A stretch of DNA of 44,712 nt from Escherichia phage vB_Eco_Lzu_P1. Below the pieces are notes generated by a model that worked only from the letters and a program-made list of their open reading frames with translations, searched no databases and was not told the DNA's origin. A program made the position numbers and the translations under genes. Within the stretch, counting starts at the first letter, position 1; each line of letters opens with the position of its first letter. Location: sequence record PQ295795, one strand, 5' to 3'. Positions 1 to 44,712 of this stretch are shown piece after piece.

Positions 1-127
1 AATGCAAACAGCCAGATTAACGCGGTCCAGGTGGTATCAGATACGTCTCCTGTTTGCAACAGTCCGATAATACAGACCATTGCCGTTAACAGATACAGCA
101 CCCGGCCGAAAATGCCATCCCGGACGG
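1..127. repeat. Terminal overlap, copy 1 (identical to 44586..44712)
   Basis: Direct reading: bases 1-127 equal 44586-44712 base for base; a minus-strand ORF runs through it without a stop. Confidence 0.9.
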
Positions 128-194
128 ACGGCGCATACACGTTAAACAGGGACGAAGCCCCGATGATAACAAACAACAGGACGGAGATAATCAT
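1..194 (-). CDS. Small holin/antiholin-like membrane protein, N-terminal part (ORF runs off window start; completed at 44534..44585 in the other copy)
   Basis: ATG at 194 overlaps the stop of the 191..481 gene (ATGA coupling). Translation MIISVLLFVIIGASSLFNVYAP...LLTAMVCIIGLL has 2-3 hydrophobic helices and no stop before position 1. About 81 aa when joined across the junction. Confidence 0.5.
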   Translation of the reverse strand, partial: MIISVLLFVIIGASSLFNVYAPSVRDGIFGRVLYLLTAMVCIIGLLQTGDVSDTTWTALIWLFA

Positions 195-481
195 TTTGCA
201 CCCCCCGGAAGTCGGAACGACGCAATAGTCTCCCTGATCCGGTCGGCGATTGGCATCCAGAAAATTGCGGTTACGAAGCCCAAACCGGCGACAGTGCGCT
301 CACCCGACAAACCAGCCCACTCGGCGATAGCCGGTGCGCCAAATATGGCACACAGGAAGCCAACTACGACATACAAAACGAAGTTTAGCGGCCCCTTCGT
401 AGCCTCACCATGAATGCGTGCGCCTACGAAGCCACCCGCCAGACATGCCAGGGCGAATAGCCACTCGTTTAGCTTATCCAT
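191..481 (-). CDS. Holin-like membrane protein (96 aa, about 3 TM helices)
   Basis: ORF track; three hydrophobic segments (WLFALACLAGGFVGA, LNFVLYVVVGFLCAIFGAPAIA, VAGLGFVTAIFWMPIA) with a charged C-terminus; sits directly upstream of a second membrane protein and the endolysin in the circular map. Confidence 0.55.
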   Translation of the reverse strand: MDKLNEWLFALACLAGGFVGARIHGEATKGPLNFVLYVVVGFLCAIFGAPAIAEWAGLSGERTVAGLGFVTAIFWMPIADRIRETIASFRLPGGAK

Positions 482-487
482 AAAAAA

Positions 488-516
488 GTCCCAGTAAGTT
501 TTATCTCACTGGGACT
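488..516 (-). terminator. Intrinsic terminator (minus strand) immediately upstream of the holin gene
   Basis: Minus strand reads AGTCCCAGT-gagataaaactt-ACTGGGACT followed by TTTTTT then the holin ATG; 9-bp perfect stem. Confidence 0.55.
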
Positions 517-533
517 ATATCACGCTTGCATAA

Positions 534-821
534 TTAATCGAAAACGGACCACTTGCCGACGCCTTTCCACTCCCACCCGGATGAGCGGACGGCTTCGAAT
601 GTTCGACCGCCTATCATATCCCGATACCACAGCCACCACATGCGCAACCTGGTCGGGTGCTCCGTGATTCCACGGCGCTTGTAGATCTCGAACGTCATGC
701 GGGTAATGCTGGCTGCTTCCACGGCGGGCCATACCAAGAATACCCATATTGCGCCCAGCACTCCCGTAACCAGGCATAACATGCTGGCCATACCAAACCA
801 ATAAATCACATCGTGTAACAT
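534..821 (-). CDS. Small membrane protein (start chosen at internal ATG with AAGGGG RBS; ORF extends to 860)
   Basis: ORF track 534..860; hydrophobic helix IYWFGMASMLCLVTGVLGAIWVFLVWPAV; the overlapping alternative-frame ORF 520..864 is arginine-rich and less protein-like. Confidence 0.45.
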   Translation of the reverse strand: MLHDVIYWFGMASMLCLVTGVLGAIWVFLVWPAVEAASITRMTFEIYKRRGITEHPTRLRMWWLWYRDMIGGRTFEAVRSSGWEWKGVGKWSVFD

Positions 822-942
822 CGAATTGCCCCTTCCGGTTTGCCAATATGGCGCGCCCATGCACGCGCCACGAAGTAATTGCGAAATACCCGACCGCCTA
901 TCTCGAAGCGGTTATGCTGAAGCATATCACGGATCGTCGCAC

Positions 943-1560
943 TCATTTCAGAATCACCGAGCGCGGGTCGATGGCGTTCATGCTGCCGTCTCGTTCCACC
1001 CGGATGAATCCAACGCCATATTCCTGCGCATGGCGCTGTGCATTCGTCACGGCGTCAAAGCGATTGACTATTTGGCGTACTGCGTTGCCCATCTTCGCCT
1101 GCACCTGGTGGGAGTCGTAGGTTGCGTAGGCGGGCTGCGACTTGCGGAACTCCACACGCGTCTTCTGCGCCACGTCACGCGTTACTCGGTTAACTGCGTC
1201 CGCTATGGCGCTCGCTCGCTCATGTGGCTGGCGGTCCCGAAGGTGGTATTTCCGGCCTACTCGCTCGTAGTTGACAAGGCCGAAGTAAGTCATACCGGCG
1301 ACGCCATCCTTGCGGGATTGCATACGCAGGCCATGAAGCCCGACATACTCGACGACCCACATACTGCCGTCGCGAATATCACGCAGCACATCGCCGCGCT
1401 CGATATCATGCGTGAGGATTTCGCATTCCTCCGGCAGCTTGTCTTTCTTCGCCCACCACACCCGATTTCCTGCCGCGTTTTGCAAGCGGACGTGTGCTGC
1501 CAGGGTCTGTATTGGCTTCAGGATTTTGCCGTCTGATTTGCGGCGGAATAGTAATTTCAT
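943..1560 (-). CDS. Hypothetical protein (205 aa)
   Basis: ORF track; strong RBS AAGGAG 8 nt upstream of ATG; same-strand operon context. Confidence 0.6.
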   Translation of the reverse strand: MKLLFRRKSDGKILKPIQTLAAHVRLQNAAGNRVWWAKKDKLPEECEILTHDIERGDVLRDIRDGSMWVVEYVGLHGLRMQSRKDGVAGMTYFGLVNYERVGRKYHLRDRQPHERASAIADAVNRVTRDVAQKTRVEFRKSQPAYATYDSHQVQAKMGNAVRQIVNRFDAVTNAQRHAQEYGVGFIRVERDGSMNAIDPRSVILK

Positions 1561-1632
1561 TGCTCTGTCTCCTTAAAGTTTAACCGTGCCGCGGGGGAGT
1601 GTAATGTTTTGCTAATCGATGCTTTCATAATC

Positions 1633-1869
1633 TTACCTCCTGTACCTGTACATGTTGTCGCCCTCTGCGGCTAGTGGTGACCATTTCGCCCATACAGGCA
1701 CGTCGCGCATACGCGCGCAAAGTTCCTCGGTAGTGTAGTCGTCGATCTCCTCAATTTCTTCGATAGTTTTCGTGTCGCCATCGCACACAGTAGCGATGCC
1801 GTTTTGTTCGTAGTCAAGTACGCACATATGCAGGTAGATATACTCCTGCGAGAATCCGCCTATCATCAT
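1633..1869 (-). CDS. Small protein whose C-terminal half is a diverged copy of the DNA polymerase C-terminus (catalytic residues not conserved)
   Basis: ...DDYTTEELCARMRDVPVWAKWSPLAAEGDNMYRYRR here versus ...DDYTTEELCALMCDLPVWAKGFPLAAEGDIMYRYRK at the end of the 9900..12191 polymerase; nucleotide identity roughly 80 percent over about 110 bp; ATGA overlap with the upstream ORF. Confidence 0.5.
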   Translation of the reverse strand: MMIGGFSQEYIYLHMCVLDYEQNGIATVCDGDTKTIEEIEEIDDYTTEELCARMRDVPVWAKWSPLAAEGDNMYRYRR

Positions 1870-2135
1870 TTGCGCAGTCTCCAGTGTTTGCCTGCCCGCC
1901 CGACTGCGGGCTTCCGGCGTAATGTAATACGGATTCCCATTGGTTGCAAGGAAGTCCGCACCCTGAAATCGTGTTTTGCTGCGAACTGGTGCAAGTAGCG
2001 TGTCTGCGTCAACGGCTTCACATCGTCGCGATAGCTCCAGAACACAGAATCGCCCTCAGTCGCATTCTTAGCCCATATGCGTATGCAATGCAGCGGAATA
2101 TGCCACGAAAGCTGTTTAGCTCGTCTGCGGACCAT
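1866..2135 (-). CDS. Hypothetical basic protein (89 aa)
   Basis: ORF track; AAGGGG RBS; tight packing between flanking minus-strand ORFs; composition somewhat atypical. Confidence 0.35.
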   Translation of the reverse strand: MVRRRAKQLSWHIPLHCIRIWAKNATEGDSVFWSYRDDVKPLTQTRYLHQFAAKHDFRVRTSLQPMGIRITLRRKPAVGRAGKHWRLRK

Positions 2136-2144
2136 TTTGGCCCC

Positions 2145-2450
2145 TTATTTCGCAAGCTGGGCAAATAGTTCGCGCTGTGCTTTAATCCGGGCGACGTTTG
2201 TCACTGCCGTCTCACCGATCCCGAAGCGATACGCCAGGCGCTCGCGGGAGAATGCCTGCGCGTATGCATGGATGGCCTTACGCAACGGCCTCAGTTCGTC
2301 CATGCTGGCGCCCATACCGTAAAGCGCGCTGCGAAGTGATTGATGCGCCAGTATCGCGACCTGAAGCGCCGAGTCTACGTTGCCGTTTAGTGCCTTCGCT
2401 TCGTCCAGCTTTGCCACGGCCAGGGAGTAATTCCAGATAATCGCTTTCAT
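2145..2450 (-). CDS. Hypothetical protein with possible helix-turn-helix (101 aa)
   Basis: ORF track; segment FGIGETAVTNVARIKAQ resembles an HTH; ATGA overlap with the upstream ORF. Confidence 0.45.
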   Translation of the reverse strand: MKAIIWNYSLAVAKLDEAKALNGNVDSALQVAILAHQSLRSALYGMGASMDELRPLRKAIHAYAQAFSRERLAYRFGIGETAVTNVARIKAQRELFAQLAK

Positions 2451-2626
2451 AGTTCCGTAACCCTCTCAACCAGTTTATGCCCTAAACGATAGCTGTCGCC
2501 CCAAAGTAGCAGGCCCATAAATTCATCGATGCTAAACGCTCGCTTGCACACAGTGCGAAGCTCCCCGTTGTGGACTACCGTATCGCCGATCTTGATTTCG
2601 TGCTTATCAACCATTTCGGTTTTCAT
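2447..2626 (-). CDS. Hypothetical small protein (59 aa)
   Basis: ATG at 2626 preceded by AGGAGGG RBS; ORF track extends to 2686 but no RBS there. Confidence 0.45.
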   Translation of the reverse strand: MKTEMVDKHEIKIGDTVVHNGELRTVCKRAFSIDEFMGLLLWGDSYRLGHKLVERVTEL

Positions 2627-2646
2627 GTTCCGCCCTCCTATTGGTG

Positions 2647-2690
2647 TGCAACCAATATAGCAGGGTGCTGGGGTGGATGCAACCAATATT
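2647..2690 (-). promoter_or_regulatory. Sigma70-like promoter (minus strand) built from two direct copies of the ATATTGGTTGCA motif
   Basis: Minus strand: TTGCAT - 17 nt - TATATT, second motif copy ending about 20 nt before the RBS of the 2626 gene. Confidence 0.5.
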
Positions 2691-2841
2691 AATCACGCGC
2701 ATGAAAAAGTCGATCGCTATCCGTTGCAACTGCAAACTGCATTTTTCACACCCCATTCAGCAACTCGCATTGGTTGCCTAGTTCAGTGACGACCGCAATC
2801 CGCAACATGCTGCCGTGTATTTTGCAATCCCGGATTTTATG

Positions 2842-3012
2842 CAGTCTCAGACGAGGGGGGCCATTGACCCCCGTCTAGTCTGAAAGACTGGGCTTTGTCC
2901 CGCCTGTCCCGCTCCCCTCCAGGCCGCGTCATCTGTGGGCGGGACGGGGTGCTGTCCCGCTTTGTCCCGCCTCCTGTTTGTCCCGCTTTTTGTCCCGCTT
3001 ACTTTATGCAGT
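2842..3012. repeat. Non-coding hairpin plus GTCCCGC iteron element, copy A
   Basis: 2842-2911 identical to 30662-30731 (70 bp); imperfect hairpin AGACGAGGGGGG-ccattga-CCCCCGTCT; at least six direct TGTCCCGC units plus one inverted; ends with TTTATGCAG as in copy B. Confidence 0.85.
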
Positions 3013-3104
3013 TTTATTGCATAACTATGCATTATATTCACACTACACGGCAACCAATGTGACCAGATAAAAACGCTCAAAATGGAAACCAATGCGCGCA
3101 AAAT

Positions 3105-5369
3105 TTAATCGTTCAGGTCGTCATCGGTCGCCGAAAGCGTGATGGGGATATCCGATTTGATGACTAAATTCGACGACCCATATATGGCCCCGGTGTGCGG
3201 ATCTGTATAGAAACCGATCACGCCGCGCTCAACCATATCGTCGATTGCCTTCGTCGAAGTGCCCCCCTTCGCGAGTCCTGCCTGGCGGACTATTGCCGAT
3301 TTACTGAAACCAGTATGGTCCGGGTTATCTTCCATCAGTTTTTCCAGGGCCGCGTAAAGTACCTTTTCTTTTTCGGTGCGCGGTCCGGCGGTGTTCTCAT
3401 CCTTAACTGCGGCTTTTCCTGCGGCCTTCGCCTGTTCTATAGCGAACGGTGCCAGGGCGACCGGTACGAGGTATAAAGTCTCGTCGCGCGGGGTGGACGC
3501 AATTGGTTTGACGTCCCAACCAGCAACTACGTCACCGAAGTCTGGCCCGGTGCTGGTGGACTGGTGCGACGCGAACGCTTCTGACTTGCGGAGATCTACC
3601 GCCACCTTGCACTTGAGCAGGACGAAGCCACGCGGCGCTTGCTTGATGCCGTTACGTGACTTTTCGTGATACAGGTTAAGTTGTCCCGGCTGGTTGTCGT
3701 CCGGCTGTTCCAGGAAGAAAGCTGAATCGACAGCGCCATGCAGTGCGCCGGATCCGCGTGGGGTTCTGCTGCCGTTTGCACCCTTCGCCGGGTGGTGGAT
3801 GACGCCCGCACTGCCACCTGTGTTTTCCGCAATGGCCTTCAGCGCTTTGACCACTTCACCCATATCGCTGGCGTTGTTCTCGTCAAACGGTTTAGCATCG
3901 GCGGACCGCAGCGCAACAGTCTGGTTGAGTGAGTCGAACGCCACCAGGCCAACAGGTTCGCCGTTAGCGGTGCGGTTGATAAAGCTGATAACTTCGCGCA
4001 AACCGGACTTGCTGGTGATATCCCAGCCGCGAGACTGCAGGTCGATAATGTGCAGCTTGTCCAGGTCGTGCTCGTATTTAATCTGCAATGCTTCTTTGCG
4101 CTGGTTGGAGGCTTCGCCGCCTTCCGCGTCGAAATAGAAGCAATGAGACTGGACGACCTTCGCACCGCCAAACGGGATACCCGCGGCAACCGCGCCCATT
4201 TGGCCCAGCACATAGAAAGACTTACCGATATTCGACTCACCAGCCATATACCAGGTTGATTTAAAGTTAATCAACCCCTCGATTATCGGGTCGTGCTTGC
4301 TGAACAGTGCGACCGGCTCGTTATCCAGATCCGCATCGGTGCACACGCCGTATTCTTCGCCGTCGCCAACCGCATCAACAATATGATCATATAAGGATTC
4401 TACTTCCTCGTCGTCCAGACCTGGCAGGATGGCGGCGATTTGCTTACGTGACATGTTGTGCGGCTCGACGTTCAGGTGGTCCGGTATCCCGATAAGACGT
4501 AGCGCCAGGTGCTGGTGTCTATTTAGCTCAGAGCAACACTCGTTGCCGGTGTGCATACACTTGAAACGGATCTCGCCATCCTTGACCATGATAGCCGTCG
4601 ACCCTTCGCCGCTGTGCAGATGTTCGTTCGGGCACGGCACTTCATAACCGCGACCGGAAGATAACTCCTCGAATCCTGCCTGGAAGCACCAGTCCAGAAT
4701 GCCGTCAGCCACTGCGTCGTCGCCCTGGGTAAGCTCACGGCGTACTTCCTCTTTCTCCACTCCCAGCTTGTCAGCCAGGCGAAGCAGACGACGCACACTG
4801 GCGCGCTTGCCGTAGTGACACTTAATAACAGACTGCTGGTGTGGTAGGTACATAAGACGGTTTGTGTCTTTCGTGCAGTCGTCGAAGTCCACATCAGACA
4901 GGCCCAGTTGGTCTAACAGCGCGTACTGGACGCGGCCCAGGTCTTCCGCCGGTACTGGTTTATCTGTGAGCACAAGGAAACGGGCGCAACGCGTGCCGCC
5001 TTTCAGCGGGTGGCGGTCGCCGGTGGTTGTGTGGAATACGTGCTCCAGCCCCGCGTCGATAAAAGCCTTACGGCAGCGGCGTAGGGTGCGAGTGTCGGTG
5101 CGGTCAATATCAAAGAACAGGATCGAGCGGTCCACCGCACTGGTCTTGCGGCGTAGGCCGTCACTGGTATATGCCACGATGCCATCGGCCTTACGCTTGC
5201 GGCGCGCATACTCGGCTTTATCTTCCGTCTTGTTGATATGCACCGAGGAGATTTCTTTCGCGTCATTGATAAATTCGAAAAATTCATCGGTGGTCATCTG
5301 GAAGTTTTCCGCCCTGGCTTTTTCGCCTTTTTTAGCGGGTCGTGTTACCGCGAATTTAATTAAGCTCAT
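3105..5369 (-). CDS. DNA primase-helicase (N-terminal primase-polymerase-like domain, RecA/DnaB-like ATPase with Walker A GESNIGKS)
   Basis: 754-aa ORF; Walker A GESNIGKS, cysteine/histidine cluster CPNEHLH...CMHTGNECC, acidic FFDIDRTD motif typical of primase-polymerase domains. Confidence 0.7.
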   Translation of the reverse strand: MSLIKFAVTRPAKKGEKARAENFQMTTDEFFEFINDAKEISSVHINKTEDKAEYARRKRKADGIVAYTSDGLRRKTSAVDRSILFFDIDRTDTRTLRRCRKAFIDAGLEHVFHTTTGDRHPLKGGTRCARFLVLTDKPVPAEDLGRVQYALLDQLGLSDVDFDDCTKDTNRLMYLPHQQSVIKCHYGKRASVRRLLRLADKLGVEKEEVRRELTQGDDAVADGILDWCFQAGFEELSSGRGYEVPCPNEHLHSGEGSTAIMVKDGEIRFKCMHTGNECCSELNRHQHLALRLIGIPDHLNVEPHNMSRKQIAAILPGLDDEEVESLYDHIVDAVGDGEEYGVCTDADLDNEPVALFSKHDPIIEGLINFKSTWYMAGESNIGKSFYVLGQMGAVAAGIPFGGAKVVQSHCFYFDAEGGEASNQRKEALQIKYEHDLDKLHIIDLQSRGWDITSKSGLREVISFINRTANGEPVGLVAFDSLNQTVALRSADAKPFDENNASDMGEVVKALKAIAENTGGSAGVIHHPAKGANGSRTPRGSGALHGAVDSAFFLEQPDDNQPGQLNLYHEKSRNGIKQAPRGFVLLKCKVAVDLRKSEAFASHQSTSTGPDFGDVVAGWDVKPIASTPRDETLYLVPVALAPFAIEQAKAAGKAAVKDENTAGPRTEKEKVLYAALEKLMEDNPDHTGFSKSAIVRQAGLAKGGTSTKAIDDMVERGVIGFYTDPHTGAIYGSSNLVIKSDIPITLSATDDDLND

Positions 5370-5379
5370 TGCCGTTGCC

Positions 5380-5709
5380 TTACTTCGAAGTTTTATTATT
5401 GCGTACCCAGGAGCGCACGGTGCTCTGATTAATTCCTGTCAACTCAGCGATCATTGCCCAGGATTTGCCCTCGGCGCGCAAACGGATAACCTGTTTTTTG
5501 TATTCTTCCATTTCGTCATTGTGCTTTTGCAGCTTGCTTGCTGCCGTGCCGTTGAGTAATTCCAGCTTCGCGGTAAGCTCCTTCTCAGCACGCGATAATC
5601 TGGACACTTCAAATAACAGAGTATCCACCGCATTTGTGTAATACCAGGATTTACCCGCTTCGCCGCGGATTGCATTAGATAACACTTCAATTGCTTCTTT
5701 GATATTCAT
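5380..5709 (-). CDS. Helix-turn-helix DNA-binding protein (putative transcription regulator)
   Basis: C-terminal GKSWAMIAELTGINQSTVRSWVRN is a classic HTH; first gene of the minus-strand block next to the divergent promoter region. Confidence 0.55.
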   Translation of the reverse strand: MNIKEAIEVLSNAIRGEAGKSWYYTNAVDTLLFEVSRLSRAEKELTAKLELLNGTAASKLQKHNDEMEEYKKQVIRLRAEGKSWAMIAELTGINQSTVRSWVRNNKTSK

Positions 5710-5740
5710 AATTCAGTCTCCTGTTGGCTAATGACCAACG

Positions 5741-5769
5741 AAACTACACCCAAAACTGCACGGTGTCAA
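5741..5769 (-). promoter_or_regulatory. Sigma70-like promoter for the minus-strand block
   Basis: Minus strand: TTGACA - 17 nt - TAGTTT, about 30 nt upstream of the RBS of the 5709 gene. Confidence 0.45.
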
Positions 5770-5839
5770 ATCCTTTGGATATTGAAACGGGCGCGCACGC
5801 GTGTAATAATAATTCCCGTCTCATTGTCTCTTATTGGTT

Positions 5840-5875
5840 AGCGCCGTCGCATTTTGCTTCGGCGCTTTTTTTTTT
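5840..5875 (+). terminator. Intrinsic terminator (plus strand) with T10 tract
   Basis: AGCGCCG-13 nt loop-CGGCGCT followed by TTTTTTTTTT; no plus-strand CDS upstream. Confidence 0.6.
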
Positions 5876-5885
5876 AAATTAGTTG

Positions 5886-5914
5886 TTGACTCCCTTCTGC
5901 AACCAATCTAATAT
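5886..5914 (+). promoter_or_regulatory. Early promoter (sigma70-like) for the plus-strand replication block
   Basis: TTGACT - 17 nt - TAATAT; spacer contains TGCAACCAAT motif. Confidence 0.55.
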
Positions 5915-6110
5915 TCACCTCGTCGACAGGATGCAGGAAGCAAACTGGAGAGGGGCAACGCAGGGGCCGGATCGAAGTGTCAGGATTCCCAACCGTGATT
6001 ATATAACCCGGTCCACTACCCGAAAGGGAGAACGCGCAACCGGGCGCTATGTTAAGGCCACCGACGAAGTTAATGGTCGACACCTAAACTTAACCAATCG
6101 GAGATATACC

Positions 6111-6650
6111 ATGTTTGAGCAAATCGTAAACCTGATCACTCGCGGCGTAGTAGCCCTGGAAATCATCGCTAAGCATTATGAAACCGTTGGCGCTGCCGTA
6201 GACCCAAAAGCAAACGGCACCGCTAAGAAAGGCAAGGCCAAGCCGGAGAACGAAGTCGAAGACGACGATCAGGACGAAGTCGAAGATACGCCCAAAGCGA
6301 AAAAAGGCGCGGCAAAAGAAACCAAGTCTAAAGGTAAGGCCAAAAAAGAAGTCGTAGAGGATGACGACGAGGATGAAGCCGAAGACGAAAAACCGGCTAA
6401 AACCAAAAAAGCACCAGCGAAAGGCAAAGGTAAGAAAGATGCCGATCCGCTGGCAGAGATGCGCGACGAAATCAAACAGTATGCCGCGATTATCGCAGGC
6501 GGTGATGACGACGATGCGAACGACGAATTCGACGACCTGCTGGAATCGTTCGAGATCAAATCAATCGCTAAACTGGAAGACGACGACGTGGAAGACTTCC
6601 ACAAAGACCTGAAAGAAATCGTCGAAACTTATTTCGAACTGGAAGATTAA
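6111..6650 (+). CDS. Highly charged low-complexity protein (alternating acidic and lysine-rich blocks), first early gene
   Basis: ATG at 6111 with GGAGAT RBS; 179 aa with runs such as EDDDQDEVED, KAKKGAAKETKSKGKAKK, GGDDDDANDEFDD; ORF track 5883..6650 includes an upstream extension without RBS. Confidence 0.6.
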   Translation: MFEQIVNLITRGVVALEIIAKHYETVGAAVDPKANGTAKKGKAKPENEVEDDDQDEVEDTPKAKKGAAKETKSKGKAKKEVVEDDDEDEAEDEKPAKTKKAPAKGKGKKDADPLAEMRDEIKQYAAIIAGGDDDDANDEFDDLLESFEIKSIAKLEDDDVEDFHKDLKEIVETYFELED

Positions 6651-6656
6651 TATTAT

Positions 6657-6686
6657 CCGGCCCGCAGATTAGCGGGCCTCTTTTTA
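6657..6686 (+). terminator. Intrinsic terminator
   Basis: GGCCCGC-agatta-GCGGGCC followed by TCTTTTT. Confidence 0.6.
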
Positions 6687-6698
6687 GAGGACGAGACA

Positions 6699-6950
6699 AT
6701 GGCACGCTTCACGCTAATAGAGGCGGTGGATTCCCGCGACCAGCGCCCATATTATTGGCTATTCGAACGCATCGGCAGCTTTCAATCACGCGTTGCCGTA
6801 ATTGATAAACGCCGCACTACACCCGCGCAAATTAAGCGCACCACCTTTACCAATCCAGACTTTTATATTTGGGCTGACTCCAATCTGGAATATGTTCGCT
6901 TCGCCGTTGCATCCGAAGCAAAAACAATTGACCGCTGGGAGACAAAATAA
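6699..6950 (+). CDS. Hypothetical protein (83 aa)
   Basis: ORF track; GAGGA RBS. Confidence 0.5.
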   Translation: MARFTLIEAVDSRDQRPYYWLFERIGSFQSRVAVIDKRRTTPAQIKRTTFTNPDFYIWADSNLEYVRFAVASEAKTIDRWETK

Positions 6951-7139
6951 ATGGCTATATTTTTCGTTTTATTTCGCTGCCGTATCACTGGCGACGAGAT
7001 ACCAGAAATAATCAGGCATGAGAACTGGCTTTGCTGTTGGGGGAAAGCCTGCGACCTGGCTTTGACAATGAACGAAGACGCGAAGCGGGACAATGTTGAA
7101 CACGATTATTACATTGCTCAATTTTCAAGGGTGGAATAA
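6951..7139 (+). CDS. Hypothetical protein (62 aa)
   Basis: ORF track; start abuts previous stop, stop overlaps next start (TAATG). Confidence 0.4.
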   Translation: MAIFFVLFRCRITGDEIPEIIRHENWLCCWGKACDLALTMNEDAKRDNVEHDYYIAQFSRVE

Positions 7140-8569
7140 TGGCGATTAAACCAAAACGTAAAACGCAATCCGGTAGCAATACGGAACACTCATTACTCGG
7201 GCCATCCGGTGCTAAAAAATGGATGGGTTGCCCTGCCGCCCTGGTGGTGGAAAAAGATATCCCGAACGAATCCGGGCAGGCGGCGATTAACGGTACGAGT
7301 ATGCACACCGTATCTGAAGTTGTGCTAAACCGCATTATCGCCGGTGAAAAGCTGATAACCGCAAAGACGTATAAAGGATGCTACGTCGAGAACGAAGGCA
7401 AGGGACCAGTAAAGGCCCACCCGAAAGCACCGAAAGGCGGCGTACTGGTCAACGACGATATGGTGAAACAGTGCGACGCGTACATCGACCACTGGCGACC
7501 GCTCCTCGAAGTGGCGGAGTTTGTCCAGCTTGAGATGCGCGCCGATCTCACCCGCGTCCTCCACCATGGCGTCGAGATCGACGGTAACAGGGTTAAGACG
7601 TTCGGCACTGCCGATATGGTCATGATCATGAAGAAGACCGATGGCACGTACATGCTGATTGTTGGCGACCTGAAGACCGGGCGACATAAGGTCGAGGCGA
7701 AAGAAAACAAACAGCTTATGTTGTACGCGCTCGGCCTGCTGCGCAAGCTGCAAACCATGTACGACATTACGACCGTGCGCCTGGTCATCTTCCAGCCGTA
7801 TTGCGGCGGGGCGTCAGAGTGGGATATCTCAGTGGAAGCGCTGGAGATATTCGCGAAGTTTGCGTCCAAGCGTGCTATCGCCGCGCTCGATGCATACGCC
7901 CGTGGCAAGAAGGGACTGACCCGCGCCGACTTCCGACCGAGCGTTGATGCGTGCCAGTGGTGCAGATTTGCGGACCAGTGCAGCGTCCGGGCGAAGGCCG
8001 CAATCGACACGATGACGCCACCAACGGCAACCGACGAAGACCTTGGCGACGACGTGAGCGTGGCAACCGAGGAAGAGTGCGCCAACCAAGACCGCAATAT
8101 GACCCGCGAAGCCCGGAAGGCTGCCCGACGTGCTAAACGGGGCAAGAAGGAATCCACCCCAGGCGCTATGAGCGCGGCGGAACTGCGCAAGGCTTATGAA
8201 GGACTTGACGCAATGCGCCAGCACATCAAAGCTATCGAGTACGCGGTATTCAAGGCGGTCATGGCGGGCGATGGCGAATCGTTGGGCCTTAAGATGGTTG
8301 CCGGTAAGGAAGGGATCCGTAAGTGGGCAGACGAGAGCGAAGTGATTGAAATCTTCACGAAGGCCCGGATCAAGCGCGATGTGATGTACAAAGAAACATT
8401 GCTCAGCCCGACCGATGCCGAGAAGGTACTGAAGGACGAGAAGCCGAAAGTGTGGGCGAAGCTGTGTGCTAAAATCACACGCGCACCTGCAAAACCGGTG
8501 TTAGCACCAATCGACGACCCGCGCCCCGCGTGGTCTGAAGCTACTGACGAGGACTTAAGCAATGAATAA
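7139..8569 (+). CDS. PD-(D/E)xK-family nuclease with C-terminal cysteine cluster (Cas4/RecB-like phage exonuclease)
   Basis: Motifs GTADMV ... IVGDLKTG (D...D-x-K) and C-terminal CQWCRFADQC; paired with the downstream SSB-like gene. Confidence 0.55.
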   Translation: MAIKPKRKTQSGSNTEHSLLGPSGAKKWMGCPAALVVEKDIPNESGQAAINGTSMHTVSEVVLNRIIAGEKLITAKTYKGCYVENEGKGPVKAHPKAPKGGVLVNDDMVKQCDAYIDHWRPLLEVAEFVQLEMRADLTRVLHHGVEIDGNRVKTFGTADMVMIMKKTDGTYMLIVGDLKTGRHKVEAKENKQLMLYALGLLRKLQTMYDITTVRLVIFQPYCGGASEWDISVEALEIFAKFASKRAIAALDAYARGKKGLTRADFRPSVDACQWCRFADQCSVRAKAAIDTMTPPTATDEDLGDDVSVATEEECANQDRNMTREARKAARRAKRGKKESTPGAMSAAELRKAYEGLDAMRQHIKAIEYAVFKAVMAGDGESLGLKMVAGKEGIRKWADESEVIEIFTKARIKRDVMYKETLLSPTDAEKVLKDEKPKVWAKLCAKITRAPAKPVLAPIDDPRPAWSEATDEDLSNE

Positions 8570-8804
8570 AGTATTCGCATTCTTATTGATGATTATGCTC
8601 GGTGCGCTGGGCTTTATCCTGCATTGCGTGCAAGGCGTGTTAATGGTAGCCTGGATGATTCGCCATCCGACCCGCTGGCTGGACGATGGCTATAGTGACG
8701 CTGCCGTAGACTGGGTGGGGAAGAACATCGACCGACCGCCGTTAAGCTGGATTGAGAACGCCACCAACTACGTGACCAGAAATCTTTTTAATAAAAGTGC
8801 TTGA
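8562..8804 (+). CDS. Small membrane protein (80 aa)
   Basis: ORF track; hydrophobic N-terminus VFAFLLMIMLGALGFILHCVQGVLMVAWMI; start overlaps previous stop. Confidence 0.45.
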   Translation: MNKVFAFLLMIMLGALGFILHCVQGVLMVAWMIRHPTRWLDDGYSDAAVDWVGKNIDRPPLSWIENATNYVTRNLFNKSA

Positions 8805-8829
8805 CCGCGCAGGCGCAACCAAGTAAATT
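8801..8829 (+). promoter_or_regulatory. Sigma70-like promoter
   Basis: TTGACC - 17 nt - TAAATT upstream of the SSB-like gene; spacer carries GCAACCAAG twice. Confidence 0.45.
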
Positions 8830-8894
8830 GGCAACCAAGCCGAACGGGGTGGCTCACAATAACCCCGATACATGTGAAAATGAGGAATTGGAAA

Positions 8895-9674
8895 ATGGCT
8901 AAAGTCAACCTGAAAAATGTGCGCGTATGTTTCCTGAATATTTGGGAACGTGATACCCCTAAACAGGCTGGGCAAAAACCGGCATACCGCGCCGTGATTC
9001 TTCTGGATAAAGAAGATCCGCAGGTGGACAAAGTGGAAGCGGCAGCGCGCGCAGCGCTCACCGTCAAGCTGAAATCCGAGAAGAATGCCGATAAGTGGAT
9101 GGACCGCCACTACGCCCAGGATTCTAAGGAATGCGCAGTCCGCGACGGTGACGAGCGCGACGAAGTAACCGAAGAATTCGAAGGCATGTTGTACATCAAC
9201 GCCAAATCGTTCAAGCAGCCAAACATTCAAACGTCACTCGGCGAGAAGCAGACTGAACAAGGTCTGACCGTAGAAGGCGACGAGATCGAAGGCCAGGAGA
9301 TCTACTCCGGTTGTTATTGCAACGTGTCACTGGATATTTGGGCGTGGAACAATACCAACGGCAAGGGACTCGGTGCTGGGCTTTTAGGTCTGCGCTTCCG
9401 TGATGACGGCGAAGCCTTCGGCGGTGGCGGATCTTCTTGCTCCGACGAAGACCTGGGCGACGATGACGAAAGCCCGCGCAAGTCCAAAAAGTCAAAACGT
9501 CGTGATGACGATGACGAAGATGACAAGCCGCGCAAGTCCAAAAAGTCCAAGCGCCGCGATGACGATGACGACGACGAAGATGAAAAACCTCGTAAACGTC
9601 GTAAGCCACGCGACGATGAAGATGAGGACGAAGACGACGAAGACGAAGCACCACGTAAACGTCGCCGTCGTTAA
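8895..9674 (+). CDS. Putative single-stranded DNA-binding protein with repetitive acidic/basic C-terminal tail
   Basis: ATG at 8895 with GAGGA RBS; N-terminal MAKVNLKNVRVCFLNIWE pattern and acidic tail resemble phage gp2.5-type SSBs; location next to exonuclease and polymerase. Confidence 0.4.
   Translation: MAKVNLKNVRVCFLNIWERDTPKQAGQKPAYRAVILLDKEDPQVDKVEAAARAALTVKLKSEKNADKWMDRHYAQDSKECAVRDGDERDEVTEEFEGMLYINAKSFKQPNIQTSLGEKQTEQGLTVEGDEIEGQEIYSGCYCNVSLDIWAWNNTNGKGLGAGLLGLRFRDDGEAFGGGGSSCSDEDLGDDDESPRKSKKSKRRDDDDEDDKPRKSKKSKRRDDDDDDEDEKPRKRRKPRDDEDEDEDDEDEAPRKRRRR
9474..9660 (+). repeat. Imperfect tandem repeat (about 57-bp unit, 2-3 copies) inside the SSB-like CDS
   Basis: ccgcgcaagtccaaaaagtc...gatgacgatgac repeated, encoding PRKSKKSKRRDDDDEDDK twice, then a degenerate third copy. 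Confidence 0.75.
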
Positions 9675-9692
9675 GGGCAAAGCCCACTATTC

Positions 9693-9718
9693 AAGCCCGC
9701 TTAATGCGGGCTTTTTAA
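9693..9718 (+). terminator. Intrinsic terminator
   Basis: AAGCCCGC-ttaat-GCGGGCTT followed by TTTTAAT. Confidence 0.6.
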
Positions 9719-9732
9719 TAGGACAATGAAAA

Positions 9733-9903
9733 ATGCGCATTAAAGCCAGCGAAGTAAAAGTCGGAATGCGAGTATGGTCCAAGCTACTGGGGGAATATTT
9801 CACCGTTGCCGAGATTCGCAACAACGGCGAGGAGATAACACTTTCCGACGGTATCTTCTCCATGATCGGCAGCGCTGACGCCGTAGTGAGGATTAAGCAA
9901 TGA
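9733..9903 (+). CDS. Small protein (56 aa) translationally coupled to the DNA polymerase
   Basis: ATG at 9733, stop TGA overlaps polymerase ATG (ATGA); below the 60-aa track threshold; weak RBS. Confidence 0.35.
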   Translation: MRIKASEVKVGMRVWSKLLGEYFTVAEIRNNGEEITLSDGIFSMIGSADAVVRIKQ

Positions 9904-12191
9904 AAGACTTCGAACGCCTGTTTCTCGATACCGAGACATTTAGCGGGGTAGACCTGAAGAAAGTTGGCGCATACGCCTACGCAGAGCACCCAACCACCGA
10001 GATTATGATTTGCACCTACGCCATCGACGAGGGCCGCGTGCAGACATGGGATTGCACCGAGTCCCCCACAATGCCACGTGAACTGCGCAAGGCGCTCCGC
10101 CAGGTATCCCGCAAGAAAGCAAAAATCGTGATGGCTAACGGCCTCCTGTTTGACCGCCTGGTTATTCGCGAGAAGTGGGGCATTGACCTGCCAGTGTGCC
10201 AGATCGAAGACACCATGATTATGGCCTTCCGACACGCGCTGCCGGGTAGTCTCGACATGCAGTGCCAGGTGCTGGGCGTTGACGCAGAACACGCGAAGGA
10301 TAAGGCTGGCAAGGCGCTGATCAAACGATTCTGTAAGCCAACCCCTAAGACCTACAAAATCCGCCGCTACACCCGCGAGACTCACCCTGAAGAATGGGCT
10401 AAATTCCTGCGCTATGCCGCGCTGGATATCATCGCGATGAGGGAAGTCTATTGGCGCATACCGGACTGGGGTAATACGCCGAAGGAAGACGAAATCCTGC
10501 TTATTGACCAGTTGATTAACGACCGCGGCTTCTATGTGGACGTTGACCTGGCACGCGCTGCGATCAAAGCGGTACAGGCGCATAAGGAAGAATTAAAGGA
10601 AGAAGCCCGGGAGCGCTTCGGCGGTAAGCTAACCGGAAATGACTTCCTGCCAGCGCTGCGCGACCTCGCGCCTGCGTTCACAATCCACAACGCGCAGAAA
10701 TCCACGCTTAACGACCTGCTGGAAGATCCAGACTTCCCCGATGAAGGCAAAGTGCTTATCGAGATGCGCCTCGGAGCGTCATCAACGGCGTCGACTAAAT
10801 ACAATCCGCTCGTAAATGGTCTGTCTTCCGATGGTCGCCGCCGTGGGTGTCTTCAGTATGGTGGGGCAAAGCGCACGCTACGCTGGGCCGGTAAAGGCTT
10901 CCAGCCGCAAAACCTGGCGCGAGGCGAGTATAGCGACGACCACGAGGGGAAGATTAAGCGCCGTGAGGGCGAGAGCGATATATCCTTTTGGGTGCGGTCG
11001 CACATGCTCACCAACGGCATCAACTCCCTGTTACGCGGGACCGCACACTGGGCGTATGACATATCGAAGCTAACGGCCTCGACCGTTCGCGGGTGCATTA
11101 TTCCGGCGAAGGGCAAGAAGTTTGTCGTCGCGGACTACTCCAACGTGGAAGGGCGCGGCCTTGCCTGGATCGCTGGCGAGAAAACCGCGCTAATGGTGTT
11201 TAGGGCCGGTCGCGATATTTATTGTGAGACTGCCGGTAAGATGTTCGGCCTCGATCCGGAATACATTAAAGCCAACCGCAAAGACTTACGCCAGATTGGT
11301 AAGGCGTGTGAGTTGGGACTTGGCTATGGCGGCGGCGTGGCTGCGTTCTTGCAGTTCGCTAAAAACCTGGGCCTCGACCTTTATGCGATGGCTGACGTGA
11401 TGAAGGGCACATTCCCCGATCACATTTGGGCGGCGGCGAAACGTGGTTATGAGTATGCCCGCATTAACGAAGCGAAGCGCCCGCCGAAGCCGGGCAAGAA
11501 GGACGAGCGCCCGACTTACATACTGCCGAAAAACGTATGGCTTACGTGTGATGCGATTAAACGCATGTGGCGCGAGGCTCACCCGAAGACGGTAGCATTT
11601 TGGGCCGAGCTTGAGGACGCGGTGCTCTGCGCGATCCGCAATCCGGGCAAAGCGTACTGGGCTGGCGCGAACGTTCGCCCGGATGGTAAGAAAGCGCTCA
11701 AGATAGTCCGCACGAAGGCGAAGCATGACCCAACCTTCGACGAGGAGCGCGACGACCCGAACGCCGCTGGGTGGTGGTTGAAAATTGAGTTGCCGTCTGG
11801 GCGTATTATGAGTTACCCAGGCATTGCGCTGTCAGTGACGACCGAGATCGACGAAGACACCGGCAAGAAACGCACCAGCACCCGCATTAAATATCAGGGT
11901 GAGAATCAGACGACGCGCCAGTGGGGATTCCAGTACACCTACGGCGGCAAACTCACGGAAAACATCGTGCAGGCGCTGTGCCGCGATATCCTCGCATGGT
12001 CCATGCCGGGCGTTGAAGCTGCGGGGTATGAAATCGTCCTGTCAGTGCACGATGAACTGATAACCGAAGTGCCGGATACCGACGACTACACAACCGAGGA
12101 GTTGTGCGCGCTGATGTGCGACCTGCCGGTTTGGGCGAAAGGCTTCCCGCTTGCCGCGGAAGGCGACATTATGTACAGGTACAGAAAATGA
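9900..12191 (+). CDS. Family-A (Pol I-like) DNA polymerase with 3'-5' exonuclease domain
   Basis: 763 aa; Exo I motif LDTETF, motif A DYSNVEGR, motif B RQIGKACELGLGYGGG, motif C VHDEL. Confidence 0.9.
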   Translation: MKDFERLFLDTETFSGVDLKKVGAYAYAEHPTTEIMICTYAIDEGRVQTWDCTESPTMPRELRKALRQVSRKKAKIVMANGLLFDRLVIREKWGIDLPVCQIEDTMIMAFRHALPGSLDMQCQVLGVDAEHAKDKAGKALIKRFCKPTPKTYKIRRYTRETHPEEWAKFLRYAALDIIAMREVYWRIPDWGNTPKEDEILLIDQLINDRGFYVDVDLARAAIKAVQAHKEELKEEARERFGGKLTGNDFLPALRDLAPAFTIHNAQKSTLNDLLEDPDFPDEGKVLIEMRLGASSTASTKYNPLVNGLSSDGRRRGCLQYGGAKRTLRWAGKGFQPQNLARGEYSDDHEGKIKRREGESDISFWVRSHMLTNGINSLLRGTAHWAYDISKLTASTVRGCIIPAKGKKFVVADYSNVEGRGLAWIAGEKTALMVFRAGRDIYCETAGKMFGLDPEYIKANRKDLRQIGKACELGLGYGGGVAAFLQFAKNLGLDLYAMADVMKGTFPDHIWAAAKRGYEYARINEAKRPPKPGKKDERPTYILPKNVWLTCDAIKRMWREAHPKTVAFWAELEDAVLCAIRNPGKAYWAGANVRPDGKKALKIVRTKAKHDPTFDEERDDPNAAGWWLKIELPSGRIMSYPGIALSVTTEIDEDTGKKRTSTRIKYQGENQTTRQWGFQYTYGGKLTENIVQALCRDILAWSMPGVEAAGYEIVLSVHDELITEVPDTDDYTTEELCALMCDLPVWAKGFPLAAEGDIMYRYRK

Positions 12192-12469
12192 TGACACCAG
12201 AAGGCAAGATTCAAAGTCACCTTATGAAGCTGGTGAAAGCCGTCGGCGGATTCTGCCGAAAACTGGCATGGGAGGGGCGCGCAGGAGCGCCCGACCTCAT
12301 AATCATCATCAACGGCAAGATAGTTTTCGTCGAAGTGAAGCGCCCAGGCGGTAAACCTAAGCCGCACCAGGTACGAGAACATGAGCGAATGGCCTGCCGC
12401 GGTGCGGACGTTCGCGTCATCGACAACATAGCCGACTGTGATTTATTGGTTGCTGAATTGGTCGCGTAG
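12188..12469 (+). CDS. VRR-NUC domain nuclease
   Basis: ATG overlaps polymerase stop (ATGA); GAPDLIIIINGKIVFVEVKRPGGKPKPHQ matches the VRR-NUC D...E-V-K core. Confidence 0.6.
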   Translation: MMTPEGKIQSHLMKLVKAVGGFCRKLAWEGRAGAPDLIIIINGKIVFVEVKRPGGKPKPHQVREHERMACRGADVRVIDNIADCDLLVAELVA

Positions 12470-12509
12470 CAGTATAGTGGGCCGGTTAGCCCTATCGAGG
12501 ATTTTAGAA

Positions 12510-12683
12510 ATGGTTGAAGAAAAACGTTGTAGTAATTGCGGTTGTGTTAAACCGCTATCCCAGTTCCATAAATACACCGGTAAGACTGCGCGAAGCCCGG
12601 ACGGGTATCGGGCAGAGTGCAAATCGTGCCGCAATAAAAAAGAGCGCGAACGGCAGCGCCGCTACCGCGCAGAGCAAAAATAA
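12510..12683 (+). CDS. Small zinc-ribbon protein (C-x2-C ... C-x2-C), possible transcription factor
   Basis: ATG at 12510 with GAGGA RBS; CSNCGC ... CKSC pattern, basic C-terminus. Confidence 0.4.
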   Translation: MVEEKRCSNCGCVKPLSQFHKYTGKTARSPDGYRAECKSCRNKKERERQRRYRAEQK

Positions 12684-12689
12684 TTAATA

Positions 12690-12715
12690 CGGCGGGCTTG
12701 TCCCGCCATTTTTGG
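12690..12715 (+). terminator. Intrinsic terminator (stem contains the TTGTCCCGCC motif)
   Basis: GGCGGG-cttgt-CCCGCC followed by ATTTTTGG. Confidence 0.5.
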
Positions 12716-12726
12716 GAGACATGACG

Positions 12727-12945
12727 ATGAAAGAACATTATCGACTCACCACACTTGGCGAATGCAAACCAGGCGATCGCGTATGGTTTATCGCGGGCAT
12801 GAATTACCCGCTGCCGTTAACGGTGTGCTGGCAAAAATTTAAGAGCTTCCAGGCGACGGGTGTACACATCGGACACGCCACCAACTACGACGCCACAAAA
12901 AGGAACTGGAACAGTGAGACAGAAGTCTGGAAAAAGGCGGAATAA
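12727..12945 (+). CDS. Hypothetical protein (72 aa)
   Basis: ATG at 12727, GGGAGA RBS 7 nt upstream; track ORF 12712..12945 starts at TTG. Confidence 0.45.
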   Translation: MKEHYRLTTLGECKPGDRVWFIAGMNYPLPLTVCWQKFKSFQATGVHIGHATNYDATKRNWNSETEVWKKAE

Positions 12946-12949
12946 AGAT

Positions 12950-14374
12950 ATGGCACGATTCCGACGCCGCGAATATCAGAAGTTGATAACCGCGTTCATC
13001 CTCAAGCATAAGCGATGCAATATATGGGCGACAATGGGGTCGGGTAAAACTGGCGCGACCATGTGGGCACTGAATAAAATGTTCCAGACCGGCATCCTGT
13101 CCCTCCTGGAGGACCGCGTACTGGTGCTGGCCCCTCTGCGCGTTGCATCCGGCACATGGCCCCCGGAACAGGAAAAATGGCGCTTCCCCGCCTTGCTGGT
13201 AGTAGATGGCACTGGGTCCGAGAAGGACCGCATCGCTGCGCTTGAGAGCGACGCTAACGTGGTTTGTATTAACTATGATGTGGTTGAGTGGCTCGTCGAG
13301 TATTGCGGCGACGAGTGGCCCTTCACGGTAGTTGTTGCCGATGAATCCACTAAGCTGAAAGGCTATAGAAGCAAGCAGGGGAGTAAGCGCGCCCGCGCAC
13401 TGGCGGCGATTGCCCATAAGCACGTCAAGCGCTGGATTAACCTGACCGGCACACCCGCACCAAACGGGCTGAAAGACCTATGGGGTCAGACGTGGTTTGT
13501 CGATGGTGGCGAACGCCTCGGCAGTAGCTATAAGGCATTTACGGATCGCTGGTTTATTAGCAAGCCTGTTAAGCCTGGCAGCTTCACTATGCAGCACGCC
13601 CCGCTTAAGAACTCCGAGAAAGAAATCCAACAACGCCTGTCCGACGTGTCGCTAACAGTTGACGCGGCTGAATACTTCGGGTGTGACAAGCCGATCTATA
13701 CGCCGGTTGTTGTGGACCTGCCGAAGAAAGCCCGTAAGATTTATGACCAGTTCGAAGCGGAGCTATTTGCCGAACTGGAAAGCGGAACTGTGGAGGCCGC
13801 AAACGCCGCGTCGAAGACTATTAAGTGCCTTCAGCTTGCTTCGGGTGCCGTATATAAAGTCGACGAAGACGGCGAGCGCACCGACGAATGGGTGAAAATT
13901 CACGACGCTAAACTGGACGCGCTGGAAAGTATCGTGGAGGAGTTGAACGGCGCACCGTTGCTCGTCGCGTACCAGTACAAGCATGACCTGGCACGTCTTA
14001 AGAAGAAATTCCCGCACGGCGTAGCGATGGGTAAGGGGAAGCAAGGCAATAAGGATATGGAAGCGTGGAACAGGGGCGAGATCCCCATCATGTTCGCACA
14101 CCCGGCATCGGCGGGTCACGGCCTTAACTTGCAGGATGGCGGACACCACCTTGCCATCTTCTCCGACACCTGGAACTATGAGCATTTTTCGCAGATTGTG
14201 GAGCGTATCGGGCCGGTTCGCCAGATGCAAGCCGGACACCCTCGTCCGGTATTCGTCTACATTATCCAGGCGCGTGGCACACTGGATGAACTGGTCGCGG
14301 AGCGTCGCGACAGTAAGCGCGATATTCAGGACGACCTGATGGAATACATGAAAGCTAAAAAGGCGCGCAAATGA
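12950..14374 (+). CDS. SNF2-like superfamily-2 helicase
   Basis: Walker A MGSGKTGA, motif II VVADESTK, motif III LTGTPAPN; track ORF 12860..14374 has an N-terminal extension without RBS. Confidence 0.7.
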   Translation: MARFRRREYQKLITAFILKHKRCNIWATMGSGKTGATMWALNKMFQTGILSLLEDRVLVLAPLRVASGTWPPEQEKWRFPALLVVDGTGSEKDRIAALESDANVVCINYDVVEWLVEYCGDEWPFTVVVADESTKLKGYRSKQGSKRARALAAIAHKHVKRWINLTGTPAPNGLKDLWGQTWFVDGGERLGSSYKAFTDRWFISKPVKPGSFTMQHAPLKNSEKEIQQRLSDVSLTVDAAEYFGCDKPIYTPVVVDLPKKARKIYDQFEAELFAELESGTVEAANAASKTIKCLQLASGAVYKVDEDGERTDEWVKIHDAKLDALESIVEELNGAPLLVAYQYKHDLARLKKKFPHGVAMGKGKQGNKDMEAWNRGEIPIMFAHPASAGHGLNLQDGGHHLAIFSDTWNYEHFSQIVERIGPVRQMQAGHPRPVFVYIIQARGTLDELVAERRDSKRDIQDDLMEYMKAKKARK

Positions 14375-15081
14375 CTATTGCTAAAATGACAATCTGGTCA
14401 TTATTTGACGGCAGCGGCTTGATGATTGAGCGTGCTGCCGAGATGGGGAATAAGTGTTATTGCTTCAACTACTCCGAAGCCGATCACGGGTCGTACCTGG
14501 ACTACCGGATTTATGGGCGCGGTATCCGATATCGTAATGAGTTTATCGATCTGGACTTCGTGGACCGCGCGATGAATGGTGATTTTGGTACGCCGGATAT
14601 CATCTACGCATTCCCGCCGTGTACTGATCTGGCGGTGAGCGGTGCGCCAGCTTTCCCGCGTAAGCGTGCAAAAGACCCAGCCTTTCAGATTAAGGCGGTG
14701 CGCACCGCGAAGATCGCCGCTTACCTGGGTGATTTCTTCGAAGTGCCATATATGATTGAGAATCCGCGCAGCGTGCTATCAACTCAATGGCGTAAGCCGG
14801 ACCACTCGTTTGACCCGTGGGAGTATGGCGGATATCTGCCGGAGGATGACGTGCACCCGTTATTCCCGGAATACATCAACGCCCGCGATTCATATCCGAA
14901 GTTGACCTGCTTATGGACCGGCAACGGCTTCCGTATGCCAGAGAAGAAACCTGTTTTCGTTGAAAAAGGGTACTCGAAGCAGTATAGTCGCCTCGGAGGC
15001 AAATCAGCCCGCACAAAATTAATCCGGTCGCTCACCCCGCGCGGCTTCGCGATAGCGGTTAACGAGGAAAATTTAAAATGA
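14371..15081 (+). CDS. DNA C5-cytosine methyltransferase-like protein (short, small target-recognition region)
   Basis: Motif I-like LFDGSG, motif IV-like FPPC, motif VI-like ENP, motif X-like RSLTPRGF; ATGA overlap with helicase. Confidence 0.45.
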   Translation: MTIAKMTIWSLFDGSGLMIERAAEMGNKCYCFNYSEADHGSYLDYRIYGRGIRYRNEFIDLDFVDRAMNGDFGTPDIIYAFPPCTDLAVSGAPAFPRKRAKDPAFQIKAVRTAKIAAYLGDFFEVPYMIENPRSVLSTQWRKPDHSFDPWEYGGYLPEDDVHPLFPEYINARDSYPKLTCLWTGNGFRMPEKKPVFVEKGYSKQYSRLGGKSARTKLIRSLTPRGFAIAVNEENLK

Positions 15082-15401
15082 ATACTGCATTCGACGCCAT
15101 CGACTTTTCAGTGGCAATGACCAATCAGCTTTTTTCCTACGACAGCAAGACCGGCGTCATTCGCCTGAAGTCAACCGGCTGCAAGATTGGCAACCTCAAT
15201 ACTGCCGATGGCGGTACTCGTATCGAATGCAACGGCAAGACGCTGTCTGGCGCACGCGTGGCGTGGATTATCGCGACCGGCAATACAATCCCCCCAGGCT
15301 TTGCCGTTGTGTGCCGTCAGCGCACGCCAGGCCATTACGGCAACCGGATCAGCAATCTTTATTTGGTGGACGTTGCGCGCGACCCAAATTTTTATGCGTA
15401 A
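15078..15401 (+). CDS. HNH endonuclease (HNH_3-type homing endonuclease-like)
   Basis: GHYGNRISNLYLV matches the H-x-x-N-x3-NL-x-LV HNH core; free-standing between two methyltransferase-like genes. Confidence 0.5.
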   Translation: MNTAFDAIDFSVAMTNQLFSYDSKTGVIRLKSTGCKIGNLNTADGGTRIECNGKTLSGARVAWIIATGNTIPPGFAVVCRQRTPGHYGNRISNLYLVDVARDPNFYA

Positions 15402-15406
15402 ATTGG

Positions 15407-15435
15407 TTGCATAATCATATTGGTTGCATTATATT
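15407..15435 (+). promoter_or_regulatory. Sigma70-like promoter formed by two direct ATTGGTTGCA motif copies
   Basis: TTGCAT - 17 nt - TATATT; motif copies at 15402-15411 and 15417-15428. Confidence 0.55.
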
Positions 15436-15482
15436 GAGGGTGTCCGGTTTGGACGCCCTTTTTAATACCTGGAGACAACACG

Positions 15483-15941
15483 ATGAAAATTTTACAAGAA
15501 GAGAAAAATTACTGGGCCGCGCAATGCCTCGAAGCCCGCGAGCAAACGGCCAACGCGAAACAATCGGCCGAAATCTTCCGGTCAGGTTATGAAACGGAAG
15601 AAAAGCGTCGCATGGAGTTAGAGGAGCGCTTCGAACTGCTATTCGAATTGATGGGGATTATGCAACGCACCGGATACACCACCAGCGTTGCACTAAACCG
15701 CATCACTGCCGATAGTTTGCGTGAGCACTGTAAACGTGCGGAGGAGTACGTGCGACCGAAGGGCCGCCAGTCTAAGATTGACCGGAAAGACCTGGTGCTG
15801 GTTGCGTGGCGAGGGAACGGGTCTTACTACTCCGACTGCCGACCACTCGGCACCGAGGAATCAAAGCGCGTGCAACGCGTTCTAAACAGTAATAAGAAAA
15901 TTGCCCTGTACGCGATAGATCCAGATCATGCAGAAGAGTGA
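15483..15941 (+). CDS. Hypothetical protein (152 aa)
   Basis: ORF track; GGAGA RBS. Confidence 0.5.
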   Translation: MKILQEEKNYWAAQCLEAREQTANAKQSAEIFRSGYETEEKRRMELEERFELLFELMGIMQRTGYTTSVALNRITADSLREHCKRAEEYVRPKGRQSKIDRKDLVLVAWRGNGSYYSDCRPLGTEESKRVQRVLNSNKKIALYAIDPDHAEE

Positions 15942-16413
15942 GCAAAAAGATAGCTGGCGCACGCCGCCAGCTTTATTTAAACCGCTGCGCCGGAAGTACC
16001 GATTCCGTTATGACATGGCGGCGAGCGACACCAACCACCTGCTACCGCGTTACTTCACGGCAGAGCACAGCGCGCTTGAGGTGGACTGGTCAGAGTTGAA
16101 AGGGTGGAAGTGGTGCAATCCGCCGTATTCCGATCCGCTGCCGTGGGTCGAGTGCGCAGCGCACGGACGCAGGACTGTCATGCTGCTGAATCAGGACACG
16201 TCGACGAAGTGGGCGAGGCTGGCCCGGAAGACTGCAAACCTGATAATTCTTCTGGACTGGCGGATCCGATTCATCCATGCTGTGACCGGTGAAGTCGGGC
16301 CGAGCAATAACAAGTGCCAGCAATTGATAATCTTTGACGAAGCGCCGCCCATCGGCAGCGCACAAATTGAAATAATGAGCGAGAGTGAGTTACATGAATA
16401 TCTTAATCGTTGA
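15928..16413 (+). CDS. Phage-type DNA N6-adenine methyltransferase
   Basis: WCNPPYS (NPPY catalytic motif) and N-terminal WRTPP; size and layout typical of small phage Dam-like enzymes. Confidence 0.7.
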   Translation: MQKSEQKDSWRTPPALFKPLRRKYRFRYDMAASDTNHLLPRYFTAEHSALEVDWSELKGWKWCNPPYSDPLPWVECAAHGRRTVMLLNQDTSTKWARLARKTANLIILLDWRIRFIHAVTGEVGPSNNKCQQLIIFDEAPPIGSAQIEIMSESELHEYLNR

Positions 16414-16618
16414 CCGCGACCCCGCGGTCGTAGACCAAATGCAAAAAGACTATAACATCGACCCACGCCGCGATCGTGTGGTGCGCGCGTCTCGCCCCGA
16501 ATACATCCTGGGCCTTGACCTCACCGGTTGGCTTGTCATGACCCGACGTTGTCATTTCGTGTGCAACTCTTACACCGCGCGTAGCGCCCGAGCCACCCTT
16601 ATTGAGAGCCTAAAATGA
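16394..16618 (+). CDS. Hypothetical protein (74 aa)
   Basis: ORF track 16385..16618; second ATG chosen. Confidence 0.4.
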   Translation: MNILIVDRDPAVVDQMQKDYNIDPRRDRVVRASRPEYILGLDLTGWLVMTRRCHFVCNSYTARSARATLIESLK

Positions 16619-17085
16619 AATTACTGATTTGTGATCTGGATGGCGTTATTAATGGTTCAAGTGATGCGCGTGCCGACCTGGTGCCGGGCATAAAAACTAA
16701 ATCCACCTTTTGGGCGAAGTGGCACAAGGCGCACGTCCGCGAAGACCTTAACATGGATATGCTGCCGTTATTGCGCATGTATAAAGAGCAAGGCTTCGAG
16801 ATCGCGTACCTGACAAACCGGCAGCGAGAATGTTGGGACACCACCGCCGAGCAATTGGAGGTCTTCCCGGTAGGCCGGTTATTCATGCGCCACATGCTGG
16901 ACGACACCCCGCCGCCAGAGTTTAAGGCGTGCGCCGTGTTCAAAATGGTCTGCTACGCGGACGTGTCTGAACTGGTCATCATTGAAGATTGCGAGAAGAA
17001 CATCGCGGCAATTCGTCGGGCGTGTGGTGATTTGGTCCCGAAAATTTACGCAATAAACGTTGCAAAATTCACTTGCAACCAATAG
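16615..17085 (+). CDS. HAD-superfamily phosphatase-like protein
   Basis: N-terminal LLICDLDGV (HAD motif I DxDG), downstream YLTNR (motif II). Confidence 0.5.
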   Translation: MKLLICDLDGVINGSSDARADLVPGIKTKSTFWAKWHKAHVREDLNMDMLPLLRMYKEQGFEIAYLTNRQRECWDTTAEQLEVFPVGRLFMRHMLDDTPPPEFKACAVFKMVCYADVSELVIIEDCEKNIAAIRRACGDLVPKIYAINVAKFTCNQ

Positions 17086-17101
17086 TTGGTTGCAGTATAT
17101 T
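17073..17101 (+). promoter_or_regulatory. Sigma70-like promoter overlapping a perfect palindrome TGCAACCAA-tag-TTGGTTGCA
   Basis: TTGCAA - 17 nt - TATATT; palindrome at 17074-17094. Confidence 0.55.
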
Positions 17102-17151
17102 AAACACATCGGGAGGCAACGCCGCCTCCCACTAAAAAAAAGGAAAACATC

Positions 17152-17376
17152 ATGAAACAGTTTACTAAGACCGACCTTGATCAGATTACCTTCACCAATA
17201 CCATCAACGAAATTACCATGAAAATTAACACCGCTCGCACACCGGTTAAGAGCATCGCAGAACACGCCGAACTGTGTGCCACTCAGATTGCCAACGAGCA
17301 ATTCAGCAATATCCTGGCGAACATCGCCAAGTGCAAGACCCGCAAAGGCATGAACGCCATCATCGCAACCATCTAA
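17152..17376 (+). CDS. Hypothetical protein (74 aa)
   Basis: ORF track; GGA-rich RBS. Confidence 0.45.
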   Translation: MKQFTKTDLDQITFTNTINEITMKINTARTPVKSIAEHAELCATQIANEQFSNILANIAKCKTRKGMNAIIATI

Positions 17377-17416
17377 CCTTCCGGCCCCGAAAGGGGCCAC
17401 CCTTGAGGATCGCAGA

Positions 17417-17971
17417 ATGAAAGCATACGAATACTGCAAAAATGCCGCCACCACTATGGAACAGCGCGGGAAAGAAAACGGCTATGACAACGCGAAAGAA
17501 GAACGCAGCGCTAAACAAATCGCTGCCGTGTTTAACGCGCTTACCGGTCGCGACCTGTCCGAGCAAGAAGCCTGGACCTTCCTGATCTGCCTGAAGCTGG
17601 TGCGCCAGCACCGTAAGCACCAGGAAGATAACATCGTGGACCTGGTGGCGTATGCCGCCCTGCTGGGCGAGTCTTACATGACCGTACATGACGAGATTCA
17701 GATCGATACAACGGCAGCACAATTCGACAGCCTCAAAGGCCTGTCCGTGCGTCTCGACGGTGAAATTAATGCGTATAACAGAGCAATTCGCGTTGCAGAG
17801 GACACGGTAGCCTCGTTCGGCAAGACTGTTAAGGCCCGCGATTTTGGCATCGCAGATCAGGACGTCCAGCCTATGGTCGTGCTCACTGGCGAGGACGGAT
17901 CTAAAATCCTCATGACGCCGGAAGATTTCCGTAACATGGAAAAAACACTGGTGACTGGCGCACTTAAATAA
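17417..17971 (+). CDS. Hypothetical protein (184 aa)
   Basis: ORF track; AGGA RBS. Confidence 0.5.
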   Translation: MKAYEYCKNAATTMEQRGKENGYDNAKEERSAKQIAAVFNALTGRDLSEQEAWTFLICLKLVRQHRKHQEDNIVDLVAYAALLGESYMTVHDEIQIDTTAAQFDSLKGLSVRLDGEINAYNRAIRVAEDTVASFGKTVKARDFGIADQDVQPMVVLTGEDGSKILMTPEDFRNMEKTLVTGALK

Positions 17972-18013
17972 TTCTAATAGCGGGCTTCGGCCCGCATCAA
18001 TGAGGACTACACG

Positions 18014-18589
18014 ATGTACGGCGAATACGAAATATCTGGTAAACAATTCCACCTGGCGGCAATGATCGCAAGCATAGAGTTTGACCAGTGGCGCTTAAAG
18101 TCTGACGCGTGCAAGCAAAGCCGTCTTGTCGGTGTGCTGGGCGAGATGTTTGCGGGCATGTACCTGGAAGGGCAGGCAGGCGGTCGAAGTTGTATCCCGC
18201 AAGGCTTACTAATGCGTACCGGCCTGTTTAGCGCTAATACTATCGACCGCGGCGATATTATCATGGTTGGCAAGCGCAAGGTTAAGTCCGGTCCTGACTT
18301 CCGCGAGCATACGATCGATGCCGTATGGACATACGAGGTTAAAGCCACCAGCGGCATCCGTCGCGGACTGGTAGAGGCACGTTGCGCTCGCGAGTATCTC
18401 ACTCGTCGGGTTGCCGGTGTTATTCTGGTGGGGGTGTCGTTCGGGCAGCATAGCGCCATCGGCGTGATTGAGGATATTGCGGAGCCATACGTGATAGTGA
18501 ACGATTGGCCCCTGGTGGAAGTGGAAGGAAAGGAATATTACGAAAGCCCGCTGGTTCGGCGCAAAATGGACTGGGAAAACTCAAACTAA
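18014..18589 (+). CDS. Hypothetical protein (191 aa), possible PD-(D/E)xK-like nuclease
   Basis: ORF track; AGGA RBS; segment DAVWTYEVKATSG resembles a D...E-x-K core, weak. Confidence 0.4.
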   Translation: MYGEYEISGKQFHLAAMIASIEFDQWRLKSDACKQSRLVGVLGEMFAGMYLEGQAGGRSCIPQGLLMRTGLFSANTIDRGDIIMVGKRKVKSGPDFREHTIDAVWTYEVKATSGIRRGLVEARCAREYLTRRVAGVILVGVSFGQHSAIGVIEDIAEPYVIVNDWPLVEVEGKEYYESPLVRRKMDWENSN

Positions 18590-18620
18590 AAAAGGGGCCG
18601 TATGGCCCCTTTTCTCATTT
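18588..18620. terminator. Bidirectional intrinsic terminator between convergent blocks
   Basis: AAAAAA-GGGGCC-gtat-GGCCCC-TTTTCTCATTT; A-tract on one side, T-tract on the other. Confidence 0.65.
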
Positions 18621-20438
18621 CTCCGCTAACTTACTTTCTAACGCCTCAACCTTCGCCGCCAAATGCTGAACAGTCGCGATTAGATCAAGTAGTAGGACGT
18701 TTTCATCTAATGCCAGAAACTCTTTACCGGTTGCGTTGGTGTACTTGCGGACATACTGCGGGTCGATCTCTTCCAACTGCTGCGCGATAAAACCACGTCT
18801 AACCGTCTCTTTTTTGTCGTAGTTATAAACAAAGGACGAGTACTCCATAGTCATAACGTTATCGTACGCAACTTGAGTATCGATCCGGGCGATATCATGC
18901 TTCAGCGCCCTATCGGATACCGGGGACTTTGCGAAAATATAGTTAACAGTCCCTAAGTTGTTGCCGAAGGTGATATCGTATGCTTCGGGGTTGAATGTAG
19001 TGTTTCGAACGCTATCGCCGTTAGGCTGTGTACCGGACGCCAAATCATAATCAAAGACCTGCGCAATCATAGCATGGGGGTGCGAGTTACCGGAGGGCGG
19101 GTGGATCAGCGCGCCGAACGAAATAAAGTTACGCCACCCGCCACCACTCGTCCCCGCCCCGCCTCCAACAAAGCCGACGTGTCCCGAGTATTGGCTGTCC
19201 ATCCATGTATTCGCAAGGGTTACGTAGGTATTACCTGGCGACGCCGAGGTGGACGATGGATTCAGTCCTTTGTTGAAAATAATCTTGCCATCATATTTAA
19301 AGTCCCACGACGGCGAGGTACTTGGATCGAGGGCGTTAACGGTTGCCAAACTGGTCCAGGCGTCTACGTTATTACGGCCCTGAAGCTGAATCGACATTCT
19401 GTATTTTTCGACCCCGGCGACGTTCATAGAGGAGTCAATTCGACCGCCGTATACTTCTGCGCCATTCGCCGGGTCTGACGCGTAATTATTGCGTAAGCCC
19501 CAAAGCCCCACGTCGTCAAGACCGCGCCACACCCACCCTTTAGTCGCAGCGTCCAGGGGGTTTACGGGGTCCGCACCTACGCGAAGCGGTCCGGGCGGCA
19601 TAAGGTTAGCCCACGACGCGCCTTTGTCCGCAAGCCCCGCGAGGTTGCCGGATTTTGTTAGCAGATTGTCGGGGTTTACGCTTTGCGCCCATTCTTCGGC
19701 CTGATCGCGAAATCCCTGCGCGGCAGTGCTGGCGGCTTGCGCTTCAGCCTTCGCGGCGTTGGCCTCGTCGCGAATAGCGCCGGTGTCAGTCTTGATCTGG
19801 TTAGTCTGGTTTTTGATCGCCTGCGTATCAGCCTTAATCTGATCAGTCTGCGTTTTTATGGTATTAGTTGCGTCGCGAATGCCTGCCGTCTCTGCCTTAA
19901 TCTGATTGGTGGCGTCGCGAATGCCAGCCGTCTCAGTCTTGAAGCCTTCGGCCTCATTGCGAAATCCTTGCGCTGCTGCTTCAGATGCCGCGGCTTGTTG
20001 TTGCAGGTTGCGCATTTCAACGGGGTCAACTTGCTTCATCAATTGCGACAGGTAGCCCCAAGACATACCCTGCATAACTTGCCCGTTCGGCAGCGTTACC
20101 GTGATTTCTTCTTCGTCTCCGAAGATCGCACGCCAGTTGTTTTCGTCCGCGAGCATCAAGCGCAACGCTTTCTGTGCCTGTACTGTTACGCCCATCGTTG
20201 CCAGCGACATGGTGTCGCGCTTAACGCCATCCCACGCAAGGCCTGCTGCCGTTGGGCCGTCGAACGGCAGCACCAGCGTAAGCGCGGTGTCGCTTTCGAC
20301 TGACGCGATAGCAACAGTGTATGGGACTTGCCCCACTACCAGCGATAAGAAGTCGCCAGCTGTAAACGAGGTAAACGTCGTGCCTACCCCGACAACCGCC
20401 TTGCTGTTATTCGTTACGGATAGTGTACCCGCTGCCAT
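18615..20438 (-). CDS. Tail fibre with repetitive coiled-coil shaft and C-terminal intramolecular chaperone (peptidase S74-like) domain
   Basis: Start at second ATG (GAGGA RBS); shaft repeats TAGIRDATNQIK...; C-terminal SDRALKHDI ... FIAQQLEEIDPQYV resembles auto-cleaving chaperone domains of endosialidase/T5 L-shaped fibre. Confidence 0.65.
   Translation of the reverse strand: MAAGTLSVTNNSKAVVGVGTTFTSFTAGDFLSLVVGQVPYTVAIASVESDTALTLVLPFDGPTAAGLAWDGVKRDTMSLATMGVTVQAQKALRLMLADENNWRAIFGDEEEITVTLPNGQVMQGMSWGYLSQLMKQVDPVEMRNLQQQAAASEAAAQGFRNEAEGFKTETAGIRDATNQIKAETAGIRDATNTIKTQTDQIKADTQAIKNQTNQIKTDTGAIRDEANAAKAEAQAASTAAQGFRDQAEEWAQSVNPDNLLTKSGNLAGLADKGASWANLMPPGPLRVGADPVNPLDAATKGWVWRGLDDVGLWGLRNNYASDPANGAEVYGGRIDSSMNVAGVEKYRMSIQLQGRNNVDAWTSLATVNALDPSTSPSWDFKYDGKIIFNKGLNPSSTSASPGNTYVTLANTWMDSQYSGHVGFVGGGAGTSGGGWRNFISFGALIHPPSGNSHPHAMIAQVFDYDLASGTQPNGDSVRNTTFNPEAYDITFGNNLGTVNYIFAKSPVSDRALKHDIARIDTQVAYDNVMTMEYSSFVYNYDKKETVRRGFIAQQLEEIDPQYVRKYTNATGKEFLALDENVLLLDLIATVQHLAAKVEALESKLAEK
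19750..19960 (-). repeat. Internal tandem repeats in the tail-fibre shaft
   Basis: Repeated gcgtcgcgaatgcc...gtctc...ttaatctg units encoding about 11-residue repeats (ETAGIRDATNQIK / QTDQIKADTQAIK). Confidence 0.6.
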
Positions 20439-20459
20439 AGCTGAATCCTCATAAATTGG

Positions 20460-20487
20460 TTGCATTAATGGTCGAGCGGTGTAATAC
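20460..20487 (+). promoter_or_regulatory. Sigma70-like promoter for the plus-strand lipoprotein cassette
   Basis: TTGCAT - 16 nt - TAATAC; ATTGGTTGCA motif at 20455-20464. Confidence 0.4.
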
Positions 20488-20519
20488 TAAAACTCAACCA
20501 AATATAGGAAATGATACCA

Positions 20520-20743
20520 TGAAAACTTTAATTATGATTTGTGCGGTTATGTTGTCCGGCTGTGCTGTAGAACGCAACAACGGCGATTGCATTACTATGG
20601 CTTACGGTAGCTGCATGTTGCGCTACGTTGACGGGCAAAAAGTGCCCTCCGGGGATGTGGACTTGCGATTCACTGGGCTGTCTGCCGATAGTGACGGCAA
20701 TTTTTCCGGCACTGTTTCAGTTAAATCACGGGAGTGGAAGTAA
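20520..20743 (+). CDS. Small lipoprotein (74 aa), candidate receptor-blocking superinfection-exclusion protein
   Basis: Signal peptide with lipobox MKTLIMICAVMLSG-C; AGGAAA RBS; size and position near receptor-binding genes recall T5 Llp / T1 Cor-type lipoproteins. Confidence 0.55.
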
Positions 20744-21708
20744 TGGGCGCTGGGATACTTATCGACTACAACGACGGAAGGCCGCGCATGGAGATAACCG
20801 CAGGACTTCGCGCGCCGTCATTCTGTACCTCATTCTATCAGCGCTGCCAGTCTGATAAGACGCTTACTATTAACACTCAGCTAACGCCAGGGTCAGATCT
20901 GGTCGTCGCGCTCACAAGCCCCGTTGAAGTTATAGAAGTATTCGACCAGACACTGGTCTTGCCCGACCCTTTCTACGTCACCTCAGTACAACGTAACGGG
21001 GATGGCGGAATCACCTTGCGAGGTGAAGACGCATATGGCGCATATAGCGGGCTTCCAACATGGGGCGGGGTGATCATGGAAGTGTTGCCGGTTGGTTCGC
21101 GCAACGCAGGGTTACTGGTGGCGAACTCGACGGACTTCACCGCCATATCAAATGTATCCAGGCTAATGACCTGCCAATATGCGCAGCGCGTGTGGGTGAA
21201 CGGAAGTATGCCGTTACCTGTAGGCGGTGTCCCATTCGCGCGCTGGGACGACGGAAACGTGTCGGTCGGCTTCGATGGCGGAAGTATTATCGTCCGTAAT
21301 GCGTCCTATGGCGGGATTGACGACGTAGGCGCTGCCGTTGAAATGGACCTGGTTATATTCAACAATACGCCACCCACCCCTGGAAACGGCATCACCATGA
21401 CAAACAACCAGGGTCAGGTCACGTTCTCAACAGTGAATAAGCCATTTGTTTATGACCGCCTTATCTATATCGGCGGCGGCGATCAGTACATAGGCAATAG
21501 CCTGGTCCAGCTTTCGTATACCGGCGCGCTCATTGAGAACAACGGCGGCTACAATCACGTTCGAATGAACGGGATTCGAATGGCAGGCGGTAATGTGCGC
21601 ATCGCCAAAAACCGGGTAATCGGCAACTATTCACGGCAGCAATTCCAAATGCCGGGTAAAAATATTGCAGTACCCACCCCGTTACTCGTAATTCCTAACA
21701 TCTATTAA
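20743..21708 (+). CDS. Glycine-rich beta-type protein (321 aa), function unknown; co-transcribed with the lipoprotein
   Basis: ORF track 20734..21708; ATG at 20743 overlaps lipoprotein stop (TAATG); opposite orientation to surrounding tail genes. Confidence 0.5.
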   Translation: MGAGILIDYNDGRPRMEITAGLRAPSFCTSFYQRCQSDKTLTINTQLTPGSDLVVALTSPVEVIEVFDQTLVLPDPFYVTSVQRNGDGGITLRGEDAYGAYSGLPTWGGVIMEVLPVGSRNAGLLVANSTDFTAISNVSRLMTCQYAQRVWVNGSMPLPVGGVPFARWDDGNVSVGFDGGSIIVRNASYGGIDDVGAAVEMDLVIFNNTPPTPGNGITMTNNQGQVTFSTVNKPFVYDRLIYIGGGDQYIGNSLVQLSYTGALIENNGGYNHVRMNGIRMAGGNVRIAKNRVIGNYSRQQFQMPGKNIAVPTPLLVIPNIY

Positions 21709-21736
21709 AAAGGGGCCGGATGGCCCCTTCTCCTTT
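21707..21736. terminator. Bidirectional intrinsic terminator
   Basis: AAAAA-GGGGCC-ggat-GGCCCC-TTCTCCTTT; same stem as terminators at 18594, 31675 and 37365. Confidence 0.6.
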
Positions 21737-24700
21737 ACCACGTCCCCACTTTCACCCTACCCCCGCCCGGTAATGGCACGTTAATGCCGGTGGCGTCGAT
21801 CTGTACCGACCCTCCAGAGAATCCGAAGTTACCAGTAGTAGCGAACAAGTTGCCTCGTACCGTTACGTTGTTGAACTCCGCCCCGCCGTCCTTCTGGATG
21901 CGCCAGCCGCTGTGACCCGGATTCCAGTTATTCGACTGCAGCGTGTCCGTGATCTGCGCGAAGTTGATAGACGCGTTCTTGATGCGTGCGGTGTCAATGT
22001 ACACCTGACCGCCGTCAACGATAAACGCGGACGAAAGCGACCCATTAGATGGGTGCATGATGTAGAACTGGTCCGCCTTGAACGCGATGCGGGATTTAAC
22101 CGCGCCACCTTCCGCAACAACTGAAAGCTGCATACCGGCATCGTAGTAAGCCCCGTTATACGTCACGCCAGCCTTAAGGCTATATGTGGCGCTGCCACCA
22201 GCATGGTTAAACGAAGACGTCATCTTCTGCTCGATAGCGGCAGACTGCTGACCGAACTGTGCCGCGACCTGGGTCTTGTACTCCGCCAGTGCGCCAGCTA
22301 CGTCTGCCGTTGCCGTTTGTACCTGCCGGATGGCGGCTTCCTGCTCCCCAAACTTAGCGGCGACAGTTTGTTGGTACTGGGCGAACGCTTGTTCGTGCGT
22401 GCTTTGCGCTGTCTGCAACGTGTGGATTGACGCCTCCGCATCATCAAGTCGTGTGCCGATCAACGTTTCCAGTTGCGCTACTGCCTTGTGGGCGTCCGTG
22501 GCAACGTTATACGCCACCTTGATTTCCGCATAAATACCCTTGTACTCGGCGCGGGCGTTGAACAATTGCTGCGCGTCGGTGAGCATCGCCTCGTAAATAC
22601 CCTGCGGGATCGTGTCGATTGCTTCCTGGAAGCGTTTACCATCCTCGGAAGTCAAGAACTCGTCATCAAGCCCCTTCATGTACTCGTCAACTTTGTCACT
22701 CACCTGCCCTTCAAACGGGGCCGACCAGTCCGACAGGTTGCCGATTTTATCCGCTACACGGGCGCGCAACTGCTGGTAAATTCCGAACTCCAGCGACGTT
22801 TGCGCGTACTCCGCGCCAGGATACGGGACGTTTGTTAAGAACTTCCATTCCGTTTCGCCCGTCTTGCGGACTTCAAGCTCGGTGTAAGAAATATCCGTCG
22901 CGGCGTTGTTGTGGTTCCACTTCCATAGAATTTGATGCAGACCCGAAATCGCGCTGGTGATGATTGGTGCGTTAAGCCCACCGAGGCGACCTTCCACCGG
23001 CGTGATGGCGGACGACACCCACGGGGATGAAATCTCGCCCATACCGATCGCACGGACGCGCGCCTGATAGTTTCCGGAGAACACGTTAGGAATGTGCGCG
23101 CCGTTCGATGCCGTGCGCGGGATATTCACCCAGTCGTTACCCCACTGGACCGCCATATTCTGCAGGCTTGTACGCCGCCACTGGATTTCATACACCACGG
23201 CATCCTTCACCGGCGGGAAAACAATATCCACGTTGGTGATTAGCTGGCCTTGCGATGAGATCTGCGACGGGGTAATGGTAACGGATTCTGGCCCCGTCAT
23301 TACACCGTCTGGCACTTGCGTGAAGATGCCAGGATCAAGGCGAGCGCCATTATCAACGGCGTCATATTTGCTATCGTTGTATTCAATCCCGCGCACCGAG
23401 AAAGTGCTCGTAGAGTCGTCATACTCCAGATCGGTGATGCGGAATTTTTGCAACTGGATATCATCGCCATCAACGCAAAACGGTTGGTCTGGAATCGGGT
23501 CGTCATCCAGTGCGGTTTTTAGCGTGACCTTGTTGCCGTTGACGCTGGCGATCTCGCGAGTCTCCACATTTCCGCTATCGGTGCGCACCAGGAACTTATC
23601 ACCAGGGCGGAATGTGATTTCGCTGTCTGTGTTAAGCACGGTACGCGTGCCAGGGTCTGACAACAGGCGACCGCCGCGAGTCTCGAATCCGCCAGAAATA
23701 TTAGTATCCGCGATCGCGACTACGCTACCAGGAATAAAGAATAGCCCCTCCATGCCAACCTTAAAGCTGACCTGCTGGTCCAACTGGTTGGAGATTAGCG
23801 CCCAGTGTCCGCGGCGTTGCGCTTCAGATTCGCGCGTACAGCCGATCGCCGTTATATCCAGACGGTTAATCTTATGGCGGCGCACCAGTTCGACGCGCTG
23901 GCCCGTTGCGATAGCGTCATCATAGTGGTTTTTCGGGTTGCCGTATGCTACCGCGAAAGTGGAGTACCGCGTTTTCTGGCTGCCAGATGCGTAGTCGAAT
24001 CGACCATCAATAACCGAGGCGTTGGTGATAGTGTGCGACACTGCTGCGACCGGTTGGTCACTGACGATATTCAACATTTGGTTTCCCCACCAGGTCATCC
24101 CGGCGAAGATGGCAGCTAAATCCTTAAGCACGGTCCAGGCGTCTGTCTGCGACTGGATGTACATATCATTCTTAAATCTGATTTCCCGTCCGCCGTTGCC
24201 GTCGCTGACCAACTGATCGCAGCGCTGCGCGATCTGGTAGAGCGCGTACCGGTTCAGCATTTGCGGTTTGATACGCCGACCGAGGCCGAAGCGCTCAGTA
24301 ATACAAATATCGTACCAGTGCCACGCAGGGTTATCTGTCCATGCGCGTTTAAACGTGCCGTCCCAGTCCCCGGAATAGGTATGATTGATCGGGTCGTAGT
24401 TGTTCGGTATTAGAACTTTGCGACCTTTGCACTTGATGGACACGCGCGGGATGTTCTGGAACGCTTTAGCGTCGAACTCCACGAACAACAGCGCGGTTAG
24501 CGGATAGCGCAGGCGGGCGTCAATAATCTCAGTGATGGATTGCACCTGGATATCATTAACCACTTTCGCCGATGTGGAGTCTGCCGTTATGCGGTGCACC
24601 TCCACGCGCCAGCCGGTGTTAACGTTCGGAGGTAATTCGATGCGGTGGTCGCGCTCATACAGCGACATTGTTTTACCAACGGCGGCGAAAGTAAACTCAC

Positions 24701-25181
24701 GCGGGTCCGCGTTATCCGTATACACAACGATCTTATAGTCGATGCGCCCGCCCACCAGGTCGCCATTATCTTCGTTTGTGTACAGGGCCGGAATGCCGAT
24801 GCGAATGCGCACGGCGTCCAAACTGGTGTCGTTAATCTGGCGCACCCACGGCGTGCCGTTTTCCAGTTTTACGCCGACAGATTGCTCACTTTCCACCGCT
24901 GAAAATCCGTGGATCACATCCTGGTGCTGTGTTCCGGGGCGGAACTCCACACGCGCGCCTGGGAAGTTTTCAGACAGGTCTGCATTCTGGATCGGTGTTC
25001 CGTCCAGATATACGCGCCGCCGTAATTCGTTAGGGTCTGGAATACCTTCGAACTCACCTTCTCCCAGCGCAAGCAAGATGCGGATTTTAGCCAGCGAATG
25101 CAGGCTATCGGGTGTCTCCTGTGGGGTGTGCTGTTTGCCACCGCCGCCTTTATGGCCTGTGACGTCATAGACAATCGTCAT
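21735..25181 (-). CDS. Central tail fibre / tip attachment protein (lambda J-like host-specificity protein)
   Basis: 1148 aa, last gene of an M-L-K-I-J order; conserved J-type segment LRYPLTALLFVEFDAKAFQNIPRVS...NPAWHWYDICITERFGLG. Confidence 0.8.
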   Translation of the reverse strand: MTIVYDVTGHKGGGGKQHTPQETPDSLHSLAKIRILLALGEGEFEGIPDPNELRRRVYLDGTPIQNADLSENFPGARVEFRPGTQHQDVIHGFSAVESEQSVGVKLENGTPWVRQINDTSLDAVRIRIGIPALYTNEDNGDLVGGRIDYKIVVYTDNADPREFTFAAVGKTMSLYERDHRIELPPNVNTGWRVEVHRITADSTSAKVVNDIQVQSITEIIDARLRYPLTALLFVEFDAKAFQNIPRVSIKCKGRKVLIPNNYDPINHTYSGDWDGTFKRAWTDNPAWHWYDICITERFGLGRRIKPQMLNRYALYQIAQRCDQLVSDGNGGREIRFKNDMYIQSQTDAWTVLKDLAAIFAGMTWWGNQMLNIVSDQPVAAVSHTITNASVIDGRFDYASGSQKTRYSTFAVAYGNPKNHYDDAIATGQRVELVRRHKINRLDITAIGCTRESEAQRRGHWALISNQLDQQVSFKVGMEGLFFIPGSVVAIADTNISGGFETRGGRLLSDPGTRTVLNTDSEITFRPGDKFLVRTDSGNVETREIASVNGNKVTLKTALDDDPIPDQPFCVDGDDIQLQKFRITDLEYDDSTSTFSVRGIEYNDSKYDAVDNGARLDPGIFTQVPDGVMTGPESVTITPSQISSQGQLITNVDIVFPPVKDAVVYEIQWRRTSLQNMAVQWGNDWVNIPRTASNGAHIPNVFSGNYQARVRAIGMGEISSPWVSSAITPVEGRLGGLNAPIITSAISGLHQILWKWNHNNAATDISYTELEVRKTGETEWKFLTNVPYPGAEYAQTSLEFGIYQQLRARVADKIGNLSDWSAPFEGQVSDKVDEYMKGLDDEFLTSEDGKRFQEAIDTIPQGIYEAMLTDAQQLFNARAEYKGIYAEIKVAYNVATDAHKAVAQLETLIGTRLDDAEASIHTLQTAQSTHEQAFAQYQQTVAAKFGEQEAAIRQVQTATADVAGALAEYKTQVAAQFGQQSAAIEQKMTSSFNHAGGSATYSLKAGVTYNGAYYDAGMQLSVVAEGGAVKSRIAFKADQFYIMHPSNGSLSSAFIVDGGQVYIDTARIKNASINFAQITDTLQSNNWNPGHSGWRIQKDGGAEFNNVTVRGNLFATTGNFGFSGGSVQIDATGINVPLPGGGRVKVGTW

Positions 25182-25795
25182 TCGTTCAAATCCTCGGTTA
25201 CGATTCCGGCTGAAATAATAGCGCCGCCGATCTCACGCTCGCCCCATAATACACCAAGCGCCGTACCTTGCGCGGTCGTGTTTACAGGGCCGCCGAACGC
25301 ATACGACGCTTTGTTATCCACGTCCTGCCGGGTCTGCAATCCTTTCGGCTGCGGCGACAGCAATTGCATAGCACCGCCCAGCGCAAGCGACATGCCAAAC
25401 GAAAATGTAGCCGTACCGATAGCGGCAGCGGTTGCAGCCGAAGCCCCGAAAGCGGCAGTAGCAAGTCCGCCAGTATAGAACGACGCCACTACAATCGCGA
25501 CACCCGCCAGCAATTGGCCCAGTCCGCTTTTTGCCCCCGTCATAACCGGCGCGATGGTGACGACGCGGTTACCGTGGAACTCGCCAAGCTCATCATAACC
25601 GGTCATCGTGTGGTTGCCTTTGCGCACCTTGAACATCATATTGTCCAGGTGGGCCGACATTAAAAAGTCTTGTAGCCCTGGCAACTTCACACACAGGCCG
25701 GTGATGCCTTCTCCCGGTGTGAAGCAGTCCAGCTTATGCACTTTACCAAAACGACGCCCTAAGACGCCGTACAATTTAAACGTGGTCATTGCCAT
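25178..25795 (-). CDS. Tail assembly protein (lambda I-like)
   Basis: 205 aa with Gly/Ala-rich hydrophobic C-terminal half; position between K-like and J-like genes. Confidence 0.65.
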   Translation of the reverse strand: MAMTTFKLYGVLGRRFGKVHKLDCFTPGEGITGLCVKLPGLQDFLMSAHLDNMMFKVRKGNHTMTGYDELGEFHGNRVVTIAPVMTGAKSGLGQLLAGVAIVVASFYTGGLATAAFGASAATAAAIGTATFSFGMSLALGGAMQLLSPQPKGLQTRQDVDNKASYAFGGPVNTTAQGTALGVLWGEREIGGAIISAGIVTEDLNE

Positions 25796-26526
25796 TCTGT
25801 GATATTCCCTGGTAGGTCTTTATGACGTACCCATTTAACCACATTGTCGCGGAAAAATCCTGCCCGGAAGGGAATCACGCTCGACAGGCTGCCGTAGATA
25901 TGGTGTAGTAGTTGGTTGCCCGGAAGGAATATCCCAGCGTGGTTAGGCACAGGCGCGCTAATCTGCATGATGACCATTGCCCCCGGCGTATTCTCCTCGC
26001 ATTCCCTGAAGCCCGCACCGTACCAATTATCCATATACAGATTTTCGCCTGTCTCCCACCAGTTATACGGCACGCGGAAGTCTGGCAGGTTTACACCCTG
26101 CTTTTTGTGCCAGTCCATGACGAGGCCATAACAATCTGTAATTCCGAGAACAAATCGGCGGCCTACCAGCGGCGGGTCTTCAGGGTCGATCTCGATAAAG
26201 TCGCCATATTCGTTAGTGATGGTCCAGACTACGCCGCTGCCGTTGCATCCGTTAACGTCGCCCAGTGAGGGGGTAAGCTCTCTCTGGCCCGGATGCGAGT
26301 GGACTACGCGCACGACGTCGCCCATATCCTCGGCATCCATCCAGGCCATATCACTAATCGTGAATGCGTCTTTACGTGAACGCACGCCGGTCGGGTCTTC
26401 GAATACGTTCATGCACGGGACAAATACTTGTTTGCGGCCCACCATGACAACCAGGCCACAGGCTTCTTCAGGCAGACATGCCGCAACGTGCGCGGCGATA
26501 TCGCTTTTAACCTTTTTCGTTAACAT
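25786..26526 (-). CDS. Tail protein with JAB/MPN and NlpC/P60 domains (lambda K-like)
   Basis: EACG ... HSHP JAB-type metal site followed by a Cys/His peptidase-like region; gene order. Confidence 0.7.
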   Translation of the reverse strand: MLTKKVKSDIAAHVAACLPEEACGLVVMVGRKQVFVPCMNVFEDPTGVRSRKDAFTISDMAWMDAEDMGDVVRVVHSHPGQRELTPSLGDVNGCNGSGVVWTITNEYGDFIEIDPEDPPLVGRRFVLGITDCYGLVMDWHKKQGVNLPDFRVPYNWWETGENLYMDNWYGAGFRECEENTPGAMVIMQISAPVPNHAGIFLPGNQLLHHIYGSLSSVIPFRAGFFRDNVVKWVRHKDLPGNITEWQ

Positions 26527-26528
26527 GG

Positions 26529-27317
26529 CTACCCCTTGATTAATTTGGACCCAGGAAAACCACCGAAGTCCAGCACCGCAGCTTTAGGATCCGCAAGCCC
26601 TTGCCCAAAACGAAGATAGCAGTCGGACAAACAGCCGCCGCATCGGTCCATATTCATCGCAATGACTTCATTACCACGCTCGTCGTAATACTTGATCCCA
26701 GGCTTCGCAAGGTTCCACGTACACCCGTCCCCGCTGGCGTACTTCCCGTTGAGCGCCCATTCGCACATATTCATGATTTGGCGACGGGGTACGACCTGCC
26801 CTTCCATATCCGCAGGTGAGGATAGTGCGAAGGTGATTTGCTTGCCAGGATTGCGCCCGACCTGCGAGTCGATGTAATACTCCTGAACTCGTTTCTGCGT
26901 CGGGTCTGGATCTGTCCCGTTGTCCAGGAACTTCGCGAACGTATCAATGATCTCAACCTTCGCGCCCAGTAGCTGGTCGTGGTTCAGCGACAGCCGGGTG
27001 ATAACTCCTCCAATATCGACAATGGTCAGTTGCGGTTCTGCTGCCGTTGATGTGGAGAAGTTGAGGCCGGACAAATCGAAGGGCCAAAATTCGAACTCCT
27101 GCCCGCCGAAGAAGATGGATTTTGGCTTCAGCTTATCCTCGTCACCCCCAGCGGCAGCAATATCCTCGGCAGTGTGCGGAATAAAGCAGTAATGAAAATA
27201 GTGGTGGCCCGCGCCGATCGCACCGTCTCCTGGTTCCACGTCCTGCGCGTCAATGTGAATCAGGCGAACGCGGCCCGATGGGTCAAAGCGCGTCGCCTCA
27301 CGATATAATTTATTCAT
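26529..27317 (-). CDS. Minor tail protein (lambda L-like) with C-terminal cysteine cluster
   Basis: 262 aa; C-terminal CEWA...C..C...CGGC cluster consistent with the Fe-S site of L-type proteins; gene order. Confidence 0.65.
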   Translation of the reverse strand: MNKLYREATRFDPSGRVRLIHIDAQDVEPGDGAIGAGHHYFHYCFIPHTAEDIAAAGGDEDKLKPKSIFFGGQEFEFWPFDLSGLNFSTSTAAEPQLTIVDIGGVITRLSLNHDQLLGAKVEIIDTFAKFLDNGTDPDPTQKRVQEYYIDSQVGRNPGKQITFALSSPADMEGQVVPRRQIMNMCEWALNGKYASGDGCTWNLAKPGIKYYDERGNEVIAMNMDRCGGCLSDCYLRFGQGLADPKAAVLDFGGFPGSKLIKG

Positions 27318-27913
27318 CTTACAAACCCGATAGCAGTCTTAAGGGTGGCGGATACCGTTGCCGTGTAGTGTCCGTTGTCAGTGTACGACAAGCTCGAGCG
27401 CTCGACCACGAATAAACCTGTTTCGCCATCCGGCGCGGTGACGATGAACGGTTTTACGAAGTGCCCGCGAAGGAAGTTGTAAACCAGTTTAGGGTTGCAC
27501 CACTTGTCGGTAGTCAGTCCTATGAATTGCACGGGGAACTGTTTCGTTTCGGCGTTCGGGCCGTCCGCAATGTTCTGTCCGTAACCGTTACCGAATTGCA
27601 ATTCCTCGGACCGGAAAGCCAACTGCACGTCTCCGCCGCCTTGCAATTGCATGTGCCAGTAATAGGGCCATTCGTTTGATCGCGGGTCGTGTGCTTCTAT
27701 TAGCTCATATACCGCACCGGATTTCGTTGGACCGGCCCAGTTATCCACCAGAGTGATGACGGTGTTAGAGTTGAATGCCGCAATTTTTCCGGTGTAGTCG
27801 TTGCCGTCGATGCGGGCGAATACGCGTACCTTCCCGACCTCGCTCAAGAACGCCGTTCCCGCGCCCGTGACGGTCTTACTTCCGTTCGTTAGTGTGATTG
27901 TACCTTGTGCCAT
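27314..27913 (-). CDS. Minor tail protein in the lambda M position (199 aa) sharing an N-terminal motif with the tail fibre
   Basis: Gene order after tape measure; MAQGTITLTNGSKTVTGAGTAF resembles MAAGTLSVTNNSKAVVGVGTTF of the 18615..20438 fibre. Confidence 0.55.
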   Translation of the reverse strand: MAQGTITLTNGSKTVTGAGTAFLSEVGKVRVFARIDGNDYTGKIAAFNSNTVITLVDNWAGPTKSGAVYELIEAHDPRSNEWPYYWHMQLQGGGDVQLAFRSEELQFGNGYGQNIADGPNAETKQFPVQFIGLTTDKWCNPKLVYNFLRGHFVKPFIVTAPDGETGLFVVERSSLSYTDNGHYTATVSATLKTAIGFVR

Positions 27914-27949
27914 AGAAAATCCCCCACGATGGATGTGGGGGCCATTTTA

Positions 27950-30591
27950 TCATCGTTTGTAAAGTACACCACCCGGTTTCGTCGCCTTCACGATCTCGGC
28001 CTTCACCGCCTCGGTGATTTGCTTGCCGAACGCCTGCGCGGTACGTGGGTCCGGCCCGCCAACACTGGTATCCGTCTTACCGGTCCCCGTGTAAACGTTA
28101 GTCGTCACGACCATACCACCGCCTGCGCCAGACGCGGCAACGCCCAGTTTCCCGTCCGGCCCGCGCTTCAGTGGCATGATGGCCTCGGGTCCAGCCTCAC
28201 CCATCAACCCAGCGCCCTTAGCGAACGCCTGGACGCCATAACTGAAAAAGGTAGGCTGGCTTACCACTTTCCCCGAATAGGCCGCGAGATTGCCTCCTGC
28301 GTACGCTCCGCCGTCCGCATTCTTAGTAAGGCCAGAGAAGATAGCGCCGAACAATCCGTTTTTGCCGCCGTCACCACCGAAAGCGCTAACGATGGACTTG
28401 AACGCCTGCGAGGTAGCCAGCTTGATTAATTCGCTCAGGATGGACTTAACCATATCCTTTGCGTTCAGCTTGCCAGTCTCGAAAAACTCGTTCATCGTGT
28501 CCTGCATAGCGCTGAATGTGAATTTCGTGAGAGACGCCATCTGCGTATATCCGTTACCCATCTCATCCACGCTATCCTTAAGCCCGCGACTGAATCCATC
28601 CCATAACGAGGCGTTAGCGCCGGTCTGTGCCTCCTGCACTTCTCGCAGCTTAGACACCGCCTTGTCAATATCGGTATCGTTAGCGCCAACCCGCTTCAGG
28701 CGGTCAATTAGCTGCAATTCTTCGCGCAGGTTTGCCGCTTCGCGAGTGGAAAGCGCATAGCCCGCGGCGGTGGCTTTTAGTTCGGCGTTCTGGTTCTTAA
28801 CGAAGGCATCGATCTGCGCGTGCGCCTTAACCTGCCTCTCTTTCGCGTCCAGCAATTTGGCTTCTTCGACGATCTGCTCGCGCACTTCCTTCACGCGTCC
28901 AAATTCCACCATCTGCTGCTTTTCGGCTGCCGTTAGCGCTCTTTCTTTGCTCGCAGCGATTAACTGCTCATTGTCGGCGATCAGCTTGTTTAGGGCCGCT
29001 TGAGCGCGTTGCGTGCGGGTCTGCGTCGATGCGTTGGCTTCGATCTGTTTGCCGGATTCTCGAAGCTGGGCCAGTTCGCTCCGTGCGACTTCCAGCATTT
29101 TCATACCGGCATCCACGCGAACAGCCGCGGCCTTCTTCGGGGCCGGGTCTTTGTAACGCTCGTTTACCTGCTTAACTGCCTCAGCAAGCTCTTTCTCATC
29201 AATAACGCCGCGCTTATTCAGCAAATTGAGGCGGGCGATCTCGTCGGCGCGCTTCTTCGCGTTAGTTGCGTACTCCTTCTCGAACGCGGCGCGGTCGCGA
29301 GCGGTGCGGTTGGCCTCCTCGTTCGCCTTTGCTGATTCGTCCGCGGCGCGGGCGTTGTCTCGCTCCGCACGGTTACGCAGGGTGAGCGACGCCACTACTT
29401 TTTCCTGGGCGACCAGTTCGCTGTAAAGCATGTTAATACGTGCTTTCTGCGCTTCAGTCATTACCCCACCGGCAGCGTTAACCGCTTTCATCTCGGCATA
29501 GTAAGCCGTAGTCATGCGCTGCAGTGATTCGCGCGCTTTCATCTCCGACTCATTGGAGGACTGCGCGCGGCCCACATCCAGGATAGCGTCCCACATAGAT
29601 TTAGCCGCCGATGTGACGACGTTCATCGACCGCTCAAGCGTGCCCATGTTCGCCTTGATATCGTTGGTCATAGTGGTGAACGATGCCGCGGCGGTTTTGT
29701 TCGCCAGCGCAACTGCGTCTGTCTCACGACCCATATCCACAAGCGACTGCACCTGCTGGATCTGCGCTTCGTTTACGACGTGATACTTATCTGCCAGTGC
29801 GCGCAAACCGCCTACGGGGTCAGTTGACAGCTTCGCCACCGCCGCGACCACATCTTCGACCGGCTGGCTGGACACCTTAGAGAAGTCATTAACCACCTTC
29901 GCCAGTGCACCGAAGTCAGCACCCGCCTTCACACCCGCCGCCGCCAGTGACTGAATTGTGTCACGCGTCTTGCGGAATGATCCGCCCATCCTCTCGGCGT
30001 TCTCGGATAGCACCAGGATCTGGTTAGCGGTGAGGCCAGAAATATTACCGGACAGCGCCAGCGTCTTGTTAAGCGCCGCCACTTGGTTTTCCGCGCGGGA
30101 CATAATCGACACGCCAACGCCCATCGTTGCCGTTAATGCAGCGATGCCGATCCCTAACGGGCCGAGTGTGCCGACGACATAACGCAGCGTATTCCCCAAC
30201 CCGCCAAACGCCCCAGTAAGCTGTGGTAACTGCTGAAGCATGACTCGATGCACCGGCATACCCATTTCAAGCGTCACCGCGATATCCTGTAACTGGAATG
30301 CGGCGTTCCGCGATGCGAATCCCAGGTTTTTGGTCGACATGCCTAATCGGCTGGCGAGTCGCTCCTGTTTCGTCATGCCGTCGGCGGCGCGCTGCGATTC
30401 AGTCGCTAACTTTTCCATTCCGCCCGCGGCGTCACCAGTGACCTTTTTCGACTTGCCGAGTGTGTCGTTTAATTTCTTTACTTTCTGTTCTGTGTTCTCG
30501 GATTTCTGCGCAAATGTGTCCAGCACAGTATTGGCCGTTTTAATTTGCGCGACGTCCGCCTTGAGCGTGATGCCCGCAGCCTGATCTGCCA
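27950..30591 (-). CDS. Tail tape measure protein
   Basis: 880 aa, long alpha-helical/Ala-Gln-rich stretches, downstream of the G/GT chaperone; start at ATG 30591 (AAAGGGGGGA RBS) rather than the track start 30631. Confidence 0.8.
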
Positions 30592-30661
30592 TTATGCAGT
30601 CCCCCCTTTTTATGCAGTTGCCGTCGGTCATTGTATCAGCGAATTTAAAACAAACCTTATT

Positions 30662-30975
30662 CAGTCTCAGACGAGGGGGGCCATTGACCCCCGTCTAGTC
30701 TGAAAGACTGGGCTTTGTCCCGCCTGTCCCGATCGGCTAAAACCCACGGCAGCACTGACGGGGACAGGGGTGCTGTCCCGCTTTGTCCCGCCTCATTCTG
30801 TCCCGCTTTCTGTCCCGTTTGTTTTATGCAGAAAAACCGCATAGCTATTCACTTTTAAGGGGCGGGACAGATCGGGACATCACCCCGTCCCGCTTTTAGT
30901 TTATGCAATGAAAGTGAGTATATATGCTGTTTAATGGTGGCGGGACAAAACGGGACGTCCCGCCTGTCCCGCTTC
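30662..30975. repeat. Non-coding hairpin plus GTCCCGC iteron element, copy B, with extra iteron cluster
   Basis: 30662-30731 identical to 2842-2911; about nine direct and several inverted (G)TCCCGC units; inserted between the GT chaperone stop and the tape-measure start. Confidence 0.85.
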
Positions 30976-30976
30976 G

Positions 30977-31653
30977 TTATGCGGGGTTCTGCCGCGCCAT
31001 TTCATCCAGCGCAACGCGTTCCATTAGCTTGATATCTTTAAACGCACGTTGCGCGTTTTCGATGCCGTGCATCTTAAATAACCATTCCAGTACGCCGTAG
31101 TCTATGCCGTATGCCCCGCCAAATCCGGTACGCCATTGCGTGGAGCAATCTGTGAAGACTGCGACTACCTTCGCGTTGTCGGGCCACAGCGCAACTGGTG
31201 GACACACGTCTTCAGGTGTCGCGCCCCATAAACTCGCGGCTAAATCTTCGGAGGGTGGCGGCGGGCCATAAAAGCGCCGCGCCGCCTCAATTAGTTTTTT
31301 TCACGCAACCCCATCAATTCGAGGTAGTACGACGTATGGAACACGCCGAACGCGCGCGGGTAGTTGACTACCAGGCGGCGGACGTTGGCGGCATTAAATT
31401 CGTCCGGCAAATTCCAGCCTTCAGCGACGTGCATGATGGCCTCGACCATAACGTTAAATCCTTCCGGGTCATTGTCGTCATACTCCGACAATTTGCGCTC
31501 AGTGTCCTGCATGGTCTGCGAAAATTCGTCGATAGGGCGGTGGCGCACGGTAAACGTCATTTTGCCCGGTTCGTTCTCACCAGGGCGCGGGATCTCAATC
31601 GGCAGCTTAAAGGTTGGTTTAGGGTCAAGTGTGAAGAGTGGTGCTTTAGCCAT
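30977..31653 (-). CDS. Tail assembly chaperone G-T fusion product (requires -1 ribosomal frameshift near 31294-31302)
   Basis: The -1 frame is open from the slippery site to 30977; downstream ORF lacks its own start context. Confidence 0.6.
31291..31653 (-). CDS. Tail assembly chaperone G
   Basis: ATG at 31653 with GGAGAA RBS; position between major tail and tape measure; ends in the slippery sequence. Confidence 0.65.
   Translation of the reverse strand: MAKAPLFTLDPKPTFKLPIEIPRPGENEPGKMTFTVRHRPIDEFSQTMQDTERKLSEYDDNDPEGFNVMVEAIMHVAEGWNLPDEFNAANVRRLVVNYPRAFGVFHTSYYLELMGLREKN
31294..31302 (-). other. Programmed -1 frameshift slippery site G-AAA-AAA-C
   Basis: Minus strand CGT GAA AAA AAC TAA at the end of G; A-AAA-AAC heptamer. 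Confidence 0.6.
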
Positions 31654-31663
31654 TGTAGTATTC

Positions 31664-31691
31664 TCCAATAAAAAGGGGCCAGTACGGCCCC
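31664..31691 (-). terminator. Intrinsic terminator after the major tail gene
   Basis: Minus strand GGGGCC-gtact-GGCCCC followed by TTTTTATT. Confidence 0.55.
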
Positions 31692-31721
31692 ATATTAACA
31701 CCCGCTATTTAAGCGACCAAA

Positions 31722-32447
31722 TTACGACAGCGCTTCAACCAGGTCCTTACGGTAAATAACCATATCGGATTGCATGGTCAGAGTGGACTCCACCGTCTCC
31801 ACGTTGTTTACTTCAGCCGATGGAATCTTCCGGAAAGACACCTTAGCCGGGTAAATGCGGATCTCACCTTTGCCGCTTGCTGCCGCTGGGTTAGTGAACT
31901 TAATCACAGTGGTTTTCTGTGTGTCGTCCAGGTCTTCCAGGATTGGGCGGATCGGGTCTTCTTCGTCATGGGTGAAGGTGTAAGTCTGGACCAACGGGTT
32001 TTTCGTGGTGTTCAGACTAATCGCGGTATTCACCTGCAACGGCTGGAAGGTAGTAGTCTGCTGGTCGCCACCAGACACGGCGACGTTAGTGATAAACGGG
32101 AAGTCGATAAAGCTCGACACCTTCACCACCTCACCAGGTGTGCCTACGCCGAAAGCACCGGTCGGGTATTTGGTTACGTCTTGAGTATCGAAGCGCGCCA
32201 GCGTCACGTCGTTAGTATCCACTTTACCCACGATGAACGCGCGGTTAAGCGCACGTACCCACGGGGTTTTAGTGAACATAACCACGTCCCCCACAGCAAG
32301 ACCATGCGACGCCGCGCAGGTGATAACGCATCCTTGCGTAAGATCGGATATTGACGCCGCGGCGTTGGTCGCTGCCGTAACGGCGATGCCTGCACCCAAT
32401 ACGGACCCAATCTGCACGCTGGACCCGTTAGGAAGTTGATAACCCAT
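31722..32447 (-). CDS. Major tail protein
   Basis: 241 aa, immediately upstream of G/GT and tape measure, followed by a terminator as often seen after abundant tail-tube genes. Confidence 0.7.
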   Translation of the reverse strand: MGYQLPNGSSVQIGSVLGAGIAVTAATNAAASISDLTQGCVITCAASHGLAVGDVVMFTKTPWVRALNRAFIVGKVDTNDVTLARFDTQDVTKYPTGAFGVGTPGEVVKVSSFIDFPFITNVAVSGGDQQTTTFQPLQVNTAISLNTTKNPLVQTYTFTHDEEDPIRPILEDLDDTQKTTVIKFTNPAAASGKGEIRIYPAKVSFRKIPSAEVNNVETVESTLTMQSDMVIYRKDLVEALS

Positions 32448-32508
32448 AATGAACGCTCCTGTTTAGATATACGGTTTAATGATACAGCACGCGCATAATT
32501 GCGCCAAA

Positions 32509-32931
32509 TCAGGCGCAACAGGTGTAGGGGACTGTAACCACGATGCGGGCGCGATCAACGTCCTCGACCACCGAACTGGTATAAGGCGAGTCCTGAAGCT
32601 GGAAGGCCGCTCCGGAAATCCTTACGGCCTGCCATTTATCCGACGTCGCGATGGCGTCCGCCAGTTCGCTCGCGTACTGTGTGCCAGTGCCCGCCGGAAA
32701 CACCACGGCAACCTGATATACGCCAGCATAGATCCGGCCCTTCTGCTGTAAGCCCACAAACTGGGTCGGGGCCGGTAGCAGGTACGGCTCCAGGTAGACA
32801 CCGCTGCCGTTTGCGTGGTCGCCGCTCACGTTCTCCCAGTTAACCCTAATCGGACGCTGGCTTGTGCTCAGGCTTGCCGATAATTCTTCAACCACGCTGT
32901 TAAGCGCTTTGCGGATTGCGGTATTGCTCAT
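32509..32931 (-). CDS. Tail terminator / tail completion protein (by position)
   Basis: 140-aa ORF immediately upstream of major tail gene. Confidence 0.4.
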   Translation of the reverse strand: MSNTAIRKALNSVVEELSASLSTSQRPIRVNWENVSGDHANGSGVYLEPYLLPAPTQFVGLQQKGRIYAGVYQVAVVFPAGTGTQYASELADAIATSDKWQAVRISGAAFQLQDSPYTSSVVEDVDRARIVVTVPYTCCA

Positions 32932-33524
32932 TATTTCACCTTCGAATTAATTTCTGCCGCTACGACGCGAACAATCCCCGCGGGCGCTTGTTTACTCCAT
33001 CCATACTCAAGTCGCTGCGCGTATGGCACATTGTTAGTAAACCAGATCGACCCGTATTCACTCGAATCGTAATGCGCCAGCACTTCACGCCCAGCGGCTA
33101 ATGTTGCCGTTCCGGCCTTGTCAACGCGGTCAATAGCGCCGACAGCCGGGCGATCGAACGTAACCTGCCAGTTACCACGGAAGCGCCCCCCGGTGTAATT
33201 CTTCGCGGCCCAGCCACGCTGGCGGAACGTGACGTTGCCGTTTTTAGTTTTGAATGATACCAGCACACTGGCGTGCTTCTTCTGACCGCGCTTCAGTTTG
33301 CCGCCATTCTTGCGGCGCTGTGCGGCGTTCACCTTGTTCGCGTGCTGGCGGGCCATTGCATAAGCCTTGTTAATCTTCCACCGGCGAGGGTCGCCCACCG
33401 GGGAGATCTCAATAAGGCGTCCGAGTATTTGCATCCCATACGCCCGCACCGCCTTGTCGTTGTTCTCCTTCGTCTTATCCACCCACGTAGCAATCGTGGC
33501 GGCGAACGAGTAGACTTCAGCCAC
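32931..33524 (-). CDS. Head-tail connector / neck protein (by position)
   Basis: 197-aa ORF in the connector cluster; overlapping stop/start with neighbours. Confidence 0.4.
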   Translation of the reverse strand: MAEVYSFAATIATWVDKTKENNDKAVRAYGMQILGRLIEISPVGDPRRWKINKAYAMARQHANKVNAAQRRKNGGKLKRGQKKHASVLVSFKTKNGNVTFRQRGWAAKNYTGGRFRGNWQVTFDRPAVGAIDRVDKAGTATLAAGREVLAHYDSSEYGSIWFTNNVPYAQRLEYGWSKQAPAGIVRVVAAEINSKVK

Positions 33525-33525
33525 G

Positions 33526-33879
33526 TTAGCCCCTTAGCTGTAGTTGAAACAGCATGGTCTGGCCCGCCGGTTGCAGGGGGTTGGGATTGATAACCCGGTA
33601 GTCTGTATTGTTCAGGCTAACCAAATCCCCTACCCTCACCTGCTTGACGGCCTGACACAAAAACTTCACATCACCGGCAACGATACGCGTCCCGTCGATC
33701 TCGCTCGGCTTGTACTCCTCTCGAAGACCGATGACGTCGAACGACGTTGGCGGGATTATCACTTCGTCGCCGTCTACGCGGTCAACCGACCCCGGACGCG
33801 TCACCGTAGCCGTCATGCCGAACTTTTTAATCAGCGGATTGACTTTCCGCTTTAACCCCGCGTAATTAAAGCCCGCCAT
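33526..33879 (-). CDS. Head-tail connector protein (by position)
   Basis: ATG at 33879 with GGGGGA RBS; track start 33885. Confidence 0.4.
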   Translation of the reverse strand: MAGFNYAGLKRKVNPLIKKFGMTATVTRPGSVDRVDGDEVIIPPTSFDVIGLREEYKPSEIDGTRIVAGDVKFLCQAVKQVRVGDLVSLNNTDYRVINPNPLQPAGQTMLFQLQLRG

Positions 33880-33983
33880 TATCATCCCCCTGTACCGGTG
33901 GTTCCGGTTCTGGCGCTGGTTCCGGTTCTGGTTGGCGTTTAGTATTTGCGGCGATAATAGCCGCCAGTAATGCAGGATTCATA

Positions 33984-34484
33984 TCACCCCCGGAATACGT
34001 CAAAATTACCCGCTGCGTTGCCATCCGAGTCAATCCAGTGGCCCAGCAAGCCATCCCACCACGGGAACGAGACACCGCTACCAATCGTCGCAGGGTCATA
34101 TTCCATCGTGATCGGGCCAACAGTTTCGCGGATAGTCTCCTTACCACTGCCAACAGGAGAAATATCAACCTCGTCCGCCACCAACATCGCCAACCGGTAA
34201 ACGGCTTGCTCAACGGCAACGGGGATTGATGCGAAGTCTACGATTTGCCCCGCTTGAACTACTGCCAAATCTTCAGTAAGCGTGTTTTGCACCGGCTTAC
34301 CGTCTGACGGGTAATTGATGCGGGGCCATGCGTCGATGCCTGTCGGGTCCGCTGGTTCTCCGATCCAGTTGATGCCGTTAAGGAAGTCATTAACGACGGT
34401 AAGGTGGCGCGTTGCGTCGATCAGCGTGACTTCAACGCCTCGCGCGGCGGCATAATCAATAAAGGTTTGTTGGTCGCCATACAT
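33984..34484 (-). CDS. Head completion / connector protein (by position)
   Basis: ATG at 34484 with AGGAG RBS; directly downstream of major capsid gene. Confidence 0.4.
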   Translation of the reverse strand: MYGDQQTFIDYAAARGVEVTLIDATRHLTVVNDFLNGINWIGEPADPTGIDAWPRINYPSDGKPVQNTLTEDLAVVQAGQIVDFASIPVAVEQAVYRLAMLVADEVDISPVGSGKETIRETVGPITMEYDPATIGSGVSFPWWDGLLGHWIDSDGNAAGNFDVFRG

Positions 34485-34542
34485 TTCATTCACTCCTATA
34501 AAAAAGGCGGGCATAAGCCCGCCCCTTTTGGATGTGCGCCTG

Positions 34543-35643
34543 TTAGGACGCTGTGGTCGCAGTCAGCGTAACCAGTACGCCCGCCGTTTCCTTGATGTTA
34601 CGGGTAGGCACTGCCTGTGCGGCCTGGGTCTTACGACGGCCTTTAGTATCGCCATCACCAACAGCGCCAACGTCCTGCACGGTTGCCGGTGCGTTGTCTA
34701 CCTGGCCCTGGTCCAGTTCCCAGTTAGCGGAAGTGGTGATGTCGTCCAGTTTGAACGAGCGAACGCCTTCGATCGGAGTACGAGCGGACGCCTTCAGACG
34801 ATATCCCTTAACAGCCACGTTGAAGTCGAACTCGCCCTGCCACCAGCGCTCAATGTTCTCGTTACCGCCTTTTTCTTGCGCCAGCATATCAAGGCCGTTG
34901 GTGGTAACTGCAACCGCGCCAGGGACCAGGCCCAGCATTTTACCAGCACCCATTGCATCGGCAGCGGCATCGGAGATAATGAAACGGCGGCCCAGGCCAT
35001 CGCCCATTACCTGCAGATCGCCGATCGCGAATACCTGCTCGGCAGATGGAAGCGCCTGGTAAGCAATGAAGTTTGCCCAGGTAACGCCGTCCATAAACCA
35101 GGATTTAATCAAAGACGCCTGATCGCCGAACTTAGAAGCCGCCAGCGGGAAGTCTGCCAGGGTTGGGAAGGTACGACCGCCAACGCCGTCAACGCGCGCT
35201 GGTTGGGTGTAGTTTGCCGCTGCGTTGCTTTCGATAGCGGCTTTGCCAGCACCGATACCCGCTTTGAGGTAATGCAGCATAATCGCTTGAGTAGCCTGTG
35301 CCGCAATCTCCGCCGCAACGCTGTTAACGTTGGTTTCGATCTTAGCCATCATGGCCTTAGTGATTGCTACCGGACCCACTTTCGCGGAAAGGTTAACCGA
35401 GTTGGTCAGCATACGCGCCAGCACTTTTGCGGTCGCTGGAGTACCGACAGGGGCGTAGGCGTTACGGTCGGTAACGAGGTTGGCGATCAAGCCTACGGAC
35501 ATTTTTTCTACAACGTCCTTCAGCACTTCACCCGTGCCGAGAACAACAGCGCCGTTAGCGGCAGCGTTGAACACGTTCAGGTTATCGGGAATCATTTGCG
35601 TAACCGCGGTGACGAGTTTACGCTGGAACACTGTTAAAGACAT
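34543..35643 (-). CDS. Major capsid protein
   Basis: 366 aa, downstream of scaffold and upstream of connector genes; the overlapping plus-strand 369-aa ORF is its mirror-frame shadow. Confidence 0.7.
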   Translation of the reverse strand: MSLTVFQRKLVTAVTQMIPDNLNVFNAAANGAVVLGTGEVLKDVVEKMSVGLIANLVTDRNAYAPVGTPATAKVLARMLTNSVNLSAKVGPVAITKAMMAKIETNVNSVAAEIAAQATQAIMLHYLKAGIGAGKAAIESNAAANYTQPARVDGVGGRTFPTLADFPLAASKFGDQASLIKSWFMDGVTWANFIAYQALPSAEQVFAIGDLQVMGDGLGRRFIISDAAADAMGAGKMLGLVPGAVAVTTNGLDMLAQEKGGNENIERWWQGEFDFNVAVKGYRLKASARTPIEGVRSFKLDDITTSANWELDQGQVDNAPATVQDVGAVGDGDTKGRRKTQAAQAVPTRNIKETAGVLVTLTATTAS

Positions 35644-35740
35644 ATCGAAATCCTTTGAGTTGTGAGCATTCGCTCAGTGTCGTTAATGTTACCTTAGATT
35701 TACGCGCTCGCAAAATCGCCCGCTTTCGCGGGCGATCTGC

Positions 35741-36445
35741 TTACTCGTCGTCGCCCATTTTAGCGATGATATCCCCTGCCTGTTTCGTCAAGTCAGTGAT
35801 ACCGAAGCTATGGCCCATAGTGATTTTTGACTTCACATCTTCGACAACCTGCGTCGGTTTGCTAGGAGCGCCGCCTGCTGGCGTGCCAGCCAGGACGGAT
35901 GCGAAATCGGCGTTATTACGGAACTCTTTTTCAAGCTCTTCCATAGTCAGCGCGGACGGTTTGCCATCCTGCAAGACACGCACTTTTAAGCTGCCGTCTT
36001 CGCCGTCTTCCAGCGTGAGGCGGTCCATAACGTGGCGTTGCATGATTCCGGCATTCTTACCGAACAGCTTCGACGCCAGATCTTTGGCAGCGCTGCCGAT
36101 GGTTAGGTCGTGGATCTGCTTGCGGTAGGCTTCGATTTTCCCCGATGTGTCTGCTTCGTGTTTCGCAAACTTATCTTTCCAGGACTTGTCGATCGCTTCG
36201 AGGTCGCCGTTTTTGCGCGCGGCGGCTTCCTCTTTCTCTTTCGCAAGGCGCTCAGCTTCGGCGCGACGTTCGGCTTCTGCTTTCTTCTCGCTAACCAGCT
36301 TCGCGTTGTTGTCTTTCAGACCCTTGATCTCCGCCTGTACTTCTTCGGCGGTCATGAACGTTGATTTGTACCCGTCACCATCGGCGACAAAAAGCGCCTT
36401 CATACCTTCCAGCAACGCGTCATATTCTGCTTTAGTAAGTTTCAT
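35741..36445 (-). CDS. Scaffolding protein
   Basis: 234 aa, charged coiled-coil-like (AEAERRAEAERLAKEKEEAAARK), immediately upstream of major capsid; ATG 36445 with CAGGGGGA RBS. Confidence 0.6.
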   Translation of the reverse strand: MKLTKAEYDALLEGMKALFVADGDGYKSTFMTAEEVQAEIKGLKDNNAKLVSEKKAEAERRAEAERLAKEKEEAAARKNGDLEAIDKSWKDKFAKHEADTSGKIEAYRKQIHDLTIGSAAKDLASKLFGKNAGIMQRHVMDRLTLEDGEDGSLKVRVLQDGKPSALTMEELEKEFRNNADFASVLAGTPAGGAPSKPTQVVEDVKSKITMGHSFGITDLTKQAGDIIAKMGDDE

Positions 36446-36499
36446 GCTATCCCCCTGGGATTGTGGCAAAGCGGGCCACCCGCTTGACTTCACGCCTTA

Positions 36500-36527
36500 A
36501 TATTATCAGCGATAAAAATAATCGCAA
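36500..36527 (-). promoter_or_regulatory. Sigma70-like promoter for scaffold/capsid genes
   Basis: Minus strand TTGCGA - 16 nt - TAATAT. Confidence 0.4.
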
Positions 36528-36534
36528 AATTCGC

Positions 36535-36563
36535 TTGCATTGCAGACGTTGGTCGCATTATAT
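36535..36563 (+). promoter_or_regulatory. Sigma70-like promoter for the plus-strand 254-aa gene
   Basis: TTGCAT - 17 nt - TTATAT followed by TATATTGGTTGCACACCAA, the same 19-mer as upstream of the 2626 gene. Confidence 0.5.
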
Positions 36564-36593
36564 TGGTTGCACACCAACAACGAGGACACAAAA

Positions 36594-37358
36594 ATGAGAC
36601 TGACAAAAGGCATTAAAAATCAGATCCTAGCTAACATCCTTCGCGACCACGAAATCGCAACCGAAGCCAAACAAATCATGATGGACTCTCGCGACCTGGC
36701 GTACGCGATCACGCTGGACTGTATGCCGGACGGCATTCGCACGTTCGCAGCGCTCCGCGAGCATATCAAGGCAATCCGCGATGACCAGTCGCAGATGTAC
36801 GGCGTCAGCGTATACACCAACAAGGCGACGTATAGTTATAACACCGACCGCCCGAAGGGTATCGGCCGCGTTTACGACGCCACCTTTGAAATCAACGCAG
36901 GCGGCAATGTTCGCACCTTGTCCTTGAGCGGTGACGGTCGCCAATACCGCGTACATCGCGGATACTGGGAAGAGAAATATATGAATAAGCTCTCGCCTGA
37001 TCTCGGCGATATCGTTCCGGGGTTCGAGACAGTTATGCTCGCGTCAGTGTGCGAAGTGGACGAGGAAGGGAAAGCGCTGCCGATATATCTCCCACGCGGT
37101 CGCGTAGACTACCCGGCGGACCATGACTTCTGTAAGCGCCTGGACCGCAACGACAAGGCACGTCGCGAGTTGCGTGCGAAGTATGACGCGTTCAAACTCA
37201 CCGTTACCGGTGTGCTGGACCTGCACAATACTGACAAGAAGCTGATTAAGGCATGGCCTGAAGTTGAGCAATTCATACCATACCAGGACAAGCCAAAATC
37301 CACGGCGGTGGCGCTGGATGTGAAAACTCTCAACGAGATTTGCGGTATTCCGCGCTAA
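36594..37358 (+). CDS. Hypothetical 254-aa protein in an autonomous promoter-gene-terminator cassette inside the head gene block
   Basis: ATG at 36594 with GAGGA RBS; own promoter and terminator; opposite orientation to flanking structural genes. Confidence 0.6.
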   Translation: MRLTKGIKNQILANILRDHEIATEAKQIMMDSRDLAYAITLDCMPDGIRTFAALREHIKAIRDDQSQMYGVSVYTNKATYSYNTDRPKGIGRVYDATFEINAGGNVRTLSLSGDGRQYRVHRGYWEEKYMNKLSPDLGDIVPGFETVMLASVCEVDEEGKALPIYLPRGRVDYPADHDFCKRLDRNDKARRELRAKYDAFKLTVTGVLDLHNTDKKLIKAWPEVEQFIPYQDKPKSTAVALDVKTLNEICGIPR

Positions 37359-37360
37359 TG

Positions 37361-37392
37361 AAAAGGGGCCATTACGGCCCCTTAATTATTTG
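37361..37392. terminator. Bidirectional intrinsic terminator
   Basis: AAAA-GGGGCC-attac-GGCCCC-TTAATTATTT; overlaps the last codons of the o-spanin gene. Confidence 0.6.
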
Positions 37393-37602
37393 CTGCAACT
37401 CCAACACCTGCGCCCTTAGCTTCGCGCCGCATTCCATATTTTTCACGTCAATCATCAAATCTTCGTCGGGGTCCGCAGACGGGTTATCGAACTTGCACGG
37501 CGGTCGCAGTGCCGACTCCGTTAGCGGCATCAACGGCACGCTGCTTGATCCGCACGCGCTCAGCGTCAAAACTACAATCAGGGCGGTTAGGGCGCGTAAC
37601 AT
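37372..37602 (-). CDS. Outer-membrane spanin component (lipoprotein, Rz1-like)
   Basis: MLRALTALIVVLTLSA-C lipobox, proline-rich mature part; AAGAGG RBS; overlaps the i-spanin gene in another frame. Confidence 0.55.
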   Translation of the reverse strand: MLRALTALIVVLTLSACGSSSVPLMPLTESALRPPCKFDNPSADPDEDLMIDVKNMECGAKLRAQVLELQQIIKGP

Positions 37603-37813
37603 ATTTAACAACCTCTTTTGTGATAGTCCGGTATTCCACGTCGCGGGCTTGTTCTGCCTGCACGGAGCGCTCAATTACTTTAGTTTGCTGCCGTTGGGCT
37701 TCGGCTTGCGCTTCTTGCGCCGCCTCAGCCACTACGCCAGCGCGATAGGAGTCCCCAAGCCAGAATCCTACCGCCAGACCTATAACCAGTCCAATAGCCG
37801 CATACTTAATCAC
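37484..37813 (-). CDS. Inner-membrane spanin component (Rz-like); start codon uncertain (GTG 37813 or TTG 37843)
   Basis: N-terminal TM helix IKYAAIGLVIGLAVGFWLG followed by Ala/Gln/Glu-rich coiled coil; o-spanin gene begins inside it in a different frame. Confidence 0.5.
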   Translation of the reverse strand: MIKYAAIGLVIGLAVGFWLGDSYRAGVVAEAAQEAQAEAQRQQTKVIERSVQAEQARDVEYRTITKEVVKYVTRPNRPDCSFDAERVRIKQRAVDAANGVGTATAVQVR

Positions 37814-38909
37814 GCCATAACCCCCGGTTTTTAAGCTGCGCAATAGTCATTAGTTCGCCTGAATCGGTGAACATCTTCGGAACTTTCACGCCGCGCATAA
37901 TCTGGTCGGCGCGTTGCACTCCGTATAATTCTTCCAGGATATGGCGCGGCTGGCGCTGCACCCATGAGAAGAAATCAGTCTGCGCGTCGACCTGCTCACT
38001 CAGCAATCGGCCCGCGTCAGCCTTCAGTGCCGGACGCTTACCACTGGGCCAATCTTCCATACCTTTAACCTTCCACGTCTCCGTCGACCGGCAACAATAA
38101 TGCAGCTTGCCCGGACCAGCGCCATATTGTGACCCAGCCACCACTTTCCCGCCGCGCTTTCCTTTGGTGTCGGGAGTAACATCAACCGGATAAAACAGGC
38201 GATCGCGTAGCTGGCACATGGGAGAAGTATGAGTGTCCAATGTAGATAACCATTGGCGACCTTCGAGAATATCGTCATTAGCTTTTACCATTAATTCGCG
38301 GGCTGTCGCCGCATAGTGGTTGACTGCCGACTTAACAACGCTTGAGATAGCTTGCGCACTACGACCGCCGAGCGAGCGCCTCACGTCCGCTATAATTTCC
38401 ATAGTCGGCTTGCCCTGGATGAATCCGGCGCGCACCTGATTGCCGATCTGCGTTCTGGTCCATTCTGAAAGTGAATCGGGCCATTGCATCAGGGTATTGC
38501 CCTGAAACGGGTTTTTCATTGCCGTCGCTGCGATCTGCGCACCGGTCACTACGCCAACCACCTCGACCGCAGGTACAGCGACCACCGGCTGGATCGCTGC
38601 CGTTAATGTGTCGGTGAGATAATCAGCCTCCGTGTCGGCAAACTCCTGAAGGCTTTCAGCTAACGCCTTAAACTCGGTGCGCAGTTCCGTTTTGACGGTC
38701 TTGTCCAGTTGCGTCAACAGTGTGGTAAGTGCCTTGTTACTCATGGTCTTTTTGCCATCAAGTAACTCGGTCAGCTTACCCTGTAACGTGGGCCGGAACT
38801 TCTCCCACATAGCCAACACCCTTCGCGCCTGGTCATTACTCAGGCGCTGGGTGAAGATGTGTCGGCGGATCATTCGATCCGCCATATATTGATTAATTGT
38901 CTTCGCCAT
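37806..38909 (-). CDS. Head morphogenesis protein (Mu F / SPP1 gp7-like minor head protein)
   Basis: 367 aa directly downstream of portal; central QWLSTLDTHTSPMCQLRDRLFYPVD segment typical of this family. Confidence 0.7.
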   Translation of the reverse strand: MAKTINQYMADRMIRRHIFTQRLSNDQARRVLAMWEKFRPTLQGKLTELLDGKKTMSNKALTTLLTQLDKTVKTELRTEFKALAESLQEFADTEADYLTDTLTAAIQPVVAVPAVEVVGVVTGAQIAATAMKNPFQGNTLMQWPDSLSEWTRTQIGNQVRAGFIQGKPTMEIIADVRRSLGGRSAQAISSVVKSAVNHYAATARELMVKANDDILEGRQWLSTLDTHTSPMCQLRDRLFYPVDVTPDTKGKRGGKVVAGSQYGAGPGKLHYCCRSTETWKVKGMEDWPSGKRPALKADAGRLLSEQVDAQTDFFSWVQRQPRHILEELYGVQRADQIMRGVKVPKMFTDSGELMTIAQLKNRGLWRD

Positions 38910-40413
38910 TGTCCGCTACCTTGTCCGGGTCTTCTTCGGTAGATTCTACCGCATCAGGGGACATTTGAGGCAATGGATTCTGATTTCGCAGTTCGTCTTC
39001 CACCTGCTCGACGGTTTGCGAGTCATCAATGACGCCCTGGGCCATCATCCACTTGATAAAGTCCGCCAGCCGGACCGTACCGGTCTGCACACCCGCCATC
39101 ATTGCGGTCATAAGCTGTGCGTCAACCGTGATTTCGGTGTAGAACTTATTCAGCGTTACGCGTTGATCTGCGGTGTCGCCCGTGAACAGCTTGACGATTT
39201 GCAGCGCACGGTTGAAAGCCTTCTCGACGTTACCGGCAATCAGTGACAGGATACTGTTATCAGTCTGCGCATCGTAGGCCGCTTCGGTTGCCGTCTTAGG
39301 TGCGGTCCCCTTCTCGACCAGGGCCGCGCCAAGTTTAGCCATTTGCAGCTCTCGGCGTTCACACAGTGCGACCGATAGGTTTCGTTCTTCGGCCTGAAGC
39401 AGTTTGGCGTCCATGTTCTGACCCAGGATAACGCCCTTAGTTGCCCCGAGCGCGATGCCCCCTTTCAGGTTCTTGTCCGCCCATGACTGGGTCAGGCCGG
39501 TCGCAACCAGGGTAGGTTGGCCCACGATGTGCGCAATCTCGGCGACGTCCGCTTCGGCGTTGTAGTGCTTAATGTTGATGGACGCAATATCCGCCAGCGG
39601 CGCGGCGTCCGGCGTCGCGTTGTTGTCCACAGCACCACACCAGCAAAATGGCAGTTGAGTAAGCGCGTTACCGGCGGCATCCACCAGCGGCACAAGGTCT
39701 GTGCGGGTGAAGCCCCGCGGCAAGTCCATTTGCACTTCGGACGTGTCCGCGTTGTAAAACCAGCGGCGACCATGTGCCACACCGTTAACCATGCGAAGCT
39801 CAGTCCAGATCGTTACTTCGTGGTTTGCGAAGTCGTCCGGGTCTTCGGTGCTGATTTCGTCCGTTTCCTTCAGCACGATTAGCGTGTCGACCCCGTGGGT
39901 CTGCCGCCAGTTAATGATCTGTTCAGCCGTATACAGGCGGATAAGCGGGCGGTGTGCCGCCATTTCAGCGGCTGTCTGCGGCACTACGTTACCCAGTTCA
40001 TCAAAGTTAGCCTGGCGGTCGTAGTCCACCATAAAGCCAGCGCGGCCCGATTGCAGCACTTCCGACATAGCGCCGCGCAGGAGTTGCGCCAGCGGCATCC
40101 CGCTGCCGTCTACGTCATCAATCAGGTCAGCCATTGCCCCGGAAAGGTCCATACTCACCGGTTTGGCGAAGGCGACGCCTAACAGCGCGTTAAGGGTTCG
40201 GGCGGTGGCATTCAGGAAGACAGCACGTTGCTTATATGCCTTATAGCGCGCACGCGATTTCGGGTCTGTGGTGTCGCCGCTGGCTGGGTGTGGCAGGTAC
40301 AATGGTCCGCACGCCTTTACGGCGCGCTCCCCTGCGACGCAGTCACGGATCATTTTCCACTCTGGCGCGATGCGCGCATATAGCGGGTGTTGGTTGTCAA
40401 CGTTAACGGTCAT
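38893..40413 (-). CDS. Portal protein
   Basis: 506 aa between large terminase and head morphogenesis genes; acidic C-terminus. Confidence 0.7.
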   Translation of the reverse strand: MTVNVDNQHPLYARIAPEWKMIRDCVAGERAVKACGPLYLPHPASGDTTDPKSRARYKAYKQRAVFLNATARTLNALLGVAFAKPVSMDLSGAMADLIDDVDGSGMPLAQLLRGAMSEVLQSGRAGFMVDYDRQANFDELGNVVPQTAAEMAAHRPLIRLYTAEQIINWRQTHGVDTLIVLKETDEISTEDPDDFANHEVTIWTELRMVNGVAHGRRWFYNADTSEVQMDLPRGFTRTDLVPLVDAAGNALTQLPFCWCGAVDNNATPDAAPLADIASINIKHYNAEADVAEIAHIVGQPTLVATGLTQSWADKNLKGGIALGATKGVILGQNMDAKLLQAEERNLSVALCERRELQMAKLGAALVEKGTAPKTATEAAYDAQTDNSILSLIAGNVEKAFNRALQIVKLFTGDTADQRVTLNKFYTEITVDAQLMTAMMAGVQTGTVRLADFIKWMMAQGVIDDSQTVEQVEDELRNQNPLPQMSPDAVESTEEDPDKVADNGEDN

Positions 40414-40424
40414 GGTCGGTTTCC

Positions 40425-41810
40425 TTAGTAGAAGTCTACGGTTGGAACAACGGCGATCGGTCGAATCACAGGGAACAAGTGCGCAATAGGGTAGCCCGCC
40501 GCGTCATTCATGTGGTCCACACCGGCTGTTTTATCCGGTTCGCCTTTCTTCAGGTCGTACACCTGCTGTTCCAGACATTTCGCTAGTGTAGGGCATTTAT
40601 CCAGGTTGACAAAATACTGGCGCACGCCCTTCGAGTTGCACATCATCGTATTCATCGCGATAAGTCTGTCTTTCACTGGCGGGTTAACGCTGTCATATTC
40701 CACATCGAAGCCCGCGTCTTCCAGTTGCGCGATATCGGACGACGACGCGTTGACCGTCTTGCGGGATTTGCCACTGCTATCCGGGTAAACGACGACCCTA
40801 CCGGCGGCACAATGATCGGGGTAGCGCTCCTCGATCGCCTCAATCATCGCCGGGGTGTCGAACAGGTCCACGAATTCGTCCACCGCGTGGATCTCGTCGC
40901 GGAACTCCTTGTTCTCGGTGACTCGCTGCCGCCTGACGTACACAACCGCCGCCATCTTAGTGACGTTAAAGTCCATACCGATAATCAGCGTGTCTTCCGG
41001 CTGCACTTCTTCGGTGCTGGCGTTCTCCTCGCGGTTGAACATCTTGTACACCGCGCCCGACGTAAGGTTAACAAACAGGCCGTTCAGGTACGCGTCGATC
41101 AGGTTAGCTGGGTATTGACTACGCAGCGTGTCGATAAAGTCTGCCGGTAAATGGTGGTTGTCCGTGGTCTTCGCCCGGATCAAGCGTTTTTGGTTATCCT
41201 TCTCCACCTCGAAAATTTGGTACATCGCCCGGTAGCCTTCAGGCGTTGACACGATGACGAACTGGCGGACGAAGCCCGCACGCAGACGACCGAGCAATTT
41301 GTGATATGCCGCCAGCGCGACGTCTTGCTTCGTAGTGTCGAATTCATCTGCAACAATCCACGCGGCGTTGACCCCGATCAGGCGGGTATAGTTCTCCATT
41401 GATTCACAGATAACGCGTGTCCATTTCCCTTTCACCAGCACGTTATAGATCTTGTCCTGCTTATTGAACTTCCACCGGAAGCCCGCCTCGTCAAACGCCT
41501 TTTCCAATTCCGGGTACATGATTTTGACCAGGAGGGGAATAGTCGGTTCTGTAACGATACCGTCATGACCGGGGTTCAGGGTTAAAAGCTGGATGACCTT
41601 ACGCGCAGCGACCCACGACTTTCCACCACCGAAGCCGGAACACAGGCCGAGGATTTTAGTCTTCGTGTCGCGCAGTAGTTCAACCTGGTGCGGCAAGCAA
41701 TCAGGCTGGTAAAGGCGGACGGCCTGCGCAACGCGTGTTGGGCGTGGCGGTCGGTTGCGCTTTGCGATCGCGCGTTCCAGTGCGCGGTGTTCTGCCGCAT
41801 AGTTACGCAT
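40425..41810 (-). CDS. terL: Terminase large subunit
   Basis: Walker A GFGGGKS, Walker B IVADEFD, C-terminal nuclease-type acidic residues; 461 aa. Confidence 0.85.
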   Translation of the reverse strand: MRNYAAEHRALERAIAKRNRPPRPTRVAQAVRLYQPDCLPHQVELLRDTKTKILGLCSGFGGGKSWVAARKVIQLLTLNPGHDGIVTEPTIPLLVKIMYPELEKAFDEAGFRWKFNKQDKIYNVLVKGKWTRVICESMENYTRLIGVNAAWIVADEFDTTKQDVALAAYHKLLGRLRAGFVRQFVIVSTPEGYRAMYQIFEVEKDNQKRLIRAKTTDNHHLPADFIDTLRSQYPANLIDAYLNGLFVNLTSGAVYKMFNREENASTEEVQPEDTLIIGMDFNVTKMAAVVYVRRQRVTENKEFRDEIHAVDEFVDLFDTPAMIEAIEERYPDHCAAGRVVVYPDSSGKSRKTVNASSSDIAQLEDAGFDVEYDSVNPPVKDRLIAMNTMMCNSKGVRQYFVNLDKCPTLAKCLEQQVYDLKKGEPDKTAGVDHMNDAAGYPIAHLFPVIRPIAVVPTVDFY

Positions 41811-42361
41811 TATTCACCCTGGCCTTTGCCGGAAGGTTCGACAACGACGTCGCCGTTATCATCTTCGTCGTCATCCAGAGGCACATCGTCGCGGACGCCG
41901 TGGTTTGCTTTAAGCAGGAATGTTGCGAAGCCCGCCGCGATGGTCACGCCGCCAGCTTCCATCAGGAAGGTTTTTTGTAACTCCATAGCGTCAGCCATCG
42001 CCTCAGCGAACTCCTCATGCGCACGCGCCCAGCGATACAGGCAAGCTACGCCCACGCCGATTTCCGCGGCAAATCGACCGAAGGTTGGCATTTTGTTGCG
42101 GGGGATTACTTGCGCCGCGCCTTTATCGGAGTAGTTTACCTGCCAGGCGTCGGCGTCGGCAAAATAGCGGCGAAGCTGGTCGCAGTAAACTGTGCGGTAG
42201 TCGGTCGGGCGCCCACATTTGCCGCCTTTACGGCGTTTGCCGTACTCGATTTCCGGTCCGAGATTGGTATGTTCTGTTTGCTCGCCTGGTTTACGGCGCG
42301 GGGTTACTGCCACTCGTCCGTCCAGTTTGGCGCGTCGGCCCTTAACTTTGATTTCTGCCAT
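41810..42361 (-). CDS. Terminase small subunit (putative)
   Basis: 183-aa basic N-terminus and acidic C-terminus, immediately upstream of terL with overlapping stop/start; ATG 42361 with AAAGGG RBS. Confidence 0.5.
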   Translation of the reverse strand: MAEIKVKGRRAKLDGRVAVTPRRKPGEQTEHTNLGPEIEYGKRRKGGKCGRPTDYRTVYCDQLRRYFADADAWQVNYSDKGAAQVIPRNKMPTFGRFAAEIGVGVACLYRWARAHEEFAEAMADAMELQKTFLMEAGGVTIAAGFATFLLKANHGVRDDVPLDDDEDDNGDVVVEPSGKGQGE

Positions 42362-42491
42362 GATATAAGCCCTTTTGTTCATATGCGCCGACCATCGGCA
42401 ACATAGGAGACGGCCCTGCCATCTAACGGGGATTATAACAGGCACAAAAAAGCCCACCAAATCGGCAGGCTGGGAGGGGTACGGGTTGCCG

Positions 42492-43634
42492 TTACTTCAA
42501 CATTTCCGGGCTAATGGTTAAGCGCGCTACTTCGCCGTAGTTGGCGCTGTAGGTAATGACGTTGGCGCTGCGACCTGACATCCAACCGCCACGACTGGCG
42601 TAGGCGTCTTTCGCTGCGAGCGTCCTGTGCTGTTCAACAATCATGTTGCGGGATTCAACAATCTTCTGGTGGTGCAAATGGCCTACGTGCGCGTAGCTGT
42701 ATTCGCTCGCCCCGAACGCCTGTCTGAATTTAGCGATCATAACCTGCTCGATAACATCGAATCGCGCTTTGTGCCCGTGGTGGAAGAATAGCGTGGTCTT
42801 TCCGTGCTGCACCATTTTGTAAACGTCCGGGGACGTATCCACATCGACGCGCGGCTCGTTCTCGTACAGAGTATTGAACATCTCAGCCAGCCAGATCATA
42901 CCCGACTCATCATGATTCCCCTGGACGATTAGCAGTTTGACTTTGTGGTGTTTTTGCAGCGCCAGGTCTACCACGTTGCGCACCATGCGGATCATATAGC
43001 GGACCAACTTCTGGTATCTGGTGTCGGCGTCCAGTACGTGACCGCTGGCGGGAGTGACGGCGTCGAGGCTATCAAAGTGCGCCATATCGCCGAGGATATT
43101 GATCACGGCAGTGCCTGCGTCTGGTGCGCGTGCGAAGGCTTCGACAAACCAGCGGTAGAACAGGTCTTCGGCGATCGCCATATCCCAGTCTTCGCCAGTC
43201 TCCTCGCCCCACGCCAACATGCCCAGGTGGAAGTCGGACACGGTGTACAGGTTGAGCAAGTCGAGCGCCTGGGTATACTGGCATGGGGCGTTTACTGGCG
43301 CTGCCGGTGTGATTTCGCTGTTCATACCCTCGACAACAGCGCGCATGGCTTCGAGTTGGCGCTCCTTATCCTGCTCAGTGATGACCCACGACATGACCTC
43401 TTCGCCATTGCCGCGCACCAGGGCCGATACGCGCTTAACGCCGAAGCCATCGGCAACGCGCTTGCGGATTACGGCATCGTTGCCGTGCCCAATTCCTTTT
43501 TTCGATAGGCGGGCTTTCCGCATATAGACATTGCGCAGGGCAATCCCGTATTTCTTCGCAATCTCTTTAACCGTAGTCCCTGCCTGAATTTCTGCGATCA
43601 ATTGCTCATCGGTAATTTTAGTTTGCGGGTGCAT
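42492..43634 (-). CDS. Calcineurin-like metallophosphoesterase with N-terminal helix-turn-helix domain
   Basis: HTH TVKEIAKKYGIALRNVYMRKARL; phosphoesterase motifs DFHLG, GDMAH, GNHDE, GHLHH. Confidence 0.6.
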   Translation of the reverse strand: MHPQTKITDEQLIAEIQAGTTVKEIAKKYGIALRNVYMRKARLSKKGIGHGNDAVIRKRVADGFGVKRVSALVRGNGEEVMSWVITEQDKERQLEAMRAVVEGMNSEITPAAPVNAPCQYTQALDLLNLYTVSDFHLGMLAWGEETGEDWDMAIAEDLFYRWFVEAFARAPDAGTAVINILGDMAHFDSLDAVTPASGHVLDADTRYQKLVRYMIRMVRNVVDLALQKHHKVKLLIVQGNHDESGMIWLAEMFNTLYENEPRVDVDTSPDVYKMVQHGKTTLFFHHGHKARFDVIEQVMIAKFRQAFGASEYSYAHVGHLHHQKIVESRNMIVEQHRTLAAKDAYASRGGWMSGRSANVITYSANYGEVARLTISPEMLK

Positions 43635-43656
43635 ATTTAATTAATTCCTGATTAGT

Positions 43657-43682
43657 GGACCGTGTACAATATACCACGGTCC
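43657..43682. promoter_or_regulatory. Perfect 8-bp-arm palindrome GGACCGTG-tacaatatac-CACGGTCC (operator or RNA stem-loop)
   Basis: Read directly; lies between the 26-aa ORF and the phosphoesterase RBS. Confidence 0.4.
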
Positions 43683-43695
43683 GTATGGCGGCGGG

Positions 43696-43776
43696 TTATA
43701 TCAATTCGCAAATAACCATGCCGATAAAAGCCGCGGTGGTCCAGATCGCTAATACCCAAATATCGCTACGTGCCAT
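43696..43776 (-). CDS. 26-aa hydrophobic micro-protein
   Basis: MARSDIWVLAIWTTAAFIGMVICELI; strong RBS GAGGAG 8 nt upstream; below track threshold. Confidence 0.35.
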   Translation of the reverse strand: MARSDIWVLAIWTTAAFIGMVICELI

Positions 43777-43796
43777 CTTGATTACTCCTCTCGTTG

Positions 43797-43830
43797 ATTG
43801 GTTGCAGTATGGCGTCTATGTTGGTTGCAA
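43797..43830 (+). promoter_or_regulatory. Pair of ATTGGTTGCA motifs (regulatory site; promoter orientation ambiguous)
   Basis: Motif at 43797-43806 and 43821-43830; plus-strand TTGATT - 17 nt - TATGTT, minus-strand TTGACT - 18 nt - CATACT. Confidence 0.35.
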
Positions 43831-43848
43831 GTCAAGCAATAAAAAGCC

Positions 43849-43873
43849 CGGTATTATCCGGGCTTGATTGTTT
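43849..43873 (-). terminator. Intrinsic terminator ending the lysis operon
   Basis: Minus strand AAGCCCGG-ataata-CCGGGCTT followed by TTTATTG. Confidence 0.65.
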
Positions 43874-44039
43874 ACGCTGCGGGGCCGGGTTCTTCCGGCG
43901 GTGGCGGGCTTGGCAGCTTCGCGTCAAAGACGCCTGCATGGCTGATAGTGTCCGCGATGATAGCGCGTGCGCCAGGGTCTTCGGTTTTAGCCAGCGCGGC
44001 GAGCGCGTCAGCGTTATGATCAAGAATACTTTTTAACAT
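43872..44039 (-). CDS. Hypothetical small protein (55 aa) downstream of endolysin
   Basis: ATG 44039 with GAGGTGA RBS 6 nt upstream; MLKSILDHNADALAALAKTEDPGARAIIADTISHAGVFDAKLPSPPPPEEPGPAA; below track threshold. Confidence 0.45.
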   Translation of the reverse strand: MLKSILDHNADALAALAKTEDPGARAIIADTISHAGVFDAKLPSPPPPEEPGPAA

Positions 44040-44055
44040 ATTGTGTCACCTCGTA

Positions 44056-44547
44056 TTATGCAGCGTTACGTCCGATTCGCTCGGCAACGTCCCACTGCTT
44101 GCCATCAAACAACGCCTGTCTGCCGATTGCACGGCGTACCAGACCCTTCAGCACTTCCCCGCCTTGCTTGCGGAACTGCGGCAGAGTAGCACGGACCTTC
44201 GCCCAGTCCCCCAGTCGCACCGCATCGTCGAAATCATTCGCGACGTCATCCGGTACGATAGGACCAGGACCGGCGTTGATTACCAGGTCCACCAGCGCGT
44301 CGAATTGCGCCTGGTTAATGCTCTTATGAGCGTATTTGTTCACCCAGTCCTCAGCATACGCCACATCGCGCTTGAGCAGTGCCAGCGCTTCCTCGCGGGT
44401 AATGCTTCGAGGCGGATTAGTGCCAGTATGACCATAACCCCAGGTGTACAGGCCGCGGGCCTGCTCTTTCTTGGTCGCGAAATACGGCACCGGGCTGAAA
44501 GCCTCCCATGCTGCCGTAAATCTTAGACCGTTGTCACTGAATCGCAT
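44056..44547 (-). CDS. Endolysin (GH24 T4-type lysozyme)
   Basis: N-terminal catalytic region FTAAWEAF ... LYTWGYGHTG matches Glu/Asp/Thr lysozyme core; 163 aa; preceded by two holin-like genes. Confidence 0.8.
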   Translation of the reverse strand: MRFSDNGLRFTAAWEAFSPVPYFATKKEQARGLYTWGYGHTGTNPPRSITREEALALLKRDVAYAEDWVNKYAHKSINQAQFDALVDLVINAGPGPIVPDDVANDFDDAVRLGDWAKVRATLPQFRKQGGEVLKGLVRRAIGRQALFDGKQWDVAERIGRNAA

Positions 44548-44712
44548 GTTTTACCCCATTCAAAACAGCATTACGCAGTGTGCGCAATGCAAACAGCCAG
44601 ATTAACGCGGTCCAGGTGGTATCAGATACGTCTCCTGTTTGCAACAGTCCGATAATACAGACCATTGCCGTTAACAGATACAGCACCCGGCCGAAAATGC
44701 CATCCCGGACGG
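44534..44712 (-). CDS. Small holin/antiholin-like membrane protein, C-terminal part (5' end beyond window; same gene as 1..194)
   Basis: Continuation of the ORF starting at 194 through the repeated end; stop TGA at 44534-44536 overlaps the endolysin start by 14 nt. Confidence 0.5.
   Translation of the reverse strand, partial: VRDGIFGRVLYLLTAMVCIIGLLQTGDVSDTTWTALIWLFALRTLRNAVLNGVKHAIQ
44586..44712. repeat. Terminal overlap, copy 2 (identical to 1..127)
   Basis: Direct reading. Confidence 0.9.

Follow-up and report, generated by a model that had tools for sequence, protein, structure and literature searches.

Which activity is encoded by a gene that joins a helix-turn-helix (HTH) domain to a calcineurin-like metallophosphoesterase (MPE), next to the terminase genes of Escherichia phage vB_Eco_Lzu_P1? 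The window analyzed here is the whole 44,712-nt stretch of sequence record PQ295795, and all coordinates refer to it. The earlier note had not recognized this combination from well-studied phages and had suggested a DNA-targeted nuclease, a protein phosphatase or an anti-defence phosphodiesterase acting on nucleotide signals. We confirmed that the minus-strand open reading frame at 42492-43634 genuinely encodes such a fusion protein, and examined its family, its surroundings and its relation to known systems.

Family and architecture of the HTH-metallophosphoesterase

The gene and its modules are as follows.
42492..43634, minus strand: HTH-metallophosphoesterase open reading frame of the T1 gp16 type, complete from ATG to TAA, 380 aa; PHROG 704, "DNA repair exonuclease"
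43497..43613, minus strand: three-helix HTH domain (aa 8-46), similar to LuxR/GerE and sigma-70 region 4, from AF2 helices and family profile matches
43311..43451, minus strand: family-specific middle module (aa 62-108), a long beta-hairpin and a helix (AF2 strands 64-73 and 79-88, helix 90-107)
42495..43259, minus strand: metallophosphoesterase catalytic domain (aa 126-380) with motifs I-V

The product matched PHROG 704 over its full length (E 6.8e-161; aa 5-380 onto positions 2-390 of the 390-position profile), was 99.5% identical to the "DNA repair exonuclease" of phage HH3, and shared 45% identity with T1 gp16 (ST16) in an alignment that spanned 4-379 and included the HTH. Homologues were present in 2058 phage records, clustering at 50% left 4638 family representatives that were alike in length and architecture, and the gene has been reported as persistent in 508 of 522 Drexlerviridae (PMC13164509). 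Hence, the combination is not foreign to well-studied phages. The source phage is a Dhillonvirus, and the gene, ordinary as a sequence feature, is already catalogued among the core genes of T1-like and Dhillonvirus coliphages; hundreds of GenBank records carry the label "DNA repair exonuclease" or "phosphoesterase" for the family. The former name is an annotation by remote homology to Mre11/SbcD. An NCBIfam search of the product returned noise only. No biochemistry or knockout for any T1 gp16/PHROG 704 member was found in the literature searched; queries on T1 gene functions, host-DNA-degradation genetics, and Drexlerviridae with metallophosphoesterase gave nothing on this gene specifically, and the Metis and PhageMaP preprints deal with other phages.

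The AF2 model of the 380-aa product (pLDDT 92.4, pTM 0.81) displayed three modules, HTH, hairpin-helix and MPE, each of which was occupied in 100/100 aligned family members. The HTH consists of helices at aa 9-17, 22-29 and 33-45, with pLDDT of about 93-95, and is followed by a low-confidence linker at aa 47-61. Pfam HTH scores for this sequence alone were weak (GerE E 0.017, HTH_28 0.026), and the family profile searched against the PDB matched GerE/LuxR-type HTH structures (GerE 1fse, E 0.017). Across the family, Sigma70_r4_2 was matched in 15/100 members (best 1.5e-9) and GerE in 8/100 (2.4e-8). The N-terminal HTH that the earlier note had proposed was confirmed. The middle module (aa 62-108) had no Pfam match; its W83 is near-invariant, being invariant in alignment A1 and at least 90% conserved in A2.

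The C-terminal domain carries the five-motif MPE signature DxH / GD / GNH[DE] / H / GHxH as D134-x-H136, G182-D183, G239-N240-H241-D242, H285-H286-G-H288 and G318-H319-x-H321, and its model has the MPE beta-sandwich fold. The domain also has a loop specific to the family, H186-x-D188 ... T194-P-x-S-G-H-x-L201-D202-x-D204-x-R206. Two alignments of diverse homologues (60 and 100 sequences, 32-49% identity) showed D134, H136, G182, D183, N240, H241, H286, G318 and H321 to be invariant and H319 to be conserved at 90% or more. All seven metal ligands (D134, H136, D183, N240, H286, H319 and H321) are thus invariant or nearly so, also among the 100 diverse homologues, which argues that the active site is under selection and is no chance motif match. 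The canonical motifs reported by the earlier note were all recovered, and the inactive metal site that it had named as a possible refutation was not seen. In sequence the family is divergent: PF00149 and PF12850 scored 20.3 bits (cut-off 21.5) and 23.2 bits (cut-off 27), below the Pfam gathering thresholds, and were matched by just 25 and 17 of 100 family members at E<=0.01. PDB sequence searches, with the single sequence and with the profile, gave nothing useful for the MPE domain; matches to armadillo-repeat designer proteins were discarded as repeat artefacts.

The suggested protein phosphatase would be a lambda NinI-like (lambda-PP) enzyme acting on Ser/Thr/Tyr phosphoproteins of host or phage. 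Lambda NinI shares the calcineurin-like MPE superfamily with the product, as do the class III cNMP phosphodiesterases (Rv0805/CpdA), and in prophages the homologue is flanked by RusA/HNH genes on one side and the lysis cassette on the other, a nin-like placement that resembles that of lambda ninI. The PPP-type signature GDxHG / GDxVDRG / GNHE was absent from the product, and we consider a phosphatase of this kind highly improbable.

Position, transcription and upstream elements

On the same strand, terS starts (at about 42361) 131 nt downstream of the gene, with terL at 40425-41810 beyond. The following elements flank it.
42444..42471, minus strand: intrinsic terminator right after the stop codon, 9-bp stem and T-run, insulating the gene from terS
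42432-42440: perfect extended -10 element TGTTATAAT ahead of terS, past the 42444-42471 terminator
43838..43865, minus strand: intrinsic terminator at the end of the upstream lysis-gene transcript
43806..43835, minus strand: sigma-70 promoter-like site TTGACT-18-CATACT upstream of the gene, a consensus match only (9/12)
43657..43682, minus strand: perfect palindrome GGACCGTG-N10-CACGGTCC with 8-bp arms, 22 nt before the start codon
43668-43676: extended -10-like element TGGTATATT, overlapped by the palindrome

With terminators on both sides, the gene is predicted to form its own transcription unit. Annotated terminators also bracket the gp16 unit in T1, where the family, the architecture and the proximity of the lysis cassette are the same. 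The gene order differs: in T1, gp16 is followed by the lysis genes and the terminase is 33 kb away, whereas in Dhillonviruses the order is lysis genes, this gene and terS. Promoter-like sites numbered 3 in the search against 2.1 expected in shuffles, which leaves the site at 43806..43835 a weak promoter candidate.

These observations bear on a role in packaging, in which the protein would serve TerS/TerL as a nuclease or as a pac-site recognition factor. Its place just upstream of terS on the same strand would suit such a role, and small terminase subunits typically contain an HTH domain. However, the gene is cut off from terS by a strong terminator and a distinct putative promoter, and the homologue is not beside the terminase in T1, Drexlerviridae, Jersey, Vibrio, Campylobacter or Jedunavirus phages or in prophages; its neighbours in other lineages are lysis, tail or DNA-metabolism genes. 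Terminase adjacency is an incidental, Dhillonvirus arrangement. The description "next to the terminase genes" therefore holds as a matter of position and does not extend to a functional link. Since the gene appears to be its own transcription unit, we rejected the packaging role, the least probable of the explanations weighed here, and found no sign of the ordinary packaging-associated protein that the earlier note had set out as the refuting case.

The palindrome may possibly be an operator or an RNA hairpin. It would fit a regulator whose HTH binds over its own promoter, or at late promoters by the lysis genes, with the MPE as sensor or modulator: it overlaps an extended -10-like element close to the start codon, the HTH is of a kind similar to LuxR and sigma-70 region 4, and in many lineages the gene lies at the early/late boundary beside lysis genes. 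The palindrome is, however, specific to Dhillonvirus (phage HK1 has a variant with 9-bp arms), and in one Dhillonvirus contig with an MPE 97% identical it is deleted. Any perfect inverted repeat of at least 7 bp upstream of the gene was found in just 2/27 other lineages, the palindrome was absent in 25/27, and no conserved upstream operator was detected across the 27. Autoregulation via the palindrome was set aside on these grounds. Moreover, the sequence of the HTH is poorly conserved across the family while the catalytic residues are invariant, which indicates that catalysis is the selected function. A primarily regulatory protein is accordingly rated as improbable as the phosphatase.

Comparison with known nucleases and genomic neighbours

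In structural comparison the MPE domain fell on the nuclease-like branch, nearest to Mre11, SbcD and PolD-DP1, with nucleases ranking above phosphodiesterases. It differs from each of these enzymes in its surroundings. Relative to Mre11/SbcD (including T4 gp47 and T5 D13), sequence similarity is negligible, the capping domain is absent, with just 59 residues past motif V, and the HTH and hairpin-helix module take its place; neither the surroundings of the gene nor the rest of the T1 and Dhillonvirus genomes encode a Rad50/SbcC ATPase. Relative to archaeal PolD DP1, a 3'-5' proofreading exonuclease, and the eukaryotic B-subunits, both the OB-fold and the DP2 partner are missing: aa 62-108 form two strands and a helix in the AF2 model, in place of the five strands of an OB fold. 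A DNA polymerase gene is absent from T1, and Dhillonviruses use a polymerase of family A. The mycobacteriophage Cluster A MPE (A10ZJ24 Gp48, Bxb1 gp47) is likewise a stand-alone phage MPE, a phosphodiesterase reported to disrupt host genomic DNA and to be required for phage DNA replication in M. tuberculosis (PMC12287305), but it is about 255 aa long and has no HTH. Membership in the same family was rejected (hhalign probability 3.6%, motifs III-V only); the relation is one of superfamily.

Genes of DNA and nucleotide metabolism neighbour family members across lineages, consistent with a nuclease. Homologues lie next to a dam and a helicase gene in T1 and tinuso, an OB-fold protein gene in a Vibrio phage, DNA ligase and Holliday junction (HJ) resolvase genes in Campylobacter phage, HAD 3'-phosphatase and nucleotide kinase genes in Jedunavirus and others, and RusA and HNH genes in prophages. 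When 1494 ORFs, drawn from 80 viral loci that cover 28 lineages, were clustered by BLAST, no conserved partner gene emerged. PHROG and Pfam scans detected no Rad50/SbcC among 108 viral neighbours from the 28 lineages or among 126 bacterial-locus neighbours from 21 loci, and none is annotated in T1, JL1 or HK1. A Campylobacter phage "recombination endonuclease" was considered as a gp47 orthologue paired with gp46 and dropped, there being no Rad50-like neighbour at that locus.

The same neighbourhoods could point to end-healing. The MPE would then strip a 2',3'-cyclic or 3'-phosphate from broken nucleic acid, as does the MPE domain of bacterial Pnkp, and together with a phage kinase, phosphatase or ligase would repair damage by host defence nucleases. 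The polynucleotide kinase (PNK) and nucleotide-kinase families were the most recurrent annotated neighbours over the 28 lineages, and in Drexlerviridae the genes found downstream are most often those for PNK and dNMP kinase (PMC13164509). In Jedunavirus the homologue overlaps a "polynucleotide kinase" gene, with a P-loop kinase next, and in Campylobacter phage F352 it comes after DNA ligase. Yet just a few of the 28 lineages show the association, and the "PNK" neighbours proved to be HAD-type PNKP 3'-phosphatase domains, so that the activity is already supplied. Dhillonviruses, including relatives of the source phage, encode no PNK, and in T1 the HAD phosphatase gene is 35 kb from gp16. A kinase-only PNK in need of an MPE phosphatase was discarded for these reasons, and end-healing as a whole seems unlikely.

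Anti-defence signalling-nucleotide phosphodiesterases are typically accessory, with a patchy distribution. An enzyme of this type, comparable to the Rv0805/CpdA class III cNMP phosphodiesterases, would destroy second messengers of CBASS, Pycsar, Thoeris or type III CRISPR. The present gene is instead a persistent core gene, has the DNA-binding HTH fused to it in every one of the 100 members aligned, and has neighbours in DNA metabolism and lysis and not in anti-defence clusters. The structural ranking given above also argues against it, PADLOC returned zero matches for defence-system membership of the product, no signalling step has been described for QatABCD, and the sole genetic datum is one of sensitivity to that system, opposite in sense to counter-defence. 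Of the activities put forward in the earlier note, this one is very unlikely.

On balance, the T1 gp16/PHROG 704 member is probably a DNA nuclease that acts in phage DNA metabolism independently of Rad50 and is tethered by its HTH. The protein is a stand-alone binuclear MPE with predicted catalytic competence that carries its own N-terminal HTH on a flexible linker. From this architecture we infer a DNA substrate and a recruiting role for the HTH, possibly together with the beta-hairpin/helix module; in Mre11/SbcD, recruitment to DNA is the job of Rad50/SbcC and the capping domain, both absent here. The two-metal centre of the seven ligands, with H241 as the putative catalytic histidine, would hydrolyse the phosphodiester bonds of DNA, either at its ends or within structured intermediates. 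The activity may serve DNA-end processing or resection for recombination-dependent replication and concatemer formation, and/or the degradation of the host chromosome into mononucleotides that are used again. Virulent T1-like and Dhillonvirus phages, along with related prophages, would have this activity as a core part of their DNA metabolism. T4 gp46/47 (Rad50/Mre11) acts in both recombination and host-DNA breakdown. Robust degradation of the host chromosome by T1, followed through read coverage (bioRxiv 10.64898/2026.03.01.708804), supports the second role. Counting against a nuclease are the missing Rad50 partner and capping domain, both of which define Mre11/SbcD, and the lack of any conserved partner gene or upstream operator in the lineages compared. 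In addition, cloning of the gene in E. coli and its induction by 0.3% arabinose proved feasible, which tends to argue against an unrestrained nuclease that destroys host DNA.

Relation to QatABCD escape

A genetic result on this type of gene comes from phage SECphi4, a different isolate and the one in which the escape phenotype was observed. SECphi4 that escaped QatABCD was mutated in a "predicted DNA repair exonuclease" (Stokar-Avihail et al., bioRxiv 10.1101/2022.08.27.505566, Tables S2 and S3). We found that this protein is orthologous to the present product, with 373/380 residues identical (98%) and an identical C-terminus, ...SPEMLK. The relevant repeat unit is located as follows.
42509..42524, minus strand: 16-nt unit CGCTTAACCATTAGCC, present identically here; its tandem duplication in SECphi4 is the escape allele

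The 16-bp duplication yields E377_K380indelLNH, by which ...SPEMLK becomes ...SPLNH* and the last four residues are changed (bioRxiv 10.1101/2022.08.27.505566, Table S2). Rebuilding the allele on the gene at 42492-43634 gave a product of 379 aa with the end ...TISPLNH. The three Qat escapers all share the identical mutation and hence represent effectively one event. Co-expression of the gene with Qat was outside the five trigger-positive pairs of that study (bioRxiv 10.1101/2022.08.27.505566). Because a change in the SECphi4 tail permits escape, the protein, or its effect on DNA, appears to be needed for QatABCD action.

This type of gene is the only phage gene so far genetically linked to QatABCD escape, and the four 2026 QatABCD papers do not mention the SECphi4 result. 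The T1 gp16-type HTH-MPE might conceivably be the missing phage-side component of QatABCD immunity, an idea that we hold to be improbable though less so than end-healing: either the tail ...SPEMLK would be recognized directly by QatBC/QatA, or the DNA ends or nucleotides that the enzyme produces would switch on both the QatD nuclease and deazaguanylation that depends on QatC. In that case, supplying the HTH-MPE protein or its reaction products would make it possible to reconstitute Qat activation in vitro, which the four 2026 structural studies did not reach; in PMC13639016 a reaction of QatBC with CDG and ATP failed. As the trigger and mechanism of QatABCD are unsettled in those four papers, the gene offers a direct experimental handle.

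For the phages themselves, the name of the family rests on likeness to Mre11/SbcD while the Rad50 partner and capping domain are absent, so that its members may be HTH-tethered nucleases independent of Rad50. This very large family, persistent in Drexlerviridae, also provides a candidate enzyme for the robust host-chromosome degradation by T1.

A conserved HTH-metallophosphoesterase gene

The ORF at 42492-43634 (-) runs from ATG to TAA over 380 codons, exactly the bounds of the earlier note, and carries the full calcineurin-like phosphoesterase signature (D134-F-H136, G182-D183, G239-N240-H241-D242, H285-H286-G-H288 and G318-H319-L-H321). In alignments of 60 and then 100 diverse homologues with 32–49% identity to the query, D134, H136, G182, D183, N240, H241, H286, G318 and H321 were invariant. 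H319 was at least 90% conserved, as were the family-specific residues W83, H186, D188, T194, P195, L201, D202, D204 and R206. Hence, the motifs claimed from the sequence are all there, their metal ligands show no sign of inactivation on alignment, and the metal site is intact and under selection.

On the window sequence alone, Pfam matches were marginal (Metallophos, 20.3 bits against a cut-off of 21.5; Metallophos_2, 23.2 bits against 27; HTH models, E 0.02–0.2), a question that is settled by the family-level and structural evidence. The AlphaFold2 model, for which the 100-sequence alignment served as input (mean pLDDT 92.4, pTM 0.81), contains three N-terminal helices (residues 9–17, 22–29 and 33–45), a low-confidence linker at about 47–61, a long beta-hairpin plus helix (64–107), and the metallophosphoesterase (MPE) sandwich (126–380, pLDDT 95–98). 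The family profile matched GerE/LuxR-type HTH structures, single members matched Sigma70_r4_2 (1.5e-9) and GerE (2.4e-8), and all three modules were found in 100 of 100 aligned members. The proposed fusion of an N-terminal HTH to an MPE domain is thus confirmed as a real, well-conserved gene.

The window is a Dhillonvirus coliphage; over the 2.2-kb MPE region it shares 96% identity with phage HK1, and nucleotide-level matches occur in 156 phage records. PHROG 704, 'DNA repair exonuclease', matched the MPE protein end to end (E 6.8e-161), and tblastn detected homologues in 2058 phage records, covering Dhillonvirus, Kagunavirus, Jerseyvirus, Drexlerviridae, Jedunavirus, and Vibrio, Campylobacter, Rhodobacter and Flavobacterium phages. 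The T1 homologue, gp16 (ST16), is 45% identical over residues 4–379, HTH included. The earlier note did not recognize the combination from well-studied phages, an impression that T1 gp16 and this wide distribution show to be wrong. Among 1.84 billion cluster representatives, searched exhaustively, the family has 4638 members at E<=1e-3 and, at the stricter E<=1e-30, 1126; with few exceptions they are 360–430 aa long. The gene is already catalogued and annotated, with essentially identical copies in public Dhillonvirus genomes and labels that vary between 'DNA repair exonuclease', 'calcineurin-like phosphoesterase', 'winged HTH domain protein' and 'hypothetical'; phage Henu5_1 names it 'DNA polymerase small subunit'. 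In the MPE region, 'Acinetobacter phage NJ01' shares 94% identity with coliphage Dhillonviruses, so its host may have been assigned wrongly or the record may stem from a contaminant.

Homologues were also present in Mb-scale chromosomes (loci L089-L117) of Stutzerimonas, Dyella, Luteimonas, Frateuria, Bordetella and Pseudomonas. These adjoin endolysin, holin, spanin, RusA and HNH genes and therefore sit in prophages, at a position resembling the nin region of lambdoid prophages, so that the family is not limited to virulent phages. Among T4-like Campylobacter phages, F352 encodes a version of 317 aa without the HTH (L006:4824-5777; 30% identity over the catalytic domain), labeled 'putative recombination endonuclease', with no Rad50-like neighbor at the locus.

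Genomic setting

Features around the MPE gene, in order of transcription
44056-44547 (-), endolysin
43872-44039 (-), 55-aa ORF between endolysin and terminator
43838-43865 (-), terminator after the 55-aa ORF
43806-43835 (-), weak promoter-like site
43696-43776 (-), unannotated 26-aa hydrophobic ORF, MARSDIWVLAIWTTAAFIGMVICELI, with a GGAG Shine-Dalgarno
43657-43682 (-), perfect palindrome, GGACCGTG-N10-CACGGTCC, 22 nt upstream of the MPE start codon
43668-43676 (-), extended -10-like TGGTATATT, overlapped by the palindrome
42492-43634 (-), MPE gene
42444-42471 (-), strong terminator after the MPE gene
42432-42440 (-), perfect extended -10, TGTTATAAT, preceding terS
ATG at about 42361 (-), terS, then terL

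The location next to the terminase genes was borne out, but its significance for packaging was not, since a terminator lies between and the neighbors differ across lineages. The terminator and the separate extended -10 before terS insulate the MPE gene from the packaging operon, and terminase adjacency is a Dhillonvirus arrangement without functional weight. A role as packaging factor, for which this adjacency would speak, is accordingly the least credible of the alternatives. The mechanical ORF start of terS is a TTG at 42460 (216 aa) overlapping the terminator; translation probably begins instead with the ATG at 42361, giving 183 aa as in the HK1 annotation.

The palindrome, of which HK1 has a variant with 9-bp arms, may act as an operator or form a hairpin in the 5' RNA. 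A transcription regulator acting through this site would make use of the HTH, but the palindrome was missing in 25 of 27 other lineages, and we regard this reading as very unlikely. The 26-aa ORF is intact in HK1, in the relative JL1 (where an opposite-strand ORF is annotated instead) and in contig L009, which is more divergent (85% aa identity), is deleted in locus L008, and may encode a small membrane peptide tied to the lysis cassette. HK1 calls its equivalent of the 55-aa ORF 'major tail protein' and its portal 'minor tail protein'.

For the neighbor survey, ORFs were called in 80 viral loci (44–97% identity), the 1494 proteins were clustered, and a threshold of 70% MPE identity was used to reduce the loci to 28 lineages. 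No neighbor family was common to more than 8 of these, and none was positionally fixed. In T1 and phage tinuso the gene follows dam and small ORFs and precedes HNH/holin/endolysin genes; in phage Jersey it is on the opposite strand within a block of tail genes; in a Vibrio phage its neighbor encodes an OB-fold protein; in F352 the HTH-less version follows DNA ligase and Holliday-junction resolvase genes; and in Klebsiella Jedunavirus it overlaps a 'polynucleotide kinase' (PNK) gene. By profile scans, the commonest annotated classes within two genes were polynucleotide/nucleotide kinases (in a few lineages), HNH endonucleases, lysis genes, and exonucleases, DNA polymerase and primase. Overall, the MPE gene accompanies genes of DNA and nucleotide metabolism at the early/late gene boundary.

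The kinase neighbors bear on a possible function as an end-healing phosphoesterase. The 'PNKs' of T1 (ST64), Jedunavirus and locus L023 consist only of a HAD-type PNKP 3'-phosphatase domain, which weakens the idea that the MPE protein supplies a missing 3'-end activity, and Dhillonviruses have no PNK at all; we consider end healing unlikely. These HAD-only genes of T1-like and Jedunavirus phages (176–188 aa) may be split Pnk or mis-named. Beside the MPE gene they are followed by a separate P-loop 'dNMP kinase' gene, and this frequent downstream kinase fits nucleotide salvage from degraded DNA. The loci concerned are L005:4948-5478 (T1 ST64), L007:1904-2470 and 2474-3019, and L023:7159-7719 and 7716-8282.

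Structural neighbors and predicted activity

In structural comparisons, the MPE protein scored highest against the PolD DP1 proofreading exonuclease (15.8; 215 residues aligned), Thermotoga Mre11 (15.1) and S. aureus SbcD (15.0), followed by LpxH (13.8), MJ0936 (13.4), YfcE (12.8), the cNMP phosphodiesterase Rv0805 and GpdQ (both 12.1), a P. putida nuclease MPE (9.1) and the protein phosphatase PP5 (9.0). Foldseek agreed, with Mre11 ranking top; against viral models its matches were mainly uncharacterized MPEs of phages, and several of these bear the automatic name 'DNA polymerase II small subunit'. Homology and structure prediction, the proposed check, thus point to the nuclease branch as closest, by a small margin and with negligible similarity in sequence to any solved MPE.

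The MPE protein lacks what characterizes Mre11 and SbcD outside the catalytic core: only 59 residues follow motif V, which leaves no capping domain, and the T1, JL1 and HK1 genomes contain no Rad50/SbcC-like gene. Membership of the DP1 family fails, since PolD DP1 has an OB fold and a DP2 partner and the MPE protein has neither; in addition, T1 is wholly without a polymerase gene. In T4, the Mre11/Rad50 homologues gp47/gp46 serve recombination and host-DNA breakdown. T1 reportedly shows robust host-chromosome degradation (bioRxiv 10.64898/2026.03.01.708804), and a mycobacteriophage MPE degrades host DNA (PMC12287305), the latter being a functional parallel only. The Bxb1 gp47-type proteins were rejected as members of the same family, sharing only motifs III-V (hhalign probability 3.6%).

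With moderate confidence, we propose that the MPE protein is an active, HTH-tethered, Rad50-independent DNA phosphodiesterase/nuclease of phage DNA metabolism. It would be expressed as a separate unit, would process DNA ends or intermediates and/or degrade host DNA, and would itself, or through its products, be needed for the action of the bacterial defense system QatABCD on SECphi4-like phages. Among the three functions originally put forward, a DNA nuclease is hence favored. An anti-defense cyclic-nucleotide phosphodiesterase is improbable, and a protein phosphatase more improbable still.

Link to QatABCD

Stokar-Avihail et al. (bioRxiv 10.1101/2022.08.27.505566) list in their supplement SECphi4 escapers of QatABCD (strain SG181) in which CGCTTAACCATTAGCC is duplicated in tandem within a 'predicted DNA repair exonuclease', with the predicted effect E377_K380indelLNH. 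The supplementary table gives three occurrences, two of them at 50% and 57% of reads; a frequency near 50% would often be expected from a short tandem duplication in junction-based callers. The SECphi4 protein is identical to the window protein at 373 of 380 positions, including the C-terminus, and the duplicated 16-nt unit also occurs in the window, at 42509-42524. With this unit duplicated in silico, the window gene encodes ...TISPLNH* (379 aa), in agreement with the published allele. The change is limited to the last four residues, P376 and M378 being moderately conserved in the family, and the isolates share one mutation, which makes them effectively a single event.

The SECphi4 gene was cloned under PBAD and induced with 0.3% arabinose alongside Qat (Table S3 of the same preprint), and Qat is not among the five systems with specifically toxic co-expression. 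Four 2026 papers on QatABCD (PMC13279940, PMC13639016, PMC13376578, PMC13434339) do not mention the gene and identify no trigger, and one of them states that QatC possibly requires a phage trigger for activation. QatABCD also restricts lambda-vir, T4, P1vir, Bas25 and Bas39, which are not of the T1/Dhillonvirus type, so the MPE protein cannot be a universal Qat trigger.

Elsewhere in the window, homology to JL1 at 3105-16413 reveals replication genes arranged as a T7-like module, namely a family A DNA polymerase, an exonuclease, a primase-helicase and a gp2.5-like SSB, along with a Lar-like gene for restriction alleviation and two DNA methyltransferases. In SECphi4, the orthologous SSB has been published as a trigger of Retron-Eco8/ShosTA, and the orthologous polymerase as a trigger of Borvo.

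For the family, the annotation 'DNA repair exonuclease' implies a settled biochemistry, while the activity is a predicted one. The MPE gene itself is an unexploited genetic handle on the mechanism of QatABCD.
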